NCBI GenBank assembly: GCA_002305675.1
Contig: DBQA01000006.1
Location: 123,581-187,580 of the forward strand
DNA from: Patescibacteria group bacterium UBA1406
Lineage (GTDB): Bacteria; Patescibacteriota; Microgenomatia; UBA1406
Direction of reading: 5' to 3'
Length of the DNA stretch: 64,000 bases
Positions 1-64,000 of this stretch are shown here, in pieces; the stretch's first letter is position 1, and each line of letters starts with the position of its first letter. The notes beneath the pieces were generated by a model. That model was not told the DNA's origin, searched no databases, and saw only the letters and a program-made list of their open reading frames with translations. Made by a program: the position numbers and the translations under genes.

Positions 1-439
1 AATCCCTCAATATCTGGTCAAAGATATCGCCTTTGGATATAATGCCGATGACCCTTTTCTTGTTGTCCAGAACAGGCAGCTGCCTGACCTGTAGCATCAG
101 CATCCGCGACAGTGCCTTGAATATACTGGCCTCCGGGTCGGTGGTGAACACAATCCTGTTCATGACGTCCTTGGCCTTCAGTTTCTTGAGCTTGACAACG
201 TCCTTTTCGAGGGAGCTCAAATTGAAATGGTTGAGGTCCTCCAGAAGCTCTGAGTATTCGGGGTAGATCTTCGCCAGGAGGTCTTCCTCGGAGATGATGC
301 CGAGGAGCCGGCTTTCCTTGTCCATGACCGGCAGGCCGTGGACGCCTTTTTTGAAAATGAGCCCCCAGACCTCCTGAAGAGGGGTTTCGGGGAAAACCCC
401 GATGACCTTCCTCTTCATGTAGTGCTTGACTTGTTTCAT
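1..439 (-). CDS. CBS-domain pair protein (partial, runs off window edge)
   Basis: Manual translation of minus strand from ATG at 439..437: MKQVKHYMKRKVIGVFPETPLQEVWGLIFKKGVHGLPVMDKESRLLGIISEEDLL...LMLQVRQLPVLDNKKRVIGIISKGDIFDQILRD; two CBS-like repeats; open to position 1 with no stop (hence absent from ORF track); ATG overlaps atpC stop (ATGA). Confidence 0.6.
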   Translation of the reverse strand, partial: MKQVKHYMKRKVIGVFPETPLQEVWGLIFKKGVHGLPVMDKESRLLGIISEEDLLAKIYPEYSELLEDLNHFNLSSLEKDVVKLKKLKAKDVMNRIVFTTDPEASIFKALSRMLMLQVRQLPVLDNKKRVIGIISKGDIFDQILRD

Positions 440-842
440 GCTCTCCGTTTAATTTTTTTCAGGACCTTGAGGTCTATTGTCGCCCGTCTCAGGACGGCGA
501 AGGCCTTTTTCCTGTCCGAGGAGTCCTTCTGCTCATGCAGAAGTTTTTCCGCCTGTTCCTTCACCTCGGTTATCTTTTTTTCGTCCAGGTCGTTTTGCCC
601 GAGTGCGCTTGATATCAGGATCCGGACGGTCTTTCCGTCGGTCTCGACGTAGCCGGCGCCGGCGGAAAAGTACTCTTCCTTATCCTTGCTCCTAACTGTT
701 ATAACACCTTCCCTCAATAAAGTCAATAAGGGGATATGGCGCGGCAGGATGGTGATCTCGCCCTCAACTGTCTGGCAGATAACACTATCCACTTCCCTGT
801 CCAGAACCGACTTCTCCGGCGTGATGATCTTCAGTTTCAGCA

Positions 843-843
<1 letters not shown>
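436..843 (-). CDS. atpC: F1 ATP synthase epsilon subunit
   Basis: 135 aa; position directly after atpD; typical epsilon N-terminal beta-sandwich sequence (ITPEKSVLDREVDSVICQTVEGEITILPRH). Confidence 0.9.
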
Positions 844-2231
<1,388 letters not shown>

Positions 2232-3101
2232 TTATGAAACTGCTAACCTGGCGGTATTCATATCCAAAAGCTCATTCGTTATCCTTTCCTGCCTGAGGCT
2301 GTTGCGGTACAGTGTCAGTCTGTAAACCAGCTCCTTCGAATTGTCAGTGGCATTCTTCATGGCCACCATCCTGGCCGAATGCTCGGCCGCCTCGCTTTCC
2401 TCGACCGCTCCCCGGATCTCGCTCTGCAGGAAAAAGTCGAACAATCCGTTCAGAACCCCGTTCACATCCGGTTCGATCACATAGTCGGCCGGTCTCTTGG
2501 TTTCAGCCGCGCCTTCGGGCCGCCCGCCCTTGAACACTTCCAGGTCGAAAGGCAAAAGGGTCTTCTTTGTCGGCCGATACACCAGACTGCTGACAAACTC
2601 GTTATAGTAAAGCTCCACGCCGGAGTTTTCCCCGCCGACGAACCTGTCCCGGGCCAGGGTAAAGATGGCGGTCGTGTTGTCCAGGAATGGCGTCTGGGAC
2701 GAAAAGTCGGCAATTATCTTGCCTCCCATATAGTACAAAAACTGCTGTGCCTTCAGGCCCATGACGATAAACTCGTAATCGTTAAAGTTGTCTATTTCCC
2801 TGTCCAGGAACTTGAACAGGTTGAAATTGAACACCCCTGCCAACCCCTTGTTGGACGAAATGACAATGGCGAGCTTTTTTTTCGCTCCTGTTTTTACTTT
2901 CATGAGCGGGTGCTCGGTGGCCGCGCTGGTAGACACCAGACTTTCGATCGTCTCCTCCAGTGTCAGCCGATAAGGCTTGCCGTGAGTTGCCCTTTCCTGC
3001 GCTTTCTTCATCTTGACGGCCGAAACAAGTTCCATAGCCCTTGTTATCTGGCCCACGTTCTGGATGGATTTGATCTTACTTTTCAGCTGTCTTAGATTCA
3101 T
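2232..3101 (-). CDS. atpG: F1 ATP synthase gamma subunit
   Basis: 289 aa; N- and C-terminal coiled-coil helices typical of gamma; between atpA and atpD. Confidence 0.9.
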
Positions 3102-4611
3102 CCTTCGTTTTGGGGAATATTGTTAAGAAATTCTTGGCGAACTCCTCGAGCTCCTTTTCCACTTCCGGGGAAATGACCTTCTCCTTGGCGATGGTTTTGA
3201 GAAGCTTCGGCCTGTCGGCCTCGAGCATGATCAGAAACTCGTCCTCGAACCGGCCGATCTCGGGAACCGGTATTTGTTCGGTATACCCCCTAACCCCGAC
3301 CCAGATGGCGACCACCTGTTTTTCCAGAGGCATGGGCTGGTGTTTGTCCTGCTTCAGGAGCTCATACATCCTGGCACCCCTGTTTAAGGTTTTCTTGGTC
3401 TCCTCGTCCAGTTCCGAGGCGAATTGCGAGAAAGCGGCAAGTTCACGGTATTGCGCCAGATCGATCTTGAGAGAGCCGGCTACCTGCTTCATGGCCTTTA
3501 CCTGGGCGGCCGAACCGACGCGGGAGACGCTGGCCCCGACATTGATGGCCGGCCTCATGCCCGCATTGAAAAGTTCTTTCTCCAGATAGATCTGTCCGTC
3601 GGTAATAGAGATGACGTTCGTTGGGATATAGGCAGAGATGTCCCCCTCCTGCGTTTCGATGATGGGCAGGGCGGTGATGGACCCGCCACCATATTTCTCG
3701 TCAAGACGTGCGGCCCTCTCCAAGAGCCGGGAATGCAGGTAGAAAACATCTCCGGGATACGCTTCGCGACCGGCCGGGCGCTTCAGAATCAATGATATCT
3801 GTCGGTAGGCCCAGGCGTGTTTAGTCAGGTCGTCATAGACTATAAGCACGTCCTTGCCCCTGTTCATGAAATACTCCGCCATGGCCGTGCCCGTATATGG
3901 AGCGATATATTGTTGGGATGCCGGGCTGGTGGCAGGCGCTGCCACCACGATGGTGTAGTCCATGGCCCCCTTCTCCGTCAACAGGTTGACAAACTGGGCA
4001 ATGGTGGACTCCTTCTGTCCAATGGCAACATATACACAGACGACATCCTGGTTCTGCTGGTTGATGATAGTATCCAAAGCAATGGTGGATTTGCCGGTCG
4101 CGCGGTCACCGATGATAAGCTCTCTCTGGCCGCGGCCAATGGGAATAAGGCTATCAATTGCTTTAATACCTGTTTGCAAAGGTACGGAGACCGACCTGCG
4201 GTAGATGATGCCTGGCGCCACTTTCTCTATCTCCTCGTGGTCCTCTGCCCGGATAGGTGAGAGACCGTCCACCGGATTCCCCAAAGGGTCGACCACCCGG
4301 CCCAAAAGCTTGTTGGAAACGGGTACGCTCATAATCTTACCGGTCAGGCTGGCCTTGCCTCCGACGCTTAACTGCTCGTAGGCGCCGAAGACAAGTACGG
4401 ACACATGTTTTTTCTCGAGATCGATGACCATACCTTTCTGGCCGAAGCCAAGCTCCACCATCTCGTTGTAGCGCGCGTTCGGCAGACCGGTCACCACCGC
4501 TATGCCGTCGAAAATCTGCACGATCTCCCCTGTTTCCACGATCTCCTTCTTGACCTGGTGCGCCTCTATCTGGCTGATGACGTCTTGGACGATTTTTTTC
4601 GCTTGCCTCAT
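3076..4611 (-). CDS. atpA: F1 ATP synthase alpha subunit
   Basis: 511 aa; Walker [10 protein letters not shown]; conserved alpha core; overlaps atpG start by 26 nt. Confidence 0.97.
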
Positions 4612-4614
4612 TGG

Positions 4615-4911
4615 TTACGTATTTAAACTTTCAGTAATTTCCCTCAACTTGGTCTTGAGGGAATAATCCAAAAAGTACGGTCCGAATCTGATGATCAGGC
4701 CGCCGAGGATATCGGGGTCGACCACGTTCTCCAGGACCACCTCCTCAAAAGATTCCAATCCCAGTCCCTTCAGGACCTCCTGCTCCTCCTCCTGGTCAAG
4801 CTTATAGGTACTCGTGACCAACAGCTTCTGGGCCTTGCCGTTCAGCAAGGACTTCAAAGCCTCCTTCAGCTCGGGGCTGGTTCTGGTAGCGCTCACGGTA
4901 TTAGTCGGCAT
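4615..4911 (-). CDS. atpH: ATP synthase delta (OSCP) subunit, unusually short (C-terminal domain only)
   Basis: 98 aa ending ...DPDILGGLIIRFGPYFLDYSLKTKLREI, which matches the conserved delta C-terminus; sits between atpF and atpA; no in-frame extension upstream. Confidence 0.7.
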   Translation of the reverse strand: MPTNTVSATRTSPELKEALKSLLNGKAQKLLVTSTYKLDQEEEQEVLKGLGLESFEEVVLENVVDPDILGGLIIRFGPYFLDYSLKTKLREITESLNT

Positions 4912-5404
4912 GCTTCACTTTCGGCAACTTCCGGGCAACCTCCTTGGTGATCTGCTTCTGCAGGTCACCACCGACAGTTTCCCTAATGGCTTTTTCCGCC
5001 AAGGCCAGGGCTATTTGGGAGGCCTCCTTTTTCACTTCCTCATACATCTTCTCGCGCTCGCTCTCGATCAGTTCCATGTTGTGCTTCCGTATCTCCTCCG
5101 CTTCGACCTGGGCATCCTTCAGGATCTGTCTCTTGGCCTCGTTCGTCTCTTTCTTCATCTTGGCGTACATTTTCTTGAGCTTGTCCTCATAGGCCTCTTC
5201 CAAGGCCACCTTCCTCTCATACAGCTCTTTCTCTTTCTTCTCGTACGCCTCGATCTTCTTGATGGCAGATTTCTCCTTTTCCTCCTGTTCCTTGATAGAG
5301 TTCAGGAAAGGCCGGTACACGAACTTTCTGAACACCACAAAAAGAAGGAGAAAGTTTATTACCTGCGCCAAAAGTATCTTGATATCGATCCCTAAATTTT
5401 CCAT
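4901..5404 (-). CDS. atpF: F0 ATP synthase subunit b
   Basis: 167 aa; N-terminal TM helix then long charged coiled coil (EEKEKSAIKKIEAYEKKEKELYERK...); operon position. Confidence 0.9.
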   Translation of the reverse strand: MENLGIDIKILLAQVINFLLLFVVFRKFVYRPFLNSIKEQEEKEKSAIKKIEAYEKKEKELYERKVALEEAYEDKLKKMYAKMKKETNEAKRQILKDAQVEAEEIRKHNMELIESEREKMYEEVKKEASQIALALAEKAIRETVGGDLQKQITKEVARKLPKVKHAD

Positions 5405-5421
5405 TTGTTACAAAGCTTTTT

Positions 5422-5649
<228 letters not shown>

Positions 5650-5674
5650 TTATATTTTCATCCCCCTTCAATGG

Positions 5675-6484
5675 TTAATGACTGTGGTCGGTGATGGCAA
5701 CTGATAACATGATTGCCGAAAGCATCGAGAACACCAGGGCCTGTATAAAGCCGACAAAGAATTCAAAGACCAGGAACGGGAAGGACGCCAGTACCGGGAC
5801 CAGAAAGGCGACCACGGTCAGAAGCACCTCGCCCGCGAAAATGTTACCGAACAAACGGAAAGAGAAAGAGATAGCCTTCGATATCTCGGAAATTATCTCC
5901 AGGAGGCCGACAAAGGTCTTGATAGGGTTCGTGAAGTTGAAAAATTTCCCCAGGTATTTGCCCCAGCCAAGATATTTGACGGAAAAGACCTGGATCATCA
6001 GGACAGAAAAGAATCCGAGCGCCAGGGTCGTATTCAGGTCGGCGGTACCCGCCCTGAGGAGGGGTACCATCTCGCCGTGCACTTTGACAAGAAGCGTCCC
6101 CACTCCCGGCAAAAGCCCCAGCCAGTTCAGGAACAGGATATAGATGAAGAAGCTTGCCACCAGTGGAAAAAATACATCCACCTTCCCGCCGAAGACCGAG
6201 GCGAAAAGGCCATAGATACCCCTCAGCATCAGGTTCATCACCTGATAGACGCTGCCCTTCTTGGTGTAGAGATAGGCGAGAACGATCAGAATGGCCAAGG
6301 CTATCCAGCTTGTCAGCAAGGAGTTCGTGACCTCCAGGCCGAACAGGTTGAACAGGGGTTCCGCCTTGATGCTGATGTGGGGGGTGCTGGCCGCAGCCTC
6401 ATGGACTGCCCCGGCCTCTGCGGGGATGGGGTTCTTGTCGACTACTTGGTCTTGGACAACTTTCGCAAGTGTGGCAAGCTCCAT
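5675..6484 (-). CDS. atpB: F0 ATP synthase subunit a
   Basis: 269 aa polytopic; conserved RLFGNIFAGEVLL motif of subunit a. Confidence 0.95.
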   Translation of the reverse strand: MELATLAKVVQDQVVDKNPIPAEAGAVHEAAASTPHISIKAEPLFNLFGLEVTNSLLTSWIALAILIVLAYLYTKKGSVYQVMNLMLRGIYGLFASVFGGKVDVFFPLVASFFIYILFLNWLGLLPGVGTLLVKVHGEMVPLLRAGTADLNTTLALGFFSVLMIQVFSVKYLGWGKYLGKFFNFTNPIKTFVGLLEIISEISKAISFSFRLFGNIFAGEVLLTVVAFLVPVLASFPFLVFEFFVGFIQALVFSMLSAIMLSVAITDHSH

Positions 6485-6492
6485 TGATTGAT

Positions 6493-6720
6493 TTACCTTT
6501 CTTTTGTCAGCTTAAAGAGATTGTAAAAACTGGCTACAGTTCCCAAAAATAAAAACACCAACATGAACGTTGGTCGTACACCGAAAATCCTATCAAGAAC
6601 AAGCCCGATTGTCAACCCTAAAAAGATGGGTACCACGGTATATATGCCCATACTTGAGTATTTCAGATAAAACAGTGGGCTCGGCCTTGTTTTCCTGGGC
6701 CGCTTTTCTTTAATGTTCAT
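6493..6720 (-). CDS. AtpZ/AtpI-like small membrane protein (ATP synthase gene 1 family)
   Basis: 75 aa, two TM helices, pattern GL.IGLVLDRIFGVRP.F typical of the AtpZ family; immediately upstream of atpB; overlaps dnaE stop by 11 nt. Confidence 0.6.
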   Translation of the reverse strand: MNIKEKRPRKTRPSPLFYLKYSSMGIYTVVPIFLGLTIGLVLDRIFGVRPTFMLVFLFLGTVASFYNLFKLTKER

Positions 6721-9700
6721 ACATTCTCAGCGAGACCGCCTCTTCGGCGATGATAACCTGTTCGTCGTCCTTTTCCTGGAGCTTTCCCTTGACCAGAAGT
6801 ACCTGGTTACCCGCCCAGATGTCCTTGTTTCGGGCATAGGTTTTAGGGAAGACCACCACTTCGACCTCGTCCGTGTAGTCGGTGATGGTGGCAAAGACCA
6901 TCTCGTCACCGTTCCGGCGGGTATGGATCTTCTTGACCGCTTTGATGATGCCGCCAACGACCACTATCCCGGCTTTGCGCTCTGCAAGCTCGTGGAGAGG
7001 GACGGTCCTTTTTTTCCGGAAAAGTTCCTGATATTTGTCCAGGGGGTTGACCGAAAGATGAAAGCCGATGGCTTCCCGCTCAAAGGCTACGAGTTCGTCC
7101 TCGGAGAATTCCTGGACCGCAGGCAGGACCTCTCTTGAGGCGGCATCGGGTTTTTGGAACATGTCGCCCGAGAAAAGCCCGAACTGGCCTTCGTCCTCTT
7201 TAGTCTTTTCCTTCTGGATCTCCTTCACCACTTGGGAATAGTAGACCAGGAGCTGTGCCCTCCTGCCGAACTCGTCGAAGGCACCGGCATAGATCAGGCT
7301 CTCAACCGTCTTCTTGTTGACCTTTCTCAGGTCCACCCGAAGGAGAAAGTCGCGGAATGAGCCGAACGGTTTCTCAACCCTGGCTTCCCTGATGCTCTCG
7401 ATAGCAGCAGAACCGACGTTCTTGACGGCATTCAGCCCGAACCTGATGGCGTCGTCCTCGATGGCGAAATCATCCTCCGATTTGTTTATATGCGGAGGCA
7501 ATACCTCTATCTTCATACGCTTGCATTCCTCCAGGATCTGGACAATCTTCTGCTCGCGGTCGGAGCCGGTGGCGTGCTGTATCTCCGCCGTCAAGAGGGC
7601 GGTCATGAACTCGACCGGGTAGTGGGCCTTCACGTACGCCGTCCAGTAGGCAATGGTCGCGTAGCTCGCGCTGTGGGCTTTGTTGAATCCATATGCCGCG
7701 AACTTCTCGATGAATTCGAAGAGCTGCTCGGCCAGCTTTTTCGAGTACCCTTTGTCAGCGCACCCCTTGAGAAATCTGACCTGCCCGAGGCGCATAAGCT
7801 CCTTTTTTTTCTTGCCCATGGCCATCCGGAGCATGTCCGCCTCGGACATCGTAAAGCCGGCGATGCGGTGGGCAATCTCGGTCACCTGCTCCTGGTAGAC
7901 AAGAATGCCGTAGGTTTCCGACAGGATGGGTTTCAGGTCCGGATGCAGGTACTTTATCTTCTGGGGGTTTTTCTTGCCCTCGATGAACTGCGGGATAAGG
8001 GCCATCGGGCCAGGCCGGAAGAGAGCCACCATGGCCGAGATGTCCGAAAACTGGTTGGGCTTGAGGTCCTTGGCCAGCCTCTGCATCCCGCGGGACTCAA
8101 GCTGGAAGATGCCAATGGTCGTGCCGGCGGCGACCAGTTCATAAGGTTTCTTATCGTCCAGACCGATCTCCGACAGTTTGAGGCTGACACCCTTGTTCTT
8201 GGCCACATATTTGAGGGCATTTTCCAGGATGGTCAGGTTCCTCAGTCCCAGGAAGTCGAACTTCAAAAGCCCGATGGCCTTGTTCTCCTGGACCGCGTTC
8301 AGGTCCAGGCAGTACATATCGTATTGGGTGATGGTCTTGCCGCCGCGGGATTCCCTCTGTACCGGCGTATATTCTGTTAGTTTCTTGTCTGCCACTACCA
8401 CCCCCGCCGCATGGACCGAGGAGTGTCTTACGAGTCCCTCAAGTTTCTTGGACACGTCCAGAAGATGCTTGGTCTTGTCGTCCGTCTTCGACAGATGGAG
8501 AAGTTCCGGCGACTCCTGCAGAGCCCCTTCGATGGACATGGGAAAGCCCTGTTTGCCCTGGGGAATAAGCTTGGCCACGCGATCTCCCTGAGAATAGGAC
8601 CATCCCAAAGCCCTCGCCACATCCCTGATCACCATTCTCGCCTCCATAGTGCCGAAGGTAATGATCTGGGCGACCTTATCCGCCCCGTACTTGTTCATGA
8701 CATAGCGCACCACCTCGTCCCTTCTAATATCGGCAAAGTCGATATCGATGTCCGGGGGGGTCGGCCGGTCGGGATTCAGGAAGCGCTCAAAAGGCAGGTT
8801 GTGCGCGAGAGGGTTAAGGTCGGTGATCCCAAGCACATAGGCTACTATGGAGCCGGCTGCCGAACCCCTACCCGGCCCGACCACGATCCCGTTCTCTTTG
8901 GCCCAGTTGACAAAATCCTGGACGACCAGGAAGTAGGTGGCGTATCCTTTGGAAGTGATCACCCCGAGTTCATACTCGGTCCTCTTTTTGATCTCGTCGG
9001 ACACTTCACCGTATCTATAGCCTATCTTCTCATAGGTCAGTTTCCTAAGCCATGATTCTGCGCTTTCCCGGTTCGGAACATCATATTTGGGCAGGATCCA
9101 TTGTCCATAAGGGATCGCCACGTCACATCTTTCGGCTATGGCCACCGTATTATCGATGGCCTCGGGGTAATCCAGAAACATCCCCTTCATCTCTTCCGGA
9201 GTTTTCAGGTAATAGTCCGGTACGTCGAGCATGGACAGGGGACGGTTTTTTTCGAGAATGGAGGTCCGCGTCTGGATGCATAAGAGTATTTCCTGGGCAT
9301 AGGCATCCTCCTTGTCCAGGTAATGGACGTCGTTCGTGGCCACCAGGGGGACGGCGAACTTGCGGGATAGCTTGATGAGCTCCTGGTTCAGCCCCTCAAG
9401 TTCCGCAATCTGGGAATGCCGTTGAAGCTCCAGATAGAAATTTCCCTCCCCGAAGACCTCCAGGTAGTTCCTTAGCCACTTCTCCGCCCTGTCCTGTTCC
9501 TTGTTCAGGAGACTCTGGCTGATGATGCCCTGCATGCAGCCGGACAGGGCAATAAGGCCTTCGCTGTGCTCCTTCAAAAGCTCTAGGTCCACCCGTGGCC
9601 GGTAGTGGAAGCCCTCCATGTGCGCATGGCTGACGAGTTTCATCAGGTTCCGGTAGCCTGCCAGGTTCTTGGCCAGGAGCACCAGATGGAACTGGTCGCT

Positions 9701-9949
9701 GCCCAGCCTCTTCTGCTTGTCAAAACGGGAGCCTTCGGCCTGGTATATTTCGCAGCCCACGATGGGTTTGATCCCCGCCTCCCTGGCCTTCAAAAAGAAT
9801 TTGAACGAACCGTACATGGCTCCGTGGTCGGTGAGGGCAACGGAATTCATCCCCAGGGCCCTGGTCTTCTCCAGGAGGTTCTTAATCTTGACGGCCCCGT
9901 CCAGTAAAGAATATTCAGAGTGGACATGGAGATGGACGAAATCGCTCAT
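6710..9949 (-). CDS. dnaE: DNA polymerase III alpha subunit
   Basis: 1079 aa; N-terminal PHP domain HLHVHSEYSLLDGA; polymerase core motifs; OB-fold near C-terminus. Confidence 0.97.
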   Translation of the reverse strand: MSDFVHLHVHSEYSLLDGAVKIKNLLEKTRALGMNSVALTDHGAMYGSFKFFLKAREAGIKPIVGCEIYQAEGSRFDKQKRLGSDQFHLVLLAKNLAGYRNLMKLVSHAHMEGFHYRPRVDLELLKEHSEGLIALSGCMQGIISQSLLNKEQDRAEKWLRNYLEVFGEGNFYLELQRHSQIAELEGLNQELIKLSRKFAVPLVATNDVHYLDKEDAYAQEILLCIQTRTSILEKNRPLSMLDVPDYYLKTPEEMKGMFLDYPEAIDNTVAIAERCDVAIPYGQWILPKYDVPNRESAESWLRKLTYEKIGYRYGEVSDEIKKRTEYELGVITSKGYATYFLVVQDFVNWAKENGIVVGPGRGSAAGSIVAYVLGITDLNPLAHNLPFERFLNPDRPTPPDIDIDFADIRRDEVVRYVMNKYGADKVAQIITFGTMEARMVIRDVARALGWSYSQGDRVAKLIPQGKQGFPMSIEGALQESPELLHLSKTDDKTKHLLDVSKKLEGLVRHSSVHAAGVVVADKKLTEYTPVQRESRGGKTITQYDMYCLDLNAVQENKAIGLLKFDFLGLRNLTILENALKYVAKNKGVSLKLSEIGLDDKKPYELVAAGTTIGIFQLESRGMQRLAKDLKPNQFSDISAMVALFRPGPMALIPQFIEGKKNPQKIKYLHPDLKPILSETYGILVYQEQVTEIAHRIAGFTMSEADMLRMAMGKKKKELMRLGQVRFLKGCADKGYSKKLAEQLFEFIEKFAAYGFNKAHSASYATIAYWTAYVKAHYPVEFMTALLTAEIQHATGSDREQKIVQILEECKRMKIEVLPPHINKSEDDFAIEDDAIRFGLNAVKNVGSAAIESIREARVEKPFGSFRDFLLRVDLRKVNKKTVESLIYAGAFDEFGRRAQLLVYYSQVVKEIQKEKTKEDEGQFGLFSGDMFQKPDAASREVLPAVQEFSEDELVAFEREAIGFHLSVNPLDKYQELFRKKRTVPLHELAERKAGIVVVGGIIKAVKKIHTRRNGDEMVFATITDYTDEVEVVVFPKTYARNKDIWAGNQVLLVKGKLQEKDDEQVIIAEEAVSLRMYEH

Positions 9950-10043
9950 GCTTAATATCTTATAAAATTTTCCATGCTTTAACCACCCCGGTTTTATCTC
10001 CGGGTTGACAACTGCGCGTTTTATTGACAGAATTAATTAGCAT

Positions 10044-11072
10044 ATGGAAAAAAAGGATGGCATCCTAAAAGTGGAGATCACCAGTCGGACGATCCTGTTC
10101 ACGGTGGGGCTCATTCTTTTCCTTTTCTTCCTGTGGAACATTACGGACCTCTTCATCAATCTCTTCATCGCCTTCATCCTGATGTCGTCCCTGAAGCCCC
10201 TGGTGGACTGGCTGGAACAGAACCGGATACCACGCGCCCTGTCATCCATCCTCGTCCTTCTCGTCAGTATGGGCCTCATCATGACCCTGCTGTACCTGGC
10301 CCTACCCCCACTCCTCAGCCAGACCATCGGCTTCTTCGTTTATCTGTCGCGGGAACTGATGACGCTATTGCAGAGACTGGATACCCAACTGACGCCCAGG
10401 GACATCCTGGATCAGATCCCGGCCTTTTCCCAGCAGCTACCGAACCTGACCAATATCGTTTACCGGACTCTTTACGCATTTTTCGGCAACATCCTGAATA
10501 TCATATCCGTATTCTTCTTCACCCTATACTTTCTTTTGGGGATAAACAAGCTGGAAGAACTGGCCAGCCGCTTTCTCAACCGCCGCCAGTCCGAGTTCTT
10601 CATGGAGACCCTCAGGAGCGTCGAGAAACAGCTTGGCGCCTGGATGAGAGCGGAGTTCATGCTCATGCTTCTCATCGGGCTGATGTCATATGTCGGCCTG
10701 AGCATATTGAACGTCCGCTACGCCCTGCCTCTGGCCGTCATCGCCGGCATCCTCGAGATCTTCCCCATCATCGGGCCCACCCTGTCCCTGATCCCCGCCT
10801 TTTTCGTGGCAGCCACGAGCTCATGGGTATTGGGGCTCGCGGTGATCGGGCTGTATATCCTTATCCAGCAGCTTGAGAACAACCTGGTCGTGCCCTTGGT
10901 GATGAAAAAGGCCGTGGGCATTCCGCCCCTCGCGGTCTTGATCTCGGTTTACATCGGACAGAGGTTGGCCGGGATATACGGCATTGTGCTGGCTGTTCCA
11001 CTGGTGGCCACTCTGGTCATCATCGCCAAGGAGATCTACAAATACCGGGAGCCACGGCTCAGCGAGAACTGA
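10044..11072 (+). CDS. AI-2E family transporter (PerM/UPF0118)
   Basis: 342 aa, about 8 TM helices; architecture and C-terminal AGI.EIFP.IGP motif region typical of the AI-2E family. Confidence 0.75.
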   Translation: MEKKDGILKVEITSRTILFTVGLILFLFFLWNITDLFINLFIAFILMSSLKPLVDWLEQNRIPRALSSILVLLVSMGLIMTLLYLALPPLLSQTIGFFVYLSRELMTLLQRLDTQLTPRDILDQIPAFSQQLPNLTNIVYRTLYAFFGNILNIISVFFFTLYFLLGINKLEELASRFLNRRQSEFFMETLRSVEKQLGAWMRAEFMLMLLIGLMSYVGLSILNVRYALPLAVIAGILEIFPIIGPTLSLIPAFFVAATSSWVLGLAVIGLYILIQQLENNLVVPLVMKKAVGIPPLAVLISVYIGQRLAGIYGIVLAVPLVATLVIIAKEIYKYREPRLSEN

Positions 11073-12039
11073 GATATTCCAGCAGGCCGTGGTGCAATTC
11101 CTTTTCCCCATCCCAGAGCCGGATGTTATATCCCTGGGGCAGGTCATGGGGATCCTCCCTCCTGAAGTCCAGAGCCCGGACCTTTCTGGAGACTGCCCGG
11201 CACATGTCGAAGTCGGGTCCCCCTTTTTTCTGCGCATACTTGTCGCCCCAGATCTCTATCTCGTCCGCCTCGCTGATCGCTTCCCTATCGATGTCAAGCT
11301 GCTTCAGGATACTGTCGTGGCTTAGCACAAATTCAATGGCCCTGGTCTTGTCCACTCCGGAAAGGATGCTGTCCAGCGCGCATGTGCCACCCAGTTTGGG
11401 AGCGATGGGCAAACCTTCCCGCCTGTATTCCTCCCTCAGAAAATCCATCACCACCGGCCGCAGGTCATAGGCGTCGTGGAAAAGCGGGATATTGATCCCA
11501 AGTTCTTTTTCTATCCGCCGTTTCTCCGATTCCGACAGGTCGACGGCATTCACGAACTCGAGCGTTATCTGCGGGCCCCTGTCCGCAAGCATTATGGACA
11601 GCGGTGCCCTCCGGGTGAGGGCACGAAAATCCTCCTTCGGTTGTGTATCGTAAGTGGAGAGTCCGAACCTCTTGACGGTCCGGGCAACCACCTCCCTCCA
11701 TCTTGTCTTTCCATCATCGTCCAACAGGGTATCATAGATACCGTAATACGGTGCCTCTTTGAGCCGGCCGTCAGCTTCGAAACCCCAGACCTCCGCTCCC
11801 ATGCAGTGGGCAACGAGCACCCGGTGGCGAAGCTCCTTGTCAAGCCGGTCCGTTATCCTTTCCCGAATGCTCGATAGGCCGCCTCCGGAGATGAGAAAAA
11901 GCACCTTCCTTTCCGCCAGAAGGGCGTTCAGCTCTTTAATCATCTCCCGGGTGGCCGGCCGGTAGACGTCGGCCACGGTCTCGTCCACGTCGGACAATAT
12001 CAGTCTGACCTTGGGATTGAATTTTATTGAGGCAACCAT
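11059..12039 (-). CDS. HAD-superfamily (IIB-like) phosphatase/hydrolase
   Basis: 326 aa; motif I LSDVDETV (DxDxT); LISGGG motif II region; longer than typical Cof-type. Confidence 0.6.
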   Translation of the reverse strand: MVASIKFNPKVRLILSDVDETVADVYRPATREMIKELNALLAERKVLFLISGGGLSSIRERITDRLDKELRHRVLVAHCMGAEVWGFEADGRLKEAPYYGIYDTLLDDDGKTRWREVVARTVKRFGLSTYDTQPKEDFRALTRRAPLSIMLADRGPQITLEFVNAVDLSESEKRRIEKELGINIPLFHDAYDLRPVVMDFLREEYRREGLPIAPKLGGTCALDSILSGVDKTRAIEFVLSHDSILKQLDIDREAISEADEIEIWGDKYAQKKGGPDFDMCRAVSRKVRALDFRREDPHDLPQGYNIRLWDGEKELHHGLLEYLSSR

Positions 12040-12049
12040 ATCGTTTGTA

Positions 12050-12135
12050 TGGTGCCGCGGGAGAGACTTGAACTCTCACGCCTTGTGGGCACAGCCTCCT
12101 CAAGACTGCGTGTCTACCAATTCCACCACCGCGGC
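12050..12135 (-). tRNA. tRNA-Leu (anticodon GAG), type II with long variable arm, CCA encoded
   Basis: Minus strand reads GCCGCGGUGGUGGAAUUGGUAGACACGCAGUCUUGAGGAGGCUG...GAGAGUUCAAGUCUCUCCCGCGGCACCA; D-loop AAUUGGUAGA typical of Leu; anticodon loop UUGAGGA; T-arm GAGAG/CUCUC. Confidence 0.9.
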
Positions 12136-12144
12136 ATTACGGGT

Positions 12145-12585
12145 TCAGGCGGAAGTTATCCGCCTGACCGTGGCGGCCACCCTGCCTGAATCGGCCAGGT
12201 CCGAGAGCTCCCTGACGCACAATCCAATCAGTCTGCCAGGATTGTCCACTTCGTTGTGCTTAGCCAGGCACTCCCTGACCTTTGTTTCCAGATCGGCATC
12301 GGAGATCTCCTTCGGCAGGTATGCCTTTAAGATCTCCATCTCCCGGTCGTTATCGGCAGCCAGGTCTTCCCTGCCGCCCGACAGGAACATCTCCTTGGCC
12401 TCGGTGAGTGTCTTGACCTGTTTACGGATTAGGACCACCACCTCGGCATCCGTGAGCTCGGCCTTCTTGTCAATCTCCTGGTTCTTGATGTCGGACATGA
12501 CCCCTCTTAACACGGACACTCTGTCCGCCATCTTCTCCTTCAGGGCGGCATACATATCCGCCTGGATTTGTTCCCTGATGGCCAT
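12145..12585 (-). CDS. yqeY: GatB/YqeY domain protein
   Basis: 146 aa; MAIREQIQADMYAALKEK...VLRGVMSDIKN typical of the YqeY family. Confidence 0.8.
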   Translation of the reverse strand: MAIREQIQADMYAALKEKMADRVSVLRGVMSDIKNQEIDKKAELTDAEVVVLIRKQVKTLTEAKEMFLSGGREDLAADNDREMEILKAYLPKEISDADLETKVRECLAKHNEVDNPGRLIGLCVRELSDLADSGRVAATVRRITSA

Positions 12586-12599
12586 AGATAAGAATTATA

Positions 12600-13298
12600 T
12601 CATTTTTTGACGTTGAGGACGCCGGTATATTCGCCTCTTTCCGGCAAAACCTCTGCTTCGAACCCCTCCAGTCTTATCCAGAGATGCTCTTCATTGGCCT
12701 TGGTAAGTTCACGTCCCAGAAAAAGCCTGGCTTTGGGAAATGTCTTTGTCAACGCCTGGACCGTTGCCCTGATCCTGAGGGGACTTTCAAAGAAAACCAG
12801 GTTCATAGGTCTGGGAATGCCTGTATCCCTAACCGATACCAGGAAGCTTTTCTTTTGACCCCTATCCTTGGGCAGGAAACCGGCAAAGACCGTGGTCCTG
12901 GCATCGAAACCGGACAGGCTGATGGCCGTGGTCAGGGCGCTTGGGCCGGGAACAACCTCCAGACGGTGCCCTGCCCTTCTGGCGTAGTCCGCGATCATAG
13001 CCCCCGGATCGGATACCCCGGGCATGCCTGATTCGGTGATCAGTCCGACATCATGCCCTTGATCCAGGAGATCGGCAACTTCACCGAGCTTCCGGCTTTC
13101 ATGGCCGTGATGGTAGGAGATGAGCCTTTTCCCCCCCGTTTCTATACCGTATTTTTCGGCCAGAAGGGTCAGGAGCTTGACGGCCGTCCGGGTATCTTCG
13201 GTTATCAGGAATTCTATCTTTGACAGCCTGTCCAAAGCCCGTCGTGATATATCCTCAAGATTGCCTATCGGAGTACCGATCAGAAAAAGCGTCGCCAT
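12600..13298 (-). CDS. rsmI: 16S rRNA (cytidine1402-2'-O)-methyltransferase
   Basis: 232 aa; N-terminal LFLIGTPIGNLEDIS...FLITEDTR tetrapyrrole-methylase fold signature of RsmI. Confidence 0.85.
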   Translation of the reverse strand: MATLFLIGTPIGNLEDISRRALDRLSKIEFLITEDTRTAVKLLTLLAEKYGIETGGKRLISYHHGHESRKLGEVADLLDQGHDVGLITESGMPGVSDPGAMIADYARRAGHRLEVVPGPSALTTAISLSGFDARTTVFAGFLPKDRGQKKSFLVSVRDTGIPRPMNLVFFESPLRIRATVQALTKTFPKARLFLGRELTKANEEHLWIRLEGFEAEVLPERGEYTGVLNVKK

Positions 13299-14662
13299 TA
13301 TTTCCTTTGTATCGTATATTTTTTGGGGAAGTACAAAAACACCGCGGGGACCTCGTCAACAATGAGCTCCTGAAATTTGTAGTATATCTGCCTGCGTTTG
13401 GTGGGGGATATCTCTTTCCTCCCCTGTTCCAATAGGAGGTCCGCCTTGACGTTTTTCAGCCGGCTCAGGTTGCCGACACGTTGCGTCTGGTGCCAGAACA
13501 CATACTGGTCCGGATCAACCGGCGGTTCCCAGATGGTCAGGAACATGTCGTAATCCGTCGGAATATAGTTCACGTATCGGATCTCCACCTTAAGGCCCGT
13601 TTCATTCAGGTCCGCCCTGATCCCTTCCGCCAGCCGGTTCAGCTCATAGGAAGTGTGCAGGGTGATGGCCTTGTCGCTGCTATTGTTCTTTTCCACCAGG
13701 CTAGCACTTATCTCCGGCTCGTAATTGTACTCCTTGACCTCGGGATTATAGACCCAGGAAATGGGTGTGATGGGCGAAAAGGCCCGGGAGCCTTCCTCAG
13801 CGAAGTTATGGTAGTTGATGCCCAGGGCGATGGCGCTCCTCAGGTTTTTGTTGTCAAAAGGGGCTTTCTGGTTGTTGAGGAACAGGGTGACTATCCGCCT
13901 GTAATCAACGGACTCTGTTATCTCGGTGTTTCTCCATTTCCTGAAGTATTCGGCCAGATCCTTGCTGTTGACGCTCATCGCATCGACTTCCCCGAGCTTA
14001 TAGGCCAGTGCCAGGTCATCCTGGGTATTGTAAAACTTGTAGATCAGGAACGGCAGTCCGCTCTCCAAGGGTATAAGGTTGACACTTTTCACCTCGCCGA
14101 ACTGGTATTTGACACGGGACAGTTTGTACCGGCCGTTTATCCCGACCAGGTTGTTCTTGATGACCGGCACGGTCAGCAAGGAAGGAAAGTTGGACAGGCG
14201 CTCTTTCAGCTTGAAGCGGATCGTGCTGTCATCCAGTATTTCCGCCTTTATATCCGTAAAGTTGAAGATGGAAAAGTCGATATCCTGGACCCTGAACGGC
14301 GAGCCATCCTGCCAGCGCAGGTCCTTCGGGAACATGAATACATATTCCTTACCGTCATCCTCGACTGTCCAGCGGTTGGCAAGTGCCGCCTTGAACCGGC
14401 CCTTTTCGTCAAAGGCGACGATGGGGGTGGAGATATTGGCCAGCACCTCCGAGGGGATCCTCTCCCTGTTCCCCTGGGCCAATAGGCCAACCTTCATCTT
14501 GTTAAGGTTCAGGATGTAAGCGAAGGAGTCGACTATGGAGCGGGAAAAAAGGAGGGCGAAGAAAGCGATCACGAAAACGACGGCCATCACTTTGGAATAC
14601 TTGCGGATAAAGCCAGAAACCAGCCAGTAATAGTAGCGGGTGCTCTTAAAAAAGACTCTCAT
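13298..14662 (-). CDS. solute-binding protein family 5 (peptide/nickel-type) homolog, N-terminally membrane-anchored, orphan
   Basis: 454 aa; N-terminal TM helix; SBP_bac_5-like central region; no permease/ATPase genes adjacent. Confidence 0.55.
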   Translation of the reverse strand: MRVFFKSTRYYYWLVSGFIRKYSKVMAVVFVIAFFALLFSRSIVDSFAYILNLNKMKVGLLAQGNRERIPSEVLANISTPIVAFDEKGRFKAALANRWTVEDDGKEYVFMFPKDLRWQDGSPFRVQDIDFSIFNFTDIKAEILDDSTIRFKLKERLSNFPSLLTVPVIKNNLVGINGRYKLSRVKYQFGEVKSVNLIPLESGLPFLIYKFYNTQDDLALAYKLGEVDAMSVNSKDLAEYFRKWRNTEITESVDYRRIVTLFLNNQKAPFDNKNLRSAIALGINYHNFAEEGSRAFSPITPISWVYNPEVKEYNYEPEISASLVEKNNSSDKAITLHTSYELNRLAEGIRADLNETGLKVEIRYVNYIPTDYDMFLTIWEPPVDPDQYVFWHQTQRVGNLSRLKNVKADLLLEQGRKEISPTKRRQIYYKFQELIVDEVPAVFLYFPKKYTIQRK

Positions 14663-14874
14663 AAAAATAGGTTAAGAATCGAGAGCGCCAGAAACAGCAC
14701 AACCATGGCCACGGTCAGGGAAAAAGTGAATTTTTCCACACCGCGACGGGTTGAAAAGGTCTCCCCTCCTCCGCCCCAGGCACTTCCCAAACCGCCTCCT
14801 CTGCCTTGCAGCAGGATCAGGACAATGGTGACGACGGCAACCAGGGCATACAGGCCCAAGAAAAAGCTTTTCAT
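14659..14874 (-). CDS. secG: preprotein translocase subunit SecG
   Basis: 71 aa; two TM helices separated by the Gly-rich loop LLQGRGGGLGSAWGGGGETF...TRRG.EK. Confidence 0.8.
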   Translation of the reverse strand: MKSFFLGLYALVAVVTIVLILLQGRGGGLGSAWGGGGETFSTRRGVEKFTFSLTVAMVVLFLALSILNLFL

Positions 14875-15278
14875 AGTATGACCGATAAAAGCATGACAAT
14901 AAAACTAATAAGAAATGTTGACAGTACTATTGTAACAAATGGTCCGACATTAAACGAGCCGATATGGAGACCGAGAGGAACGTAGTCCCAGCCCGAAAAG
15001 TCCCATTTTTCGATATGGAAGTTATCGGGAAAGAGCTGCAGGAAGATGTAGAAGGTCAGGATCTGCGACACAAACGAAAACAGGCCCATTGTCAGCACGT
15101 TAATGGGCAGGAACAGGAACTTCAGGAACGGGTTGACGAAAGCGAAGAGCACGGCGAGGGTCAGTCCGCTGACCATGAGCCCCCGCCAGTCCGTTTCCAG
15201 CTTGAAACCGGGTACGAGTTTCCCGGCGATGTAGATAGCGGCCGTGTAAAAAACCAAGGACCTGAAGAGCCGTTTCAT
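14871..15278 (-). CDS. DUF360 / phage-holin-4-like membrane protein
   Basis: 135 aa, 4 TM; motif KLVPGFKLE...LFAFVNPFLKFLFLPINVLTMGLFSFV matches DUF360. Confidence 0.6.
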   Translation of the reverse strand: MKRLFRSLVFYTAAIYIAGKLVPGFKLETDWRGLMVSGLTLAVLFAFVNPFLKFLFLPINVLTMGLFSFVSQILTFYIFLQLFPDNFHIEKWDFSGWDYVPLGLHIGSFNVGPFVTIVLSTFLISFIVMLLSVIL

Positions 15279-15300
15279 ACCTTTATTTTACACATTGCCC

Positions 15301-16599
15301 TCAAAAAGCAGAATAGCTTTTCCGCCGCAACAGGAGGTGGTATTTCCTGGCAAACCGGTGCGCCTCGTCCCTGACCCGCTGCAGATAGTGCAAGGCCGGT
15401 GACTCCCTGTCCAGACGGACCGTCCTCAACCCCTCGGCCAGGACGACCCGGTCCGGTCTTTTGGCCAGACCGATCATGGGCGGCAGGGCCGGGTACCGTT
15501 CTTTCAGGACCGGATATGCACCCAGAAGCTGGGGTGTACCGCCGTCAATGACCATGAGATCGGCCGTTTGCCATTCCTTATGCCTCATTCGCCTGTCTAG
15601 AACCTCAAGGAGCATGGCCGGATCGAACTTTTTCCGGGTCCGGACCCTGAAGCGGCGGTACTCCTCCTTCAGTGGCACCCCTCCCTCGAACACCACCATG
15701 GAGGCTGTGGCCTTCTTAAAGGAAAGATTGCTGATATCGTAGCACTCCACCCTGCCAATCCTGGGGATACCCAATTCCTTCGCCAGCTCGCGGTTCTCCC
15801 TTTTCCTGACGTCGGCAATGAAGTTGGCATCCTCCAGCCTGCCATCCAGGATGAGGTTCTGCGAAAAAAGCTTTTCCAAATAAAAGATCCTGTCCCTGAG
15901 AAGCGCAGCCTGTTCGAACTCCTCCCTGTCGGCATACTCCTTCATCTCTTTCTCCAGGACGGAGATCAGCCTTCTTCCTCCGCCTCCCAAAAGCCTGATG
16001 ACGCGCCTGATATTCTCCTGATAGCGCTCTTTTTGCTTTCCGGCCTCGGACCTGTCGGGCTGATTGGCCGTTTCATTGGGACAGGGATCGCACAGACCGA
16101 TGTGGCTGTAGAAACAGGGTTTGGAGGTGAGACTCTTCTCACTGCAGAACGGGACCACCCGTCTGATCTTCCGTAATAGGAGGCGGCCGTCTCTCGCCGA
16201 GGACAGAGGACCGAACACGAACCTTTCCGCCGAGAGTTCGGTCCTTCTTTTCAGCCTCACCTTGCCATAGGTCCCCCTGGTCACGACGATATAGATGGGG
16301 CTTTTGTCGTCCTTGAGGGCCGCATTGTATTTAGGCATGTGCTTGCGCACCAGGTTTGCCTCCAGGACCAGGGCTTCGAACTCCGAGTTGGTTTCCCTGA
16401 GCCTGATGCTGGCCGTGCTTTTGACGATCGCTCTTTCCTTCGGACTGGATGTGTCTTGGAAATGCTGTTTGATCCTAAGACGGAGATTGACCGCTTTGCC
16501 GATATAGATCGGTTTGCGGGCGGTGTCGAGGAACATATAGACCCCTGTCCGCGAGGGGGTCTTTTTCCATATCCTGGTGTCGCGGGCGCTGATGATCAT
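15301..16599 (-). CDS. uvrC: excinuclease ABC subunit C (short form lacking C-terminal HhH2)
   Basis: 432 aa; GIY-YIG (GVYMFLDTARKPIYIGKAVNLRLRIKQHF), UVR motif (EEFEQAALLRDRIFYLEKL), RNaseH-like endonuclease motif (VECYDISNLSFKKATASMVVFEGGVPLKEEYRRFRV); ends before the usual (HhH)2 domain. Confidence 0.88.
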   Translation of the reverse strand: MIISARDTRIWKKTPSRTGVYMFLDTARKPIYIGKAVNLRLRIKQHFQDTSSPKERAIVKSTASIRLRETNSEFEALVLEANLVRKHMPKYNAALKDDKSPIYIVVTRGTYGKVRLKRRTELSAERFVFGPLSSARDGRLLLRKIRRVVPFCSEKSLTSKPCFYSHIGLCDPCPNETANQPDRSEAGKQKERYQENIRRVIRLLGGGGRRLISVLEKEMKEYADREEFEQAALLRDRIFYLEKLFSQNLILDGRLEDANFIADVRKRENRELAKELGIPRIGRVECYDISNLSFKKATASMVVFEGGVPLKEEYRRFRVRTRKKFDPAMLLEVLDRRMRHKEWQTADLMVIDGGTPQLLGAYPVLKERYPALPPMIGLAKRPDRVVLAEGLRTVRLDRESPALHYLQRVRDEAHRFARKYHLLLRRKSYSAF

Positions 16600-18455
16600 G
16601 ACCTGAGTTTAACATATACGAGGACCAGAAGCCCGACCGCCACCCCTAGGAAAACGCCCTTATATGCGTCATATATGTGCAGGTACGCCGCCCTGAGGGT
16701 GTACTCTTTTTCCAGGAGGGTGTTCCCGTCGACCCGGATCTGAAGGCGGCCTTTTTTCTGCATAGCCACTTTTGGGCTGTCGACCACAAACTTGACCTCT
16801 TTCTCTCCATATGGTTCAAGGACATCGACGGTCCGTGATGCCAGCACGGTGGAGCTCTCGGGGTCAACAAGCTCCACCCGGACATTATAAAGGAAGATGT
16901 TAGACATGGAGTCCAGCACGAACCCGAAAGTGTTCCGGCGGCCGGCCACCCAGTTCAGCTCCTTGGTCATCAGGCCCGCCACCCCCCTCTTATCCTCGGG
17001 GACCTCCTCGGTCCCCTCGACAAAGACATCCTTAGTGTTTTCCTTTATCTTGTAGACTCCGGCCGGCAGGGGGTAGGTCGGGTCTTTCCCATGGTAAACG
17101 AAAGCGATGTGGGACAGGTCCATGTTTGCATAGTAATCCAGGCCGGCAGTATCACCCCAAGTGGGGTCGACCGGCCGCCAGCTTTCCCTGGCCGTATCAT
17201 AATACTCCGGCCAGGCATGCAGCACATCGCCCAAAAACGACAACGGTGTCAGTTCGGGATCGCGGGTGAGGGCATAGCCTACAACTTCCCTGGCCGGGAT
17301 CCCCTTTTCCCTGGCAATGCCGATGAAAAGATCCGTGTACTCCATGCAGACCGCCTGCCCTGGATTGTTCAGGGCCCACTCGGCCCCCATCCTCTTCAGC
17401 CCGCTATTTATCCGGCCGGTGTCATATTCCAGCTTGGCTATGACATAGTTATAGATGTCGAAGGCGTTGGTAAGGCCGGCACTCTCCACTTTCGCCAGGG
17501 AGGCGTCCGACAACTGCCAGTATTTCTCCATTGTCAGATACCTGTTCCGTTCTGTTGACGAGAGTTTTTCCCGGACATAACTTCTCACTTCCTCCCTGGG
17601 TTCGGTGGTCAACTCCGCTATTCCCTGGAAGACCACCTTCTGGACCGTGTTCGCCGGTATGCGGTAAACACCCATATAGTTTCCGTCCTCGTCCAGGTAG
17701 ACACGTTCCGGTTTGGGAGAGATGTCGTCCACATACACCTTCTGGAACACCCCGTCCGGGACAAAAGGGATGGTGAAGCGGCGGGGATAGGGCACATTGT
17801 TGGCCAGAGAGTAATTGAGCGTCAGGCGGTAGTGGGCCATCCTCGCGAACGATATATAGAGGGTCTTGCCCATATGTTCCCTGACATCTGTAAAACGGTA
17901 CAGGCCGGGACCCGCCTCCCTGGCCAGGGGTTTACTGATTCCAAGCTCGGGAAAATCGGCCGGGACCCTGACGTCTATGGTGTAAGCGGTCAGCTCCTCC
18001 GTGCTTGAGGGGCGGTTGACCGGGATCAGTAGTTCCCGGTGGGCACCCGAGACCGTGACCAGGCCATCCAGCCCGTATCTGATGGTGATCCTTTTCACTG
18101 TCCCCCGGCCGACCGCCGGATTGGCAAACTTGACCTTGACGGTCAATCGATCGTTCTCCATCGTTTTCTGGAAGGTAAGCTCCCGGCCGTCCTCGAAAAC
18201 GGCCAGGGCGTTCATCCTGTCGGGGCTCCGGAACGTGAAAGCATACTCGCTGACATACAGCCTGGCGGTCAGGTTGGTCAAAGTGATCTGTCTCTCTATG
18301 ACGGCGTCTTCGCCGCTGCCGAGGGTATAGGTATCATGGTACACCGTCTGAACTATCTTTTCCCCTTCGGGCACGGGCTCCTGGCCGAGAACAGGGGTCA
18401 GGGACAACAGGAAAACCGCCAGTGATACGGCCATCGTTTGCAGTAGTTTACCCAT
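16596..18455 (-). CDS. secreted transglutaminase-like cysteine protease-fold protein with C-terminal TM anchor
   Basis: 619 aa; signal peptide; Cys-His-Asp triad context GQAVCMEYTDLF ... HAWPEYY ... VDPTW; C-terminal hydrophobic helix + KLRS. Confidence 0.7.
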   Translation of the reverse strand: MGKLLQTMAVSLAVFLLSLTPVLGQEPVPEGEKIVQTVYHDTYTLGSGEDAVIERQITLTNLTARLYVSEYAFTFRSPDRMNALAVFEDGRELTFQKTMENDRLTVKVKFANPAVGRGTVKRITIRYGLDGLVTVSGAHRELLIPVNRPSSTEELTAYTIDVRVPADFPELGISKPLAREAGPGLYRFTDVREHMGKTLYISFARMAHYRLTLNYSLANNVPYPRRFTIPFVPDGVFQKVYVDDISPKPERVYLDEDGNYMGVYRIPANTVQKVVFQGIAELTTEPREEVRSYVREKLSSTERNRYLTMEKYWQLSDASLAKVESAGLTNAFDIYNYVIAKLEYDTGRINSGLKRMGAEWALNNPGQAVCMEYTDLFIGIAREKGIPAREVVGYALTRDPELTPLSFLGDVLHAWPEYYDTARESWRPVDPTWGDTAGLDYYANMDLSHIAFVYHGKDPTYPLPAGVYKIKENTKDVFVEGTEEVPEDKRGVAGLMTKELNWVAGRRNTFGFVLDSMSNIFLYNVRVELVDPESSTVLASRTVDVLEPYGEKEVKFVVDSPKVAMQKKGRLQIRVDGNTLLEKEYTLRAAYLHIYDAYKGVFLGVAVGLLVLVYVKLRS

Positions 18456-21363
18456 TTAGGTATTTTTCCAGGAATTGCCCGGTATACGATTTTTTTTCCT
18501 TTGGCAGCTGCCTGGTCGGCCCCTGGAACACGACCCGGCCGCCCTCCTCTCCCCCTTCCGGTCCTAGATCTATTATATAGTCACAGTTCTTGATCACGTC
18601 AAGGTTATGTTCAATGATCACGACCGTATTGCCCTGGTGCACCAGATTCCTCAACACTTTGATGAGCTTGTCCACGTCGTACATATGCAGACCGGTGGTG
18701 GGTTCGTCAAGAAGGTAAAGTGTATGGATCTTGACATTCGTATAAAGTTCCTTGGCCAGCTTCACTCTCTGCGCCTCACCGCCGGAAAGGGTGGGGGCCG
18801 GCTGTCCAAGCTCAATATAGCCCAGGCCGACATCCTGCATTGTTTTGAGTATCCGCCTTATTTTCCAATGATGCTGTAAAAATTCGTGCGCCTCGTCCAC
18901 GCTCATGCTCAACACTTCATCGATGCTTTTGCCTTTGTACTGTACAGACAGTGTTTCGGTATTGTACCGGCGCCCCTGACAGACATCGCACTTGACATAA
19001 ACGTCGGCCAGGAACTGCATCTCCACCCGGATAACCCCGGCCCCCTGGCAGTTCTCGCACCTGCCCCCTTTGACATTGAAGGAGAACCGGCCGGGTTTAT
19101 AACCCTGGGCCTTGGCCTCCAGGGTGGCGGCGAAAACTTCCCTGATATAGGTAAAGACGCCCGTGTAGGTGGCCGGATTCGATCGTGGTGTGCGACCGAT
19201 GGGAGACTGGTCGATCAGGACCGCCCGCTGGATATTGTCCAGTCCGGTATAGCCCTGTATCTTGCCAAACTCCCCCTTGTAATACGGGTTCAGGTGGCTC
19301 TCCACTACAGGATAGACCGTGTCCAATAGGAGGGTGGACTTGCCCGAGCCGGAAACACCCGTGACGCCTGTCATTCTTTCCAGGGGAAAACGGACATCTA
19401 TGTCTTTCAGGTTGTGCTGGCCGCATCCTTTGAACTCCAAATATTGTCCGGGCTCGGTCTCGTTCCGATCCGTCCTGATCTCCTTTTTCTTGGCCAGGTA
19501 GTCGCCCGTAACGGAGGTGCGGCATTCGGTCAGCTTATCCTTGGTCCCGTTGTAGACCACTTCCCCGCCGTGCTTGCCCGCCTTCGGGCCGAAATCCACC
19601 ACCCAGTCCGAATTGTCTATGGTTTCGCGGTCATGCTCTACCACGATCACCGTGTTCTCCAGGTCGCGCAGGTGCTTTATCGCCGTCAGTAGCCGGCTCA
19701 CATCGCGGGAATGCAGACCGATGGAAGGTTCATCCAGCACGTAGGTGATGCCTGTCAGGCCGGTGCCGATCTGCGAGGCCAGCCTGATACGTTGTGCCTC
19801 TCCTCCGGACAGGGTCTTTGCGCGCCGGGCCAGGTCGAGGTAACCCAGGCCCACGTTGTCCAGGAAAACGAGGCGGCTGTTTATCTCTTTCAGGATCATC
19901 CCGGCGATCTGCTTCTCCCGGTCCGAGATGCTGCCGGGTAAAGCCTGGAAAAATGCCAGTTCCTCTTTGATGGACAGCTTGGTGACCTGATGGATGTTCC
20001 GGCCGTCGACAGTGACACTCAAGGCTTCCGGCTTCAACTTTTCCCCATGACACTTGGGACACTCCTCCTCCTTCATATACCGCTCCAGTTCACTGCGGGA
20101 ATATTCGCTGTCGCTGTCATAGAACTTCTTCTCAAGTTCCCCCACGATACCGTTCCATTTTTCGAAAATGGTGGTCATGTTCCCGTCCCGGTTCCTTCCC
20201 CTGACGGAAAGGACCTCCGGGGCTCCGTAGTACAGGGCATTCCGCTGGTAGTCGGAGAGGGAGGTGAGGGGCAGGCTGGGCTCGATGCCATATTTTTCCA
20301 GAAAGACCTTGAATATCCGGGCAAACCAGGTATCGGTGAAAAAGAGCTTCTGGAAAGGGAATATTGCCCCCTCGGCGATGGACAGGCCGGGATTAGCGAT
20401 CAGGCTCTCGTCCACTTTAAGTATGGCTCCGAGGCCCTTGCACTTGTCACAGGCGCCGACCGGTGAGTTGAACGAGAACAGCCTGGGCTCGAGCTCGGAA
20501 AAAGAGATGTTGCATACCGGACAGGAGAACCTTTCCGAATAAAGCTCTTCCCTCAGGTCCTTGGGAGCATCGGGGATGGCGAAACCCGAATCCTGGATGA
20601 ACGCTACGATGACCAGGCCTTCCGACAAGAGGAGAGCCTGCTCCACCGCTTTGAAGAGCCTCGAGTAGAACTCCTCTCGGTTAGCCTGGATCTTCAGGTA
20701 TTGGTAATCGGCCGACAGCCTGTCGGTGACCACGTCGATGTTGTGTTTATTGTTCTTCAACACGAACAGGTCTTCCTCAAGGCTGTGGAAGTAATTGTCT
20801 ATCCTGGTATGGCTATAGCCTTTGAATCGGAGGTTGTCGAAAAGCTCCTTGAACTCCCCCCGTCTTTCCCTGACCACGGGCGACATGACCATGAACCTAA
20901 GAGGCTTGTGCTTATCACCGTCCATCAGGCTGTTCAGCCTGGCCATGATCTGATCCACTATCTCCTGGGCGGACATTTTCTTCACTTCCCGGCCACAGTT
21001 GGGGCAGTGGGGATGGCCGATGCGGGCAAAAAGAAGCCGGAGGTAATCATAGATCTCGGTCACTGTTCCGACCGTCGATCTCGGATTGTGGGAGCTTGAT
21101 TTCTGGTCAATGGAGATGGCCGGGGACAACCCCTCGATCAGGTCTACGTCGGGCTTTTCCATCAGGCCTAAAAACTGTCTGGCGTAAGCGGACAGGGACT
21201 CCACGTAACGCCTCTGACCCTCCGCATAAATAGTATCGAAGGCGAGAGAGCTTTTACCTGAGCCGGAAACGCCGGAGAAGACAACGAGCTTATTTTTGGG
21301 GATTTCAAGACTGATGTTCTTGAGATTATGCACCCGTGCCCCCCGGATTCTAATGTGATCCAT
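18448..21363 (-). CDS. uvrA: excinuclease ABC subunit A
   Basis: 971 aa; two ABC ATPase modules ([10 protein letters not shown] and [10 protein letters not shown]), zinc-finger Cys clusters, LSGGE signatures. Confidence 0.97.
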
Positions 21364-21393
21364 GAAACGATAAGTATACCAAAAAAACGCCCC

Positions 21394-22179
21394 TTAATCT
21401 TGCCGAAGATTCTGGTATATCTCGATGAGGTTGCCGCTCGGATCGGTGAAATGGGCGGCGCGCACTCCCCATTTGGGAAAATCCGCCGGGCCGTTCACAA
21501 AGGTCACCTTCCTGTCCATTAGGATGCCTGCGGCCTTATCCACGTCTTCCACCTTCAGGTTGAGGAGGGCGCTGTTGCCTTTTTGGGCAATAAGTTTAGC
21601 CCCGCCTTTGTCCAGACTCTTCTCCATGAGTTCCTTCTTGAACAGGGAGACCATGGTGGCGCCTGTTGAGAACTCGGCATAATCCTTATGTTCGTCACCC
21701 CAGACGGCATGAAGACCGAGGACGTCGCGGTAGAAGCGGAAACATTCCGGGAATCTGTCGACCAGGAGACGGACATGGGTGAAGGAATATTCTATCTGCT
21801 CCTTTTCCTCCTTAACCATGAAATGGTCCGTGACACTCCAGCCCGGTTCGGAATAGACAAGCACCCAGGTCTCGTTGCCCTCCGCCGCATGGTGCTCTTC
21901 GGGCTTGATGACGGAAAAGTCCCCTTCTTTCAGGACCTCCTTGCCTTCTCCCTTATAAAGGGTCAATGTTCCCTTCAGGACATAATATATCTCGGCCGCC
22001 TGCCGGTGGTAGTGGGGTTCGGTCCGGTCGATCACGGCCACGGCCGTGCTATACCTCGGGTGACCCTCTGCCGGATCGATCTCGCAGATGACCTCGGTGG
22101 GATTGGTTTCCTTGTTCTTGACGATCTTCTTGCCCGGATATTTTTCCTTGAGCTCGTCGGTGACTTTATTGATGTTCAT
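21394..22179 (-). CDS. cupin domain - VOC (glyoxalase/bleomycin-resistance fold) fusion protein
   Basis: N-terminal cupin (HYHRQAAEIYYVLKGTLTL...EEHHAAEG) then VOC domain (FTHVRLLVDRF...FRFYRDVLGL...GNLIEIYQ). The ORF track extends to 22269, but that Pro-rich 30-aa extension would overlap the upstream gene, so the start at ATG 22179 is preferred. Confidence 0.65.
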   Translation of the reverse strand: MNINKVTDELKEKYPGKKIVKNKETNPTEVICEIDPAEGHPRYSTAVAVIDRTEPHYHRQAAEIYYVLKGTLTLYKGEGKEVLKEGDFSVIKPEEHHAAEGNETWVLVYSEPGWSVTDHFMVKEEKEQIEYSFTHVRLLVDRFPECFRFYRDVLGLHAVWGDEHKDYAEFSTGATMVSLFKKELMEKSLDKGGAKLIAQKGNSALLNLKVEDVDKAAGILMDRKVTFVNGPADFPKWGVRAAHFTDPSGNLIEIYQNLRQD

Positions 22180-22183
22180 TTTA

Positions 22184-22783
22184 TTATTGTTCCAGTACTG
22201 CAGACTGGGTGGAAACGGCGGTCGGGACGGCGGTCGGCATGCTGGTAGGGGTAGGAACTGTCGATTCATTCCGGTAGGTGAAATTCCGGACGATCATTTT
22301 TTCCTCGCCCGAGACTATGCTTTTTATCCTCAGCTCCAGGGTCTTGCTGCCCGAATCCATATTGTACAAATAGATTGATCTGTCATCGTAATCGGACCAC
22401 CTGGCGCCGTTTATCCTATAGGACCAGACCACCGAACAGTAGCCGTCGCCTTCGAGAGACAGATTGAGGTGGAGAGGGTTATCGGCCACCGTTTCCCCTT
22501 CGCGGGGATAGGACAGAGTGGCCCGGGGGACTTGGGCGACGCATTCCTTATCATCCTTGGGAGCGGGTTGTTTGCCGTTCTCCTTGATCTGGACAGGCAG
22601 GATGGTGACCTTCTCGTTTTTCGCCTCTTTGGCCTCCGGCTCCTTCTTTCTCTCCTGGATATTGGTCAGGTTCAGGTAGACCACGGTCAGAAGGACCGGG
22701 ATGCTCAAAAAGGCCGTTATAAGCTCCAAGTATCTTTTCTTGTTGGGCAGTTCGCGCACCCAGGACCTGACTCTCTGAAACAT
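22184..22783 (-). CDS. hypothetical membrane-anchored protein with Pro/Thr-rich C-terminus
   Basis: 199 aa; N-terminal TM (ITAFLSIPVLLTVVYL); C-terminal TVPTPTSMPTAVPTAV tail; no recognisable domain. Confidence 0.5.
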   Translation of the reverse strand: MFQRVRSWVRELPNKKRYLELITAFLSIPVLLTVVYLNLTNIQERKKEPEAKEAKNEKVTILPVQIKENGKQPAPKDDKECVAQVPRATLSYPREGETVADNPLHLNLSLEGDGYCSVVWSYRINGARWSDYDDRSIYLYNMDSGSKTLELRIKSIVSGEEKMIVRNFTYRNESTVPTPTSMPTAVPTAVSTQSAVLEQ

Positions 22784-22792
22784 AGACTAATA

Positions 22793-24805
22793 TTATAACA
22801 CGGATATCTCCCGGATTTTATCCCTGATTCTGGCGGCCAGCTCAAAGTTCAGTGCCTCCGCCTCCTGTTTCATCTGCCTTTTCAGGCGGGACAGCATCCT
22901 TTTCTTGTCATATAAGGTCAGGGAGTTGGAGTCAAGGTCGTCAAGCTCCCTGACTCCGAGCTTGGCACTTTTCTTGGAGAAGTAGAGCTTAAGGTCGTCG
23001 TCGTCCTCCACCACCAGCTTGCTCCGGATGGGCTTGAAGACGGTCCTCGGGATAATGCCATGTTCCCGATTATATTTTATCTGGAAATCCCTCCGGCGCT
23101 TCACTTCCTGGATGGCCCCGTTGATGGACTTGGTCATTTTGTCGGTATAGATGATGACATCGCCCTCCACGTTGCGGGCGGCACGCCCCATGGTCTGCAC
23201 GAGCGAGGTCTTGCTCCTGAGGAAACCCTCCTTGTCGGCATCCAGGATGGCCACCAGGGCCACTTCAGGCAGGTCAAGGCCTTCCCGCAACAGATTGATG
23301 CCTATCAGGACGTCAAAGTCGCCTTTCCTCAACGACTCCAGGATGTCCGACCGCTCCAGGGTTTTGATATCAGAATGCAGATAATGAGCCCGTATCCCTT
23401 TTTCCTTCAGGAAAACCGTCAGGTCCTCGGCGATCCTCTTGGTCAGGGTGGTCACCAGGGTCCGCTGCTTTTTCTTCACCCTGGTCTCTATCTCCTTAAT
23501 CAGGTCTGGTATCTGGCTCTCCACCGGCTTCAGGTAGATTTTGGGGTCAGGAATGCCCGTCGGCCGGATCAGTTGCTCCACCACCTGCGCGGATCTCTCC
23601 ACTTCCCATTCGTCCGGAGTGGCGGAAACGTAAATCGTTTGAGGGACCTTGGATAAGAACTCCTCGAACCGCAGGGGCCGGTTGTCGAAGGCGGCCTTGA
23701 GCCTGAAGCCGTAGTCCACCAGGTTTTTTTTCCGGCTGTAGTCTCCCCTATACATCCCGTTAAGTTGCGGGACGGTCATATGCGACTCGTCGATGATCAG
23801 AAGCCAGTCCTGTCCGTAGGCGTGTTCAAAATAATCCAGCAGGCTGTGGGGCGGGTCTCCCTCCCGGCGGCCGTCAAAGTATCGCGAATAGTTCTCAATC
23901 CCCGAAACATAGCCTACCTCCCGGATCATCTCCAGGTCGTTGTTCACTCTTTGGGCCAGTCTTTCAGCTTCCACCAGCTTGTTCCGGTCTTTGAAGGCGG
24001 CCACCTCCCTGTCCAGGTCCTGCCTGATCCGGCTGAAGATCTCCTCGAAAGCCATCCCGCCGACCAGGTAGTGCTTGGCCGGATAGATGACATATTCCCT
24101 GACAACGGAGACGGTCTTGCCCAAAAGCGGGTCGATAAGCGCCAGGCCAGACACTCTGTCCCCGGCGAACATCACTCTCAGGGCTATGTCCGAGTAGGAA
24201 AGGTATACGTCCAGATACTCCCCTCTTTCCCTGAACGTGCCCCGCTTGAAATCGAACTGGGACTGGGTATACTGGAGTCTGGCAAGCGAGAGCTTCAGTC
24301 CCTTCCGTCCGACCGACTTCCCGACCCGGAGGGGAACGGTGTTCTGTTCGTAGTTCTCCGGTTTACCGATATTGTAGATACAGGAGACCGACGCCACGAC
24401 CAGCGTGTCTTTCCGTGACAGGATATTGCTCGTCGCCGCCAAGCGTAGCTTGTCGATGAGCTCATTAATCTCCGCCTCCTTCTCGATATAGGTGTTGGAC
24501 TGGGGTACATATGCTTCCGGCTGGTAAAAGTCGTAATACGAAACAAAATAGGAGACTGCGTTCTCCGGGAAAAACTCCCTGAACTCCTGGTAAAGCTGCG
24601 AGGCCAGAGTCTTGTTGTGGGATATGATCAGGGCAGGCCTGTTCACTTTCTCGACCACGTTGGCAATGGTAAAGGTCTTGCCCGAGCCGGTCACACCCAA
24701 GAGCACCTGCTCCGGTAGCTCTTTGTTCAGCCCGGTCACCAGCTTATCGATCGCCTCCGGCTGGTCGCCGGTGGGTGAAAAATCAGCCTTCAGCTTGAAT
24801 CTCAT
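22793..24805 (-). CDS. uvrB: excinuclease ABC subunit B
   Basis: 670 aa; helicase motif I GVTGSGKTFT, beta-hairpin region, C-terminal UVR coiled coil (EAEALNFELAARIRDKIREI). Confidence 0.97.
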   Translation of the reverse strand: MRFKLKADFSPTGDQPEAIDKLVTGLNKELPEQVLLGVTGSGKTFTIANVVEKVNRPALIISHNKTLASQLYQEFREFFPENAVSYFVSYYDFYQPEAYVPQSNTYIEKEAEINELIDKLRLAATSNILSRKDTLVVASVSCIYNIGKPENYEQNTVPLRVGKSVGRKGLKLSLARLQYTQSQFDFKRGTFRERGEYLDVYLSYSDIALRVMFAGDRVSGLALIDPLLGKTVSVVREYVIYPAKHYLVGGMAFEEIFSRIRQDLDREVAAFKDRNKLVEAERLAQRVNNDLEMIREVGYVSGIENYSRYFDGRREGDPPHSLLDYFEHAYGQDWLLIIDESHMTVPQLNGMYRGDYSRKKNLVDYGFRLKAAFDNRPLRFEEFLSKVPQTIYVSATPDEWEVERSAQVVEQLIRPTGIPDPKIYLKPVESQIPDLIKEIETRVKKKQRTLVTTLTKRIAEDLTVFLKEKGIRAHYLHSDIKTLERSDILESLRKGDFDVLIGINLLREGLDLPEVALVAILDADKEGFLRSKTSLVQTMGRAARNVEGDVIIYTDKMTKSINGAIQEVKRRRDFQIKYNREHGIIPRTVFKPIRSKLVVEDDDDLKLYFSKKSAKLGVRELDDLDSNSLTLYDKKRMLSRLKRQMKQEAEALNFELAARIRDKIREISVL

Positions 24806-24847
24806 AATGGATAGATTTTAACACAAGGCTCAGGTAAAATATTCCTG

Positions 24848-25462
24848 ATGGCAGCTTTTCAAACCCCCTTTACGGATAAATATGGCGCCAAGCTCTCGTC
24901 AACCGAGTTCGCGGTCAAAGTCTCGGCCAGGATCAGGGCGGTGATGGAGGAGTTCTCGGTCTGGATTATGAATACAGCCGGGGTCGTCCCTTCTCACAGC
25001 TTCAGAAAAGCCGTCTACGGGCTCGGTGGCATCGGTTTGGGGGAGGGCTCTGTCATCCATACCGGGGCCGTTTTCTACACCATCGGCAACATTAGGATAG
25101 CCGACGACTCCATCATCGGCGAAAAGGCGATCCTGGACGGCCGGGGCGGCCTGGAGATAGGCAGTCATGTGGACATTGCCTCGGAGGTCATGATCTACAC
25201 TTCCCAGCACGATATCAACGATCCCGGCTTCAAGCCCGTCCATGCCAAGGTGTTCGTTGAGGATTACGTTTTCATTGGGCCGCGCGCCATCATCCTTCCG
25301 GGGGTCACGCTCGGCAGAGGGTCGGTGGTGGCCGCCGGGGCGGTCGTCACCAAGAGCGTAGAGCCGTATTCTGTCGTGGCGGGGGTGCCGGCCAAAAAAA
25401 TAGCAGAGAGAAGACTTCAGGATCTCCACTATAGGCTGGGCAGAGCCCGCCTCTTCAGATAA
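24848..25462 (+). CDS. hexapeptide-repeat (LbH) acyl/acetyltransferase
   Basis: 204 aa; tandem [LIV]G..... hexapeptide repeats (IGNIRIADDSIIGEKAILDGRGGLEIGSHVDIASEV...); resembles sugar O-acetyltransferases. Confidence 0.75.
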   Translation: MAAFQTPFTDKYGAKLSSTEFAVKVSARIRAVMEEFSVWIMNTAGVVPSHSFRKAVYGLGGIGLGEGSVIHTGAVFYTIGNIRIADDSIIGEKAILDGRGGLEIGSHVDIASEVMIYTSQHDINDPGFKPVHAKVFVEDYVFIGPRAIILPGVTLGRGSVVAAGAVVTKSVEPYSVVAGVPAKKIAERRLQDLHYRLGRARLFR

Positions 25463-25511
25463 TCGCCTTGTCGCCTTAATCCGTACCCTGAGCTACAGAA
25501 TACAAATTACC

Positions 25512-25540
25512 TTGACATTTTTTAGCAGACCTTTTAAAAT
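25512..25540 (+). promoter_or_regulatory. sigma70-type promoter of hrcA operon (-35 TTGACA 25512..25517, 17-nt spacer, -10 TAAAAT 25535..25540)
   Basis: Read directly: cTTGACAtttttagcagaccttttAAAATactgctaacATG; start codon at 25550. Confidence 0.6.
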
Positions 25541-25548
25541 ACTGCTAA
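25522..25548 (+). promoter_or_regulatory. CIRCE-like HrcA operator (TTAGCAGAC-N9-TACTGCTAA inverted repeat)
   Basis: 9-9-9 inverted repeat with conserved TTAGCA...TGCTAA arms (consensus TTAGCACTC-N9-GAGTGCTAA); overlaps the -10 box and ends 2 nt before the hrcA ATG. Confidence 0.65.
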
Positions 25549-25549
25549 C

Positions 25550-26296
25550 ATGGAAACCGTCAGTGAACTGACAGAGCGTCAAATCAAAATCCTGAAGGCA
25601 ATTATTGACGAGTACATCACGTCAGGCAGTGCCATCGGATCGGAGTTCTTGGAAAAGAAGTTCAAGCTCGGCTATTCACCGGCCACGATCCGCAACGAGA
25701 TGGTGGTCCTTGGGAAGCTCGGCTATATCCAGAAGTCCCATTTCTCTTCAGGGCGAATGCCCACCCCAAAGGCTTTCCGTCTCTATATCAACTCCCTTCT
25801 GCCCAAGAGGCAGCTCTCCACTGCGGAGGAGGTCTCTTTAAAGAATGATGTTTGGGATTACCAGGACGACCTGATCCGTTTCCTTGAAGAGACTGCCTCC
25901 GCTTTGGCCAAAAAGAGCAAGCTGTTGTCCATGGTCTTTTTGAACACGGGTTTTCGCTATTACACCGGGATGAGCAACCTCCTGGCCATGAAGGAGTTCA
26001 TGGATTACGAGCTGTCCCGGGACGTGTTCGTTTATCTCGAGAACTACGATTACTGGCTCAAGGTACTGAACGATCTCCTGACCAGCGACAAGATAGAGCT
26101 GCAGGTCCTGATCGGTGAGGATTATATCCACCAGTCCCTCTATAGCCTGGGCGGGGTCTTTTCGCACTTCGAAGGTAAGGATTTCCGCGGTGCCATCGGC
26201 GTGGTGGGGCCCTGCCGTCTGGAATATTCCAGCACCCTGCCCCTGGTCACCTATACCGCCGAGATAATCAGGGAAGTTCTCAAGAAGCAGAAATAA
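25550..26296 (+). CDS. hrcA: heat-inducible transcription repressor HrcA (short form)
   Basis: 248 aa; N-terminal winged HTH LTERQIKILKAIIDEYITSGSAIGSEFL...SPATIRNEM..LGKLGYI; first gene of grpE-dnaK-dnaJ operon; stop TAA overlaps grpE ATG (TAATG). Confidence 0.85.
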   Translation: METVSELTERQIKILKAIIDEYITSGSAIGSEFLEKKFKLGYSPATIRNEMVVLGKLGYIQKSHFSSGRMPTPKAFRLYINSLLPKRQLSTAEEVSLKNDVWDYQDDLIRFLEETASALAKKSKLLSMVFLNTGFRYYTGMSNLLAMKEFMDYELSRDVFVYLENYDYWLKVLNDLLTSDKIELQVLIGEDYIHQSLYSLGGVFSHFEGKDFRGAIGVVGPCRLEYSSTLPLVTYTAEIIREVLKKQK

Positions 26297-26766
26297 TGAA
26301 AAAAAAAGGACAGAACGATGTTGAGGCTTTGAAAAAAGAGTTGGAGGAGCTCCAGAAGGAGGCGGCCAACAAGCATAGCCTTTATCTGAGGGCACTGGCC
26401 GATTACCAGAACCTGGAAAAGCGGGTCTTGGAAGAAAAGGAGAGGGAAGCAAACCGGAGCACACGGGAGATAATCTCGGAGGTTTTGGTCCTGAAGGAGG
26501 ATATCGACAAAGCCGAGGATTTCGAAAAGAGCCACGACCTAAAGGTCATCAAAAACAAGTTTGAGGGGGTGCTGGCCAAGCTCGGCGTGGAAGAGGTTCA
26601 GGCCGAAGGACAGGAGTTCGATCCCGAAGTGATGGAGTGCCTGACGCTTGAACCCGGGGCCGAGCCTAACAAGGTCACCCGCGTCATTGAAAAAGGCTAC
26701 CGTTTCAGGGGCAAGCTCCTGAAACCGGCCCGCGTGGCGGTGGGCACAGAGCAAGGAGATAAATAA
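26296..26766 (+). CDS. grpE: nucleotide exchange factor GrpE
   Basis: 156 aa; coiled-coil N-terminus (YLRALADYQNLEKR) and C-terminal beta-domain (GYRFRGKLLKPARVAV). Confidence 0.9.
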   Translation: MKKKGQNDVEALKKELEELQKEAANKHSLYLRALADYQNLEKRVLEEKEREANRSTREIISEVLVLKEDIDKAEDFEKSHDLKVIKNKFEGVLAKLGVEEVQAEGQEFDPEVMECLTLEPGAEPNKVTRVIEKGYRFRGKLLKPARVAVGTEQGDK

Positions 26767-26812
26767 AATTAAAAGTTTCCACCCGTACAAGGGCGGTCAA
26801 CAATAAAATAAT

Positions 26813-28696
26813 ATGTCAAAAACCATCGGTATCGATCTAGGAACCACCAACTCCGCCATGGCTATCATGGAAGGAGGCAAGACCAAAGTCATTCCCTCGG
26901 TCGAGGGCAGGAACGTCACCCCGTCGGTCGTCGATCCTGTCAAAAGGATAGTCGGGGACGTGGCCAAACGGCAGATGGTCATTCGGCCTAAAGAGACCGT
27001 TTACTCCATTAAAAGACTGATGGGTCGCAAGTATTCGGATAAACAGGTCCAGAAGACCATCGATATGGTCCCCTATGCCATCAAAAAGGGGCGTGACGAT
27101 ATGGCGGTTGTGGAGATCGATGGCAAAACCTATACTCCGCAGGAGATCTCTGCTATGGTACTGACCAAGCTGAAGAAGGATGCTGAGAATTTCCTAGGAG
27201 AAGAGGTCGACAAGGCGGTCATTACCGTTCCTGCCTACTTTGACGATGCTCAGAGGCAGGCAACCAAGCAGGCCGGAGAGATCGCCGGTCTTGAGGTGAT
27301 CAGGATCATCAACGAGCCGACCGCTGCCTCCCTAGCCTATGGCCTTGACAAAAAGGAGGCCCATAACATCGCCGTTTACGACCTGGGCGGAGGGACTTTC
27401 GACATCACCATCCTGGAACTCGGCGAAGGTGTTTTCCAGGTCAAGTCCACGAACGGTGACACCTTCCTCGGCGGCGATGACTTTGATCAGGTGATCATCA
27501 ACCACCTGGCCGAGGAATTCAAGAAGCAGGAGTCCGTAGACCTGAGGAAAGACCCGCAGGCCCTCCAGAGGCTAAATGAGGCGGCCGAGAAGGCCAAGAT
27601 AGAACTCTCGACCACCACCGAGACGGAGATCAACCTGCCGTTCATCACCGTCCGGGACAACCAGCCCCTGCATTTCGTCACTAAACTGACCAGGGCAAGG
27701 CTTGAATCGCTCATCGAACCCCTGATCGAGAAAACTTTCGCTCCGGTCAAGGAAGCGCTGAAGGATGCCAAACTGTCCGCCAAAGACATCAATGAGGTGG
27801 TCCTGGTGGGCGGTATGACTAGGATGCCAAGGGTCATTGAGGAAGTGAAGAAGTTCTTCGGCAAGGAGCCGAACCGGACCGTCAACCCGGACGAGGTAGT
27901 GGCGGTCGGGGCGGCCATCCAGGCAGCCATCATTTCCGGCGACGTCAAGGACGTGGTCCTTCTGGACGTCACTCCTCTGACCCTGGGCGTGGAAACTCTG
28001 GGAGGCGTCATGACGCCCCTTATTCCCAGGAACACCACCATTCCCACCTCCAAGTCAGAGGTCTTTTCCACCGCGGCGGACAACCAGACATCGGTGGAAG
28101 TACATGTCCTACAGGGGGAACGGCCCATGGCGCGCGACAACAAATCCCTGGGCAGGTTCATCCTTGAAGGTATTCCACCGGCGCCCAGAGGCGTGCCGCA
28201 GGTCGAGGTCAAGTTTGATATCGATGCCAACGGGATCCTGACCGTTATCGCCCACGACAAGGCGACCGGAAAGGAACAGAGCATCAGGATCACCGGTTCC
28301 ACCGGCCTGACGGAGGAGGAGATAGAGAAGATGAGGAAGGAGGCCGAGGAGCACAAGGTCGAGGACGATAAGCTGAAAGAGCTTATCGAGGTCCGCAACC
28401 AGGCTGAAGCCCTCATCTACTCCGCGGAAAAATCCCTCAAAGACGTCAAGGACAAGGCCCCGGAGGATGTCACTAACGACGTCAAGGCCAAGATCGAAGG
28501 CCTGAAAAAGGTCAAGGACGGCGACAACAAGGAATCGATCAGCCAGGCGGTGAGCGACCTCAACTCCAGCCTTTCCAAGATCGGCGAATACATGTATAAG
28601 AAAGACGAGCCGAAGGAGGAGAAAAAGGGGGAGAAAAAGGAAGAGGATAAAAAAGACAAGGACCAGGATGTCGAGGAAGGTGAAGTGGTCAGTTAA
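26813..28696 (+). CDS. dnaK: molecular chaperone DnaK (Hsp70)
   Basis: 627 aa; [28 protein letters not shown] signatures. Confidence 0.98.
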
Positions 28697-28706
28697 TGGA
28701 GCCTGA

Positions 28707-29573
28707 ATGGTCAGCAAACGCGATTATTACGAAGTATTGGGTGTCGCCAAAAACGCCAGCCCCGAAGAAATAAAGAAGGCCTACCGCAAGTTGGCCCTGG
28801 AATGGCATCCGGACAGGAACAAATCCCCCGAGGCCAACGACAGGTTCAAGGAGATCACGGAAGCGTTCGAGATACTTTCCGATGCCAAGAAGAGGCAGGC
28901 TTACGACCAGTTCGGCCATATGGGGGTCTCAGGGGGTAATCCCTATACGCAAGGAAGACGGCAAGGGCCCTTCACATATAGTTACTCCACCGGCAATCTG
29001 GAAGATCTTTTTGAGTCCTTCGGTTTCGGCGGGAAAGAAGGGTTTTCCGACCCGTTCGACATCTTCGAGAGCATCTTCGGTTTCCGTACCCCCCGCGGAC
29101 AGCAAAGTAAACCCCTATACCGCCTGCAGATCCCTTTTGAGGAGGCGGCAGTAGGAACGGAAAAACAGATCGTGTTCCGGGGCAAGACCAAATCAATCAA
29201 GATCCCGGCCGGGGTGGACACAGGCAACCGTATCCGCTTCCAGGATTTCGACGTGGTGATCGAGGTGGAACCGAGCCGAACATTTCAAAGGGAAGGCCAG
29301 GACCTCTACTTTGAGAAGACTATCGGCTACCTGGATGCCATCCTGGGCACGGACATCGAGGTGCCCTCCCTGCAGAAAAAAGTGAAACTGAAGATAAAGC
29401 CCGGCACCCAGCCGAACACGGTTGTCCGCCTGAGGGATTTCGGTCTCCCTTATCCTAATTCCCGGCGGACCGGTGACCTTTATATCATCGTCAAAGTGAA
29501 GTTGCCCGCCACATTGACCAGAGAGGAGCGCCAGCTCCTTGAGAAACTCCGCCAGACCAAGAGAACGTCTTGA
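28707..29573 (+). CDS. dnaJ: J-domain co-chaperone (DnaJ/CbpA-like, no zinc-finger domain)
   Basis: 288 aa; J domain with HPD (DYYEVLGV...[16 protein letters not shown]); G/F-rich region; C-terminal substrate-binding domains; no CxxCxGxG repeats. Confidence 0.85.
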
Positions 29574-29603
29574 CAACTCCTGCAAAAGGGCTATATTTAT
29601 TGT

Positions 29604-31301
29604 ATGAATATCCGATTATTTATCACAACCCTGTTCCTTTTAAGCAATATTCTCGTACGGATACCGGCTGTATCGGCCCAGGGCCCCGGCCAGACGGAGG
29701 CCATCCACATGGTCTGTCTGAACGCAACAGTCGTCAAGAACGCTTCGGTCGACCATGCCGTCAAGCTTGACGGGGCAGGATTTATCCCCAACAAGCAGGT
29801 GGAGATCTGGCGAAAGGTGGAAGCAGGTTTCCAGTGTGCAGTAGACAAGAACGGCTCCCCAACCTGCAACGACACCGACTTTTCCGTCGGCGATATGTTC
29901 AAGGTCATCAACAAGAGCAAGGAAGAAATAAAATCCGATTTCAACGGCAGTCTGTCGGTGGACCTGGTCAAGAGCGCCACCACCACCAGCCAACAACATG
30001 TGTTCTATGGCGTACAGACGGTTGAAGGCAGCAACCTGGAGGCCACCACTGTCGCCCTGAAGCTGGCCACCTTCACCCCCGTGACCGGTGACCAAGTAAA
30101 CTGTGTTTCGGTGCGGTGGGACCCGTACGGGCGCGTGTTCGATGCCGTCAGCCTGGAGCCTATCCCGAATGTCGATGTCACCCTGATGGACGAGACCGGC
30201 GCCAAAGTGCCGAGCCAGCCGGGTATCAAGAATCCGTTCCGGACCCGCGAGGATGGCGCCTTCAGCTTTATCGTCGAGGACGGGACATATTTCCTGGAAC
30301 CCAAAAAGACTACCTACTCTTTTCCCATCCTGCAGACCGAACTGGACGGTCTTAAAACGAAACAGTCAGTCTACACTGACATTTACCGGGGCGAAAAGAT
30401 CATCCAGCAGGGCAAGATACAGCACCGGGATATCCCCATGAACCCGCAAGATCCGGCGAACGCCACCAGTTATCCACCCAAGATCATGAACCTTGACATC
30501 ACCGCCTATAAAAAAAGCGACAAGTCTTACCAACTGGTGTACGGAACTGTCTCACATCCCAAGAGCATCATCTATGCCTACTCGGGCGTCAGATTGGTGG
30601 GCCAGACCGAGGCGGACAATCAGGGGAAGTTCGATCTGGTGATCGAGAACGATAGCATCGACCAGAACATCCCGCTTGACATCAAAGCCAAGAAGGTCAG
30701 CTTGCTAGCCAAGGGAAAGTCCTTCCTTTCCCGGCTAGTCGGGCAAGTGATGGCGGCGGTGGAGACGGAGAGTCAGATGGTCCAAATAAAGCCTATTCCG
30801 ACCTTTCTGATCGGTTTCATCTATGACAAGCAGGGTCAGATAGTCCCGCACTCTAAGGTGCAAATCATAGTACCGGAGATGAACAACCGGATAATCGCGA
30901 CCGTCCAGGCGGATGAGAACGGTCATGTCTATATTCCTCCCCAGCTCATCCCGCCCGTCGGCTATGTGGTCAAAACGTATGACCAGAACGGGCAGGTAGC
31001 CAGTGAGTTCACCCCGCAGGAATTCATCGAAACAAACCAGAAATATTACAGCGACCGGAAGATCAACCTGTATGACCTGGCGAGCGCCGAAACGATAGAA
31101 AACGAGCTCACGAAGAATTCCGGCCAGACCCCACTCGCGCAAAACTTCCGCATCACCCCAGCGGTGACCGAGGTGGCCACCGACCAGGCGGGTAAGGGCA
31201 ACGATTATATCCTGGCGGTTCTGTCCCTCGTTATTGTGGGCGTGTTGGGAGGACTGGGATTGGTTCTCTACCGGATGAAGTCCAGAAGCTCTGTCGTCTG
31301 A
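29604..31301 (+). CDS. large secreted protein with carboxypeptidase-regulatory-like/Ig-like beta domains and C-terminal TM anchor
   Basis: 565 aa; signal peptide (LFITTLFLLSNILVRIPAVSAQG); beta-rich repeats (VSVRWDPYGRVFDAVSLEPIPNVDVTLMDETGAKV...); C-terminal YILAVLSLVIVGVLGGLGLVLYRMKSRSS. Confidence 0.55.
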   Translation: MNIRLFITTLFLLSNILVRIPAVSAQGPGQTEAIHMVCLNATVVKNASVDHAVKLDGAGFIPNKQVEIWRKVEAGFQCAVDKNGSPTCNDTDFSVGDMFKVINKSKEEIKSDFNGSLSVDLVKSATTTSQQHVFYGVQTVEGSNLEATTVALKLATFTPVTGDQVNCVSVRWDPYGRVFDAVSLEPIPNVDVTLMDETGAKVPSQPGIKNPFRTREDGAFSFIVEDGTYFLEPKKTTYSFPILQTELDGLKTKQSVYTDIYRGEKIIQQGKIQHRDIPMNPQDPANATSYPPKIMNLDITAYKKSDKSYQLVYGTVSHPKSIIYAYSGVRLVGQTEADNQGKFDLVIENDSIDQNIPLDIKAKKVSLLAKGKSFLSRLVGQVMAAVETESQMVQIKPIPTFLIGFIYDKQGQIVPHSKVQIIVPEMNNRIIATVQADENGHVYIPPQLIPPVGYVVKTYDQNGQVASEFTPQEFIETNQKYYSDRKINLYDLASAETIENELTKNSGQTPLAQNFRITPAVTEVATDQAGKGNDYILAVLSLVIVGVLGGLGLVLYRMKSRSSVV

Positions 31302-31541
31302 TCAGAACGCCTCATCGGGCAGTTCTTCTTCGACATCGCGGAACTCTTTCTTTATTTCCTCGATCTCGTTCTCAATTTCCGACAGTCTTTTTTTCAGTTC
31401 CCTGACAAGCTCCATCCCCTTCTTGAATTTGGGAATGGCCCGTTCGAGATCAAGATCATTGGACTCGAACTCCCGGACTATGGCCGTCAGTTCTTCGAAA
31501 CCCTTCGAAAGCGAGGTGTCAGACTTCTTTTTTTCCTTCAT
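31302..31541 (-). CDS. xseB: exodeoxyribonuclease VII small subunit
   Basis: 79 aa helical; FEELTAIVREFESNDLDLERAIPKFKKGMELVRELKKRLSE matches XseB; overlaps xseA stop by 23 nt. Confidence 0.85.
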   Translation of the reverse strand: MKEKKKSDTSLSKGFEELTAIVREFESNDLDLERAIPKFKKGMELVRELKKRLSEIENEIEEIKKEFRDVEEELPDEAF

Positions 31542-32718
31542 GTTGATTTTTGATAACTTTTGAGTGCAACTGCCCTGAAGACAGAACAGTCCTTATTGTA
31601 TCGCCTACGCCCACACCTTGCAAATCCTTCAGTACTTTACCGTTCCCGGCGTATGTGATGCTGAACCCCCTTTTCAGCACGCTCTGGTAATCCAGGCTCC
31701 TGAGGAGTCTCTCCTGTGCGGTCAACCAGAGGAGCGCCTCTTTGGCCTTCACGGTCATGGAATTCACGAGCGTGATAGAAAAAAATTGCAGGTTCCTCCG
31801 TCTGATAGCCGTGATATTCTGCATTACCCTAAGGCTTTGCTCAATCATGTTTTTGTATGAGCGTAACTCGGTAGAAACGTAACCTTCCAGCCGGTGCCAA
31901 AGGAAGTCTATCTCCCTTTCCACCTCCAGGCGGGACCTAACCAGGATCTCGGCCGCATTCGAGGGCGTTGATGCCCTCTTATCGGCTACATAATCGGACA
32001 AGGTCCAGTCCTGTTCGTGCCCGACCGCGCACAGGGTGGGAATACGGCTCGAGAAAATAGCCCGCACTACCCGCTCGTCATTGAAGGCCGCGAGGTCCTC
32101 CAAACTCCCCCCTCCCCTGGTCAGTATCAGGGCATCCACCTTCATTTTCGCATCATTAAAGAAGGTGAACGCCTCCCTGATGGTCCTGACAGCATCCTTA
32201 CCCTGTACCTGTACCGGATAGAAATAGATCTTCAGGCCACCCATGCGTTCCTTCAGGACCTTCACGAAATCGGCATAGGCTTCGGAGCCTTTGGCGGTTA
32301 TCAGGCCGATGGTTTCCGGAAAAACAGGAAGGGGTCTTTTACGGCCCTCATCGAAAATGCCATCCGCTTCCAGTTTCTGTTTGAGCCTTTCCAGGGCAGC
32401 CCTTAATGCGCCCTCGCCGGAGGGGATAATTTCCTCTGCCATGAGGCTGAACCTGCCGGTCTTGCCGTACAGTCTGGGCGTACCCCGCACCTTGACCAGC
32501 ATCCCTTCGGACAGACCCCGGAAATTGCCTATCTTGTACAGGACGGAAAAGACCTCCAGGGCCGCGTCGGCATCTTTGATGGTGGCGAAAATCCACTTCC
32601 CCTGACTGAGCCGGAGCTGGCTTATTTCACCCTCTATCCATACCTCGCCTATCTGGGACAGGTAAAGGGTAACGAACTCGTTGAACTCGGACACTTTGAA
32701 TATCTTTTCTTCCATCAT
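31519..32718 (-). CDS. xseA: exodeoxyribonuclease VII large subunit
   Basis: 399 aa; N-terminal OB fold (VWIEGEISQLRLSQGKWIFATIKD) and catalytic core typical of XseA. Confidence 0.9.
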   Translation of the reverse strand: MMEEKIFKVSEFNEFVTLYLSQIGEVWIEGEISQLRLSQGKWIFATIKDADAALEVFSVLYKIGNFRGLSEGMLVKVRGTPRLYGKTGRFSLMAEEIIPSGEGALRAALERLKQKLEADGIFDEGRKRPLPVFPETIGLITAKGSEAYADFVKVLKERMGGLKIYFYPVQVQGKDAVRTIREAFTFFNDAKMKVDALILTRGGGSLEDLAAFNDERVVRAIFSSRIPTLCAVGHEQDWTLSDYVADKRASTPSNAAEILVRSRLEVEREIDFLWHRLEGYVSTELRSYKNMIEQSLRVMQNITAIRRRNLQFFSITLVNSMTVKAKEALLWLTAQERLLRSLDYQSVLKRGFSITYAGNGKVLKDLQGVGVGDTIRTVLSSGQLHSKVIKNQHEGKKEV

Positions 32719-33308
32719 TCAATGTCATCCAGGAATTTACCACTGTCCATAACGTCGCCGTAGTACCTTTGGAACACTTTGAGGAATGACTGGTGCAGGC
32801 CCTGGTTTTCCTTATATGTGCCCACCAGGTCGGAGAGGATGACCACATTGAAGCCTTCGGCAACGGCCCTCTTGGCGGTTGCGTCGACACCAAGCTCTGT
32901 CCGGACCCCGGCCAGGACCAGCGTATCGATCTTCAATTTCAATAACCTCTCCAACAGATTGGTGTTGGCAAACGCATCGTAATACCTCTTCTTGACCAGC
33001 CAGTCGCCGTCCTTCGGTTTCAGAAAGTACGTTTCGGAGCCCCGGCTATTCAAGAGGCATAAACGAGCCCGCTCCTCCCGATTGCGATTGATGGCCACGT
33101 TCTTGGGAGAGATATCCTTCCGGGCGATGTATTGGGTGAAGAAAATAGGCACCCCCATTCTTTTTGCCTTACGATAAAACGATTTCAACTTGGGGAGCAT
33201 CTCCTGCATCGGACCGATGTCCCGGCCTAACTTAGCCGCAAATCCGTAGGGTGCGCACAGATCCACCTGCACGTCGATGATGAGGATGGCGGTCTTTTCC
33301 AGGTTCAT
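32715..33308 (-). CDS. isochorismatase-family cysteine hydrolase
   Basis: 197 aa; AILIIDVQVDLC N-terminal motif, catalytic Cys context LVLAGVRTELGVDATAKRA. Confidence 0.75.
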   Translation of the reverse strand: MNLEKTAILIIDVQVDLCAPYGFAAKLGRDIGPMQEMLPKLKSFYRKAKRMGVPIFFTQYIARKDISPKNVAINRNREERARLCLLNSRGSETYFLKPKDGDWLVKKRYYDAFANTNLLERLLKLKIDTLVLAGVRTELGVDATAKRAVAEGFNVVILSDLVGTYKENQGLHQSFLKVFQRYYGDVMDSGKFLDDIE

Positions 33309-33361
33309 GTGTTGTCAATTCTACAATATTTTACCTCACAAATCGGGTATACTATAATTCT

Positions 33362-34591
33362 ATGCCAAGGCGTTCCCGGATGAAAGTCAGGCGGTTTTTG
33401 TTCATTTTCCTGTTGGCGGTCGCGGCTTTGACCGGCCTGTTCGCTTATAAGACGCTTGATTTTCTCAAGGCCATCGGCGTCAAGAGCAAGTCCGAAAAAT
33501 CTAGTTTCACCCTATTTAAGAAGCCACCGGCAAGCTATACCGGCGTTCTTCTCGGGTATGGCGGGGGTACCCACGAGGGCGGCTATCTGACCGATACCAT
33601 CATCATCGGGCATATCAATTTCGAGACTAAACGGGCACTTTTGATATCCCTGCCCCGTGACCTATGGGTCAAGTTGCCTACCCGTTCGGGGGATACCTTT
33701 GCCACCAAGATAAACAATGTTTACCAGCTGCAGTTGTACCCGGCCACCTATCCCGACGTGAACGTGAAGAGGTACACCAACACCGATCCCAATGGCCTGC
33801 TGAAGCACGTCCTGAAGGAGATCACCGGCATGTCCATTGATTCGGTCGTGGCCGTAGACTTCCGGGCATACCGGGACGTGATAGACCTTTTAGGAGGTAT
33901 AGACATTCAGATTGACAAGTCCTTTACCGATACGGAATACCCCGTAGAAGGTAAGGAGGCCGACCTGTGCGGCAGGGATGAGGATTTCCAGAAGGTGGAG
34001 AAGTTCCTCAAGCCCGGTTATGAAGGTGAGGAAAAGGAGAAGCTTTTTGAGGAAAAACCAGAACTTGAAACGTTCCTGGCCCAGATCGAGGATGACCCCA
34101 CAAAGGCCTTTCCCTGCCGTTATCAGACCGTTTCCTTCTCCGAGGGAATGACACACTTGAGCGGAGAAGATGCCCTCAAATATGCCCGCTCACGTCATGC
34201 ACCCGAGGACGGCGGGGATTTCGCCCGCGCCAGACGACAGCAGAAGGTCATCGAAGCCGTCCGGAACCGTGTCTTGAATCCGCTGTTCCTGCCTAAAGTG
34301 CCTTCACTCATGGACACGGTCAAGGATGAGATAGAGACGGATGCGAGCTATGAGGATATCCAGCGTTTCCTGAAGGAAACGCCGAACGCCAACAAATACC
34401 GCCTTATCAAGATCGTCCTGTCCGACCAGAATTTCCTGAAGAGCGACACCTCTGACGACGGCCAGTTCATCCTGATCCCCAAGGGAGGCGAGTTCAAGTG
34501 GAATGAGATCCATAAGGCCTTCAAGCGCGTCAGTGAAGGCCTACCGCTCTCACCCACCCCCGCCCCCGCCAAAAAGACGAAAACTATGTGA
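33362..34591 (+). CDS. LytR-CpsA-Psr (LCP) family cell-envelope polymer transferase
   Basis: 409 aa; N-terminal TM; LCP core (GVLLGYGGGTHEGGYLTDTIIIGHINFETKRALLISLPRDLWVKLP). Confidence 0.85.
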   Translation: MPRRSRMKVRRFLFIFLLAVAALTGLFAYKTLDFLKAIGVKSKSEKSSFTLFKKPPASYTGVLLGYGGGTHEGGYLTDTIIIGHINFETKRALLISLPRDLWVKLPTRSGDTFATKINNVYQLQLYPATYPDVNVKRYTNTDPNGLLKHVLKEITGMSIDSVVAVDFRAYRDVIDLLGGIDIQIDKSFTDTEYPVEGKEADLCGRDEDFQKVEKFLKPGYEGEEKEKLFEEKPELETFLAQIEDDPTKAFPCRYQTVSFSEGMTHLSGEDALKYARSRHAPEDGGDFARARRQQKVIEAVRNRVLNPLFLPKVPSLMDTVKDEIETDASYEDIQRFLKETPNANKYRLIKIVLSDQNFLKSDTSDDGQFILIPKGGEFKWNEIHKAFKRVSEGLPLSPTPAPAKKTKTM

Positions 34592-34633
34592 TTTTTGCTA
34601 TACTTTTTTACTTAATAGCTCACAACTCCTATC

Positions 34634-35338
34634 TTGAGGGTAGAATTGGTTCAGTATCTGGAACAAAACCAGGCCAGGATAGTTGCCAAAGAAATGGTCC
34701 CCTTCGGGGATATCGTGCCTTTTCTAGATCCCCGGACAGCCAGGGAGATCGGGTTTCTGACAACCTTTGAGAACCAGTCGTACAAGACCGCCCAGCTCAT
34801 GAACCTGCTGTGGCGGCACCACCCTCCTACATTCAAGCACGCCACCGAAACGGCCACTTTTGCGGCCGAGCTCGCCCGGTTGGCCGGCGAAACTGATCAG
34901 ACTATGGCCGACATCAGCCAGGCCGCCCTGCTCCATGACCAGGGAAAGCTGGTTGTACCTCCCGAAGTCCTGTCAAAAACCGACCCGCTGACCGAGGAGG
35001 AGAAGTATCTTATCAGGCTTCATGATGTGGCCGGCGCAGCCATCCTCTCTTATGCCGGAATGAACCCTCTGGCAGTAACGCTTTGCTTGGAGCACCATAT
35101 CGGTAACAGCCGCTCCTTCGACTGGCCCGCCGCCCTTCTGGCAAGACGCCACCCCCTGACTCCGTATGTATCTTTGGGGGATATGCTGTCTGCGGCCATG
35201 GACCACGACCGGGAACACAAGGAACCGCTGTCTTTGGTGGAAATAACGGACGAGGTGAATGACAAGATCGACCAGGGAATATTCCCGGCCTATCTGCAAG
35301 AACCTTTCAACACGCTGGTTGCCCGGGTCAGTTATTGA
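34634..35338 (+). CDS. HD-domain protein with degenerate HD-GYP-like motif (TTG start)
   Basis: 234 aa; H...HD metal motif (LLHDQGK), HHIGNSRSFDWP in place of HHE..DGSGYP; apparent TTG initiation at 34634. Confidence 0.55.
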   Translation: MRVELVQYLEQNQARIVAKEMVPFGDIVPFLDPRTAREIGFLTTFENQSYKTAQLMNLLWRHHPPTFKHATETATFAAELARLAGETDQTMADISQAALLHDQGKLVVPPEVLSKTDPLTEEEKYLIRLHDVAGAAILSYAGMNPLAVTLCLEHHIGNSRSFDWPAALLARRHPLTPYVSLGDMLSAAMDHDREHKEPLSLVEITDEVNDKIDQGIFPAYLQEPFNTLVARVSY

Positions 35339-36296
35339 TGTAGCGCCTCACATTTTCTTCGTGCTCTGCCAGGTCTTTTGAATAATGCATGTTCTCGTTC
35401 TTGTCGGAAATATAGAACAGGTAATCCGTTTCCCTGGCATTGATGATCGCCCGGATCGAATCTAGTCCCGGGTTTGCTATCGGCCCGGGCGGCAGTCCCT
35501 GGTTGGTATAGGTGTTATAAGGCGAATCGACCTTCAGATCGTTAAAGGTAAGGTTCTTTTTCCACCATGTTTTCTCCGCGACATTATAGCCAAGAGCGTA
35601 CTGGACGCTGGCATCTACCTGCAACGGCATGCCAAGTTCCATTCTCTTCATCAGGATACCGGCCACGATCCGCTTGTCCTCATAGCTTTGCGCTTCCCTT
35701 TCGAGGAGTGACCCCAGGGTGATCAGCTCGTGCAGGGTCAAGCCTTTGGACCCTGCCCCATTAACGATCTCGCCATTCACTTTGGAGTTGAAGTTCTTCT
35801 CCATGATGCTAATGACCGTCTCTGCTTCCGCTTCCTTCGGTACCAGATAGGTGTCCGGGAACAGGTACCCTTCCTTACCGCTCGCTGCGCTGATGAAGAC
35901 GGGTTCCGGGATGTTCAGACTCTTGGAAAAAAGACCGGCAATCTCCTCCGTGCGCATACCCTCGATAACGGTCACCCATACGTCCAAGGTCCCGTGCGTC
36001 AACTCTTCGGCCACTTCTTCCGCCGTCATGGTCCGGTACAGCCGGAAGTCGCCCGCCTGAATGTTACGCTCTATCCCCTTGACCGCCACCATGATTCTGA
36101 ATACCAGCCTGTTGCGAATGAGCTTTTGGTTCTCCAGCCGCCGGGCGATTGAGTTCACGCTTTCCCCCGGCTGAATGACGAATATCTGGGGTGTCTTGTC
36201 ACTGGCGCTAACCCGCATCAGGCCCTCCCTGTACCATAGATATGACAGGAACAGAACGATTCCTAATAGAATTATTGGGGCCAAAAGCCTTCTCAT
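35328..36296 (-). CDS. mltG: endolytic murein transglycosylase MltG (YceG family)
   Basis: 322 aa; N-terminal TM, LysM-like region and YceG catalytic region (PGPIANPGLDSIRAIINA). Confidence 0.85.
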   Translation of the reverse strand: MRRLLAPIILLGIVLFLSYLWYREGLMRVSASDKTPQIFVIQPGESVNSIARRLENQKLIRNRLVFRIMVAVKGIERNIQAGDFRLYRTMTAEEVAEELTHGTLDVWVTVIEGMRTEEIAGLFSKSLNIPEPVFISAASGKEGYLFPDTYLVPKEAEAETVISIMEKNFNSKVNGEIVNGAGSKGLTLHELITLGSLLEREAQSYEDKRIVAGILMKRMELGMPLQVDASVQYALGYNVAEKTWWKKNLTFNDLKVDSPYNTYTNQGLPPGPIANPGLDSIRAIINARETDYLFYISDKNENMHYSKDLAEHEENVRRYINN

Positions 36297-36512
36297 TTAT
36301 GAAAGTTCGTTTAATAATGCTCGTCTATACTTCTTGCCGGCATTATCGTAAACGTAAACCCTTTTACATTCGCAGACGATGAAATCCTCACCCTTGCCCT
36401 TCCTGCTCCTTTTCCCGAGCTTCAGCTCCTTGCCGCAACCGACACACCGGCCACCCGTCAAAAGCCACATCTGCAGGGGCTCGATCATCTTTTTGAACAC
36501 TAGGAATTGCAT
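36297..36512 (-). CDS. small Cys-rich zinc-ribbon protein (hypothetical)
   Basis: 71 aa; CVGCG ... CEC pattern; basic; tightly packed between the phosphorylase gene and mltG. Confidence 0.4.
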   Translation of the reverse strand: MQFLVFKKMIEPLQMWLLTGGRCVGCGKELKLGKRSRKGKGEDFIVCECKRVYVYDNAGKKYRRALLNELS

Positions 36513-36515
36513 CTT

Positions 36516-37769
36516 TTACTTTTTGAACTCATAAACTGGTAAATTCTTCAAGGTAGCTGCCGCTTCATCCAGTTCCGTCCTTCTTTCAGCGAACAGCTCC
36601 ATAAGTATATCATTTTTGGCGACTTTTTCGTCAAAGCGTTTATGGAGCATTACTCCGGCCTTCTTACTGGCCGGGGCACCCAGTACCTTGGCGATGCTGC
36701 TCAAGTTATAGTTGTTCACAAGCGTCACCCTGCCGGAGACGTCGGATCTGATCTCTTTCTTATATGGCGCTTCTTTCAGTGTTTCCACCCCCACGTCCGG
36801 ATCCCCTCCTTGTACCTTTATTATCTCCCGGAATTTATTCAGGGCCCGGCCTGACCGCAGGATCTCGTCCGCCATCACCAGTCCGTCCCCCGGTTTGCCG
36901 CTCTTCTCCAGGCACATGTCCAAGAGGCGGCTCGCCAGCTTGAGGGATTTGGCTTCCAAGGCCATAGCCCTATCCGGCCTCTGCTCGAGCACCCTCAGCA
37001 CCTCCTTGACCTCGAGGAGCGCCCCCACCCCACCCCCGGCCGGCTGCCATTGATGGTTGATGTCGGTCTTGACCTTGATACCGAACCGGGCGGCCAGCTG
37101 CTTGAATTTGTCTGCGAACATGATGGCGTCCTTGACGTACTTTATCTTCATCGTCGGGCCAACAGGCACATCCAATATCAGGAGCTTTGAACCCATGGCC
37201 ACCTTCTTGGCAAGCACAGAAATCATAATCTTGTCATACGACTCGAAGGACAGGGGTTCCTCCACCCTGATGATGATGTCGTCGGCCGGCGCCACTCCCA
37301 GGTGACCGCCCCACACGATGCAGCCGCCGGTCTTCTCCACCGCCTGGATGATCTTCTTCTTGGACAGGTCGACGGGTGCCAGAAGCTCCATGCAATCGGC
37401 CGTGCCAGCCGGGGTGGTGATGGCCCGGGAGGAGGTCTTCGGGATCAGGAAACCGGCCGCCGCAATAATGGGAACGACTATCAGGGTGGTCCGCGTCCCC
37501 GGTATTCCGCCTATAGAATGCTTGTCCGCCACCACCCCTTTGAACGAGAATTTCTCGCCCGTTTCTACCATGGCCTTCACCAGATAGAAAAGCTCATCGT
37601 CCGTGAAGCCTTCCCTGAAGGAAGCGGCCGTAAAATAGGCCACGAAAATATCCCCGAGTTCGCGGCTGACGAATTCGCTCATGATGGCATGGGCCTCCGG
37701 ATAGTTGAGGGTTTTTCCCAACAGCTTTTTTTTGATGCCTTCTATAGCTAGGATTTTTTCTTCATTCAT
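36516..37769 (-). CDS. thymidine/pyrimidine-nucleoside (or AMP) phosphorylase family protein
   Basis: 417 aa; glycosyltransferase family 3 signature ADKHSIGGIPGTRTT; C-terminal PYNP domain. Confidence 0.8.
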   Translation of the reverse strand: MNEEKILAIEGIKKKLLGKTLNYPEAHAIMSEFVSRELGDIFVAYFTAASFREGFTDDELFYLVKAMVETGEKFSFKGVVADKHSIGGIPGTRTTLIVVPIIAAAGFLIPKTSSRAITTPAGTADCMELLAPVDLSKKKIIQAVEKTGGCIVWGGHLGVAPADDIIIRVEEPLSFESYDKIMISVLAKKVAMGSKLLILDVPVGPTMKIKYVKDAIMFADKFKQLAARFGIKVKTDINHQWQPAGGGVGALLEVKEVLRVLEQRPDRAMALEAKSLKLASRLLDMCLEKSGKPGDGLVMADEILRSGRALNKFREIIKVQGGDPDVGVETLKEAPYKKEIRSDVSGRVTLVNNYNLSSIAKVLGAPASKKAGVMLHKRFDEKVAKNDILMELFAERRTELDEAAATLKNLPVYEFKK

Positions 37770-37772
37770 AGA

Positions 37773-39479
37773 TCAAATTTTTTCGTCCAACTTATCTTCC
37801 ACCGGCAGGTCTGCCGAAGCCGGGGCAAAGGGCGGGGTCTTTCTGTATTTGGAGATGGTCTTTTTCAGGAAAGAGAGCCGAGTGAAAAGGCCCAGGACCT
37901 GTTTCAGCTGCTCCGGGATGAGCACCCAGGCCAGGTAAACATACAGTGATGAGCCGAAAAGGACACAGACCGCCGTCAGTGACAGTAGGTTGATGGTCCG
38001 GGTAGTGTCAAAAACCAGGCCGTCCAGAAGCCTTTTCAACAGCCAGACCCCAAGGGTGGTGATGACCGTGATCATCCCGATAACCGCCACCCGGCTTGCC
38101 ATAAAAAGCAGGCGGATGGAATCCAGTCTTCTGATGAGTATGTAAAAAAGGATAAGCGAGTTGAGGGTGATGGAGATGGTGAACGACAACGCCAGGAACC
38201 AGACCGGCAGGTTGAGATAGCGGATGAATAACACACTCAGGAGAGTGTTGAACATCGTAAATATGACGCCGGTGATAAAAGGAGTCCGCGTGTCCTGGAT
38301 GGCAAAGAACGCCCTGGTGATCACATAGTAGACGGTATGGAAAGGCAGGGATATGGCAAAGATGGATAGGACATTGGCCGTTCTGACTGTTGCTTCCCAG
38401 CCGAACTTGTCGCCGCCGAAGAAGAGACGGACGATGGGGATCCTCAAGGCTGTAAAGAAGATGACGAACGGCATCATGATAAAGGTTATCTGCAGAATAA
38501 GCTTGGTGAAAAGGTTCAGCATATCCTCTTTCTTACCCTGCGCGTACATCCGGGAAAAGAAAGGTAGGGCGGTCTGGGAAATGGCAATACCAAAAAAACT
38601 GACCGGCAGGATCTGGAGGTTTCGCGCCAGGTAAAACGAAGAGTAGCTCCCTACCCCTCGCAGGGTCGATAAGGCAAGATCGACAGTTGCGTCCACCTGG
38701 GCGGTTAGTGAATTGAAGAAGCGCGGCCAGAACAGATGGAAAAATTCCCTGATCTTATTGTCATAGAAGTTGATCTTTATCCTGATCGGGTAGCCAAGGA
38801 TGACCACCCCTAAAAGCAGGGATAGGAAGAAGAGCACTGACCCGACCACCACCCCGTACAAAGCCCCGTAGAGCCCGTAAGGCCTGGCCCACAGTATCAC
38901 CCCGGCGATGATGCCGATATTGTAGAAGGCGGGAGCAAGGCCAGGTATGAAAAACTGCTTCTCAGCTTGGAGCATGGAAGAAATGATGTTCCCCAATAAG
39001 AGGAAAGGTACCTGATAGAATAGAATTAGCAGCGACATGTGGGTTACTATGGCCACCTGGTCCGGTGTATAGCCGGGAACCAGGAACTCAATCATCCGAC
39101 CCGCCGTGAAATTCATGACCAGGAATATCAGTCCCCAAAGTACCAGGAAAATAATGGATAGCGACTGGGAAAAGGCCAGTACCTCCGCCCGATTGTCTTT
39201 TTCCTTGTCCTCGTCCACCATACCGCTGATGATGGGAATGAAGCACGAAGCGATGGACCCGGCCACGAATATCTCAAAAATAAAGTCCGGCAGCCTGAAG
39301 GCGGCAAAGAAGAGATCCAGCTGCTCCTTGTCATAATACCCCGTCAGTATTCTGAGTTTTATCAGCCCCAGAAGTCTGGCGAGAAGCAGGGTCAGCGCTA
39401 CCACCACCGTCGACGAGTAAAGTGTGCCCTGTTTGGTCTGGTATATTCTTTTAATTTGCTGCCACATAGCCTTCAACAT
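37773..39479 (-). CDS. murJ: lipid II flippase MurJ (MviN) with C-terminal extension
   Basis: 568 aa, about 14 TM helices; N-terminal TLYSSTVVVALTLLLARLLGLIKLRILTGYY typical of MurJ. Confidence 0.85.
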   Translation of the reverse strand: MLKAMWQQIKRIYQTKQGTLYSSTVVVALTLLLARLLGLIKLRILTGYYDKEQLDLFFAAFRLPDFIFEIFVAGSIASCFIPIISGMVDEDKEKDNRAEVLAFSQSLSIIFLVLWGLIFLVMNFTAGRMIEFLVPGYTPDQVAIVTHMSLLILFYQVPFLLLGNIISSMLQAEKQFFIPGLAPAFYNIGIIAGVILWARPYGLYGALYGVVVGSVLFFLSLLLGVVILGYPIRIKINFYDNKIREFFHLFWPRFFNSLTAQVDATVDLALSTLRGVGSYSSFYLARNLQILPVSFFGIAISQTALPFFSRMYAQGKKEDMLNLFTKLILQITFIMMPFVIFFTALRIPIVRLFFGGDKFGWEATVRTANVLSIFAISLPFHTVYYVITRAFFAIQDTRTPFITGVIFTMFNTLLSVLFIRYLNLPVWFLALSFTISITLNSLILFYILIRRLDSIRLLFMASRVAVIGMITVITTLGVWLLKRLLDGLVFDTTRTINLLSLTAVCVLFGSSLYVYLAWVLIPEQLKQVLGLFTRLSFLKKTISKYRKTPPFAPASADLPVEDKLDEKI

Positions 39480-39545
39480 ATAGTATAATTTAGTTGCATA
39501 ACTTTTGTATTATATTATTATTAACAGTTCAGATGTGTTTTTATT

Positions 39546-39791
39546 ATGCCCAATATCCAATCTGCGAAAAAGAAATTAAGGCAGGACAAAAAAAGGTACG
39601 AGCTTAACTTATTTTATAAAAACCGCTACAAAAAAGCAGTCCGGGCTTTCATGGCCGATCCCAAAAAGGAAAATCTCGACAAGGCGGTTTCCCTGATCGA
39701 CAAGGCTGCCAAAAAGAACGTTATACATGAGAATACAGCTGGCAGGCTAAAGTCTAAATTGAGCAAACTACAGGCATCAAAACATGGCTAA
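39546..39791 (+). CDS. rpsT: 30S ribosomal protein S20
   Basis: 81 aa; MPNIQSAKKKLRQDKKRYELN...HENTAGRLKSKLSK typical of S20. Confidence 0.92.
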   Translation: MPNIQSAKKKLRQDKKRYELNLFYKNRYKKAVRAFMADPKKENLDKAVSLIDKAAKKNVIHENTAGRLKSKLSKLQASKHG

Positions 39792-40308
39792 ACAGTTCCG
39801 CTTCAACCTTTTGGCAAAAAAGGGGGGGAACTTATTTGAAGAGACAGCTTCTTTCTTCAATAATTATGCCAGATACATCATCATCCTGACGCAGCTTGTG
39901 GTCCTGGTGGTCTTTTTCATCAAGATCATCCTGGACCAGACGGTCATCGACCTGAAGGAGGCCATAGACCAGAAGAACCAGATCATTCTATCCTCTCAGG
40001 AAATGATCAACAACAGTAACGCCCTGGCGGACAAGACGCGCGACCTGACCGTCCTCATCGATACCATAGAAAAACAGCACGCCAAGATCTACACCACTCT
40101 CAAGAACGTCCCCAAGACTATCATCCTGGACAAGATAGAGCTTGTCAACAACCGTTTTGTGATCGTGGGCCATACCTTCGAGCCGACCGACATCCAGAAA
40201 CTACAGGTCAGGCTGTCCAAGAAAACAGGGTCCAACGTCTCTATCGAAAGGATCAGTAAAGAGCATAACGTTTATAATTTCGAGATTTATATCCTGGATG
40301 AAACCTAA
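39784..40308 (+). CDS. PilN-like bitopic membrane protein (N-terminal FNLL motif, TM, coiled coil)
   Basis: 174 aa; N-terminus QFRFNLLAKK resembles the PilN INLLP motif; single TM (IIILTQLVVLVVFFIKIIL); periplasmic coiled coil. Confidence 0.45.
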   Translation: MAKQFRFNLLAKKGGNLFEETASFFNNYARYIIILTQLVVLVVFFIKIILDQTVIDLKEAIDQKNQIILSSQEMINNSNALADKTRDLTVLIDTIEKQHAKIYTTLKNVPKTIILDKIELVNNRFVIVGHTFEPTDIQKLQVRLSKKTGSNVSIERISKEHNVYNFEIYILDET

Positions 40309-40852
40309 ACAGAAGAAAAGGATCAGTCACGACTATAAGGTCATATCGTTCCTCATTCTGACCATAGCCTTTTTCGGCCTGTTCGCCATCAGACCCTCGG
40401 TCACCATGATCGTATCGCTGCAAAAGGAAAAACAGGAATACGAGAACATCAACCGGGTGCTTGAGAGCAAGATACAGCAGATAATCGCCACCCAAACCAC
40501 CTACATGAAGATCCTCGACAAGAAAGCGCTTATCAACGATGCCATTCCCGATCATCACGAAGTGCAGAAAACCGCCGAGCTTTTCCGCGATCCCATCGAC
40601 ACCACCGTGTTCACGGTCAAAGGTATCCGTATCCTGCCGCCGGAAAAGGAGGGCCTGAACACGATCGTCATCAGCTTCAGCGGCGACGGCGATTTTGCGG
40701 CCATGATGGACTTCCTGGACTACATCTATGACTCCCGGAGGCTTTTCACTTACCGGATGTTCGGGATGCAGATCAAGCCGGCCGGGACCGAAAGCGCCCT
40801 CCTCAACTTGACGACAGACCTACAAACCTACTACTATGTAGGTAAGCAGTGA
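40298..40852 (+). CDS. PilO-like bitopic membrane protein
   Basis: 184 aa; short basic N-terminus, TM (ISFLILTIAFFGLFAI), coiled coil, C-terminal alpha/beta domain; overlaps previous gene by 11 nt. Confidence 0.4.
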   Translation: MKPKQKKRISHDYKVISFLILTIAFFGLFAIRPSVTMIVSLQKEKQEYENINRVLESKIQQIIATQTTYMKILDKKALINDAIPDHHEVQKTAELFRDPIDTTVFTVKGIRILPPEKEGLNTIVISFSGDGDFAAMMDFLDYIYDSRRLFTYRMFGMQIKPAGTESALLNLTTDLQTYYYVGKQ

Positions 40853-40862
40853 TTTTTTTACT

Positions 40863-41069
40863 ATGAAAAGGGATAATGTTGCCGGCAAAAGGGAGTTCTT
40901 GTATTTCTCGTTGGTGTTCCTAATGACCGTGGTGGCCTGGATAGTGGTCGAGGTATACCACCTGGAAAAGAACAAGAAATTCACCGTCGAGTACCAGGAA
41001 AGCATGGGCGTGGAGATCAAACCCCTGCCAAAGGTTGATATCCTGGAAAAGTTGGAAGGGAAAAAATGA
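40863..41069 (+). CDS. small single-TM protein (hypothetical)
   Basis: 68 aa; TM FLYFSLVFLMTVVAWIVV; co-oriented inside the membrane-protein cluster; stop overlaps next start. Confidence 0.4.
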   Translation: MKRDNVAGKREFLYFSLVFLMTVVAWIVVEVYHLEKNKKFTVEYQESMGVEIKPLPKVDILEKLEGKK

Positions 41070-42355
41070 GCTACTACTTTCTTTACAAACCGAAAAAGGT
41101 ACCAACTCTCCTCGCCTACTCGTTTATCATCGTCACCACCCTGGGGCTGACACTTCTTTTAAAGGGCGGCCAGACCAGGAATCTGGTCTCCCGGGCCACC
41201 AAGAACCTGATACCGCAGAACCTCATCGTCAGTAACATCACCTCCACCTCGGCCACCGTCAGCTTTACCACGGAAGTCCCGGCCAAAACGGTGGTCAAGT
41301 ACGGCAGCGGCAATTCCTTGGACAAGGTTAGGTTCGACGAGCGCGACCTCCAGTCACAGACCGCCAGAAGGATCCACTACTTCATCCTCCGGGAACTGTC
41401 CCCCAGTTTAAGGTACAAGTTCGCCGTGTCAGTGGAAGGGCGAGAGCATGGGTCCGGAGACCCGGACTACCAGTTTACCACCCTGAGTTCGTCCATACCC
41501 CCCTCCTCGCATCCACCGTTATTCGGCAAAGTGGTCGATAAGAGCCTGAACGGCGCACCCGAAATCCTGGTCGAACTGACCGTCGCCAAAAGCCCGGGAT
41601 TCAGGTTCACCACCCTGACCAAGGAGACCGGGGAATGGATCATTCCCCTACCGGTGGTCCTGGACAATAGCTATCGTTCCATCACCCTGGCCGAATCCGA
41701 CACCGTTTCCTTCACCTTCAGGGATGCCGATAATACCCGGTCCGCTGCCAGAGCCTATTACAAGGACGGGAGGCCATTGAAAACAGTGGTGATAGGACAG
41801 GACTACGATTTCACGCTCACCGGGTCTGCCGGGGTTCTGGGCACAAACAAGGCAAAAGGGACTGGGAAATATGTCCTTTACCCAAGAACGAATTCCATCA
41901 TCACCACCATGTACCCATCCTTCCGGGGAACTGGAAAGGCCGGTTCCATCATTCAGCTGTCCGTGCAGCCGAATGCCTTCAGCGCCCTTGTGAACGTCGA
42001 CCGGAACGGAGAATGGCGCTACGAGAACAAAACACCGCTCATGCCCGGAAAGTATGAGCTGACCGCAACCGAGAAAGGGGCCGGCTGGACTGAAAAAATC
42101 GTCTTCCTTGTCGGTAAAAGCGGCGAAACGGTCCTCGGCGAGGCAACCCCGTCCGCCTCCATCACCCCTGACTACGGGCCGACCGTGGAGCCGACCGGCC
42201 TGCTGGGAGGGTTGCCAACCTACGCTCCCACCCCGTCACCCGTCGCCCCCACCGTGACCCAGCCTGCCATCCCTGTCGCCGGAGTGAGCAATAATCTATT
42301 GATCCTGATGGCTTCGGGTATCAGTTTATTTGGACTGCTTTTAGTTTTATATTAG
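41066..42355 (+). CDS. surface protein with FN3/purple-acid-phosphatase-N-like domain, Pro/Thr linker, N- and C-terminal hydrophobic segments
   Basis: 429 aa; N-terminal TM; FN3-like (IVSNITSTSATVSFTTEVPAKTVVKYGSG...LSPSLRYKFAVSVEG); C-terminal ...PAIPVAGVSNNLLILMASGISLFGLLLVLY. Confidence 0.55.
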   Translation: MSYYFLYKPKKVPTLLAYSFIIVTTLGLTLLLKGGQTRNLVSRATKNLIPQNLIVSNITSTSATVSFTTEVPAKTVVKYGSGNSLDKVRFDERDLQSQTARRIHYFILRELSPSLRYKFAVSVEGREHGSGDPDYQFTTLSSSIPPSSHPPLFGKVVDKSLNGAPEILVELTVAKSPGFRFTTLTKETGEWIIPLPVVLDNSYRSITLAESDTVSFTFRDADNTRSAARAYYKDGRPLKTVVIGQDYDFTLTGSAGVLGTNKAKGTGKYVLYPRTNSIITTMYPSFRGTGKAGSIIQLSVQPNAFSALVNVDRNGEWRYENKTPLMPGKYELTATEKGAGWTEKIVFLVGKSGETVLGEATPSASITPDYGPTVEPTGLLGGLPTYAPTPSPVAPTVTQPAIPVAGVSNNLLILMASGISLFGLLLVLY

Positions 42356-42364
42356 AATAGATAT

Positions 42365-43144
42365 ATGGACTTCCTTTTTGAATACCCGGTCATCCCCATA
42401 CTGGCCCTATTTGCCATAGGGGGAGTGTTCATCTATCAGGCCAAATCCTATCTTGATGAAAAGAAAAGGAACCAGGCCCCAAGCATCCCGAAGCTAAATA
42501 CCGCCAAGCTGAAAGACAACCCGCAGGAGTTCATGAAGAAGATCGCCCTGAACGAACAGGCCGCAGGCAAACCCAAGAAAGGCAAGGGCATCAAGATATT
42601 CCTGTCTCTAAGCATCATTCTGCTCATCACTGTAAATATGGTCGGCCTGATCTATTTCCTGGGGAACAAGCGGACCACCTATATTCCGAGAGCCAGCACT
42701 TCCCCTACTGCTGTCCCGACCCTTTTTGTCCAGCCGACCGCCGAGCCGACGGATATCATCGACTTCGGTGATTCTTCCCTCTCCCCGACGGTCCCGGCCC
42801 TTTCACCGACACTAAGGCTTCCCTCGCCCACTTTGCCTCAGGCATCGCCCACGCTTCTGGCCTATAACCAGCCGCAACCGTCGAAAACCCCTACCCCGAG
42901 CCCCACCGCCCGGCCGACGGTCACGCCGCTAACCACCCAGGCCGTCCTGCCTACCAATACCCCCACTCCCATTTTCGTGGTGAGCCCGACAAATACGCCG
43001 ACACTTATCCCTTCCCCCACCCAAAAACCCCTGCCGACACCGACCGGAGTTGATAAGGGAATCCCTGAAGCCGGACTCATACAGTTCTCCACCGTCCTCC
43101 TTTTGTTGAGCGTGCTTTTCCTGACTATCGGGTTTGCATTATAG
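42365..43144 (+). CDS. Pro/Thr/Ser-rich membrane protein with C-terminal IPEAG + hydrophobic tail
   Basis: 259 aa; N-terminal TM, second TM, about 130-aa P/T/S-rich low-complexity region, C-terminal ...GIPEAGLIQFSTVLLLLSVLFLTIGFAL; overlaps the topA stop convergently. Confidence 0.5.
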   Translation: MDFLFEYPVIPILALFAIGGVFIYQAKSYLDEKKRNQAPSIPKLNTAKLKDNPQEFMKKIALNEQAAGKPKKGKGIKIFLSLSIILLITVNMVGLIYFLGNKRTTYIPRASTSPTAVPTLFVQPTAEPTDIIDFGDSSLSPTVPALSPTLRLPSPTLPQASPTLLAYNQPQPSKTPTPSPTARPTVTPLTTQAVLPTNTPTPIFVVSPTNTPTLIPSPTQKPLPTPTGVDKGIPEAGLIQFSTVLLLLSVLFLTIGFAL

Positions 43145-45136
43145 CTTGGGCAGCCAAAGCGTAGTGTAGCGGCAATCCGGATACCTGTCACAGGCATAGA
43201 AGCGTTTTTTCTTGCGGGAGAACCTGACCACCAACTCTCCCTGTTTGCATTCGGGGCAGGCAGTCCCCGTCTTTTCCAGGAAGCTCTTGGTATACCGGCA
43301 TTTGGGGAAATTGGAGCAGGCGTAGAACCTGCCAAACCTGGACATCTTGATGACGAGCATCGCCCCACATTCCGGGCAGGCTTCCGTCGTTTTTTCCTCC
43401 ACTTTTATTTTATCCGTATCCTTGTAAGCGACCTCCAGTTCCTGGCTGAGGGGAGAATAAAATCTCCCGACCAAATCCCGCCATTTTATCTTACCCAGAG
43501 CAACATTATCGAGTTCGTCCTCCATTTTGGCGGTAAAGGAGATGTCGAAAACGTTGACGAATTTTTTAACCAATAGGTCCGACACGCTCATGCCAAGTTC
43601 CGAGGGGACCAACTCCCGGCCCTGCTTTTCCACGTAGTGCCTTTCCTGGATGAGTGAGATGATAGGGGCATAGGTGGACGGACGGCCTATCCCCCGGGCC
43701 TCAAGCGTCTTCACCAAAGTCGCCTCCGAATAGCGGGGTGGCGGCTGGGTGGCCTTTTCTTCCAATTCTATGTCCAGCAACTTGATGGGCTGGCCTTTGG
43801 CCAGGCCGGTGATTAGCTCCTTTTCCTTCTTTTCCTTCATGCTCAGGATCAGGAACCCGGGAAACATTATCTGCTCCCGTTCGGTCCTGAACACATCGTC
43901 GGACCCGGAAACGATCAGAATCTTCTGTCTGAGGATAACGGCCTCTTTCATCTGAGTGGACAGGCTGCGGTTGTATATCAGGAAATAAAGCTTGCGCTGT
44001 TCCCCTCTTAATCCCGCTAACTTTTGGCTATCGGGATGGTTTTGGACATTGGTCGGGCGGATGGCCTCATGCGCCTCTTGGGCCAGTTTAGACTTCTGCT
44101 TGTAGCGCCTGATCTTTTCGGATAAGTAGCCCTGTCCATACTTTTTCGCTATATAGGCCCTGGCCTCATTGATGAATTTTTCGGAGATATTGAAGGAATC
44201 TGTCCGGTGGTAGGTTATCAACCCCTCCTCATACAGGGATTGGGCTATGCGCATGGCCCTTTTCGCCGTAAAACCGAAGGCCGAACCGGCATTCTGCTGC
44301 AGGGTTGAGGTGATGAAAGGCGGCGGAGGGGTGCGGCTGCTTCTGTTCTCCGATACCTCGGCTATGGCGTATTTCTCCGTTGTCAACCTGCCCGTCTCCT
44401 CCTTTGCGCTCTTTTCATCCTTCAGCAGACTGGACTGGTATTCGTATTTGCCGTCAAAAAGCTCCAGTTTGTCCGTCCGGTAGAACTCCTTTCCTAAAAG
44501 TTTCACGAGTTTCGCTTCCAGCGGGCCGCCGTGATCGAAAAAACCCTTGACGGAAAAGTATGCCTCCGTTTTGAATTTGTTCCTTTCTTTTTCCCGCTCC
44601 ACAATAATCCTCAGGGCGACCGTCTGCACCCTGCCGGCAGAGAGCCAGCTCTTGGAGAACTTCTTCCAAAGGTAAGGGGAGATCTTATAGCCGACTATCC
44701 TGTCCAGCACCCTTCGTGCCTGCTGGGCGTCGAAAAGCTCCTGGTTCAGCGGCCGGGATTTTCCCAGCGCTTCCCTGAGAGCGCTTTCGGTAATCTCGTG
44801 AAAAACGATACGGTCATAGGCCAGCTTCTTCTTTATCTTGGAACGCAAAATATCGCCGATGTGATAGGCGATCGCCTCTCCCTCGCGGTCCGGGTCTGTG
44901 GCCAGTATCACCTTCTCTGCCTTCCTGGCTTCCCTGACCAGGGGATCCACTACCTTTTTCTTCCCAGGGATTATTTCGTAATCAGGCTCAAAGTTATCCT
45001 CCAGGTCTATCCCGAGCTTCTTCTTGGGCAGGTCCCGAATATGGCCCATGCTGGAAATGATGCTGAAATCCTTCTTGTCCAAGAACTTCCCGAACGTCTT
45101 AGCTTTGGTCGGGGACTCCACTATGATAAGCTGCAT
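43139..45136 (-). CDS. topA: DNA topoisomerase I
   Basis: 665 aa; TOPRIM N-terminus (LIIVESPTKAKTF...GHIRDLP), catalytic Tyr domain, C-terminal Cys4 zinc ribbons (CPECG...C). Confidence 0.97.
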   Translation of the reverse strand: MQLIIVESPTKAKTFGKFLDKKDFSIISSMGHIRDLPKKKLGIDLEDNFEPDYEIIPGKKKVVDPLVREARKAEKVILATDPDREGEAIAYHIGDILRSKIKKKLAYDRIVFHEITESALREALGKSRPLNQELFDAQQARRVLDRIVGYKISPYLWKKFSKSWLSAGRVQTVALRIIVEREKERNKFKTEAYFSVKGFFDHGGPLEAKLVKLLGKEFYRTDKLELFDGKYEYQSSLLKDEKSAKEETGRLTTEKYAIAEVSENRSSRTPPPPFITSTLQQNAGSAFGFTAKRAMRIAQSLYEEGLITYHRTDSFNISEKFINEARAYIAKKYGQGYLSEKIRRYKQKSKLAQEAHEAIRPTNVQNHPDSQKLAGLRGEQRKLYFLIYNRSLSTQMKEAVILRQKILIVSGSDDVFRTEREQIMFPGFLILSMKEKKEKELITGLAKGQPIKLLDIELEEKATQPPPRYSEATLVKTLEARGIGRPSTYAPIISLIQERHYVEKQGRELVPSELGMSVSDLLVKKFVNVFDISFTAKMEDELDNVALGKIKWRDLVGRFYSPLSQELEVAYKDTDKIKVEEKTTEACPECGAMLVIKMSRFGRFYACSNFPKCRYTKSFLEKTGTACPECKQGELVVRFSRKKKRFYACDRYPDCRYTTLWLPKL

Positions 45137-45178
45137 AATCCTTGTATTTTAACAAAAAAAGATATATCATTTATAAGT

Positions 45179-45817
45179 ATGAATAATCCTGACAAGAACG
45201 AGTCAGCCTGGGTGACTGAACCCGGTGAAGAGCAGAACCCCCAGAAAAAAAGCCTTTTTTTCAAGGGAGTGGAACTTGTTTTCGACTTCCTGCAGAGCAT
45301 TGCCCTCGGGGGGGCTTTCTTCATCGTCATCTACCTGTTCGTTGTCCAGCCCCACCAGGTCAAGGGTAATTCCATGTACCCGACTTACAAGGACAAGGAG
45401 TACATACTGACCGACAAGATCTCTTACAAATTCCGCTCTCCTGAAAGAGGGGAGATCATCATCCTCAAGTCCCCGAAGAACCCCGACATTGACTTTATCA
45501 AGCGGATTATCGGCCTGCCCGGAGACAAGATAAAGATAGCGGACGGTCACGTATACGTGAATGACGGCGAACTATCCGAAACATATGTCGGCGCGGGCAT
45601 TGATACCCCCGTATTCCCCGGCGGCTTCATCCAGGAAAACGTGGAAGTGATCATTCCTCCGGAACATTTTTTCGTGATGGGGGATAACCGCCCCGGCTCA
45701 TCGGATTCGCGGGAATTCGGTTTTGTGCCTTTTGCCAATATTATCGGCCGGGTGGTTTTCCGGTATTACCCTTTTTCAGAGGCAGGGATAGTGGTCACTC
45801 CGGAGTATAATCTTTAA
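45179..45817 (+). CDS. lepB: signal peptidase I
   Basis: ATG at 45179 inside the longer ORF 44531..45817, whose upstream part is antisense to topA; N-terminal TM; catalytic Ser box VKGNSMYPT; Lys box KRIIGLPGD; GDNRPGSSDSR. Confidence 0.85.
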   Translation: MNNPDKNESAWVTEPGEEQNPQKKSLFFKGVELVFDFLQSIALGGAFFIVIYLFVVQPHQVKGNSMYPTYKDKEYILTDKISYKFRSPERGEIIILKSPKNPDIDFIKRIIGLPGDKIKIADGHVYVNDGELSETYVGAGIDTPVFPGGFIQENVEVIIPPEHFFVMGDNRPGSSDSREFGFVPFANIIGRVVFRYYPFSEAGIVVTPEYNL

Positions 45818-46356
45818 TCCAAAAGCCGGTCCGCCATTTTCTTCAGTTGTCTGAACCCCACCACACCCAATGGGAAGGCCAGGGTAAAGAAAATATGACG
45901 CCTTTTTCTTTGGACCTTGACGCTGATGTTGTATTTACCGGCAATGCCCGTGGCCATACCCCTGATATTCTCGGCGACCCGGCCATATTCCCTCTTATAT
46001 TTCCTGGCCTTGCCCACCTCCCTTTCCGTCTCCCTGACCGAGTAGTTGTGCCTGACCACGTCCTCGAATATCCTCAACGCCTCCTGTTGTTCCTCCATAA
46101 AAGACAAAGCCCGGCAATGCCCCTCCGTAATCATCCCTGACAGAAGGGCATCCTTGATCACTTCGGGTAGTGTCAAAAGCCTAAGGTAGTTTGAGATATA
46201 GCTGGGACTCTTATTGATGAGGCGGGCCAGTTCTTTCTTGGATACCTTTTCCTCACGGATGAGTTTTTGCAGTAGGTAGGCACGGCGCAGGGGGTTCGTG
46301 GTTGCGTCCTGGATAAGCTTGAGGGCGTGATTGAAGCTCTCCCTTGTTTCAGACAA
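45814..46356 (-). CDS. ParB/Spo0J-like HTH domain protein (short; start uncertain, probably TTG at 46356)
   Basis: HTH region [47 protein letters not shown] resembles the ParB central domain. The ATG ORF (to 46512) would overlap rpmA by about 160 nt in another frame, so the start is shortened to just after the rpmA stop. Confidence 0.45.
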
Positions 46357-46594
46357 TTCTGATATGTTTTTTACCGAACTTAGTATAAAACTCCACTTTT
46401 CCCTTCCTGATAGCGTAGAGCGTGTGGTCCTTTCCCATTTTGACCCCATCTCCGGCGGAAAACTTGGTGCCGCGCTGGCGGACCAGGATGGACCCGATGT
46501 CCACCACTTCACTGCCGAACCGTTTCACACCCAGCCTCTTCGAGATAGAGTCTTTATTGATTCGGGCCGATCCTTTTGCTTTTGTATGTGCCAT
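46349..46594 (-). CDS. rpmA: 50S ribosomal protein L27
   Basis: 81 aa; [16 protein letters not shown]...GVKRFGSE...VRQRGTKF typical of L27. Confidence 0.95.
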
Positions 46595-46605
46595 TTTTCT
46601 TCCTT

Positions 46606-46926
46606 TTAAACTTTGATACTGGTAATCTTAACTGCGGTCAGTTCGGGCCTGAACCCTCTGACCTTGCGGTAGCGGGACTTGGCTTTGAACCTGGCCACCC
46701 TCACCTTTTCTCCCTTGTCCTGCTTGACAACCTCGCCCATAACCTTGGCGCTTGACAGGTAGGGCTTTCCGATATGCATCTCGTTCGCCTCGTCCACATA
46801 AAGAAGGACTTTATCAAACTCTACCTTATTTTTTTCTGAAGCACCAAGCTTGTCGACTACCAGCGTGTCGCCTACTTTAGCTATATACTGCTTCCCCCCG
46901 GTTAAGATGACTGCAAAACTGTTCAT
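46606..46926 (-). CDS. rplU: 50S ribosomal protein L21
   Basis: Start placed at the internal ATG (46926) giving [27 protein letters not shown], the canonical L21 N-terminus; the 10-codon upstream extension is unsupported. Confidence 0.9.
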
Positions 46927-46970
46927 AGAAATCAATTTTATACTACAAAGCGCCAAAATTCAAAGGTTTT

Positions 46971-47000
46971 TTGACACCGTCCGCCCAATTGGGGTATAAT
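46971..47000 (+). promoter_or_regulatory. near-consensus sigma70 promoter (TTGACA 46971..46976, 18-nt spacer, TATAAT 46995..47000)
   Basis: Read directly: TTGACAccgtccgcccaattggggTATAAT, 11 nt upstream of the ATG at 47012. Confidence 0.55.
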
Positions 47001-47011
47001 TACAATCACCT

Positions 47012-48259
47012 ATGAACCTGACGGTTATCATTCTCGCTGGAGGCCAAAGCAGGCGGTTCTGGCCTTTGGAGGAAAAAAATCTTTTCGATTTCTTCGGCAT
47101 CCCGCTGATCATCTACCAGTTGAAGCGGTATTCTTTTTTTCTGAAGCAGAAATCCATCCGGCCTTCGTTCATCGTGGTGGCAAACGAGAGCAACTACGGT
47201 ACCATCAAGAACAAGCTTAAGGACTTTCCCGTCAAGGAGCACAGTCTGGTCATGCAGAAGCTGCCCGACCAGTCCGGAGCCATTCTTTCGGCCCTTGAGG
47301 AAGCCGACCTGACAGGACCCCTTCTGGTCGTCAATGGCAACGATATCATCACGGAAAAGGTCTTGTATGACCTCCTGAAGAAGACGGAGGGAAACGACAT
47401 AGTCCTGTCCGCCGCCAAGGTCGAGTCCTACATCCCCGGCGGTTACCTTGTCCTTGGCCAAAGCAAAGATAAGGTGGAAAGGATCTGGGAAAAACCTCCG
47501 GCCGAAGAAGTACCCCGACATATCGACCTGTTCCGGTTCGTGCTGGACTATTTCAAGGACGCAGAGGGGCTGAAAACGGCCCTGACCCGAAATCCCGATG
47601 AGGTGGTCGGCTATGAGGACGCCATCAACTCCATGCTCAAGGACAATCGTGCGGGCTATGTACTTAACTTCGATAAGTTCGCCAGCCTTAAGTATCCCTG
47701 GCATATCCTGGAGGCTATGGAGATCTTCCTGAACAACATCAAGGACAGCGTGGTCAAGACCGAGGACATCGACCCGAGCGCCCGGATCGTGGGTAAAGTA
47801 TATATAGAGGAGGGCGTCAAAATAGGCAGCTTTGCCAAGATCTCGGGCCCGTGCTATATCGGGCGAAACACCGTCATCGGCGACCATGTGCTTGTCAGGG
47901 ATTCGCATATAGCCTCCGATTGCATCGTGGGCGCCCACTCGGAAGTGGCCAGAAGCTACCTCGGCCACAAGGTCCTCCTGCACCGCAACTACGTCGGAGA
48001 CAGTGTCCTGGACAGGGAATGCAGCCTGGGAGCCAATACGGTCACGGCCAACTGGCGCTTTGACCAGGAGCCGGTCAAATCCATGGTCGGGCAAACACCC
48101 ACTGACACGAAAAGGACAAAGCTCGGCGCCATCATCGGCAGGCAGGCCAGGATCGGTGTAGGCGTCAATATCATGCCCGGGGTCAAAATTGAGAAAAAGA
48201 GCCTGGTCATGCCGGGAACCACCGTTTACAAGGACTTAACCAACCATGACAGGAAATAA
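47012..48259 (+). CDS. sugar-1-phosphate nucleotidyltransferase with C-terminal left-handed beta-helix (GlmU/GMPP-like)
   Basis: 415 aa; N-terminal IILAGGQSRRFWPL (NTP-transferase); C-terminal hexapeptide repeats (VIGDHVLVRDSHIASDCIVGAHSEVARSYLGHKVLL). Confidence 0.75.
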   Translation: MNLTVIILAGGQSRRFWPLEEKNLFDFFGIPLIIYQLKRYSFFLKQKSIRPSFIVVANESNYGTIKNKLKDFPVKEHSLVMQKLPDQSGAILSALEEADLTGPLLVVNGNDIITEKVLYDLLKKTEGNDIVLSAAKVESYIPGGYLVLGQSKDKVERIWEKPPAEEVPRHIDLFRFVLDYFKDAEGLKTALTRNPDEVVGYEDAINSMLKDNRAGYVLNFDKFASLKYPWHILEAMEIFLNNIKDSVVKTEDIDPSARIVGKVYIEEGVKIGSFAKISGPCYIGRNTVIGDHVLVRDSHIASDCIVGAHSEVARSYLGHKVLLHRNYVGDSVLDRECSLGANTVTANWRFDQEPVKSMVGQTPTDTKRTKLGAIIGRQARIGVGVNIMPGVKIEKKSLVMPGTTVYKDLTNHDRK

Positions 48260-49241
48260 AACTATCAAGACCGTGGTCATCGGCGGGGGAACGGGCACTT
48301 TTGTCGTCCTTTCCGGCCTGAAGAAATATCCCCTCGCCCTAACCGCCATCGTCACTATGATGGACTCGGGCGGCAGTACTGGCAGGTTGCGGGACCAGTA
48401 CGGCGTCCTGCCTCCTGGCGACGTCCGGCAGGCACTGGTCGCTCTTTCCGGCTCCGACAAGATCTGGCGGGAACTTTTCCTGTACCGGTTTGAGAATGGG
48501 GATTTTGAGGGCCATAATTTCGGCAATATCTTCCTCTCTGCCCTGGAGAAGACAACCGGGAATTTCGAGGAGGCCATTGAGTTGGCGGAAAAGATTCTCC
48601 AGACTAAAGGCAAGGTCGTGCCCGTCACTCTCAAAAAAACCAATATCGTGGCCCGCCTAGAGGACAACACCCTCCTAAAGACAGAAGCTTTGATAGACAA
48701 GCAGGAAAAGCGCTCCCGGATCACAGACCTATACTTAGAGAAAAATGTCCCCGTCAACCGGCAGGCCACGAAAGCCATCCAGCAGGCAGATATCATTGTC
48801 ATCGGTCCAGGAGACCTTTACACCAGTATCCTGCCCAACTTTATGTTCAACTCGATTGTTCAGGCATACAAAAAGAGCCGGGCAAAGAAAGTATTTATTT
48901 TAAATCTGATGAATAAACTTGGTCAAACGGATGACTTCAGAGCTTCCCAATATATTAACATATACAAGAGCTTTTTAGGCGACCGGCCATTCGACCATAT
49001 TTTGGTAAACACGACCAAGATACCGGAACGAGTAATGGAAAAATACCAACAGTCTGGTGAGAACGAAGTTGTGGACGACCTGGACGGTCAAGCGAACGGT
49101 TTCTCGGTCCACCGGGGAGATTTCCTGGGACAGAGTCTGTTCGCCAAACCCGCCGGAGATAAACTACAGCGCAGCCTGATCCGCCATGACGACGCCAAAC
49201 TGGCAGATTACATCTGGCATAAAATCGTTTTGCATAAATAG
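48246..49241 (+). CDS. yvcK: YvcK/CofD-family gluconeogenesis factor
   Basis: 331 aa; VVIGGGTGTFVVLSGLK...TAIVTMMDSGGSTGRLR signature of UPF0052/YvcK. Confidence 0.85.
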   Translation: MTGNKTIKTVVIGGGTGTFVVLSGLKKYPLALTAIVTMMDSGGSTGRLRDQYGVLPPGDVRQALVALSGSDKIWRELFLYRFENGDFEGHNFGNIFLSALEKTTGNFEEAIELAEKILQTKGKVVPVTLKKTNIVARLEDNTLLKTEALIDKQEKRSRITDLYLEKNVPVNRQATKAIQQADIIVIGPGDLYTSILPNFMFNSIVQAYKKSRAKKVFILNLMNKLGQTDDFRASQYINIYKSFLGDRPFDHILVNTTKIPERVMEKYQQSGENEVVDDLDGQANGFSVHRGDFLGQSLFAKPAGDKLQRSLIRHDDAKLADYIWHKIVLHK

Positions 49242-49263
49242 GAATTAATAATAAAATCACAAT

Positions 49264-49635
49264 ATGGGCGAATTCATTAAACCGACTACCGTCAAAGAAG
49301 GATTCCGGAATGCCTACGCCGGTTTCCACTGGGCATTCAAGAACCAGCTCAACCTGAAGATCCACCTCACTAGCGTAACGCTGGTTCTAATTGCCTCGGT
49401 CCTGTTCAGGATCTCTTATGCCGAGTGGCTAGTAGTGCTGACCGCCATCTTCGGCGTCCTGACATTGGAACTGGTTAACACTAGTATTGAGCAGACCACG
49501 GACGCCATCACCCGGGAGTACAACCCCATCATCAAAAGGGCAAAGGATATTTCCGCGGCCGCCGTCCTCATGTATGCCGTCTTTGCTCTGATTATTGGTA
49601 TACTTATCTTTGTCCCGAAAATAAACATATTTTAA
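49264..49635 (+). CDS. dgkA: diacylglycerol/undecaprenol kinase (DgkA family)
   Basis: 123 aa, 3 TM; FRNAYAGFHWAFKNQLNLKIH...TLELVNTSIEQTTD conserved DgkA motifs. Confidence 0.85.
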   Translation: MGEFIKPTTVKEGFRNAYAGFHWAFKNQLNLKIHLTSVTLVLIASVLFRISYAEWLVVLTAIFGVLTLELVNTSIEQTTDAITREYNPIIKRAKDISAAAVLMYAVFALIIGILIFVPKINIF

Positions 49636-49641
49636 GGCTTT

Positions 49642-50682
49642 ATGGCTAGTCTATACCTTGGTATTTTGTTGTTCTCTTTCGTGTTCAACTCTTTTCTGAT
49701 GGTCCCTTTCATCAACCTGCTGTACAGGATCAGGTTCCAGCGGCAAAAACAGATCACCAAGGACCCTTTCGACAAGCTGACACCCATCTTCGATTTCTTT
49801 CACAAGCAAAAGGCGGGCGTCCCGGTGGGAGGAGGGCTTCTTCTCGTGTCCACTACCCTTTTCCTGTTCGTCTTCTTCCTTTCCCTCCTCTACTTTTTCC
49901 GCGTTCCCATCATCTCCCTCTTCAAGAACGTCCGGAGTGAGGCGGTCATTATCTTCTTCACCCTGTTCTCGTTCGCTTTTCTCGGGCTTTACGATGACAT
50001 CCAGAAGATATTCAATTTCAAGAAGAGCAATTTCTTCGGGCTTAGGCTCAGGCATAAACTCATAATCGAGATAGTTCTCGCCCTACTGATCGGCTACTGG
50101 TTGTACCGATGGCTGGGCATCGACTTCATCCATATTCCGTTCTTCGGCATCTGGCATCTCGGCTGGATCTATATCCTGTTTGCCGCCTTTGTCATCATCG
50201 CCTTTGCCAACGCCTACAACATCACCGACGGCCTGGACGGCCTTTCGGCCGGCGTCCTTCTCATAAACCTTCTGGTGTTCTGGGCCATCTCGTCATCCCT
50301 CCTGGACACCGTGCTGTCCATATTCCTGGCCCTCTGGATAGGCGGACTGATCACTTTCCTATACTTCAACGTCAATCCGGCGAGAATAATTTTGGGCGAT
50401 ACCGGTGCTTTGGCATTCGGAGCGACCTTCGCCATCATCGGACTCCTTTTGGGAAAGGCGTTCCTGTTGCCCATCATCGGGATGGTGTTCGTAGCCGAGA
50501 TTACTTCCTCCCTCCTGCAGCTCGTCTCCAAAAAATACTTCAAGCGCAAATTCTTCCCCGTCGCCCCCCTACACCTGTATTTACAACTTAGGGGCTGGTC
50601 TGAGCCGAAGATAGTTTTCCGGCTTTGGCTCAGCGCTTTGATCGCCTCACTATTCGGCCTATGGATTGCTTTCCTAAAATAA
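49642..50682 (+). CDS. mraY: phospho-N-acetylmuramoyl-pentapeptide transferase
   Basis: 346 aa polytopic; NAYNITDGLDGLSAG and GDTGALAFGATFA motifs. Confidence 0.95.
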   Translation: MASLYLGILLFSFVFNSFLMVPFINLLYRIRFQRQKQITKDPFDKLTPIFDFFHKQKAGVPVGGGLLLVSTTLFLFVFFLSLLYFFRVPIISLFKNVRSEAVIIFFTLFSFAFLGLYDDIQKIFNFKKSNFFGLRLRHKLIIEIVLALLIGYWLYRWLGIDFIHIPFFGIWHLGWIYILFAAFVIIAFANAYNITDGLDGLSAGVLLINLLVFWAISSSLLDTVLSIFLALWIGGLITFLYFNVNPARIILGDTGALAFGATFAIIGLLLGKAFLLPIIGMVFVAEITSSLLQLVSKKYFKRKFFPVAPLHLYLQLRGWSEPKIVFRLWLSALIASLFGLWIAFLK

Positions 50683-52022
50683 AGAAACTCTATGGCCGGG
50701 CAAAGGTTTTGATCCTGGGACTTGGATTGCAGGGCGGCGGTGCCGAATCGGCCCGTTTTTTTGCCGACCTAGGCAGTTCTGTCCTTGTCTCGGACCTCAA
50801 AAGCGAAGCGGAGCTTTCCCCCTCCCTGACCGGCCTCAGAAAATATCCCAACATCAGGTTCAATCTCGGACGCAACGACCTTGGGGATGTGAGGTGGGCC
50901 GACGTGGTCGTCAGAAACCCCGGAGTCAAACAGTCGTCCCCGCTTATCACCGAGGCCAGAAAGGAAGGGAAGAGCGTTATCATGCCGAGCGCCCTATTTA
51001 TAAAACACTGCCCCTGCTTCAGCATCGGCATCACCGGGACCAGGGGAAAAAGCACCACTACACGGATGGTCTACGACGCTTTGCAAAAAACCGTTTCCCA
51101 AAAAGTCCACCTCGCCGGCAATGTCCCCCACCACTCGGCGCTGAAGCTTGTGGGAACGGTCGGAAAAAACGACATCGTTGTCCTTGAACTTTCTTCCTGG
51201 GAACTCCAGGGGTTCAGGGAGATGGGCATCAGCCCCAATATCGCCGTCCTGACAAACATCTATCCCGACCACCTGAATTTCTATGACAGTATGGACGAAT
51301 ATATTGGGGACAAGCTCAATATCGTCAGTTTCCAGAAGGATACCGATCATTTCGTCACCGGTGTCGACACCTTCAATGAGATCGGATGGCGGATATCCAA
51401 TACCAGGAGCCGGATACACGTGGTGGCCCCCCATCATTTCCGCGGACAGTTCACACATCTGTTCGGCCAGCATAACCGGCTCAACGCCTCACTGGCCCTG
51501 AAGGTTCTGGAGCTTCTGGGAGTTGACAGCGGCCAGGCCACCCGCGAACTGTCCGGTTTCCGAGGATTGCCATTCAGACTGGAATACTTGGGTACAATAA
51601 ACAACGTCCCGTTCTTCAACGATTCCACAAGCACAACTCCGGTCGCCTGCCAAACGGCAATCAAAGCTGTCAGGGACAGACACCCCGAACGCCGGCTGAT
51701 ACTGATTTACGGAGGGAACAGCAAAAACCTGCCCTTCGAAGAGATGCTCACCGCCGTCGATGACAACGTTGCCGCCGCCTATACCCTGAACGGCTCCTTC
51801 ACCGCCGAGGTCAGCAGCCGTTTGAGTGCCCATATCCCCCAGTCAGGCCCATACCATGACCTCGGCAAGCTGTTTACCGATCTCATTGCGGAACTCAAAG
51901 GGGATGAGGTGGTGCTTTTCTCGCCGGCCGCCACCTCTTTTGCCACTTTTAAGAACGAGTTTGACCGGGGAGAGCAATTTAGCTATCATTTCCGAAAATG
52001 GCAAAAGACCAATGGGACGTAA
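50661..52022 (+). CDS. murD: UDP-N-acetylmuramoylalanine--D-glutamate ligase
   Basis: Mur ligase: N-terminal Rossmann [13 protein letters not shown]-loop GITGTRGKSTTT; start set to ATG 50661 (track ORF begins 50625), which gives a 22-nt overlap with mraY. Confidence 0.85.
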   Translation: MDCFPKIKKLYGRAKVLILGLGLQGGGAESARFFADLGSSVLVSDLKSEAELSPSLTGLRKYPNIRFNLGRNDLGDVRWADVVVRNPGVKQSSPLITEARKEGKSVIMPSALFIKHCPCFSIGITGTRGKSTTTRMVYDALQKTVSQKVHLAGNVPHHSALKLVGTVGKNDIVVLELSSWELQGFREMGISPNIAVLTNIYPDHLNFYDSMDEYIGDKLNIVSFQKDTDHFVTGVDTFNEIGWRISNTRSRIHVVAPHHFRGQFTHLFGQHNRLNASLALKVLELLGVDSGQATRELSGFRGLPFRLEYLGTINNVPFFNDSTSTTPVACQTAIKAVRDRHPERRLILIYGGNSKNLPFEEMLTAVDDNVAAAYTLNGSFTAEVSSRLSAHIPQSGPYHDLGKLFTDLIAELKGDEVVLFSPAATSFATFKNEFDRGEQFSYHFRKWQKTNGT

Positions 52023-53106
52023 AAAGGAAATCTTCAGCCTCAGGAACCTGTTCTTCATCATTCCCGTTCTCTTGACCATATTCGGTATCTTCATGATCTA
52101 TGAGTCCTCATCCGTCACAGCCAGCCGGATCTATGGCGACTCCTTTTATTTCGTCAGGCACCAGCTTAAATGGTTCATACTGGCCATAGGTGTGTTCTAC
52201 CTGTTCTATTCCCTTGACTATCATATACTGTACAACCTGTCGCTTCTCCTGCTCCTGGGGAACATCGTCCTTCTGATCCTAATATTCGTTCCCGGCTTGT
52301 CCACGACGGTTCTGGGGGCCAACCGCTGGCTGAATATCGCCGGCATCAAGCTTCAGCCGTCAGAGTTCACGAAGCTTACCCTCATCACCTACCTGTCGGC
52401 CTGGTTTACCTTCAAGGAAAGAGGCCGGTTCTTTGCTTTCCTGCTCCTGACCTCATTCCTGATAGGACTCGTTATGCTCCAGCCGGATATGGGCACGGCG
52501 GTCATTCTGGGGTCTTTGGCGGTCTTTCTGTATTTCCTGTCCGGTGCCCCCTTGTCCCACTTTTTCCTGTTATTTCTGATGGGTTCTCTGGCCGGGCTTC
52601 TTTTCATCATCACCTCTCCTTACCGCCTGGAACGGCTGATGACCTTCCTGCATCCGGAAACCGACCCCCAGGGAATAGGCTACCATGTGAAACAGATAAA
52701 TATCGCCCTCTCTCTAGGAGGATGGCTGGGCAGCGGCTTCGGCAGTTCCAAGCAGAAGTTTCAGTTCCTGCCGGAAGCACATACGGATTCTATCTTCGCC
52801 ATCGTGGGGGAAAATTTCGGCTTCATCGGCACCGCTATCATCATCTTCACCTATCTCCTGCTTTTTTTCCAGATCTACAAGAAGATCGAAAAGATCAAGG
52901 ACAGGCTGGGTTTTTTCCTGGCTTCCGGTATCCTCTTCCTCATGACCCTGCAGACTTTCATCAACCTGGGGGCCATGGTCCAAATCCTCCCCCTGACAGG
53001 CATCCCCCTGCCCTTTATCTCATACGGAGGCTCCTCATTGCTGGCGTTTTATGCTATGATGGGTATACTGTTAAATATTTTTAAACAGAGCAGTCAAAAG
53101 AAATGA
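52012..53106 (+). CDS. ftsW: SEDS-family peptidoglycan polymerase (FtsW by dcw position)
   Basis: Start at the internal ATG 52012 (MGRKKEIFSLRNLFFIIPVLL); the upstream 62 codons of the track ORF overlap murD; 10-TM SEDS motifs (LQPSEFTKL, GGSSLL). Confidence 0.85.
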   Translation: MGRKKEIFSLRNLFFIIPVLLTIFGIFMIYESSSVTASRIYGDSFYFVRHQLKWFILAIGVFYLFYSLDYHILYNLSLLLLLGNIVLLILIFVPGLSTTVLGANRWLNIAGIKLQPSEFTKLTLITYLSAWFTFKERGRFFAFLLLTSFLIGLVMLQPDMGTAVILGSLAVFLYFLSGAPLSHFFLLFLMGSLAGLLFIITSPYRLERLMTFLHPETDPQGIGYHVKQINIALSLGGWLGSGFGSSKQKFQFLPEAHTDSIFAIVGENFGFIGTAIIIFTYLLLFFQIYKKIEKIKDRLGFFLASGILFLMTLQTFINLGAMVQILPLTGIPLPFISYGGSSLLAFYAMMGILLNIFKQSSQKK

Positions 53107-54206
53107 ACGATGCCAAGGTCAAGAAATTCCTGATCACCGGCGGACACCTGTCGCCGGCCCTGTCCCTCCTCGAGTTTCTCCTCCTGCAAAAACAGCAGGT
53201 AGTCTTCGTTGGCCGCAGGTCGGCCTTCTCGGAACAGAAGGACCTTAGCCTGGAATTCAGGCTTTTAGGGCATCGGGCCGACATCACCTTCTACACCCTG
53301 GAAACGGGTCGGTTCACCAGGACCCTCTCTCTGGGCCTGGTCCGGGAGCTGTTCAAAATGATTGGTGGCGTGGGCAGGTCTATATCCATCCTGAGAAAAG
53401 AAAGACCTTATATCGTCATGTCCTTTGGCGGCTATTTGTCGCTGCCTGTCTGCCTGGCGGCCTTTTCTCTCGGCATCCCGGTCTATCTCCACGAACAGAC
53501 CATTGCCCCTGGGCTGGCCAATAAACTTATTGGGTTCGTGGCTAAAAAGGTGTTCGTGACCTTTCCCGAGACGGCCGGCCACTTTCCTCGCACCAAGACC
53601 AGGGCAATCGGTATGCCTCTGAGAAGGGAGTTGTCTGTGCAAACCAAACCCGGTTGGTTCAAGGAATCAGGCAAACCCCTCATTTTGATCCTCGGCGGAT
53701 CGAGCGGATCACATAGTATAAACGTACTGGTGGAAAAGACACTTCCCCAACTTCTCCAGGACTTCCAGGTCATCCATCAGACCGGTGACAATGCGTATGG
53801 GGATTTCGAAAGGCTGTCTAAACAAAAGGACCCATCCTACACTCCGGTCGACTTCATCACCCCGGAGCACATGGCCTACCTGTACCGGAAAGCCGAACTG
53901 GTCGTGTCCCGCATCGGTGCCAATACCTTTTTTGAACTGATCCATTTTGGCAAACCCGCTGTACTGGTTCCACTGCCGTGGTCCGCCGGCAATGAACAGC
54001 TTAAGCATGCCCGAATCCTGGAAACAGCCCGAACGGCCAAGGTCTTCCTTCAGGGTCAGCCGACAGAGAAGTTTTACTCTATAATAAACTCTGCCTACCG
54101 GGAACGGAAGACATTAACCAACAATTATGAACATCTACAACGATACCGACAGCTTATCGTTTCACCGCAAGAGATCTACCGGGGCCTTTCCGTCGAGCTC
54201 GTCTAA
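53103..54206 (+). CDS. murG: UDP-GlcNAc:undecaprenyl-PP-MurNAc-pentapeptide GlcNAc transferase
   Basis: 367 aa; ITGGHLSPALSL N-terminal G-loop; GT28 C-terminal domain; ATGA overlap with ftsW. Confidence 0.9.
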   Translation: MNDAKVKKFLITGGHLSPALSLLEFLLLQKQQVVFVGRRSAFSEQKDLSLEFRLLGHRADITFYTLETGRFTRTLSLGLVRELFKMIGGVGRSISILRKERPYIVMSFGGYLSLPVCLAAFSLGIPVYLHEQTIAPGLANKLIGFVAKKVFVTFPETAGHFPRTKTRAIGMPLRRELSVQTKPGWFKESGKPLILILGGSSGSHSINVLVEKTLPQLLQDFQVIHQTGDNAYGDFERLSKQKDPSYTPVDFITPEHMAYLYRKAELVVSRIGANTFFELIHFGKPAVLVPLPWSAGNEQLKHARILETARTAKVFLQGQPTEKFYSIINSAYRERKTLTNNYEHLQRYRQLIVSPQEIYRGLSVELV

Positions 54207-54879
54207 CTTCCTGCCGGCCATCCTATGCCTGCTGGGCCTGGCCGGTGGATTCCTTTTTTCCAAGATCTTTTCGGTAACCGCCATCGAAAGTTCAGCCAAA
54301 CTGGACCAGGCGTCCCTGAAGCCTTACCTCAACCGCAACATCCTGTTTCTGAACGAGCGGAGAACCGCCGAGGAACTCTTGAAAGCAAACCCCTTATACA
54401 GGGAAATACGGGTCCGTAAAGAATTACCCAGCAAACTCCATCTGGAAGTGCTCCCGGAAAGGCCATTTGCCCAGCTAAAGAACGGAGAGGTATTTCTGAT
54501 CCTGACCGAGGGCGGCAAGGTCATCTCCAGTCAACCCGGAACCGCAAGCGAGCTTCCCACCCTCACCTACTTCCAGACATTAAGAAGCTTTGAAACGGGG
54601 ATCGGCCGCAGACTGTCACAGACCGGGATCCGCTATGCCCTAAAGCTTGCCGGAAAAGCTAAAAAGCTCCCTTTCACCATTGCCAGGATTGACATCCCCA
54701 CCCCCTCCAGGGTCAAGATCATAGCCGACGGGGAGCCTTTAGAAATAGTATTCTCGACAAAAAAAAGGATTGATAAAAATGTTATTATATTGCAGAATAT
54801 TACTAAATCTTTGGACATAAAAGGCGTAAAGCCGAAGGTTATCAATTTGGAATTTGATAAGCCAATCATCACTTTATGA
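54127..54879 (+). CDS. ftsQ: cell division protein FtsQ/DivIB (POTRA)
   Basis: 250 aa; single TM then POTRA-like region (IREIRVRKELPSKLHLEVLPERPFA); sits between murG and ftsA; 80-nt overlap with murG, no alternative start before the TM helix. Confidence 0.7.
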   Translation: MNIYNDTDSLSFHRKRSTGAFPSSSSNFLPAILCLLGLAGGFLFSKIFSVTAIESSAKLDQASLKPYLNRNILFLNERRTAEELLKANPLYREIRVRKELPSKLHLEVLPERPFAQLKNGEVFLILTEGGKVISSQPGTASELPTLTYFQTLRSFETGIGRRLSQTGIRYALKLAGKAKKLPFTIARIDIPTPSRVKIIADGEPLEIVFSTKKRIDKNVIILQNITKSLDIKGVKPKVINLEFDKPIITL

Positions 54880-56171
54880 ATAATATCTCCGCTATCGAAC
54901 TCGGATCCGAGAAAATTGCCTGTACCATCGCTTCGGTCGAAGACACCCCTGAAAAAAAGGTCCGTATCCTAGGTTTTGCCTCCATTCCGAGCCGAGGAAT
55001 TAAAAGGGCCCAGATCGTCGACATCCAGGTGGTAACCAAGAACCTCGAAGAGTGCCTGACCCAGGCGGAACGGATGGCGGGTACGCGTATCAACAACGCC
55101 GTCCTGGTCACGAGCGGCCCAAGCATCGCCTCTCAAACGTCCCACGGGATAGTGGCCGTCACTTATCAAAACCAGGATATATCTGAAGAAGACGTTGGAA
55201 GGGCCATTGAGTCGGCTAAGGCTATCTCGCTGGCCAGCACCAGGGAGATCATCCACGTCATTCCCCAGCAGTTCATCGTCGACGGCCAGGCCGGCATCAA
55301 GAATCCTATCGGTATGACGGGGGTCCGGCTGGAGGTTGATACGCATATTATCTCCGCGAGCGCCATCAACCTGAACAATATCCGCAAAGCCTGTAGCATC
55401 CTTGGCGTCAATGTGGACGGGATCATATTCGCCGGCCTGGCATCGGCCCAGGCGGTGGTGACAGACACCGAAAAGGAGCTAGGCTGCGTACTCGTCGATA
55501 TCGGCGCCGGAACCTCAGACATCTCAGTGTATGTTGACGGGTCGCTGGTGCACACTTCCGTCATCCCGCTCGGCTCCAAGAATGTCACATCCGATATAGC
55601 CGCCGGCCTGAGAGTGTCTTTGCCTTCGGCCGAAAAGATTAAACTTTCGCTATCGACCGCCGACAGAAAAGCGACCCGTAATTCCGGCAAAAAGACTGAG
55701 GACGCGCTCGGCGACGAACTGTCCCTCAACTCCCTTCATCTGCCGGAAAGAATGAGTAGCGTTTCCAGACAGGTCCTCGTCAACGGTATCCTGAAGCCTA
55801 GGTTGGAGGAGATAGCCGAGTTCATCAACAACGAGCTGACCAACAACCAGCTGAAAGATCTGATCCCGGCCGGGGTCATCATTACAGGCGGCGGTGCACT
55901 GACACCCTACATGGACGAGGTATTGGGCAAGGTCCTTGGGCTGCCTGTCCGAATAGGCTATCCACCTGAACTTGACGGCATTGCCGACGAACTTAAGGAA
56001 CCGTCGTATTCTTCCCTGGTCGGGGCGCTACTGTACTCAAGCACTCAGGAGGAAACCCCCAGGTCGATGGCCATCCCGAACATCGCGAACGTTTTCAAGA
56101 ACATCGAGATCAAGGACAGCTTTCAAAAAATGGTAGACTTCTTTAAAAGTTTCATTCCCGGGGCAAAATAA
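54876..56171 (+). CDS. ftsA: cell division protein FtsA
   Basis: 431 aa actin-fold; IAIELGSEKI, VDIGAGTSDISVY, ITGGGALTP motifs. Confidence 0.93.
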   Translation: MNNISAIELGSEKIACTIASVEDTPEKKVRILGFASIPSRGIKRAQIVDIQVVTKNLEECLTQAERMAGTRINNAVLVTSGPSIASQTSHGIVAVTYQNQDISEEDVGRAIESAKAISLASTREIIHVIPQQFIVDGQAGIKNPIGMTGVRLEVDTHIISASAINLNNIRKACSILGVNVDGIIFAGLASAQAVVTDTEKELGCVLVDIGAGTSDISVYVDGSLVHTSVIPLGSKNVTSDIAAGLRVSLPSAEKIKLSLSTADRKATRNSGKKTEDALGDELSLNSLHLPERMSSVSRQVLVNGILKPRLEEIAEFINNELTNNQLKDLIPAGVIITGGGALTPYMDEVLGKVLGLPVRIGYPPELDGIADELKEPSYSSLVGALLYSSTQEETPRSMAIPNIANVFKNIEIKDSFQKMVDFFKSFIPGAK

Positions 56172-56177
56172 AAAATT

Positions 56178-57236
56178 ATGCTGATTAAGCCGGACGCCAA
56201 GAAAATCGCCAAGATAAAGCTCGTCGGAGTGGGCGGCGGAGGTTCGAACGCCGTTTCCACAATGGTCGGCTCGGAAAAGGTCGAAGGGGTGGACTTTGTG
56301 GCCATAAATACGGATGCCCAGGCCCTGCTCATGAACAAGGCCGATGCCAAGCTCCAGATCGGGGAAAAAATAACCAAAGGATTAGGGGCGGGAGGCGATC
56401 CGGAAATAGGCAAGCAGGCGGCCGAGGAGTCCCGGGATAAGATCAACGAATACCTGGAAGGGGCCGACCTGGTTTTCCTCACCTGCGGCGAAGGGGGAGG
56501 CACGGGGACCGGAGCAGCCCCAATAATTGCCGAGGTCGCCAAGCAGTCGGGTGCCCTCACTATTGCAGTCGTCACCAAGCCGTTCAGTTTTGAAGGCGGC
56601 AAGCGGATGATCGTAGCCAACGAGGGCATCACCAAGCTGAAAGAGAAAGTGGACGCCCTGATCACCATCCCCAACCAGAAAGTGTTGGAGGTGGGTGACA
56701 GGAAGATAACGCTCCTCGATGCCTTCAAAGAAGTGGATTCCGTTCTGACCCAGGGTGTCAAGGGCCTGTCCGAAATAATCACCCTTCCCGGCCTCATCAA
56801 CGTTGACTTCGCAGACGTGAAGACCATCATGCAAAACGCAGGAACGGCCATCATGGGCATCGGCATCGGTTCGGGCGAGCGGCGCTCCCTCCAGGCGGTC
56901 AAGCAATCCATGACCTCACCACTCCTCGAGTTCTCGATAGACGGCGCCAAAGGTATCCTATTCAACATCGTGGGCGGTGAGAACCTGAGTATGCAGGAGG
57001 TCAGCGAGGCGGCGGAACTGATAACCAAGAATGCCGATCCGAACGCCCAGATAATTTTCGGGGCGGCCATCGATCCCGCCCTGACGGACGAGATAAAAAT
57101 AACGCTCATCGCCACCCGGTTTGACGAACAGAAGACCAAGAAACTATCTCCCTCGCCTGCCCCGGACTCCATGGACGGCGATGACGGTCTGGAGGAACTC
57201 GAGATCCCAGCCTTCCTACGGAAAAAAGTGGGTTAG
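56178..57236 (+). CDS. ftsZ: cell division protein FtsZ
   Basis: 352 aa; tubulin signature GVGGGGSNAV; T7 loop region NVDFADV. Confidence 0.98.
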   Translation: MLIKPDAKKIAKIKLVGVGGGGSNAVSTMVGSEKVEGVDFVAINTDAQALLMNKADAKLQIGEKITKGLGAGGDPEIGKQAAEESRDKINEYLEGADLVFLTCGEGGGTGTGAAPIIAEVAKQSGALTIAVVTKPFSFEGGKRMIVANEGITKLKEKVDALITIPNQKVLEVGDRKITLLDAFKEVDSVLTQGVKGLSEIITLPGLINVDFADVKTIMQNAGTAIMGIGIGSGERRSLQAVKQSMTSPLLEFSIDGAKGILFNIVGGENLSMQEVSEAAELITKNADPNAQIIFGAAIDPALTDEIKITLIATRFDEQKTKKLSPSPAPDSMDGDDGLEELEIPAFLRKKVG

Positions 57237-57251
57237 ATAACGGCCGAAATG

Positions 57252-57260
57252 ATGTATAAT
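57252..57260 (+). promoter_or_regulatory. possible -10 element (TGTATAAT) 7 nt upstream of the ileS ATG; would imply a leaderless or very short-leader ileS transcript
   Basis: Read directly: gaTGTATAATacgcattATG (ATG 57268); no convincing -35. Confidence 0.3.
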
Positions 57261-57267
57261 ACGCATT

Positions 57268-60264
57268 ATGACCGGTCAAAAGCTTCCAGTAGTCCCCAAC
57301 TTCCCCGAGCTTGAGAAAAAATGGCTCAGCCATTGGGACGAGCACGGGACAATGTCTAAATATACGGCGAAAAATAAAGACTCAGGGAAAAAATTCTCCT
57401 TCATTGACGGACCCATTACCGCCAACAATCCCATGGGCGTCCACCACGGCTGGGGTCGTACGTATAAAGACCTGTGGCAGAAATTCCACAACCTCCTGGG
57501 ATTCAAGCAAAGGTTCCAGAACGGCTTCGACTGCCAAGGGTTGTGGGTGGAGGTGGAGGTGGAAAAAGAGCTGAAACTGAAAAGCAAGAAGGACATTGAG
57601 AACCTTGTGCCCGGCGATAGGAAGGCCTCCGTGGCCAAATTCGTCAGCCTGTGCAAGGAAAGGGTGCACAAATATGCCAATATCCAGACCCAGCAGAGCA
57701 GGCGCCTGGGTTATTTCATGAACTGGGACAACTCCTACTTTACCATGGCGGATGAGAATAACTACATGATCTGGCATTTCCTGAAGGTCTGCCATGAGAA
57801 CGGTTGGATCTACAAAGGCCGGGAGTCCGTGCCGTGGTGTCCCCGCTGCGAGACCGCCATCTCTCAGCACGAAATGTTGACGGAAGATTACAAAGAAGCT
57901 ACTCATGAGTCCATCTATCTGGAACTGCCCCTTCAGGATCGTGAAAAGGAATTCCTTCTGGTCTGGACCACTACCCCCTGGACCATTCCCGCCAATATCG
58001 CGGTGGCCGTGGACGAAGACCTGGAATACTCCCTGGTTGAAGGAACGACCGGCGACCGGTACTGGATCGTTAAGGAGGCGATAGGCCGCGTCTTCGGAAC
58101 AAGCCGCAATAGGACCGTTAAAACTGTCAAGGGACGGGCGCTGGTAGGCCTAAAATATAAAGGCCCGTTCGATGAATTGGACGCGGTTCAAAAGGTAGCC
58201 CGTGAAAACCCAAAAACTTTTCACAAAGTCATCGCTACCGACAATAGCATACTACCCGTGACCACGACCGAAGGTACCGGCCTTGTGCACACTGCCGTCA
58301 GCGCCGGGACAGAGGATTTCAAACTGGGCCAGAAATACGGCCTGCCGATGATCCCCGTCATCGCCGACGACGCCAGCTACCTGCCCCACATGGGATTTTT
58401 AGCCGGACAGAACGCCAAAACCAATCCCCGCCTTATTCTGGATTATCTTCAGGAAAGAGAAAAGACTCACGGGGAAAACTGGGTCTTCAAGATCGAAGAT
58501 TTCACCCATCGCTACCCCGCCTGCTGGCGGTGCAAGACGGAGCTCGTCTGGAAGGTGGCAGACGAGTGGTATATCGCGATGGATAAGAAATCCAAAAACC
58601 AAAATCCTAAAGCCAAAGACAATCAGACACTGAGAGAAAGAATGATCGAGGTGGCAAAGTCGATCCACTGGATACCCAAGTTCGGGTTAGAGCGCGAGCT
58701 TGACTGGCTGAATAATATGCACGACTGGCTGATAAGCAAAAAGAACCGGTATTGGGGCCTCGCGTTACCCATATACGAATGTGAAAAGTGCGGCCGGTTC
58801 GAGGTTATCGGTGGTCGTGATGAACTGAAGAAAAGAGCGGTGAAAGGCTGGGACAAATTCGAGGGACACACTCCCCATAAACCTTGGATAGATGAAGTTC
58901 AAATAGATTGTACATATTGCCAGAGTAGAAGCCTTAGGATAGGCGACGTCGGTAATCCGTGGTTGGATGCCGGTATTGTACCCTACTCCACCCTCATTGA
59001 CCCCAAGACCGGGCGGGTAAGCTATACTGACGACCGGAAATACTGGCAGGAGTGGTTTCCGGCCGATTTCATTACCGAGAGCTTCCCCGGGCAGTTCAAA
59101 AACTGGTTCTACGCTCTGATAGCGATGTCCACTGTTCTTGAACGGACACGCCCGTTCAAAACAGTGCTCGGTTATGGCACCCTCCTAGACGAGAAAGGCC
59201 GGCCAATGCACAAGTCGTGGGGTAACATGATAGAGTTCAACGAAGGAGCGGACCGGATAGGAGTTGATGTCATGAGATGGCTGTATGTGCGGCATGACCC
59301 GAAAAAGAACCTATTGTTCGGTTTCCAAAAAGCCGAGGAGACCAAGAGGGAATTCCACATCCCGCTCTGGAACATCCTGAAGTTCTTCCTGACCTACTCG
59401 GAACTCGACGGCTGGAAAAAACCTTCCCGGCCGGGAAAGGACCTGGACAAGGCATCCCTGGCCCTCCTTGATCGCTGGGCCCTATCCAGGCTGAAGAAGA
59501 CCGAAAAACAGGTCAAGAAATACCTGTCCGACTTCGATCCGGAAAAGGCCTCGGGAGCCCTCGAGGAACTCGTCGCGGACATCTCCCAATGGTACGTGCG
59601 CCTCAGCCGGAACCGTGTCTGGAACAACAGCGCCGACGACAAGGATAAGGAAGCATTCTACTCGGCGCTTTACTACATCCTGCATAGCTCCATCATACTG
59701 CTGTCGCAGTTCTTGCCTTTCTTTTCCGAGGAGATATATAGCCTCCTTGGGGGTGAACAAGCATCCGTCCACCTAGAAAGTTGGCCGGTGATTGCCGAAG
59801 GCCTGTATTCGAGACCTTTGAACGAGGACATGAAAAAGGTGCGGGCCATCGCGGAACTTGGCCACTCAGAAAGAAAAAGGCGGGAACTGAAAGTCCGGCA
59901 GCCTCTGGCGGGGGCCGTTTTCACCCTGGACGATAAGCTATTCCCCCAAATGTCCGGAAATCTGGCCGGTTACGAGGATCTCCTATCGCAGGAACTCAAC
60001 ATCAAAAAGGTCACTTTCCAAAAAGGGGCCAAGTCGGCGGCGAAATTGGATACCACTATTACCGACGCGCTCAGATGGGAGGGTGAGATCCGCGACCTTA
60101 TCAGGAAGATACAGAAAGAAAGACAGACGCTGGGTTACAACGTCAAAGATACGATCAAACTGGTCATACCCAAGGTACCGGAACAATACGTCGATCTCAT
60201 TAAACAGAAGGTCCTGGCCACCGAGATAGAGCTTAAAGACGTCAACAAGATTGAAATAAAGTAG
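57268..60264 (+). CDS. ileS: isoleucyl-tRNA synthetase (long, type-2-like form)
   Basis: 998 aa class I aaRS; HIGH-like PMGVHHGWG, KMSKS-like PMHKSWGN, WCPRCETAIS zinc/editing motif; ends with TAG at 60262..60264. Confidence 0.8.
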   Translation: MTGQKLPVVPNFPELEKKWLSHWDEHGTMSKYTAKNKDSGKKFSFIDGPITANNPMGVHHGWGRTYKDLWQKFHNLLGFKQRFQNGFDCQGLWVEVEVEKELKLKSKKDIENLVPGDRKASVAKFVSLCKERVHKYANIQTQQSRRLGYFMNWDNSYFTMADENNYMIWHFLKVCHENGWIYKGRESVPWCPRCETAISQHEMLTEDYKEATHESIYLELPLQDREKEFLLVWTTTPWTIPANIAVAVDEDLEYSLVEGTTGDRYWIVKEAIGRVFGTSRNRTVKTVKGRALVGLKYKGPFDELDAVQKVARENPKTFHKVIATDNSILPVTTTEGTGLVHTAVSAGTEDFKLGQKYGLPMIPVIADDASYLPHMGFLAGQNAKTNPRLILDYLQEREKTHGENWVFKIEDFTHRYPACWRCKTELVWKVADEWYIAMDKKSKNQNPKAKDNQTLRERMIEVAKSIHWIPKFGLERELDWLNNMHDWLISKKNRYWGLALPIYECEKCGRFEVIGGRDELKKRAVKGWDKFEGHTPHKPWIDEVQIDCTYCQSRSLRIGDVGNPWLDAGIVPYSTLIDPKTGRVSYTDDRKYWQEWFPADFITESFPGQFKNWFYALIAMSTVLERTRPFKTVLGYGTLLDEKGRPMHKSWGNMIEFNEGADRIGVDVMRWLYVRHDPKKNLLFGFQKAEETKREFHIPLWNILKFFLTYSELDGWKKPSRPGKDLDKASLALLDRWALSRLKKTEKQVKKYLSDFDPEKASGALEELVADISQWYVRLSRNRVWNNSADDKDKEAFYSALYYILHSSIILLSQFLPFFSEEIYSLLGGEQASVHLESWPVIAEGLYSRPLNEDMKKVRAIAELGHSERKRRELKVRQPLAGAVFTLDDKLFPQMSGNLAGYEDLLSQELNIKKVTFQKGAKSAAKLDTTITDALRWEGEIRDLIRKIQKERQTLGYNVKDTIKLVIPKVPEQYVDLIKQKVLATEIELKDVNKIEIK

Positions 60265-61295
60265 TGCAGGATAAAACCGTCATCCTCTCCATATCGCTGA
60301 GCATCATTGGCATCCTGACGCAGTACCTGTTCGGTCTGGAGAGTGCCGGCTCCCATCTCCTGTTCATGCTCATCGGACTGTCTTCCTATATCCTGCTGCA
60401 AAAGGTAGAGCGGCAGATATTGATAAGGTTCAGCGGCCCCCTCTCTGTCCTCGGCGCCGCCCTGCTTCTGTTACTGCTGTTGGCAGGGGATCCGACCAGA
60501 GGTTCACGCCGCTGGTTCTTCATCTTCGGTTTCGGCCTCCAGCCTTCCGTGCTGGCAGCACCTTTCTTCGCCCTTTTCTTAAGCTCCGTCCTGGTCATGT
60601 CTCCCGTGAAAAACATCTGGTCCTTCCTGAGAACGCTTCTGGTCATGGCTGTACCGGTGGCCCTGGTCTTCAAACAACCCGATCTGGGGACGGCGCTCGT
60701 ATTATTCCTCGCTTTGTTCTCCGTGATCTTCTATTCCGGTGTGCCAGTCAGGCATCTCCTGGTCCTGTCGGGACTGTCTGTACCGGCATTGTGGCTTTTC
60801 AGCCGCATCCTCAAGCCCTACCAGCTTCAAAGACTCGCCTCCTTCCTCAACCCCCAGCTTGATCCGACAGGCATCAACTACAATTCCCTGCAGTCCGTCA
60901 TCGCAATCGGTTCGGGCCACCTCCTGGGCAAGGGGTTCCTGGGAGCGTCCCAGTCCAAGCTGATGTTCTTGCCCGAGGCGAATACGGATTTTGTCTTCGC
61001 CGCCCTGACCGAGGCATTCGGAGTGCTCGGCGCACTGATCCTTCTGACCGTCTTTTTCCTTTTCTTTAGCAGTCTATTGGCAGACATCAGTTCCTCTCGG
61101 ACGGACAGGCTGGCCAAATATTATGCCGTCGCCGTCTTCTCCTTCTTCTTTATTCAGTTCGCCTTCAATGTCGGCATGAACCTGAGGCTTCTGCCGGTAG
61201 TGGGGGTGCCGCTGCCGTTCATTTCGCAGGGCGGTTCGAGCATTCTTGCCTCATACATTTTCCTGGGAATAAGAAAAAGGCTTTCTGACGGATAG
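60264..61295 (+). CDS. rodA: second SEDS-family peptidoglycan polymerase (RodA/FtsW homolog), GTG start
   Basis: 343 aa, 10 TM; SEDS motifs (FQPSVLAAPFF, QLDPTGINYNSLQS, PLPFISQGGSSIL); GTG at 60264 shares G with the ileS stop. Confidence 0.8.
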   Translation: MQDKTVILSISLSIIGILTQYLFGLESAGSHLLFMLIGLSSYILLQKVERQILIRFSGPLSVLGAALLLLLLLAGDPTRGSRRWFFIFGFGLQPSVLAAPFFALFLSSVLVMSPVKNIWSFLRTLLVMAVPVALVFKQPDLGTALVLFLALFSVIFYSGVPVRHLLVLSGLSVPALWLFSRILKPYQLQRLASFLNPQLDPTGINYNSLQSVIAIGSGHLLGKGFLGASQSKLMFLPEANTDFVFAALTEAFGVLGALILLTVFFLFFSSLLADISSSRTDRLAKYYAVAVFSFFFIQFAFNVGMNLRLLPVVGVPLPFISQGGSSILASYIFLGIRKRLSDG

Positions 61296-61370
61296 GGTGG
61301 TCGCTGAAGGATTTGAACCTTCGACCTCTCCGATGTGAACGGAGCGCTCTGCCAACTGAGCTAAGCGACC
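61296..61370 (-). tRNA. tRNA-Val (anticodon CAC); CC encoded, terminal A not encoded
   Basis: Minus strand GGUCGCUUAGCUCAGUUGGCAGAGCGCUCCGUUCACAUCGGAGAGGUCGAAGGUUCAAAUCCUUCAGCGACCACC; anticodon loop UUCACAU; T-arm GAAGG/CCUUC. Confidence 0.88.
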
Positions 61371-61389
61371 ATAAAAGAAGGTTAATCCT

Positions 61390-61417
61390 ATTATATCAAA
61401 GTGGATTGAAGTGTCAC
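61390..61417 (-). promoter_or_regulatory. putative promoter for tRNA-Val (-35 GTGACA 61417..61412, 16-nt spacer, -10 TATAAT 61395..61390, minus strand)
   Basis: Reverse complement of 61390..61417 reads GTGACActtcaatccactttgaTATAAT, about 19 nt upstream of the tRNA 5' end. Confidence 0.4.
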
Positions 61418-62034
61418 CTCAGGTAATTCCCGTAGAGAGAATCGAATATGTCCTGGACCTCCTCTGACAGGCCCGGTTCGGTGAAGGAGCCGGTCATGGT
61501 GTAAACAGTGTTTCTCCTGACATATATCCTCTGTTCCAGGTTGACCGCCTGCCCGTTGGAAACGTGGCTGCCGCCCAGGACCCGCAGATAATAGTTGTCC
61601 TTGGTGGTGACAAAATCCTTGCTGTAGCTAAGCGCGGGAATGGCGGAATAGGCTCCCTGGATGAGCCGGTATGTATACTCGTTCGGGTCACCGACCTCGG
61701 CCTGGTTCCTGATCAGGACGACCGAGGGAACGAACTCCCCTTCGCGGACCTGCTTCTCAACCCTGACTTCCACCCTGTCGGATGCGCTTGGCTTGACCCT
61801 CCAACCCTGGGGAAGGTCCAGTTCTTTTTCTGTCCGGGTGGGTGCCAGGCCTTCCGTGACCGGGGGGCGGCCGCCGTTTGCGTTCTGGCTGCGGCGGTTC
61901 TCATTCACCCTCAAAAGGCCGATGAACAGGATCAAAAGCCCGACTATCAACAGGGCGGTCAGGATATTCTGCCGGCCATTTTTTGTATTTGAAGTTTTGG
62001 TCTGGGTTTTTCTCGGTCTGCCTGTTTTGGCCAT
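61414..62034 (-). CDS. membrane-anchored hypothetical protein immediately downstream of sortase
   Basis: 206 aa; basic N-terminus, single TM (ILTALLIVGLLILFIGLL), about 150-aa extracytoplasmic domain; 4-nt gap to the sortase stop. Confidence 0.5.
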   Translation of the reverse strand: MAKTGRPRKTQTKTSNTKNGRQNILTALLIVGLLILFIGLLRVNENRRSQNANGGRPPVTEGLAPTRTEKELDLPQGWRVKPSASDRVEVRVEKQVREGEFVPSVVLIRNQAEVGDPNEYTYRLIQGAYSAIPALSYSKDFVTTKDNYYLRVLGGSHVSNGQAVNLEQRIYVRRNTVYTMTGSFTEPGLSEEVQDIFDSLYGNYLR

Positions 62035-62038
62035 AGTT

Positions 62039-63337
62039 TTACTGATTAACTGATGCTCTAACTACTATTCTGAGGTCCGGGTCGGCCTGGGCGCAGGTGA
62101 TAAGAGCGATCTCATCACGGGAGTTACCGGAGAGGACCGATGCCTCCTTCTGGGAAACAGCCTGCACCGAATCCACGGTATAGATCACTGCTTCGCCAAC
62201 TTTGGCCAGAACTATCTGGTCTCCGGCCGCCAGGGTATAAAGATCTCCGAATAGGCCAGCCGAATTGTGACCGTAAAAGACGTTGTTCCCTGCTTCAAGG
62301 ACTTCCCCGTCACCCACCAGATATTCATTGCCCATCATTTCCGCACGGTAGACCTGCTGGTGCAGGCCGAGCTTGCCGATCATGAGGCTTACTCCCGCTA
62401 CCGCTTCGTTCCCGGAAGGGAGCTTTTCACTGGCAGCCAGAAGATTGTCAGCGCCTGTTTTGGGCAGCTTCTTGTCCTTGGCACCCAACACGCCGCCATA
62501 TGTCCTCTGGATGCCTTCCACCAGGGGGTTGTAATTGTCCTGGACGCCCAGTACCTGGGGTTGTGACGTTGCAACCGCTCCCAGGACAACCGGGTTCGTG
62601 GGAGAGGGGCTTTCCGGAGTGGAAGATGAACCGCCACCGTTTCCTCCCCCTCCACCACCGCCGTTACTTGGGGCTGTGGTCGGGGTCGGAGTTGCAGTCG
62701 GTGTAGCCGTGGGTGTCGGCGTACTGGTCGGTGTCGGAGTGTTAGTTGGTGTTGGATCCGGCTTCTCGGGATCTTTCGGATCTTCCGTATCCGTTGGCGT
62801 GGGCGTTGGGGTATACGTAGGCGTGGGAGTGTCAGTAGGAGTCGGGGTATCCGTCGGGGTAGGTGTATTCGTCGTAGTCGGGGTAGCTGGATCTTCTAAT
62901 CTAAAACTAGCATGGCTAATCTCCTGAGTGTTACCATTCTGGTTAGTTACGGTACTATTTATCGTAATTGTTCCCTCTTGAGGAGGATTAACATTACTAT
63001 AGTTGACAGTATTGGCAGCTTTATAACACCACTCGACTACTAACTTACCTTCGGGAATAATATATGCGTAGCTTACAGCCTCGATTTTATCAACCTTATC
63101 CCAACCATTGCCTGATTCTGGACATACAGCCTACTGGGCACTTACCAGCATCGTCTTGGCAAGCATCAAAGAAACTATAGACAAGTAGAAAAAGGCGGTG
63201 AGAGTTAATATAGTATGGACTTTAGGATTTCCCAGAATGGCCTTGATTTTTTTCGCTATACCAGTCATCAAAATACAAGGATAGCACAAAGGCTTGTTAT
63301 TTTCAACTATACTTTTTACTATAAACACTTTTTCCAA
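62039..63337 (-). pseudogene. sortase-family transpeptidase gene (433 codons) interrupted by one in-frame TAG (63131..63133) between signal anchor and ectodomain; pseudogene, assembly error or readthrough candidate
   Basis: Catalytic domain in ORF 62039..62521 (FYGHN His, IALITC Cys, RIVVRA Arg). Same frame is open upstream for 203 codons (N-domain, PT-rich linker, Gly run) to the TAG. Codons 63337..63134 encode a signal anchor (MEKVF...KIKAILGNPKVHTILTLTAFFYLSIVSLMLAKTMLVSAQ). All coordinates are in one frame (1299 nt = 433 codons). Confidence 0.7.
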
Positions 63338-63828
63338 AGGCCTTTGGATTTTGCCCTTGCTTCTTGCTGTGCCGCGAGAAACTCATCGGCAAACCCGACA
63401 TCGGGCGGAAAGGTGGCCGCCTGGGCATAGCCTTCTATCACCAGACGCTTGTTCACAAAGACCTCTTTGCCTTCCGGCCCGGCCACATACACATAACGCA
63501 ACAACCTCCCGTATCTGTCCCTGTCGCTGACATCCTTTTCCAGTCTGACCTCTTTCCGTAATACAAGCTCCCTGTTCTTCTCCAAAGCCTCCCGGGCAAA
63601 GCATTCCGCCTCTTCCCTACCCCGGCTGTTCAGTTCCGGCGTGTCAATACCGATATACCTCACCCTTTCCCCGTTCGCAAGTTCGATGGTGTCTCCGTCG
63701 ATGACCCGGGTAACGGTCAGTGGGGTTGACTCCGTCTGCCTTATTGGGATAACAAGCTCGTCTATTCCCATTAACTCGGCCAGGAAAAGTATGAACACAG
63801 AGGCAATGAATAAAATTATCCTATTCAT
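63319..63828 (-). CDS. secreted thermonuclease (staphylococcal nuclease, SNase-like)
   Basis: SNase signature VIDGDTIELANGERVRYIGIDTPE plus downstream Arg/Glu catalytic residues; N-terminal signal/TM (MNRIILFIASVFILFLAELMG) from the internal ATG 63828; the track ORF extends to 63870. Confidence 0.75.
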   Translation of the reverse strand: MNRIILFIASVFILFLAELMGIDELVIPIRQTESTPLTVTRVIDGDTIELANGERVRYIGIDTPELNSRGREEAECFAREALEKNRELVLRKEVRLEKDVSDRDRYGRLLRYVYVAGPEGKEVFVNKRLVIEGYAQAATFPPDVGFADEFLAAQQEARAKSKGLWKKCL

Positions 63829-63837
63829 CAAGGTAAT

Positions 63838-64000
63838 TATGCCATACGCCGCCTGAGATGCCAAAGCCAAGAGATTCCGAGGACCAGGATAAGGTCAAGA
63901 AGCCAGAAATAGCGGCAAAGAACAGGTGTCATACCTTCCCCCCAGGGTCCGACCGGGCAATCACGATTCAGCCAGAGGAAGGCCGCATAAAAGGCAATCC
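63838..64000 (-). CDS. C-terminal fragment of a hydrophobic membrane protein (partial, runs off window edge)
   Basis: Minus-frame translation ...IAFYAAFLWLNRDCPVGPWGEGMTPVLCRYFWLLDLILVLGISWLWHLRRRMA ending at TAA (63838..63840); no identifiable family. Confidence 0.25.

Follow-up and report, generated by a model that had tools for sequence, protein, structure and literature searches.

Which system do five consecutive genes for membrane and surface proteins, located between rpsT and topA in an uncultured ultra-small bacterium (Candidatus Roizmanbacteria), belong to? The original prediction saw them as a dedicated surface-structure or attachment module; this is possible, but no more likely than a link to a type IV pilus (T4P) machine whose genes lie elsewhere. 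The explanation that we favor, with confidence and doubt in about equal measure, is that the block is the PilN-PilO part of a T4P machine, set apart from pilM, in which wall-anchored partners replace PilP and PilQ.

Organization and conservation of the block

The window, which is the whole 64-kb stretch of DNA that was analyzed, holds the five-gene block at 39784-43144 on the plus strand, downstream of rpsT and running into the convergent topA. The features discussed here are:

37773..39479, minus strand: murJ (lipid II flippase), divergent and upstream; PF03023 on orthologues
39546..39791, plus strand: rpsT (ribosomal protein S20), opens the conserved unit; PF01649 on orthologues
39784..40308, plus strand: gene 1, 174 aa, PilN-family bitopic protein
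39796..39813, plus strand: FRFNLL, gene 1 residues 5-10, INLLP-type N-terminal motif
40298..40852, plus strand: gene 2, 184 aa, PilO-family bitopic protein
40863..41069, plus strand: gene 3, 68 aa, bitopic mini-protein
41066..42355, plus strand: gene 4, 429 aa, exported surface protein
42269..42352, plus strand: predicted gene 4 C-terminal sorting signal, IPVAG (residues 402-406) and a 23-residue hydrophobic helix, no basic tail
42365..43144, plus strand: gene 5, 259 aa, membrane protein
43061..43141, plus strand: predicted gene 5 C-terminal sorting signal, IPEAG (residues 233-237) and a 22-residue hydrophobic helix
43139-45136, minus strand: topA, convergent with gene 5
62039..62521, minus strand: sortase-domain ORF (PF04203, 1.3e-15) with the sortase His (YGHNS) and Cys (ITC) motifs

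The five plus-strand genes overlap or abut, as had been described: the ORF coordinates give overlaps of 11 nt (genes 1 and 2) and 4 nt (genes 3 and 4), and gaps of 10 nt (genes 2 to 3) and 9 nt (genes 4 to 5). Gene 1 is overlapped by rpsT over 8 nt in the window (4 nt in most relatives), and gene 5 and topA overlap by 6 nt. No plus-strand terminator pattern lies within the block up to just before the gene 5 stop, and the pattern counts equal the shuffle expectation.

The order murJ (minus strand), rpsT, pilN, pilO, mini-TM gene and gene 4 was found in about 120 loci, well beyond Roizmanbacteria. The same order is seen in about 40 Roizmanbacteria-type loci of the first scans, provided that the contig is of sufficient length, and in three loci reached through the most distant gene 4 homologues. 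Strong synteny in related genomes is also seen in 80 metagenome loci of the wider PilN-like family where, counting loci of sufficient length, gene 2 is present in 57/58, gene 3 in 50/55, gene 4 in 38/38, rpsT in 49/61 and murJ upstream in 35/38. In the Roizmanbacteria-type loci rpsT lies directly upstream of gene 1 in 35 of 35 (with a 4-nt overlap in 23) and gene 3 follows gene 2 in 34, mostly with a 4-nt overlap. Genes 1 to 4 are contiguous, with 4-nt overlaps or single-digit gaps, over a very deep divergence at which some gene 1 relatives are detectable by profile only and gene 4 identity falls to 23%. Since conserved contiguity over such divergence is otherwise hard to explain, these genes probably act together. 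Judged from these gene orders, rpsT is part of the conserved unit, a point missed by the original prediction, whilst murJ is a conserved neighbor that gives context rather than a proven part of the unit. Far from being peculiar to this locus, the arrangement seems to occur across CPR, and probably throughout Microgenomates.

One could still suppose that pilN, pilO and two ordinary sortase-anchored protein genes merely came together downstream of rpsT and share no function. Gene 5, the most variable block member, would fit such a chance adjacency, as it is missing from two loci (L041/L042) and is two separate genes in one subclade, and so would the genes 3' of gene 4, which vary between clades. 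Yet the contiguity of genes 1 to 4 in essentially every locus that is long enough, including all 38 for gene 4, makes chance adjacency very unlikely.

Genes 1 and 2 as PilN and PilO homologues

The pairing of genes 1 and 2 as PilN-like and PilO-like proteins holds at the family level. Pfam PilN (PF05137) is matched by 29/37 gene 1 orthologues and Pfam PilO (PF04350) by 34/36 gene 2 orthologues, 23 of the gene 2 set also matching T2SSM_b; the window copies themselves fall below the Pfam thresholds, which counts somewhat against a pilus assignment. The gene 1 orthologue profile matches the solved PilN of M. xanthus (3jc8_N, 8.5e-4), and the gene 2 profile matches solved PilO structures of P. aeruginosa and M. 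xanthus (2rjz, 3.3e-6; 3jc8_O, 5.3e-6) with an alignment that covers positions 63-187. Relatives carry the JGI name "Tfp pilus assembly protein PilN".

The AF2 model of gene 1 (pLDDT 82.9) shows a disordered N-terminus, a single long helix (12-107) made of the transmembrane segment (32-50) and a coiled coil, in agreement with the features first noticed, and a C-terminal beta-beta-alpha-beta-beta (ferredoxin-like) domain (113-171). In Foldseek this domain fits GspL periplasmic domains with a TM-score of 0.73-0.77, the top matches being XcpY/EpsL/PulL. Gene 2 has the expected single transmembrane segment (about residues 13-41, with a conserved FAIRPS), a coiled coil and a C-terminal alpha/beta domain. 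On these profile and fold data, genes 1 and 2 are true, if divergent, homologues of PilN and PilO, and the statement that no block member has an assignable function was too strong; gene 3 has no family assigned.

It was also proposed that genes 1 and 2 might be FtsL/DivIC-type division proteins, and the only support for this is the generic order of an N-terminal transmembrane segment followed by a coiled coil. Searches of Pfam, NCBIfam and PDB profiles gave no FtsL, DivIC or FtsB match to either gene at E<=1, all the family-level evidence leads to PilN/PilO, and FtsL and DivIC lack the C-terminal alpha/beta domain found in both genes. At the homology level this candidate is effectively refuted and its probability is negligible.

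The N-terminal motif of gene 1 is FRFNLL in the window and YKINLLP in distant orthologues. N8 and L9 never vary among 37 orthologues, and in 44 distant family members the N, L and L each reach a conservation of at least 90%, a pattern which indicates that the motif is under strong selection. In type IV pilus systems, PilM binds to the INLLP-type N-terminal motif. From this established role, FRFNLL would be expected to bind PilM.

Genes 3 to 5 and a candidate sortase

The third gene, noted before as a 68-aa transmembrane protein, has a basic N-terminus, one transmembrane segment (conserved FLTV.AW...D.YH) and an extracytoplasmic tail of roughly 35 aa; no Pfam or NCBIfam match was found. Gene 4 has an N-terminal signal/transmembrane helix (14-35) and a conserved SRA at residues 42-44. 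The FN3-like domain that was expected is present in it (50-140), followed by a second beta-sandwich (149-235), a Big_13 Ig-like domain (270-349) and a disordered Pro/Thr stalk (353-408; 43% P+T+S). These are seen in Pfam (Big_13 1.5e-6, plus Pur_ac_phosph_N/fn3), in a profile match to SiiE BIg (4e-11) and in the AF2 model (pLDDT 77.6), for which Foldseek gives generic tandem FN3/Ig matches. Foldseek and profile searches showed no similarity of gene 4 to PilP or PilQ; it is a "beads on a string" protein of a generic FN3/Ig type, a point against the explanation that we favor. Gene 5 has a first transmembrane helix (5-23), a conserved Lys-rich cytoplasmic loop (PxIPxF/L motif), a second transmembrane helix (78-96) and the other predicted long Pro/Thr linker, a Pro/Thr/Ser-rich low-complexity stretch of roughly 130 aa (105-232; 52% P+T+S).

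The C-terminal tails of genes 4 and 5 had been described as matching, and both indeed consist of IPxAG and a hydrophobic helix, an ending that among the real genes of the window is found in these two only. What was missed is that, by their motif and layout, they are sortase-type cell-wall sorting signals. P403 and G406 of gene 4 are invariant in 27 homologues; its orthologues have PPVSG or IPxxG, and those of the wider family VP[DST]SG followed by a transmembrane helix and a KKK tail. Gene 5 orthologues have LPETG (8), LP[LIT]TG (4) or IPxxG, and one of them (L019) matches PF00746 Gram_pos_anchor weakly, at E 0.0033, below the cut-off. The window motifs are IPxAG rather than LPxTG and the Roizmanbacteria tails lack the basic end, both of which weaken the sortase part of the explanation that we favor. 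Processing of genes 4 and 5 by a sortase would nevertheless be expected from such signals. Sortase is near-ubiquitous in Microgenomates (PMC6744442), and the sortase-domain ORF, 19 kb from the block, is on its domain match a candidate enzyme; against NCBIfam sortase models it gives matches below the cut-off only. Its frame is open upstream to 63131, and a signal-peptide-like ORF (63131-63337) lies in frame with it, with a single TAG between them. The sortase ORF therefore has no signal peptide of its own unless this TAG is erroneous or undergoes readthrough, a dependence that also tells against our explanation.

Where are the other pilus genes?

As first reported, pilM, pilB, pilC and pilin genes are absent nearby: motif and partial Pfam checks found none in the 64-kb window or in 123 related loci. 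A partial, motif-level search of the same 123 loci (1.2 Mb) showed no T4P gene within about 10 kb of the block; the block neighborhoods gave 0 prepilin N-termini, 0 PilB/T Walker A motifs and 0 FtsA/PilM-like matches at the motif level, and Pfam on neighboring genes gave no T4P gene. This, and a pilN apart from pilM, which is unusual, are points against a pilus machine. In CPR, T4P components are enriched and widespread, PilM, PilN and PilO among them (PMC6744442). A closed Microgenomates genome is reported to have a single T4P locus with PilA, minor pilins, PilD, PilB, PilT, PilC and PilM (PMC7143001); PilN and PilO are absent from the list for that locus (PMC7143001), as is expected if they are encoded elsewhere.

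The constant neighbors of the block are wall and envelope genes (murJ, yceG, LCP), with a flavoprotein, PMT_2 GT-C glycosyltransferases and DUF2298 between gene 4 and LCP in wider relatives, and these neighbors fit an envelope-building role equally well. In the window, mraY, murD, murG, ftsA and ftsZ lie 5-14 kb downstream. FtsA and PilM have a common actin-like fold with a 1C subdomain, and the FtsA of the window matches PilM_2 weakly (2.8e-5). One option that would use this structural relationship, and the adjoining murJ, yceG/mltG and LCP, is a divisome or wall-synthesis connector, in which the gene 1 peptide binds FtsA instead of PilM and the PilNO-like pair replaces missing FtsQLB/FtsN-type proteins, tying a cytoplasmic division or elongation scaffold to wall synthesis. 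However, Pfam, NCBIfam and PDB-profile searches show no homology of block proteins to FtsL, DivIC, FtsB, FtsQ or FtsN, ftsA and ftsZ never adjoin the block in the loci examined, and wall-anchored genes 4 and 5 have no obvious divisome role; this purely inferential idea is improbable.

Possible mechanism

The main rival, which we hold to be possible but somewhat doubtful, is an envelope or surface-glycoprotein module that derives from PilNO and has nothing to do with pili. In it, the two bitopic proteins and gene 3 would form a membrane scaffold for the export, glycosylation and wall attachment of gene 4, an abundant surface protein that would be S-layer-like or a wall-spanning fibril, and of the Pro/Thr-rich tether gene 5; lipid II supplied by MurJ, sortase, LCP and GT-C glycosyltransferases would take part. 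The invariable wall-gene neighbors (murJ upstream, LCP downstream) and the undetected T4P genes are consistent with this, and sharing a transcript with rpsT suggests that the block is expressed constitutively and at a high level. Stalks rich in Pro/Thr, such as those of genes 4 and 5, are typical targets of O-glycosylation. At its C-terminal part, a wider gene 4 orthologue weakly resembles S-layer glycoprotein models (Kustd1514, 1.9e-4; HVO_2072 family, 3.7e-3), although these similarities are far below the cut-off and lie in low-complexity regions. Precedents are the known reuse of PilMNO homologues outside pili, in flagellar cages and in H. pylori, and the monoderm C. perfringens, which needs PilM, PilN and PilO to secrete a matrix protein through its wall (PMC11580942). 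Yet an INLLP-type N-terminus conserved so strictly implies a cytoplasmic partner resembling PilM, for which a pure export or anchoring scaffold has no obvious need, and gene 4 is small (about 45 kDa) and generic, its abundance and glycosylation being only presumed.

In the split-off PilN-PilO explanation, the block would be a conserved rpsT-led operon of Microgenomates-type CPR that joins a PilN-PilO pair to lineage-specific envelope partners. The INLLP-type peptide of gene 1 would dock the cytoplasmic actin-like PilM, which would be encoded at a separate locus with pilB, pilC, pilT, pilD and the pilins. Genes 1 and 2 would pair through their transmembrane helices, coiled coils and ferredoxin-like domains on the outer membrane face, and the small bitopic gene 3 may join them. 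Gene 4 would be exported by Sec, cut by sortase at its C-terminal [LIV]PxxG and linked to lipid II/peptidoglycan; gene 5 would keep its N-terminus in the membrane, with the far end of its Pro/Thr stalk likewise fixed to the wall by sortase. The operon positions of genes 3 and 4 are those of PilP and PilQ in diderm pilMNOPQ operons, and genes 3, 4 and 5 may make up the outer portion of the platform, held by the wall, in a cell that lacks an outer membrane. We infer the complex of genes 1, 2 and 3, the contact of genes 4 and 5 with PilNO and a role in pilus function.

Comparison with known systems

Archaeal and anammox S-layer glycoproteins (PGF-CTERM/archaeosortase; Kustd1514) resemble gene 4 in their Ig-like domains, Thr/Pro-rich stalk and C-terminal sorting signal; their stalk is O-glycosylated, and glycosyltransferases adjoin the block in wider relatives. 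The NCBIfam matches to them are weak, far below the cut-off and in low-complexity sequence, the archaeal motif is PGF whereas that of gene 4 is sortase-like, and a lattice of gene 4 proteins is hypothetical. PamR of the CPR Pam pili is described as having tandem FnIII domains and a C-terminal transmembrane helix that tether a filament to the cell (bioRxiv 10.64898/2026.03.03.709456). Compared by description only, its gross layout is similar to that of gene 4, and the class from which gene 4 comes is reported to include Pam homologues (bioRxiv 10.64898/2026.03.03.709456). Pilin- or chaperone-like Pam genes are absent from the block, however, and the pam operon lacks PilN/PilO; it is described beside ATP-synthase genes, where this contig has dnaE to one side and CBS, pyrG and rplS to the other.

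In the T4P-dependent secretion of the monoderm C. perfringens, PilM/PilN/PilO are needed for Sec-exported surface or matrix proteins to cross the wall, and sortase and LPXTG genes are associated with the operon in some strains (PMC11580942). Unlike the block, pilMNO lies there within a normal T4P cluster, apart from the cargo operon (PMC11580942), and BsaA/BsaC have no homology to genes 4 and 5. The Gram-positive LPXTG substrates (PF00746/TIGR01167) share with gene 4 the layout of signal peptide, Ig/FN3 domains, Pro/Thr stalk, pentapeptide and hydrophobic helix; canonical LPETG occurs in gene 5 orthologues, and motif, transmembrane helix and basic tail in wider gene 4 orthologues. The window proteins have IPVAG/IPEAG instead, the basic end is absent in Roizmanbacteria and the curated HMMs are not passed, and gene 5, with its N-terminal double-transmembrane anchor, would be fixed at both ends, unlike LPXTG substrates. 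No genetic link between LPXTG-type sortase substrates and PilN/PilO was met in the literature searched.

GspL-GspM of type II secretion gives the best structural matches of the gene 1 C-terminal domain (XcpY, EpsL, PulL) and a T2SSM_b match for the 23 gene 2 orthologues. GspL is the equivalent of PilN in that system, but its fused cytoplasmic actin-like domain is absent from gene 1, and other Gsp genes are absent here. In the type IVa PilM-PilN-PilO-(PilP-PilQ) system (P. aeruginosa, M. xanthus, T. thermophilus), pilM lies upstream of pilN, where the block has rpsT, and the neighbors are pilus genes, whereas those of the block are wall-synthesis genes. CPR lack an outer membrane (PMC6744442); the organism is monoderm and would therefore have no secretin, unlike type IVa systems, and genes 3 and 4, a mini-TM protein and an FN3/Ig protein with a sortase-type anchor, are not homologues of PilP and PilQ. 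The topology of genes 1 and 2 is nevertheless that of the type IVa subcomplex (INLLP-type peptide, transmembrane segment, coiled coil and ferredoxin-like domain), pilN likewise comes before pilO, and just as PilP and PilQ follow pilO there, two further envelope proteins follow it in the block.

Gene block and its surroundings

The original prediction described five consecutive genes between rpsT and topA, and all five open reading frames (ORFs) were found on the plus strand with identical coordinates.

Genes of the block (g1 to g5) and the neighbouring murJ
37773-39479, minus strand: murJ, divergent, upstream of the block
39784-40308, plus strand: g1, 174 aa, PilN-like
40298-40852, plus strand: g2, 184 aa, PilO-like
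40863-41069, plus strand: g3, 68 aa, small transmembrane (TM) protein
41066-42355, plus strand: g4, 429 aa, Pro/Thr-rich surface protein
42365-43144, plus strand: g5, 259 aa, Pro/Thr-rich surface protein

The rpsT gene (39546-39791) overlaps g1 by 8 nt, further overlaps are found between g1 and g2 (11 nt) and between g3 and g4 (4 nt), and the gaps between g2 and g3 and between g4 and g5 are 10 and 9 nt, respectively. topA is convergent with g5, with a 6-nt overlap. In a pattern scan, no terminator-like site was seen on the plus strand within the block before a position just ahead of the g5 stop; the counts of promoter and terminator signals there equal the shuffle expectation without excess and are uninformative.

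The gene content of the window is CPR-like (atp operon, dnaE, uvrABC, dnaK/J, AMP phosphorylase, mraY, murD, murG, ftsA and ftsZ), and among genomes the closest relatives of the block are found in MAGs of Candidatus Roizmanbacteria. The left end of the source contig holds the atp operon, CBS, pyrG and rplS. In this contig, the F-type ATP synthase operon (436-6720, minus strand, and L040) is flanked by dnaE on one side and by CBS, pyrG and rplS on the other. The AMP phosphorylase gene is separated from yceG by a 71-aa ORF with a zinc-ribbon-like CxxC...CxC pattern (36297-36512, minus strand), and a gene of the same size, without a Pfam family, is found at the counterpart position in the related loci L001, L003 and L005. 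Directly 3' of dnaJ is a 565-aa secreted protein (29604-31301, plus strand) with a weak match to a CarboxypepD_reg-like beta-sandwich; L001 has a 584-aa counterpart at the same position, without a Pfam match. It is a further lineage-specific surface protein and lacks an IPxAG tail.

Conservation of the operon

When synteny was checked, the order rpsT-g1-g2-g3-g4-g5 was kept wherever the contig was long enough, in 31 Roizmanbacteria-type genome loci and 8 homologue-derived loci. Roizmanbacteria contigs with the block include JBAZVK010000001.1, JACRJL010000003.1 and JBAYJK010000001.1. In the Roizmanbacteria-type loci the typical overlap is 4 nt for both rpsT/g1 and g2/g3. The most distant g4 homologues (23-29% identity) come from three loci with the order murJ (minus strand), [rpsT], PilN, PilO, a gene of 62-79 aa and g4; these are followed by an LCP (LytR_cpsA_psr) or PMT glycosyltransferase gene, and g5 is missing in two of the three.

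The profile of g1 matched 1055 representative clusters in an exhaustive HMMER search, 426 of them at E<=1e-10; all are about 170-200 aa long and carry INLLP together with a highly conserved TM/juxtamembrane motif, GRYI..TE.IV.LAF.SRFKLDRDL.DL. A metagenome scan of this wider family, seeded with distant members, covered 80 loci, drawn from a set of at least 482 relatives. Where these loci are long enough, g1 is followed by g2 in 57 of 58, g3 is present in 50 of 55 and g4 in all 38, while rpsT precedes g1 in 49 of 61 and murJ lies upstream in 35 of 38. That the block genes are merely adjacent is in our view very improbable.

In the wider family, g4 is followed by one or two unassigned proteins (160-580 aa) and an amine-oxidase/NAD_binding_8 flavoprotein (~405 aa), and further 3' by one or two PMT_2/PMT GT-C glycosyltransferases, a DUF2298 protein (~690 aa) and a convergent LCP gene (for example, L079:12860-20530 and L117:10802-18325). 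The gene content of this extended operon points to either a wall glycopolymer pathway or Pro/Thr stalks that are glycosylated. In the more distant Roizmanbacteria clade, the gene immediately 5' of rpsT, in the same orientation and preceded by glyS and recO, encodes a conserved, N-terminally anchored protein of 151-170 aa with only a weak Big_3_5 match (L016:9257-9709 and 20 other loci); it may belong to the same transcription unit.

Assignment of g1 and g2

It was proposed that g1 and g2 form a PilN/PilO pair, and this identity is upheld by HMM matches of their orthologues and by profile matches to solved structures. Pfam and NCBIfam searches with the window copies of g1, g2, g3 and g5 gave nothing significant; as single sequences against Pfam, g1 has no PilN match (PF05137) at E<=1 and g2 no PilO match (PF04350). 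The families of g1 and g2 were resolved only with profiles and with orthologue sets, which were built from 39 loci.

PF05137 is matched by 29 of the 37 g1 orthologues at E<=0.01 (best 1.9e-12). A homology search found 28 relatives of g1, of which the most distant bear PF05137 and one is called PilN by JGI; the window g1 is linked to the PF05137-bearing homologues at E 1.6e-17. The orthologue profile of g1 matches the solved M. xanthus PilN (3jc8_N) at 8.5e-4, and cluster-name look-ups for the wider family returned only "PilN" or "hypothetical protein". An INLLP-type peptide is the PilM-binding site, as known from work on T. thermophilus and P. aeruginosa. The g1 N-terminus, FRFNLL, is the local form of this motif, for which more distant orthologues have YKINLLP; N8 and L9 do not vary among orthologues and N-L-L is at least 90% conserved across 44 distant family members. 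By analogy, this peptide is the putative PilM-binding site of g1.

The AF2 model of g1 (pLDDT 82.9) has a disordered N-terminus, a long helix (12-107) that includes the TM segment (32-50) and a coiled coil, and a C-terminal beta-beta-alpha-beta-beta domain (113-171). In Foldseek, the top PDB matches are periplasmic domains of GspL, which in the T2SS corresponds to PilN (TM-score 0.73-0.77, rmsd about 2 A), so that the model and its matches reproduce the PilN topology of a single TM segment, a coiled coil and a ferredoxin-like domain. The TM and juxtamembrane segment of this PilN family (g1 residues 28-68, window 39865-39987) is unusually conserved, with the motif Y..Y.I.LTQL.VL.VFF.K..LDQ..IDLKE.IDQK here and a polar Q/E within the membrane span. 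Such conservation points to a putative, conserved intramembrane partner.

For g2, PF04350 is matched by 34 of 36 orthologues (best 1.6e-10), 23 of which also match T2SSM_b. Its sole non-identical relative in the homology search (P0030, 43% identity) bears PF04350 as well. The g2 orthologue profile aligns over positions 63-187 with PilO structures, namely P. aeruginosa 2rjz (3.3e-6) and M. xanthus 3jc8_O (5.3e-6). The TM segment is located at residues 13-41, and the overlap of g2 with g1, directly 5' of it, reproduces the pilN-then-pilO order. The idea that g1 and g2 share a conserved pair of TM charges was dropped, as conservation of the Arg in the g2 FAIRPS motif does not extend to the wider family.

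The other reading offered for this pair, FtsL/DivIC-like division proteins, did not survive. Not a single FtsL, DivIC or FtsB match was obtained at E<=1 with Pfam, NCBIfam or PDB profiles, and g1 has an additional folded alpha/beta domain; on these grounds we rule the FtsL/DivIC/FtsB reading out and give next to no chance to g1 and g2 being true FtsL/DivIC. Overall, g1 and g2 have the structure, topology and motif of PilN and PilO, and the HMM matches hold at the level of the family. Their genomic context is not that of PilN/PilO: motif scans and Pfam on part of the neighbours detected no pilM or type IV pilus (T4P) cluster beside g1 in the window or in 123 related loci, and rpsT takes the pilM position. 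The analysis gives families to proteins that are now "hypothetical" in most of these genomes.

The proteins g3, g4 and g5

g3 is a conserved bitopic mini-protein for which no Pfam or NCBIfam family was detected. The AF2 model of g4 (pLDDT 77.6) shows an N-terminal helix, three beta-sandwich domains (FN3, one unassigned sandwich and Big_13), a disordered Pro/Thr stalk and a C-terminal helix. Shortly past the N-terminal helix, the conserved residues SRA (42-44) are a possible signal-peptidase site. Foldseek against the PDB and PDB profiles match g4 only to generic proteins with FN3/Ig domains in tandem and to BIg domains of adhesins (e.g., SiiE and Bap), and a PilP-, PilQ- or secretin-like or other specific fold was rejected. 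An exosortase-type VPDSG-CTERM or other curated CTERM assignment was also rejected, as no NCBIfam match was found on the g4 orthologues.

In g5, two N-terminal TM helices flank a conserved Lys-rich loop and are followed by ~130 residues with 52% P+T+S and a C-terminal helix. In one Roizmanbacteria subclade g5 is split (L007:2831-3914, L016:12593-13666, L018:12599-13715 and L039:8901-10388) into a first gene of 212-222 aa, with two TM helices and a folded extracellular domain of ~100 aa that ends in LKIEAQLH..DGWLG, and a second gene with a TM segment, a PT-rich stretch, LP[TDQ][TSA]G and another TM segment. Two Gly/Val-rich ORFs (GVGVGV...; 42862-43368, minus strand, and 62535-62927, plus strand) run antisense to the PT-rich stretches of g5 and of the sortase-linked gene, and were rejected as genes, being mirror-image artefacts of Pro/Thr-rich coding.

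Predicted sorting signals and a candidate sortase

The C-terminal tails of g4 and g5, which had been described as matching, both consist of IPxAG and a hydrophobic helix, an ending that is confined to these two among the real genes of the window. The pentapeptides are IPVAG in g4 and IPEAG in g5, each followed by a hydrophobic run of 22-23 residues. g5 orthologues carry LPETG in 8 loci and LP[LIT]TG in 4, and PF00746 (Gram_pos_anchor) matches only the g5 orthologue of the related locus L019, at E 0.0033 and below the cut-off. The g4 orthologues carry PPVSG, IPxxG or VPxSG, and in the wider family g4 ends with PSTEGGVP[DST]SG, a TM helix and a KKK or RK tail, a complete tripartite sorting signal. 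The basic C-terminal tail is absent in the window and in all Roizmanbacteria orthologues, where the proteins end hydrophobic. g4 and g5 have most features of sortase substrates, with variant motifs, no basic tail in this lineage and scores short of the curated HMMs. The predicted processing would leave g5 embedded in the membrane by its N-terminus and covalently attached to the wall by its C-terminus.

A sortase-domain ORF is located at 62039-62521 on the minus strand (PF04203 at 1.3e-15). It encodes 160 aa from a GTG start at 62521 and by itself lacks a signal or TM segment; its catalytic domain is closely preceded by an LPKTG motif. The frame stays open upstream to 63131 through a Pro/Thr-rich linker and a small domain, where a single in-frame TAG (63131-63133) parts it from a 68-aa ORF (63131-63337) that ends in a signal-peptide-like helix. 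One explanation is that 62039-63337 may be one gene (signal, domain, PT linker and sortase) that a sequencing error interrupts, that has become a pseudogene or that is expressed by read-through. Sortase is reported to be near-ubiquitous in Microgenomates (PMC6744442). The non-canonical motifs IPxAG, PPVSG and VPxSG are probably read by CPR sortases, and from the sequence features we infer sortase processing of g4 and g5 and their covalent linkage to peptidoglycan.

Possible role of the block

A large part of bacterial diversity belongs to CPR/Patescibacteria, which are monoderm episymbionts. Their contact with hosts and scavenging of DNA are presumed to depend on type IV pili. T4P genes are described as near-universal in CPR (PMC6744442), and for a closed Microgenomates genome a single T4P locus is reported, with pilins, PilD, PilB, PilT, PilC and PilM; PilN/PilO are not listed (PMC7143001). 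The claim that pilus genes are missing around the block held for the window and 123 loci (1.2 Mb), as covered by motif scans and partially by Pfam. Among the called ORFs of both sets there were no prepilin-type N-termini, no PilB/T Walker A motifs and, in phmmer with FtsA, no FtsA/PilM-like protein. Unlabelled neighbour ORFs were clustered, and their representatives gave no pilus gene in Pfam.

The closed-genome T4P locus, with PilM but no listed PilN/PilO, would fit PilN/PilO being encoded apart, namely in the block; the PilN/PilO homology, together with the strict conservation of the putative PilM-binding motif, speaks for the pair serving a PilM-type partner. As our preferred explanation, we give even chances to the block being the PilN-PilO part of a pilus machine together with g3 and the wall-anchored g4 and g5. 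g3 and g4 would take the operon positions of PilP and PilQ and, with g5, would form a wall-fixed outer part of the pilus platform for a monoderm cell.

Yet, the constant neighbourhood of the block consists of cell-wall and envelope-glycosylation genes, with no T4P genes detected there, and it pulls in a different direction from the PilM motif and the homology. The main rival, possible but doubtful, is that a PilNO scaffold was recruited to assemble and anchor an abundant glycosylated surface protein. Reuse of PilMNO is known in flagellar cages, and secretion through the wall of C. perfringens requires PilM, PilN and PilO (PMC11580942). A connector of wall synthesis linked to FtsA is improbable.

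It is rather unlikely that the rpsT-linked PilN/PilO, instead of being a pilus part, form the centre of a housekeeping envelope machine that is CPR-wide and has so far gone unrecognised. A PilM/FtsA-type cytoplasmic protein would be coupled via PilNO and g3 to the assembly and covalent wall attachment both of an abundant glycosylated g4, which would be S-layer-like or a wall-spanning fibril, and of g5 as a membrane-to-wall tether, in concert with MurJ, sortase, LCP and GT-C glycosyltransferases. Glycosylation of the surface proteins and all protein contacts in these models of the block are what we infer.

Conserved throughout a deep radiation, the operon links PilN/PilO with putatively sortase-anchored surface proteins, a lipid II flippase gene and LCP/glycosylation genes; it is therefore a concrete, testable candidate for the wall-anchoring part of a CPR pilus machine. 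Alternatively, it would be evidence of a PilNO scaffold recruited for envelope assembly.

Comparison with known systems

PilN/PilO in CPR and sortase in Microgenomates are known already; for an rpsT-pilN-pilO-miniTM-sortase-substrate operon between murJ and LCP, no description was found in the open-access text of the literature. In a preprint on the CPR Pam pilus, pam operons lie next to ATP-synthase genes (bioRxiv 10.64898/2026.03.03.709456), whereas no pam-like operon adjoins the ATP synthase operon of this contig. A Pam operon combines donor-strand-exchange pilins (PamA/B), chaperones (PamC/D) and PamR; in the block, Pfam shows one Ig/FN3 protein, whose Foldseek matches in the PDB are generic FN3/Ig proteins, and no chaperone-like gene.

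Follow-up and report, generated by a model that had tools for sequence, protein, structure and literature searches.

P1 and P2, two adjacent envelope proteins encoded in the window (the whole 64-kb stretch of DNA analyzed), end in the pentapeptides IPVAG and IPEAG, which we read as drifted LPXTG motifs because orthologues carry canonical or near-canonical pentapeptides at exactly the same position. On sequence grounds, the window motif is an LPXTG-derived [LI]Px[TA]G variant and no new class of signal, and both proteins are probably sortase-processed membrane–wall tethers associated with the type IV pilus machinery. The initial annotation had proposed a non-LPXTG class akin to PEP-CTERM, PGF-CTERM, and GlyGly-CTERM; its view that two otherwise unrelated adjacent envelope proteins have sorting-signal-like C-termini in common holds, but the proposed class does not, given orthologues with LPETG, LPQTG, and the like. 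The P1/P2 signal has three unusual features: no basic tail, a rigid tail length, and a well-conserved terminal helix.

The P1–P2 operon and its products

P1 and P2 are the distal genes of a conserved operon with the order rpsT-pilN-pilO-orf68-P1-P2 (positions in the window, strand, feature):

39546..39791, +, rpsT; its end overlaps the start of the pilN-family gene
39784..40308, +, pilN-family gene (174 aa, bitopic), assigned from orthologues that match PilN and from synteny
40298..40852, +, pilO-family gene (184 aa, bitopic); orthologues match PilO
40863..41069, +, orf68, a conserved 68-aa single-TM protein
41066..42355, +, P1 (429-aa ORF)
42131..42157, +, conserved element VLGEATPSA of P1 (residues 356–364), within the best-conserved P1 segment and predicted to be disordered
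42158..42268, +, Pro/Thr-rich (PT) linker of P1 (residues 365–401), variable in sequence and disordered in AF2
42269..42283, +, pentapeptide IPVAG of P1 (residues 402–406), an LPXTG-type variant
42284..42352, +, P1 tail: VSNN and a 19-residue hydrophobic helix that ends the protein; 23 residues after G, uncharged
42365..43144, +, P2 (259-aa ORF)
42386..42436, +, TM1 of P2
42590..42661, +, TM2 of P2
43061..43075, +, pentapeptide IPEAG of P2 (residues 233–237)
43076..43141, +, P2 tail: 22 uncharged residues up to the C-terminus

The window copies of pilN and pilO have no match of their own to PF05137 (PilN) or PF04350 (PilO) at E<=0.01, and membership of the two families is therefore assigned through orthology: 30 of 37 syntenic-locus orthologues match PF05137 (best E 1.7e-11) and 36 of 38 match PF04350 (best E 5.5e-11). 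T2SSM_b is also matched by 13 of the pilO orthologues, and the orthologue in locus L002 has a precomputed PilO annotation. The INLL motif of PilN binds PilM, and the window pilN product has a similar motif, FNLL, at its N-terminus. The stop codon of orf68 overlaps the P1 start (ATGA); practically all loci have this gene between pilO and P1, and its product matches no Pfam or NCBIfam family. The source is an uncultivated, monoderm-like CPR bacterium, similar to Roizmanbacteria to judge from homologues with that label, and P1 and P2 are most likely part of its type IV pilus alignment machinery.

P1 comprises, in order, a conserved cytoplasmic N-terminus (MSYYFLY..KK), a TM helix, three beta-sandwich (Fn3/Ig-like) domains, a conserved linear motif, the PT linker, and the predicted sorting signal; the translated C-terminus reads ...TVTQPAIPVAGVSNNLLILMASGISLFGLLLVLY*. 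Pfam matches are to Big_13 (1.5e-6), Pur_ac_phosph_N (3.3e-6), and fn3 (9e-4). The single N-terminal TM helix was predicted at residues 12–32, and the AF2 model (mean pLDDT 78.7) has a helix at 14–35, beta domains at ~51–349, a disordered stretch at 354–408, and a second helix at 409–428. By analogy of gene order with the PilMNOPQ subcomplex, P1 follows pilN-pilO in the place of pilP/pilQ in diderms and has a beta-sandwich as PilP does, but no sequence or fold-level homology of P1 to PilP or PilQ was found with Pfam or Foldseek. Identification of P1 by fold as PilP, PilQ, or another pilus part was rejected, as its model retrieved only generic tandem Fn3/Ig arrays in Foldseek. The cytoplasmic N-terminus (MSYYFLY) is highly conserved among close orthologues, which argues for a retained anchor; [S/P]RA[S/T], which follows the N-terminal TM segment in both P1 and P2, could be a signal peptidase I site.

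Over 94 sequences, the P1 segment at residues 351–364 has a mean column identity of 0.86 (0.93 in the close clade), and the VLGEATPSA stretch within it has pLDDT <50 in AF2. A "VLG-x-S/T-T" element also stands directly before L[PA]xTG in canonical CPR-type signals (P0037, P0051, P0053, P0061), and a VLG-type element is present in the pre-catalytic segment of the sortase family. In syntenic loci VLGEAT occurs in P1 and in no neighboring protein, which rules it out as a general motif of the neighboring proteins. Outside these loci, it was seen only in unrelated PT-rich matches and in one CLIPPER protein.

P2 consists of TM1, a Lys-rich loop, TM2, a PT-rich linker of ~125 aa, and the predicted sorting signal, and ends in ...GVDKGIPEAGLIQFSTVLLLLSVLFLTIGFAL* according to the ORF translation. 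Its two N-terminal TM helices span residues 8–24 and 76–99; it is without a folded ectodomain and has no Pfam or NCBIfam family match. In other lineages its counterpart is a pair of genes, P2a (two TM helices and a beta domain) and P2b (signal anchor, PT linker, and LPXTG tail).

The initial annotation described the two endings correctly: translation gives IPVAG and 23 uncharged residues in P1 and IPEAG and 22 uncharged residues in P2, with Pro/Thr linkers ahead of both motifs and N-terminal TM or signal segments (one TM in P1, two in P2). The positively charged tail that it reported as missing is truly absent, with no K, R, or H after the motif in either protein. Compared with LPXTG-type signals, P1 and P2 thus have the variant pentapeptide within ~35 residues of the C-terminus (at 23 residues for IPVAG and 22 for IPEAG) and the hydrophobic, membrane-spanning segment after it (18–19 residues), but both lack the positively charged tail. 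A prepilin-peptidase site (G followed by a hydrophobic stretch) was considered and rejected, because the topology is the opposite one, with the motif outside and the helix running out-to-in, and because position +5 is not Glu.

Pentapeptide and tail across orthologues

The comparison set comprised ~90 related loci, with 92 distinct P1 tails and 37 distinct P2 tails. P1 orthologues have PPVTG, PPVSG, PPKTG, LPSTG, LPATG, or IPTTG at the position of IPVAG, and P2 orthologues have LPETG, LPESG, LPQTG, LPATG, IPKTG, or LPVAG at that of IPEAG. These same-position tails (LPETG, LPSTG, PPVTG, and others) support processing by a sortase, as do the occurrence of the motif in two unrelated proteins after PT-rich linkers of the wall-spanning kind, and the AF2 placement of IPVAG in a disordered, exposed stretch directly before the terminal helix. 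Each substitution in P1 and P2 has a described precedent: Ile for Leu as in IPQTG, known from a pneumococcal pilin (PMC5640630), and Ala for Thr as in LPXAG, which occurs in both S. aureus and S. uberis (PMC3436756, PMC2657157). The class B motif, (N/S/P)PXTG, is a further precedent (PMC8225981).

Among the distinct P1 tails, G is present in 92/92 and P in 85/92, and position 4 is T (30), S (30), L (12), P (5), A (4), or V (3). In P2, P and G are both present in 37/37 tails; position 1 is L in 24 and I in 11, and position 4 is A (13), T (10), S (9), V (4), or L (1). P403 and G406 of P1 are invariant in 26/26 homologues that are themselves just 25–47% identical to P1. Because G (100%) and P (93%) are conserved over the 94 P1 sequences, in contrast to the variable linker that flanks them, the pentapeptide of P1 appears to be under selection.

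When the stop-to-stop ORFs of the window (60 aa or longer) were scanned for an LPXTG-like pentapeptide ahead of a hydrophobic end, P1 and P2 were the sole real genes to match; the other matches are spurious ORFs or lie inside FtsW. In a survey of 1.34 Mb of sequence (the 64-kb window and 10-kb flanks of related loci), an uncharged hydrophobic C-terminal 18-mer was found in 103 of 1,327 distinct ORFs (100 aa or longer), and 100 of the 103 belong to the P1 and P2 families. Two ordinary C-terminal TM anchors that resemble each other by chance would have in common just two fixed residues (P and G) and hydrophobicity, which is indeed all that the motif amounts to. The probability of such a coincidence is negligible, however: P and G are conserved across 26 to >90 orthologues, the same motif occurs in both families in every genome, and uncharged hydrophobic ends outside these families number ~3 in ~1,230 ORFs. 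A chance likeness is thus effectively refuted by the conservation data.

The length of the tail is fixed at 22–24 residues after G across P1 and P2, and is exactly 22 residues in 36/37 P2 tails. K and R are absent from 37/37 P2 tails and from the last eight residues in 65/85 P1 tails. Conservation of the terminal helix of P1 is 0.44, compared with 0.39–0.43 for the folded domains, and in the close clade 0.87 compared with 0.55; I413, S417, S420, L421, G423, L424, L426, and Y429 are invariant in 15/15 close orthologues. The helix has a small-residue pattern, SGxSxxG, with G.G in distant members. A helix of fixed length that is as conserved as the folded domains, and in the close clade far more so, is unexpected for a discarded peptide.

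It is possible, although less probable than sortase processing, that the terminal helix is instead a permanent membrane anchor that is not cleaved here, so that both ends of P1 would be anchored, and P2 would cross the membrane three times and have a PT-rich outer loop; P-x-x-G would then be what is left of an ancestral LPXTG signal, retained to cap the helix, to act as a hinge, or to dock within the PilN/PilO membrane complex. Such an anchor fits the strong conservation of the helix, its small-residue pattern and fixed length, the lack of a basic tail, and the conserved MSYYFLY N-terminus of P1, which would mark a resident membrane protein and not a secreted one. Proline is the residue that sortases need most, and the Pro of the P1 motif was lost ~4–5 times independently; the retention of the helix and of G (100%) even in these Pro-less lineages also speaks for a permanent anchor, as does the occupation of position 4 by A, V, or L in the clade of the window, which counts against sortase processing. 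Furthermore, in a recent study of CPR pili, the Fn3 and chaperone proteins associated with the pilus are taken to be anchored in the membrane by their C-terminal TM helices (10.64898/2026.03.03.709456). However, a mere hinge leaves unexplained why [L/I]-P-x-x-G is found in 35/37 P2 tails, with position 4 mostly T, S, or A and exact LPETG included; why I, P, and G are invariant throughout a monophyletic IPxLG clade of P1 (13 diverged sequences) although position 4 is Leu; and why P1 has kept the VLG..T element typical of sortase substrates.

The sortase gene and curated models

A sortase, encoded 19 kb from the P1/P2 cluster, is the only candidate processing enzyme in the window. Its product has, in order, a signal/anchor peptide, the position of the in-frame TAG, a small Cys domain, a PT linker, a conserved pre-catalytic segment, and the catalytic domain:

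62039..63337, −, sortase gene, candidate processing enzyme (Pfam Sortase, E 4.4e-15)
~63134..63268, −, signal/anchor peptide
63131..63133, −, in-frame TAG that interrupts the ORF in this assembly
62483..62497, −, pre-catalytic GGVLG
62453..62467, −, pre-catalytic LPKTG
62264..62278, −, FYGHN with the predicted catalytic His
62090..62104, −, LITCA with the predicted catalytic Cys
62054..62074, −, LRIVVRA with the predicted catalytic Arg

The sortase reported earlier at this locus is therefore only partly as described: the sortase domain with His, Cys, and Arg is present within 62039..63130, but the TAG means that 62039..63337 is not one intact ORF. Orthologues are uninterrupted, and a second, independent assembly of this contig has another sequence at this gene, with a different stop. 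The window gene scores 56 bits against Pfam Sortase (cut-off 26.6) and 31.6 against the general NCBIfam model sortase_fam (cut-off 39.35); none of the NCBIfam sortase classes A–F reaches its cut-off, the best being class C (31.8 bits vs. 160). The nearest solved structure is the B. anthracis-type 2kw8 (E 3e-7), and the enzyme is weakly closest to class A. Position 4 of the internal L[PA]xT[GA] segment of the sortase family is nearly invariantly T, in contrast to the A, V, or L of P1 and P2 in the clade of the window, and this speaks against processing of their tails.

Apart from locus L100, where the distance is 6–10 kb, none of 93 related loci has a sortase within 10 kb of the P1/P2 cluster, so that there is no evidence of co-localization except in L100 and the window. 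Covariation between P1 and P2 at position 4 within genomes, taken as a sign of co-evolving sortase specificity, was not significant (Fisher p=0.43, 29 genomes).

Neither TIGR01167 nor Gram_pos_anchor (PF00746) matches window P1 or P2 at E<=1 to 10, and the same is true of the NCBIfam and Pfam models of any C-terminal sorting domain. Orthologue tails align with positions 1–26 of the 34 of TIGR01167 at 8.4–15.7 bits, below the cut-off of 15.9, and this alignment supports a sortase signal. The canonical-looking controls P0037 and P0053 also fall below the cut-off, and thus TIGR01167 is insensitive for this lineage. The canonical signals among the PT-rich matches of the sortase search, called CPR-like by similarity to the N-terminal module of the sortase, do carry a basic tail.

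The proposal of the initial annotation amounts to a new sorting system, in which a non-sortase enzyme (a rhomboid-, exosortase-, or CAAX-like protease) would recognize [IV]PxAG and a tail-less helix. In favor of it, no curated C-terminal sorting domain has a tail built in this way, of rigid length and free of basic residues; window P1 and P2 are matched by no NCBIfam model; and the enzyme could be encoded elsewhere in a genome of which 64 kb were inspected. We nevertheless consider such a system highly improbable, since orthologues form a continuous series from this motif to LPXTG, and neither the window nor the conserved neighborhood of 93 loci encodes a polytopic candidate for the enzyme. 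In addition, the proposal had been staked on the tail recurring beyond these two proteins; within the sequence read, it is confined to the P1 and P2 families, as opposed to the many substrates of PEP-CTERM and GlyGly-CTERM systems. With PEP-CTERM/exosortase, PGF-CTERM/archaeosortase, and GlyGly-CTERM/rhombosortase, P1 and P2 have in common the layout of a short motif and a TM helix at the extreme C-terminus, but in those systems the signature residues are different, a basic cluster follows the helix, and a dedicated polytopic enzyme serves many substrates in each genome; nothing of the kind was seen here. P1 and P2 have neither the motifs nor the basic cluster and match none of the models, and no exosortase, archaeosortase, or rhombosortase is among the annotated genes of the 64-kb window.

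Proposed wall attachment in CPR

Class A LPXTG signals (including LPXAG and LPX(A/S)G of Staphylococcus and Streptococcus) resemble those of P1 and P2 in the fixed Pro2 and Gly5, tolerance of Ala4, a hydrophobic C-terminal segment, a Pro/Thr-rich stretch of wall-spanning type before the motif, and a candidate sortase gene (here interrupted in this assembly), and orthologues of P1 and P2 include exact LPETG and LPQTG. Unlike class A signals, P1 and P2 have no charged tail, Ile at position 1, and, in sister lineages, V or L at position 4; the tail is of rigid length and ends in a conserved helix, scores stay below the TIGR01167 cut-off, and N-terminal membrane anchors are kept in place of a simple cleavable signal peptide. 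Class C pilin signals (RrgB IPQTG) and class B or (S/P)PXTG signals have I or P/S at position 1, as in the P1 orthologues with PPVTG, PPKTG, and IPTTG, but no pilin motif or isopeptide domain was seen in P1 or P2, and the sortase fits no curated class. The canonical CPR-type signals (VLGIST-LASTG, ILGATT-LAGTG) and the internal segment of the sortase are often LAxTG, as in class E of Actinobacteria, whereas P1 and P2 keep Pro, not Ala, at position 2 (IPxAG).

The sortase-processed signal that we favor would have the form [L/I]-P-x-[T/S/A/V/L]-G, 3–4 polar residues, and a ~19-residue hydrophobic helix at the very C-terminus, not followed by a basic tail. Sec would insert P1 and P2 into the membrane, where the N-terminal TM segments and the C-terminal helix would retain them. 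Next, a membrane-associated sortase would cut between position 4 and Gly, and the new C-terminus would be transferred to lipid II and thence to peptidoglycan. The window encodes MurJ, MraY, a Mur ligase, MurG, and FtsW/RodA, which indicates that a wall is made. Because the N-terminal anchors already hold P1 and P2 at the membrane, a basic retention tail would be dispensable. The products would be membrane–wall tethers, P1 with three Ig/Fn3-like domains and a PT linker and P2 essentially a PT strap. Sortase processing is further supported by the "VLG-x-[AS]-T" element of P1, known before L[PA]xTG in basic-tailed CPR-type signals, by a sortase domain in the window and a sortase 6–10 kb from the cluster in L100, by the precedents for each substitution, and by the lack of any other sorting enzyme in the window. 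It is weakened by the missing basic tail, the conserved helix of fixed length, and the repeated loss of Pro in P1, as well as by a sortase that is interrupted by a stop and rarely near the cluster, the lack of P1/P2 covariation, and the lack of a match to anchor models.

From what is published on CPR (PMC6744442), this organism has no outer membrane secretin, unlike diderms with PilMNOPQ. More tentatively, and with considerable doubt, P1 and P2 might be fixed parts of a type IV pilus basal body in monoderm CPR, both stapled covalently to peptidoglycan by the sortase as their N-terminal helices stay in the membrane, and forming a strut in the place of the PilP/PilQ of diderms. The tail-less signal of fixed length would then be tuned for resident membrane proteins, and the sortase might be self-regulated via an in-cis "VLG..L[PA]xT[GA]" pseudo-substrate before its catalytic domain.

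If the tails are sortase-processed, signals in CPR/Patescibacteria can drop the "obligatory" basic tail and tolerate A, V, or L at the scissile position; LPXTG predictors such as TIGR01167 and PF00746 would miss such signals, and wall-anchored proteins would be undercounted in CPR. Sortase anchoring would also be tied to the conserved pilN-pilO operon, which hints at the way in which cells that have no outer membrane attach a type IV pilus machine to their wall. Should the helix prove to be a permanent anchor instead, P1 and P2 would exemplify an LPXTG signal turned structural membrane anchor. In both cases, P1 and P2 vary, within one lineage, a theme that is already well understood, and they do not represent a new sorting system.

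C-terminal endings of P1 and P2

The C-terminal tails of the adjacent envelope proteins P1 and P2 are probably LPXTG-derived sortase signals. The sequences agree exactly with the initial annotation in both ORFs and their endings, as well as in the Pro/Thr-rich (PT) linkers upstream of the motif and the N-terminal transmembrane (TM) segments, which comprise one helix in P1 and two in P2.

Features of the P1/P2 endings and of other C-terminally anchored envelope proteins (coordinates, strand, description)
41066..42355, +, P1; 429 aa, ending ...QPAIPVAG-VSNN-LLILMASGISLFGLLLVLY before the stop
42269..42283, +, P1 pentapeptide IPVAG, residues 402-406; the 23 residues after the Gly are all uncharged
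42365..43144, +, P2; 259 aa, ending ...DKGIPEAG-LIQF-STVLLLLSVLFLTIGFAL before the stop
43061..43075, +, P2 pentapeptide IPEAG, residues 233-237; followed by 22 uncharged residues
29604..31301, +, CarboxypepD_reg-like envelope protein, 565 aa; plain TM helix with basic tail, ending ...LVLYRMKSRSSVV / ...GLVLYRMKSRSSVV
16596..18455, strand not given, transglutaminase-like protein; C-terminal anchor with basic tail

When all window ORFs were searched for an LPXTG-like pentapeptide with a hydrophobic end after it, P1 and P2 were the only real genes recovered; the remaining matches are spurious ORFs and an LPLTG internal to FtsW. The ORF scans speak against a chance origin of the shared ending, and chance is excluded. 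Uncharged hydrophobic C-terminal 18-mers are rare outside the two families: among 1,327 distinct ORFs of at least 100 aa in 1.34 Mb of sequence, 103 have one, and 100 of these are P1 or P2 family members. Hydrophobic C-termini of any kind were also sought, and the window's other C-terminally anchored envelope proteins proved to have basic tails; one of them, the CarboxypepD_reg-like protein, has no P..G motif at its C-terminus and contrasts with P1 and P2 from inside the same genome. Base composition near the locus is unremarkable.

An AlphaFold2 model of P1 (mean pLDDT 78.7) comprises an N-terminal helix and three beta-sandwich domains, with residues 354-408, motif included, disordered ahead of a terminal helix (409-428). 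From this placement, the P1 motif is predicted to be exposed at the membrane surface rather than buried.

Motif variation and relation to LPXTG signals

Among 92 distinct P1 tails, Gly is present in all and Pro in 85; position 1 is P, I, L, or A, and position 4 is T (30), S (30), L (12), P (5), A (4), or V (3), the usual forms being PPVSG, PPVTG, PPRSG, PPKTG, LPSTG, LPATG, IPTTG, IPELG, and IPQLG. Column conservation in a 94-sequence P1 alignment is 1.00 for Gly and 0.93 for Pro, and the preceding linker is variable. All 37 distinct P2 tails retain both Pro and Gly, with L (24) or I (11) at position 1 and A (13), T (10), S (9), V (4), or L (1) at position 4; their forms include LPETG (4 tails), LPESG (5), LPQTG, LPATG, LPSTG, and IPKTG. 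Because the orthologous tails grade through LPETG, LPQTG, LPATG, and LPSTG, IPVAG and IPEAG belong, judged by these sequences, to a continuous series that takes in the textbook LPXTG, and the proposal of a "non-LPXTG" signal is not upheld. Every substitution in the window motifs has been described before: S. aureus and S. uberis have LPXAG (PMC3436756, PMC2657157), the pneumococcal pilin RrgB carries IPQTG (PMC5640630), and class B sortases use (N/S/P)PXTG (PMC8225981). A sorting system that is truly new and independent of sortase, conceivable given that the genome was seen through 64 kb, is very improbable, since the motifs run continuously into LPXTG and the tail is confined to two families.

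The positively charged tail is missing, as first noted, from all P2 tails and most P1 tails. The most distant P1 homologues (P0020, P0022, P0023, and P0027) retain Arg-containing tails at their ends, and unrelated PT-rich proteins from the sortase search carry complete tripartite signals (QVLGASTPTQ-LPSTG-TM-KIRKLV and EVLGIST-LASTG-TM-KIKE); by these sequences, the tail-less form thus characterizes the P1 and P2 families rather than the lineage. Orthologous tails align to TIGR01167, the LPXTG-anchor HMM, only through model positions 1-26 of 34 and reach 8.4-15.7 bits (cut-off 15.9), because the basic-tail part of the model finds nothing to match; a TIGR01167 search of the window P1 and P2 gave no match. 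The P1/P2 signal would work like a class A-type cell-wall sorting signal but departs from that type in the basic tail and the HMM cut-off, and for these two reasons is a variant, not a canonical member, of cell-wall sorting signals. Our literature search found no paper on sortase signals of bacteria of the Patescibacteria radiation (CPR), and none linking sortase substrates to pilN-pilO operons.

Several properties of the terminal helix favor a different reading, in which it is a permanent anchor and P-x-x-G a retained relic or hinge. The length past the Gly is nearly fixed (22 residues in 36 of 37 P2 tails, mostly 23-24 in P1). Family-wide, the P1 terminal helix is about as conserved as the folded domains (0.44 vs. 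0.39-0.43); within the clade of the window no other part of P1 is as well conserved (0.87 vs. 0.55), and the helix has a small-residue pattern. In a neighbor-joining tree of the P1 ectodomain only, Pro was lost ~4-5 times independently, with Gly and the helix kept, and a recent CPR pilus study interprets TM helices at the C-termini of pilus-associated proteins as anchors (10.64898/2026.03.03.709456). A permanent anchor is the main rival to the sortase reading, though the less likely of the two. The IPxLG state of P1 has a single origin, and I, P, and G have not changed across the 13 diverged sequences that kept it; at loci where P1 lost its Pro, P2b (one of two genes, P2a and P2b, that carry the P2 function in other lineages) still has LPxTG.

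The candidate sortase and the VLG element

Features of the sortase locus (coordinates, strand, description)
62039..63130, -, ORF with a Pfam Sortase domain (E 4.4e-15); catalytic motifs FYGHN (His), LITCA (Cys), and LRIVVRA (Arg)
62408..62560, -, pre-catalytic segment, GGVLGAKDKKLPKTG, just upstream of the catalytic domain
61414..62034, -, conserved protein immediately downstream of the sortase gene

The initial annotation described an unusual sortase at 62039..63337. The Sortase domain and its His, Cys, and Arg motifs are present, and no curated NCBIfam sortase class cut-off is reached by the window protein, which is weakly nearest to class A structures (e.g., 2kw8, E 3e-7); in this assembly, however, the ORF is interrupted by an in-frame TAG (63131..63133) that falls directly after the signal/anchor peptide, between LVSAQ and AVCPESG, and cuts this peptide off from the rest. 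Sortase orthologues are uninterrupted. In a second, independent Logan assembly of this population (L101 9149..10453), the N-terminal module departs from the window sequence at 295 aligned positions and the stop falls at another place, in the linker; the flanks are identical to the window. A chimera of strain variants, rather than a true pseudogene, may therefore underlie the interruption, and the comparison suggests that the N-terminal module is strain-variable. A sortase family is reported to be near-ubiquitous in Microgenomates (PMC6744442). Of 93 loci, none has a sortase within 10 kb of pilN-pilO-P1-P2; the distance is 6-10 kb in L100 and 19 kb in the window. In 3/3 genomes examined, the sortase gene is followed by the conserved protein of ~180-206 aa (also L099 11004..11600 and L100 11216..11752), which has an N-terminal TM helix, an extracytoplasmic domain of ~150 aa, and no Pfam or NCBIfam match.

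The most conserved P1 segment is KSGE.VLGEATPSA (residues 351-364, window 42116..42157; 0.86-0.93 identity), which is predicted to be disordered. Its VLG element (VLG-x-[ST]-T or VLG-x-[AS]-T) also stands directly before L[PA]xTG in the canonical signals of P0051, P0053, P0061, and P0063 and may extend the site that CPR sortases recognize. Strikingly, the element recurs within the sortase family: a pre-catalytic segment common to ~55 sortase representatives (the window protein, P0032-P0042, and P0091-P0139) reads VLG..DNYNPLV.GI..SY.G.VLG.ST-L[PAM]xT[GA]...KLPSGN. Because P0037 pairs the N-terminal module of the sortase with a real sorting signal at its C-terminal end (EVLGIST-LASTG + TM + KIKE), the sortase looks like a substrate module fused to an enzyme; its internal sorting-signal-like motif could serve as a pseudo-substrate or as a site of self-processing (self-cleavage). 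Elsewhere, VLGDTSPA precedes the TM helix and basic tail of a CLIPPER-domain protein (L100 4290..6839, -).

Operon context and proposed role

P1 and P2 end a tightly coupled operon in which start and stop codons overlap or nearly abut. Its order, rpsT (39546..39791), a 174-aa gene, a 184-aa gene, a 68-aa single-TM gene (orf68), P1, and P2, is kept in essentially all of ~90 related loci drawn from collections of genomes and metagenomes. The window 174-aa and 184-aa proteins have no Pfam match of their own; their syntenic orthologues match PilN (PF05137, 30/37) and PilO (PF04350, 36/38), respectively. PilN, PilO, PilM, PilB/T, and PilC are widespread in CPR (PMC6744442). Other window genes are of the housekeeping kind, encoding ATP synthase, DnaE, UvrABC, the hrcA-grpE-dnaK-dnaJ operon, an LCP-family transferase, YceG, MurJ, TopA, signal peptidase I, IleRS, RodA, and cell-wall and division proteins (MraY, Mur ligase, FtsW, MurG, FtsQ, FtsA, and FtsZ); no exosortase, archaeosortase, or rhombosortase is among the genes of these 64 kb.

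The cytoplasmic N-terminus of P1 (residues 1-13, window 41066..41104; MSYYFLY.KK.[IV]P) is short and strongly conserved, with M1, Y3, Y4, F5, L6, and P13 invariant in 15 orthologues and P13 also in 26. The N-terminus of PilN binds PilM, and by analogy this conservation hints at a cytoplasmic binding partner for P1. A few residues past the N-terminal TM segments, both proteins have a conserved [S/P]-R-A-[S/T] (P1 VSRAT, 41186..41200; P2 IPRAS, 42683..42697), replaced in P2b of other loci by K-[AT]-K-A-[SA]; it may be a signal peptidase I site, and a signal peptidase I gene lies ~1 kb downstream, within 44531..45817.

In many lineages (L012-L018, L039, L040, L044, L060, L066, L078, etc.), the P2 function is divided downstream of P1 between P2a (two TM helices and a beta domain, ending ...KIEAQLHS..DGWLGE) and P2b (signal anchor, PT/S linker, and LPXTG tail); by sequence, the window P2 looks like the two-TM N-terminal part of P2a joined to the P2b linker and tail. 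Named P1 homologues are from Candidatus Roizmanbacteria (CPR/Patescibacteria, Microgenomates). Several GTDB representative contigs titled "uncultured Gammaproteobacteria bacterium" (L007, L009, L010, L012, L014, and L017) carry the Roizmanbacteria-type block (rpsT-pilN-pilO-orf68-P1-P2, MurJ, and TopA) and appear to be mislabelled. Beyond the high-coordinate window end by ~0.7-4.2 kb (L101 5146..8640), a four-gene cluster encodes a TasA/camelysin-like protein (faint Peptidase_M73 match), a small SGSMEP-motif protein that is signal-peptidase-like in appearance, a lamin-tail-domain (LTD) protein, and a secreted protein of 328 aa; none of the four has an LPXTG-type tail.

Under the favored reading of the P1/P2 tails as sortase signals, the basic tail would have become dispensable because the N-terminal helices already hold both proteins in the membrane. 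The data themselves show where the motif comes from, its conservation and exposure, the operon setting, and a sortase domain alongside genes for wall synthesis; cleavage, the chemistry of attachment, and a role related to pili are inferred. Cleavage and then transfer to lipid II would leave P1 and P2 as tethers between membrane and wall, and these tethers would belong to the PilN/PilO machinery.

Follow-up and report, generated by a model that had tools for sequence, protein, structure and literature searches.

The window, the whole 64,000-nucleotide stretch of DNA analysed here, carries a reading frame of 409 codons on its minus strand; all features described below are on this strand. The frame runs from an ATG at position 63268 to a TAA at 62041-62039 and, on translation, contains a sole internal stop, a TAG at 63133-63131. 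The 203 codons between this TAG and a GTG at 62521 include no ATG, GTG or TTG. The first-pass annotation had described a frame open for 203 codons upstream of the sortase ORF and closed by exactly one TAG; translation confirmed this. Beyond the TAG, the open frame has homology along its length to intact proteins. Hence, it is open beyond what chance would give.

The start of the gene is likely to be the ATG at 63268 (MTGIAKKIK...), 45 codons ahead of the TAG, rather than a TTG at 63337. The TTG falls within the SNase gene, at its 3' end, and lies upstream of a promoter-like site. Furthermore, the N-termini of homologues begin MTKTLK... or MK..., similar to the sequence at the window ATG. The ATG is preferred for these reasons, and the earlier figures of 68 codons before the TAG, and 433 in total, probably give way to 45 and 409. 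The promoter-like site (TTGAAA-17 nt-TATCCT, with a TG; 63278-63306) was recognised by consensus match only. It lies ~10 nt upstream of the ATG and the region is 100% identical in a sister strain, L083, described below.

Codons 1-45 (63134-63268) encode a predicted signal peptide or anchor, MTGIAKKIKAILGNPKVHTILTLTAFFYLSIVSLMLAKTMLVSAQ, with a V-S-A signal-peptidase-type site at codons 42-44. The equivalent N-termini of homologues have AxA-type sites at the end. The TAG is codon 46 (63131-63133), two residues past the predicted signal-peptidase site, and the junction across it reads AQ-X-AVCPESGNGWDK, where X is the TAG position. Codons 47-127 (62888-63130) specify an 81-amino acid domain with two Cys residues, AVCPESGNGW...EISHASFRLEDP, which we refer to as the passenger. 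It is predicted with low confidence to be all-beta, and the AF2 model (pLDDT of 62) was too poor for a fold search. A Pro/Thr-rich linker, a Gly run (SNGGGGGGGNGGGSSS, 62668-62621) and a spacer occupy codons 128-238 (62555-62887). These are followed by a conserved pre-catalytic block at codons 239-287 (62408-62554), VLGVQDNYNPLVEGI...LPKTG...KLPSGN, for which AF2 gave a helix at model residues 35-44 with a pLDDT of 55-78.

The sortase catalytic domain spans codons 292-409 (62042-62395), with the TAA immediately after. The first-pass annotation had described a sortase ORF without a leader and with catalytic His, Cys and Arg residues. All three residues are present, in the motifs FYGHN (62278-62264), LITC (62104-62093) and RIVVRA (62071-62054), and are invariant in an alignment of 42 sequences. 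The domain matches Pfam family PF04203 with 55.6 bits, against a gathering cutoff of 26.6 (E 5.7e-15). It was modelled by AF2 with pLDDT >90, and the top 50 Foldseek matches were all sortases, with E values down to ~4e-9. The model and its matches together display the eight-stranded beta-barrel of the sortase fold. None of the NCBIfam profiles for sortase classes A-F or GN scored near its cutoff, the best being class C with 33.8 bits against 160, and the generic TIGR01076 profile gave 33.1 bits against a cutoff of 39.35. The best structural matches, over 180-195 aligned columns, were also class C enzymes, which are lid-bearing and polymerise pilins: Corynebacterium diphtheriae SrtA (5K9A, 6BWE) and Actinomyces oris SrtC1 (2XWG). 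The window protein shares with them the His-Cys-Arg triad and the beta-barrel, and the alignment includes the pre-catalytic segment. Conversely, identity is ~20%, and the DP(F/W/Y) lid motif is absent from the window protein, which has the LPxTG-like and KLPSGN motifs. A further difference is the large variable passenger and PT stalk N-terminal to the enzyme.

Four nucleotides after the sortase stop begins a gene for a 206-amino acid protein (61414-62034) that has an N-terminal TM segment, belongs to no known family and gave no Pfam or NCBIfam match. It shares 26% identity (E 3e-21) with a 198-amino acid protein encoded after the sortase gene of a related locus, L081. Genes similarly placed after the sortase occur at three more loci and specify proteins of 184 (L086), 189 (L088) and 122 (L087, at the contig end) amino acids. 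Because the window and L081 proteins are homologous, the small TM-anchored protein is probably a functional partner of the sortase.

Gene callers split the locus in two, and a database protein from the sister strain, P0121, is a 150-amino acid call that starts at a GTG equivalent to 62491. The locus might thus hold two genes: one for a membrane peptide of 45-68 amino acids and another for a separate leaderless sortase that starts at GTG 62521 or GTG 62491. Homologues argue strongly against this. Searches with the full-length conceptual protein returned Microgenomates and Patescibacteria proteins of 333-553 amino acids (source labels Shapirobacteria, Roizmanbacteria and Microgenomates), all with a like order of parts. 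A signal peptide is followed by one or more variable Cys domains, a Pro/Thr linker, a Gly/Asn run (often with Fn3), the conserved block and a compact sortase. In homologues P0001-P0011 and in ~50 further clusters, the signal peptide, variable Cys-containing domain, Pro/Thr linker and sortase form a single polypeptide. In a profile search of 1.84 billion representatives, 53 clusters shared the C-terminal block at E <1e-30, and most have a signal peptide and variable N-terminal domains. The consensus of the block (VLG..DNYNPLV.GI..SYGG.VLG..[LPxTG-like]..KLPSGN) begins upstream of GTG 62521. Both GTG codons are therefore inside a family-conserved segment and neither is a real start. The 203 codons upstream of GTG 62521 are themselves homologous to parts of intact proteins, and the sister strain has a sense codon at the TAG position. 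Sortases need an export signal for access to their substrates, and the shorter product would have none. We rejected two independent genes on the architecture of the homologues and give that arrangement next to no weight. As judged from these comparisons, ATG 63268 to TAA 62039 is one interrupted gene. The first-pass proposal that anchor, linker and catalytic domain make up one protein is upheld by ~55 Microgenomates relatives that encode them as a single polypeptide.

That proposal had the N-terminal module as an anchor and a linker. Both are present, but the module also contains the passenger, a surface domain shared with classical LPxTG substrates. The N-terminal 127 amino acids gave no match when used as a protein-search query. 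In direct comparisons, the passenger is 42-44% identical to the N-terminal domain of the homologues P0010, P0012 and P0013 and 55% identical to that of a 464-amino acid surface protein at locus L084. In all of these the domain directly follows the signal peptide; their ...TVTAQGQEVCP... corresponds to ...MLVSAQ*AVCP... in the window. The L084 protein ends with IPVTGA, a TM segment and KK, and its gene adjoins one for a 271-amino acid PF04203 sortase. This pair of LPxTG-type substrate and sortase has a homologous passenger, a PT-rich stalk and a recognition-like motif. Conversely, in the window family a sortase domain replaces the TM segment and charged tail, and everything is encoded by one ORF.

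The recognition-like motif of the window protein is LPKTG, at 62467-62453, ~20 residues before the first sortase strand. At this alignment position 37 of 57 family members fit the pattern [LFMIVW][PA]xT[GA], most often as LPxTG (13), LPxTA (7) or LAxTG (6), and the Thr is at least 90% conserved. About 20 polar residues follow LPKTG and then the sortase domain begins; the TM segment and positively charged tail of a sorting signal are absent after the motif. The intact product would be a Sec-exported protein of 409 residues composed of a signal peptide, the 81-amino acid beta-rich passenger, a Pro/Thr stalk, the LPKTG block and a compact sortase transpeptidase. Given the LPxTG-like motif, and a passenger also found on classical substrates, it resembles a sortase substrate in which the sortase itself takes the place of the C-terminal membrane anchor.

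To trace the history of the TAG we searched for close relatives. With the catalytic half as query, a collection of 15 billion proteins yielded P0121, which is carried by two contigs: Logan SRR8427164_2738 (L083/L085) and a 249-kb contig at NCBI. A look-up of the window FtsZ matched only these two sister contigs. The catalytic half found no relative in GTDB genomes or JGI metagenomes, and the window 206-amino acid ORF, a 160-amino acid ORF and IleS had no exact-protein matches in the collections searched. Among 80 IleS loci of related Microgenomates (best identity 64%, in Roizmanbacteria) there was no sortase nearby. Hence, comparison of the orthologous position is impossible there. Our literature search returned nothing on run SRR8427164.

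The Logan contig and the window are 99.34% identical over 10,675 bp, with 70 substitutions and 0 indels. Inside genes, the window and L083 differ at 51 nucleotides, 11 of which change an amino acid. The catalytic domains are 100% identical. At the TAG position L083 reads GCC CAG CAG GCT and the window reads GCC CAG TAG GCT. The equivalent position of the G-Q-E-V-C motif is also Gln in P0013, where the codon is CAA, and in L084. Taking the L083 codon together with these Gln residues, we assign CAG as the ancestral codon 46 and a single C>T transition as the lesion. The first-pass annotation had reasoned that a sibling genome with a sense codon at this site would mean a simply intact gene. The sense codon is there, but the L083 gene is not intact and has its own in-frame stop elsewhere. 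This is exactly one TAA, at codon 184 and within positions 9755-9765 of L083, seen in one assembly.

The L083 TAA is near the 3' end of a strain-variable cassette, after which the sequence rejoins that of the window. The cassette measures ~460 bp (62705-63164) and extends from the last part of the signal peptide through the passenger into the linker, most of which it includes; the window TAG lies inside it. It is wholly different between the two strains, whereas the flanks differ by no more than ~0.6%. The passengers, of 81 amino acids in the window and 110 in L083, are 36% identical. GC3 is 0.27-0.30 for both cassettes (0.30 for the window passenger) compared to ~0.70, with a range of 0.59-0.79, for genes; in this the cassettes resemble low-GC organisms such as a donor of the L084 type. 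We found no second copy of the cassette in the window or in any locus compared, and no inverted repeats flanking it. A repeat scan of the locus detected just the PT-codon repeats and one weak inverted repeat. A DGR target was rejected as an explanation; the cassettes differ by indels and at ~64% of residues, and there is no template copy in the window or the loci. We likewise rejected a phase-variable contingency locus, for which there is no switchable tract or invertible element; moreover, each of the two stops is a point substitution. Allelic replacement of a surface-exposed module by homologous recombination explains the data most simply.

The position of the TAG within this cassette bears on whether the codon is real. 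The alternative is a base-calling, polishing or mixed-strain consensus error, so that the organism has a sense codon (CAG or another) at 63133 and an intact gene. In strain-variable stretches, mis-recruited reads of co-occurring strains can yield a chimeric consensus codon, and the species has at least two widely divergent versions of the cassette. In addition, the gene is otherwise without flaw, CAG is the codon of the sister strain, and an apparent A7 frameshift at L081 shows that such artefacts may occur in records of the sortase family. Against this, the window and the independent Logan assembly align without indels over 10.7 kb, their differences look biological, being mostly synonymous, and we found no second broken gene in the window. 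Short-read assemblers that work on graphs do not make up k-mers. The L083 stop is also of the substitution type, such that two errors in one gene would be needed. We therefore consider an error unlikely, although worth keeping in mind, and infer that the TAG is a real mutation.

Our main reading, to which we assign a probability of roughly 60%, is that the window strain has a loss-of-function allele, recently created by CAG>TAG, of a surface gene that is dispensable and evolves fast. In this scheme codon 46 (Gln) would have become TAG by a single C>T transition, and translation would end after the 45-residue signal peptide. Any re-initiated product would have no export signal. With no start codon for 203 codons, and re-initiation yielding a leaderless protein, the sortase would not be made in functional form and its product would not be exported in the window strain. 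The frame is disrupted relative to intact homologues of the same architecture. The lesion appears recent, since no further stop interrupts the 363 codons that remain and the catalytic triad is undamaged. The independent single TAA of the sister strain shows that the gene is tolerated broken. The first-pass annotation had offered a recent nonsense mutation, an error or readthrough as the possible meanings of the TAG; the sister CAG, and homologues that are single genes, support that framing.

The third of these possibilities, functional readthrough, supposes that a near-cognate tRNA (for example, for Gln) or a suppressor tRNA gives a little full-length protein, with the stop acting as a throttle on expression. 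The TAG is at about +2 of the mature protein, where nearly any inserted residue should be harmless. Downstream of the stops, 363 codons are open in the window allele and 225 in that of L083, the identical catalytic domain is intact, and there is one stop per allele. However, the stop position is not conserved, with CAG here and a TAA elsewhere in the sister strain, and Gln in homologues. Both TAG and TAA also end normal genes in the window. The 48 genes that we compiled by hand from the ORF table end with TAA (25), TGA (17) or TAG (6), the last group including ileS, rodA and the adjacent SNase gene. Homologues of IleS align up to the last residue before the ileS TAG. We also tested five adjacent gene pairs that share a frame (ATP synthase gamma/beta, glyoxalase/UvrA, MurJ/nucleoside phosphorylase, DnaJ and its neighbour, and one more). 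All proved to be separate, complete genes and none contained an in-frame TAG; the sortase gene was the only split gene found. Reassignment of TAG to sense was thus rejected, with six of 48 genes ending in TAG and no further in-frame TAG in the genes tested. The genetic code is standard in the window, and the first-pass statement that TAG is a normal stop elsewhere, and that other genes are intact, holds for the genes counted and the pairs tested.

Dedicated decoding machinery was not apparent either. No tRNA with a CUA anticodon is present in the window, L083 or L085, which together cover ~93 kb of the species, and no pylT-like tRNA was seen. For RNA structure we folded a 101-nt stretch, which starts 7 nt before the TAG and continues ~90 nt past it, and the equivalent stretch at the L083 TAA. 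Compared to shuffled sequences the z scores were +1.47 and -0.93, respectively, and so neither stop has a stimulatory structure. Four other family loci, for which the database entries have no signal peptide, tell the same story. Thus, L086 is intact, with 521 amino acids, and is mis-called in its database entry; L088 is open up to the contig edge; L081, from a closed 1.45-Mb MAG genome, seems to be frameshifted at an A7 homopolymer immediately 3' of its ATG; and L087, on an error-prone contig, has several frameshifts. The frameshifts at L081 and L087 are most simply sequencing errors. None of the four has an in-frame stop. It follows that the stop is not a programmed feature of the family, and a generally split family was rejected on the same evidence. 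We found nothing in the literature on in-frame stops in Microgenomates. Known cases of programmed amber decoding (pyrrolysine, suppressor tRNAs, TAG-reassigned phage codes) also present an in-frame TAG in an otherwise intact gene. Conversely, the TAG here is not conserved and is an ordinary terminator in the window, and the stop of the second allele is TAA. Taken together, we regard functional readthrough as very improbable.

The two alleles each have one stop and otherwise perfect frames, which is somewhat more than expected of a random pseudogene. Selection for loss, or tolerated readthrough, may have a part in it. Adaptive inactivation would mean that loss of the surface protein is selected, for example through escape from phage or host defence, and that the nonsense alleles are 'off' states in the population. 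Such selection is consistent with the presence of independent single-nucleotide stops in both strains, which otherwise share 99.3% identity. So is a hypervariable cassette with a GC3 of 0.27-0.30 rather than 0.70, as expected under diversifying selection. However, there are just two strains, relaxed selection fits the same data, and the locus has no repeat tract or invertible element for reversible switching. We consider adaptive inactivation doubtful.

There is a parallel for the loss-of-function allele that we favour. In natural populations of Listeria monocytogenes, inlA has acquired multiple independent nonsense mutations. As there, independent single-nucleotide nonsense mutations occur in an otherwise intact gene for a sortase-dependent surface protein. 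The L083 TAA would, as in truncated InlA, leave a secreted passenger without the anchoring part. The cases differ in that the interrupted gene here also encodes the sortase, and is known from the sequence of two strains only.

The protein specified by the intact allele would probably work as a substrate-sortase fusion. Cleavage of the LPKTG, in cis or in trans, could serve to link the passenger and its stalk to the envelope. Equally, LPKTG could act as a pseudosubstrate lid. In self-sorting, the enzyme would cut the polypeptide to which it belongs, either in cis or in another copy, and fix the passenger to the envelope. Our literature search found no description of natural sortase fusions with LPxTG in cis, just engineered tags (PMC2901362). 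These are the self-cleaving sortase-LPXTG fusion tags of the BISOP method (PMC2901362), in which enzyme and recognition motif are also in one polypeptide, permitting cleavage of the fusion. The tags are artificial, with the order sortase-LPXTG-cargo, whereas the natural family has the order cargo-LPxTG-sortase and its self-cleavage is putative. A more elaborate scheme would combine an undescribed self-sorting family of Microgenomates, exchange of low-GC cassettes, and TAG and TAA stops that are selected 'off' states or leaky states of low expression. We think it improbable that all of these apply together.

For annotation, the two ORFs should be treated as one interrupted gene, not as a 'small membrane protein' and a 'leaderless sortase'. 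The amber codon provides no grounds for invoking recoding in this lineage and, as a stop, is unremarkable. Its context is modestly interesting, for the variable foreign cassette, the stops in two strains and the substrate-like architecture. The locus also illustrates neatly how strains of an uncultured, episymbiont-type bacterium can differ by replacement of a cassette in a surface protein, with independent knockouts in two strains. More broadly, it points to ~55 clusters that make up a family with the sortase fused C-terminal to a substrate-like passenger and an LPxTG-like motif. Provided that the motif is truly cleaved, such proteins would constitute a natural module for self-anchored display.

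The coding sequence of the sortase gene contains a strain-variable cassette of ~460 bp. It runs from the last part of the signal peptide through the passenger domain and linker (window positions 62705-63164). Its counterpart in the sister-strain contig L083 (positions 9313-9787) is wholly unlike it, while the flanking sequences diverge by no more than ~0.6%. GC3 is 0.27-0.30 in both versions of the cassette, compared to ~0.70 for the genome. Together, the unlike cassettes, near-identical flanks and low GC3 imply that the cassette has been replaced with DNA of low-GC origin.

The sister allele has a single in-frame stop codon of its own. This is a TAA at codon 184 (L083 9758-9760, in the context ..SPSP*ETVAPSP..), close to the 3' edge of the cassette. 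Because of this TAA, the allele has been called as a 203-aa ORF and the 150-aa protein P0121. Shortened gene calls were also found elsewhere in the family. At locus L086, the gene is intact, encodes 521 aa and includes a signal peptide (2542-4107); the database entry, P0151 (368 aa), is a truncated call. Similarly, the gene at L088 (1-914) is open to the contig edge and the database protein P0134 (245 aa) is truncated. Start prediction in this sortase family seems to be misled by PT-rich linkers with long antisense ORFs.

A different feature affects P0007, the family member encoded at L081 (Roizmanbacteria, CP065004.1). Here, a run of seven A residues immediately follows the start codon (ATG AAAAAAA GTC, 3748-3760). 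This run is the reason why the annotation of P0007 lacks a signal peptide. With six A residues, the start would instead read MKKVTTVLLTIIALLVV... The A7 run is probably a homopolymer sequencing error; slippage at the run is a less likely explanation.

We also inspected the start region of the window sortase gene (63268-63306). The −10 element of a promoter-like sequence ends only ~10 nt ahead of the ATG at 63268, and this ATG has no recognisable Shine-Dalgarno sequence. Given both properties, the transcript may be leaderless, or nearly so.

The window's organism is of a Microgenomates (Patescibacteria) lineage. Its IleS (57268-60264) is only 64% identical to that of the closest GTDB species representative, a Roizmanbacteria. 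At 53%, the GC content of the organism is above that of four related loci for which GC was measured (L081, L082, L084 and L086), at 35-42%.

On the sister contig, four genes lie upstream of the SNase gene, just past the right-hand end of the window (L083 5146-8640). They encode a camelysin/TasA-like protein (PF12389), an S26 SipW-like signal peptidase, a lamin-tail-domain protein and a 328-aa protein of unknown function. These genes resemble a second cluster for surface structures, adjoining the sortase locus.

Downstream, only 4 nt separate the sortase stop codon from the start of a minus-strand gene (61414-62034). The product, 206 aa long, has a TM segment at its N-terminus and belongs to no known family. 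The same slot after the sortase is filled by a gene at L081, L086, L087 and L088, and the L081 copy is homologous to the window protein (E 3e-21). The 206-aa protein is likely a functional partner of this sortase family.

The window sortase itself carries a sortase-recognition-like pentapeptide, LPKTG (62453-62467), within the conserved block at 62408-62554. The catalytic domain begins ~20 residues further downstream. The position of the pentapeptide is kept across the family; 37 of the 57 members match [LFMIVW][PA]xT[GA], and conservation of the Thr is 90% or higher. This suggests either that substrate and sortase are fused in one protein or that the pentapeptide forms a pseudosubstrate lid.
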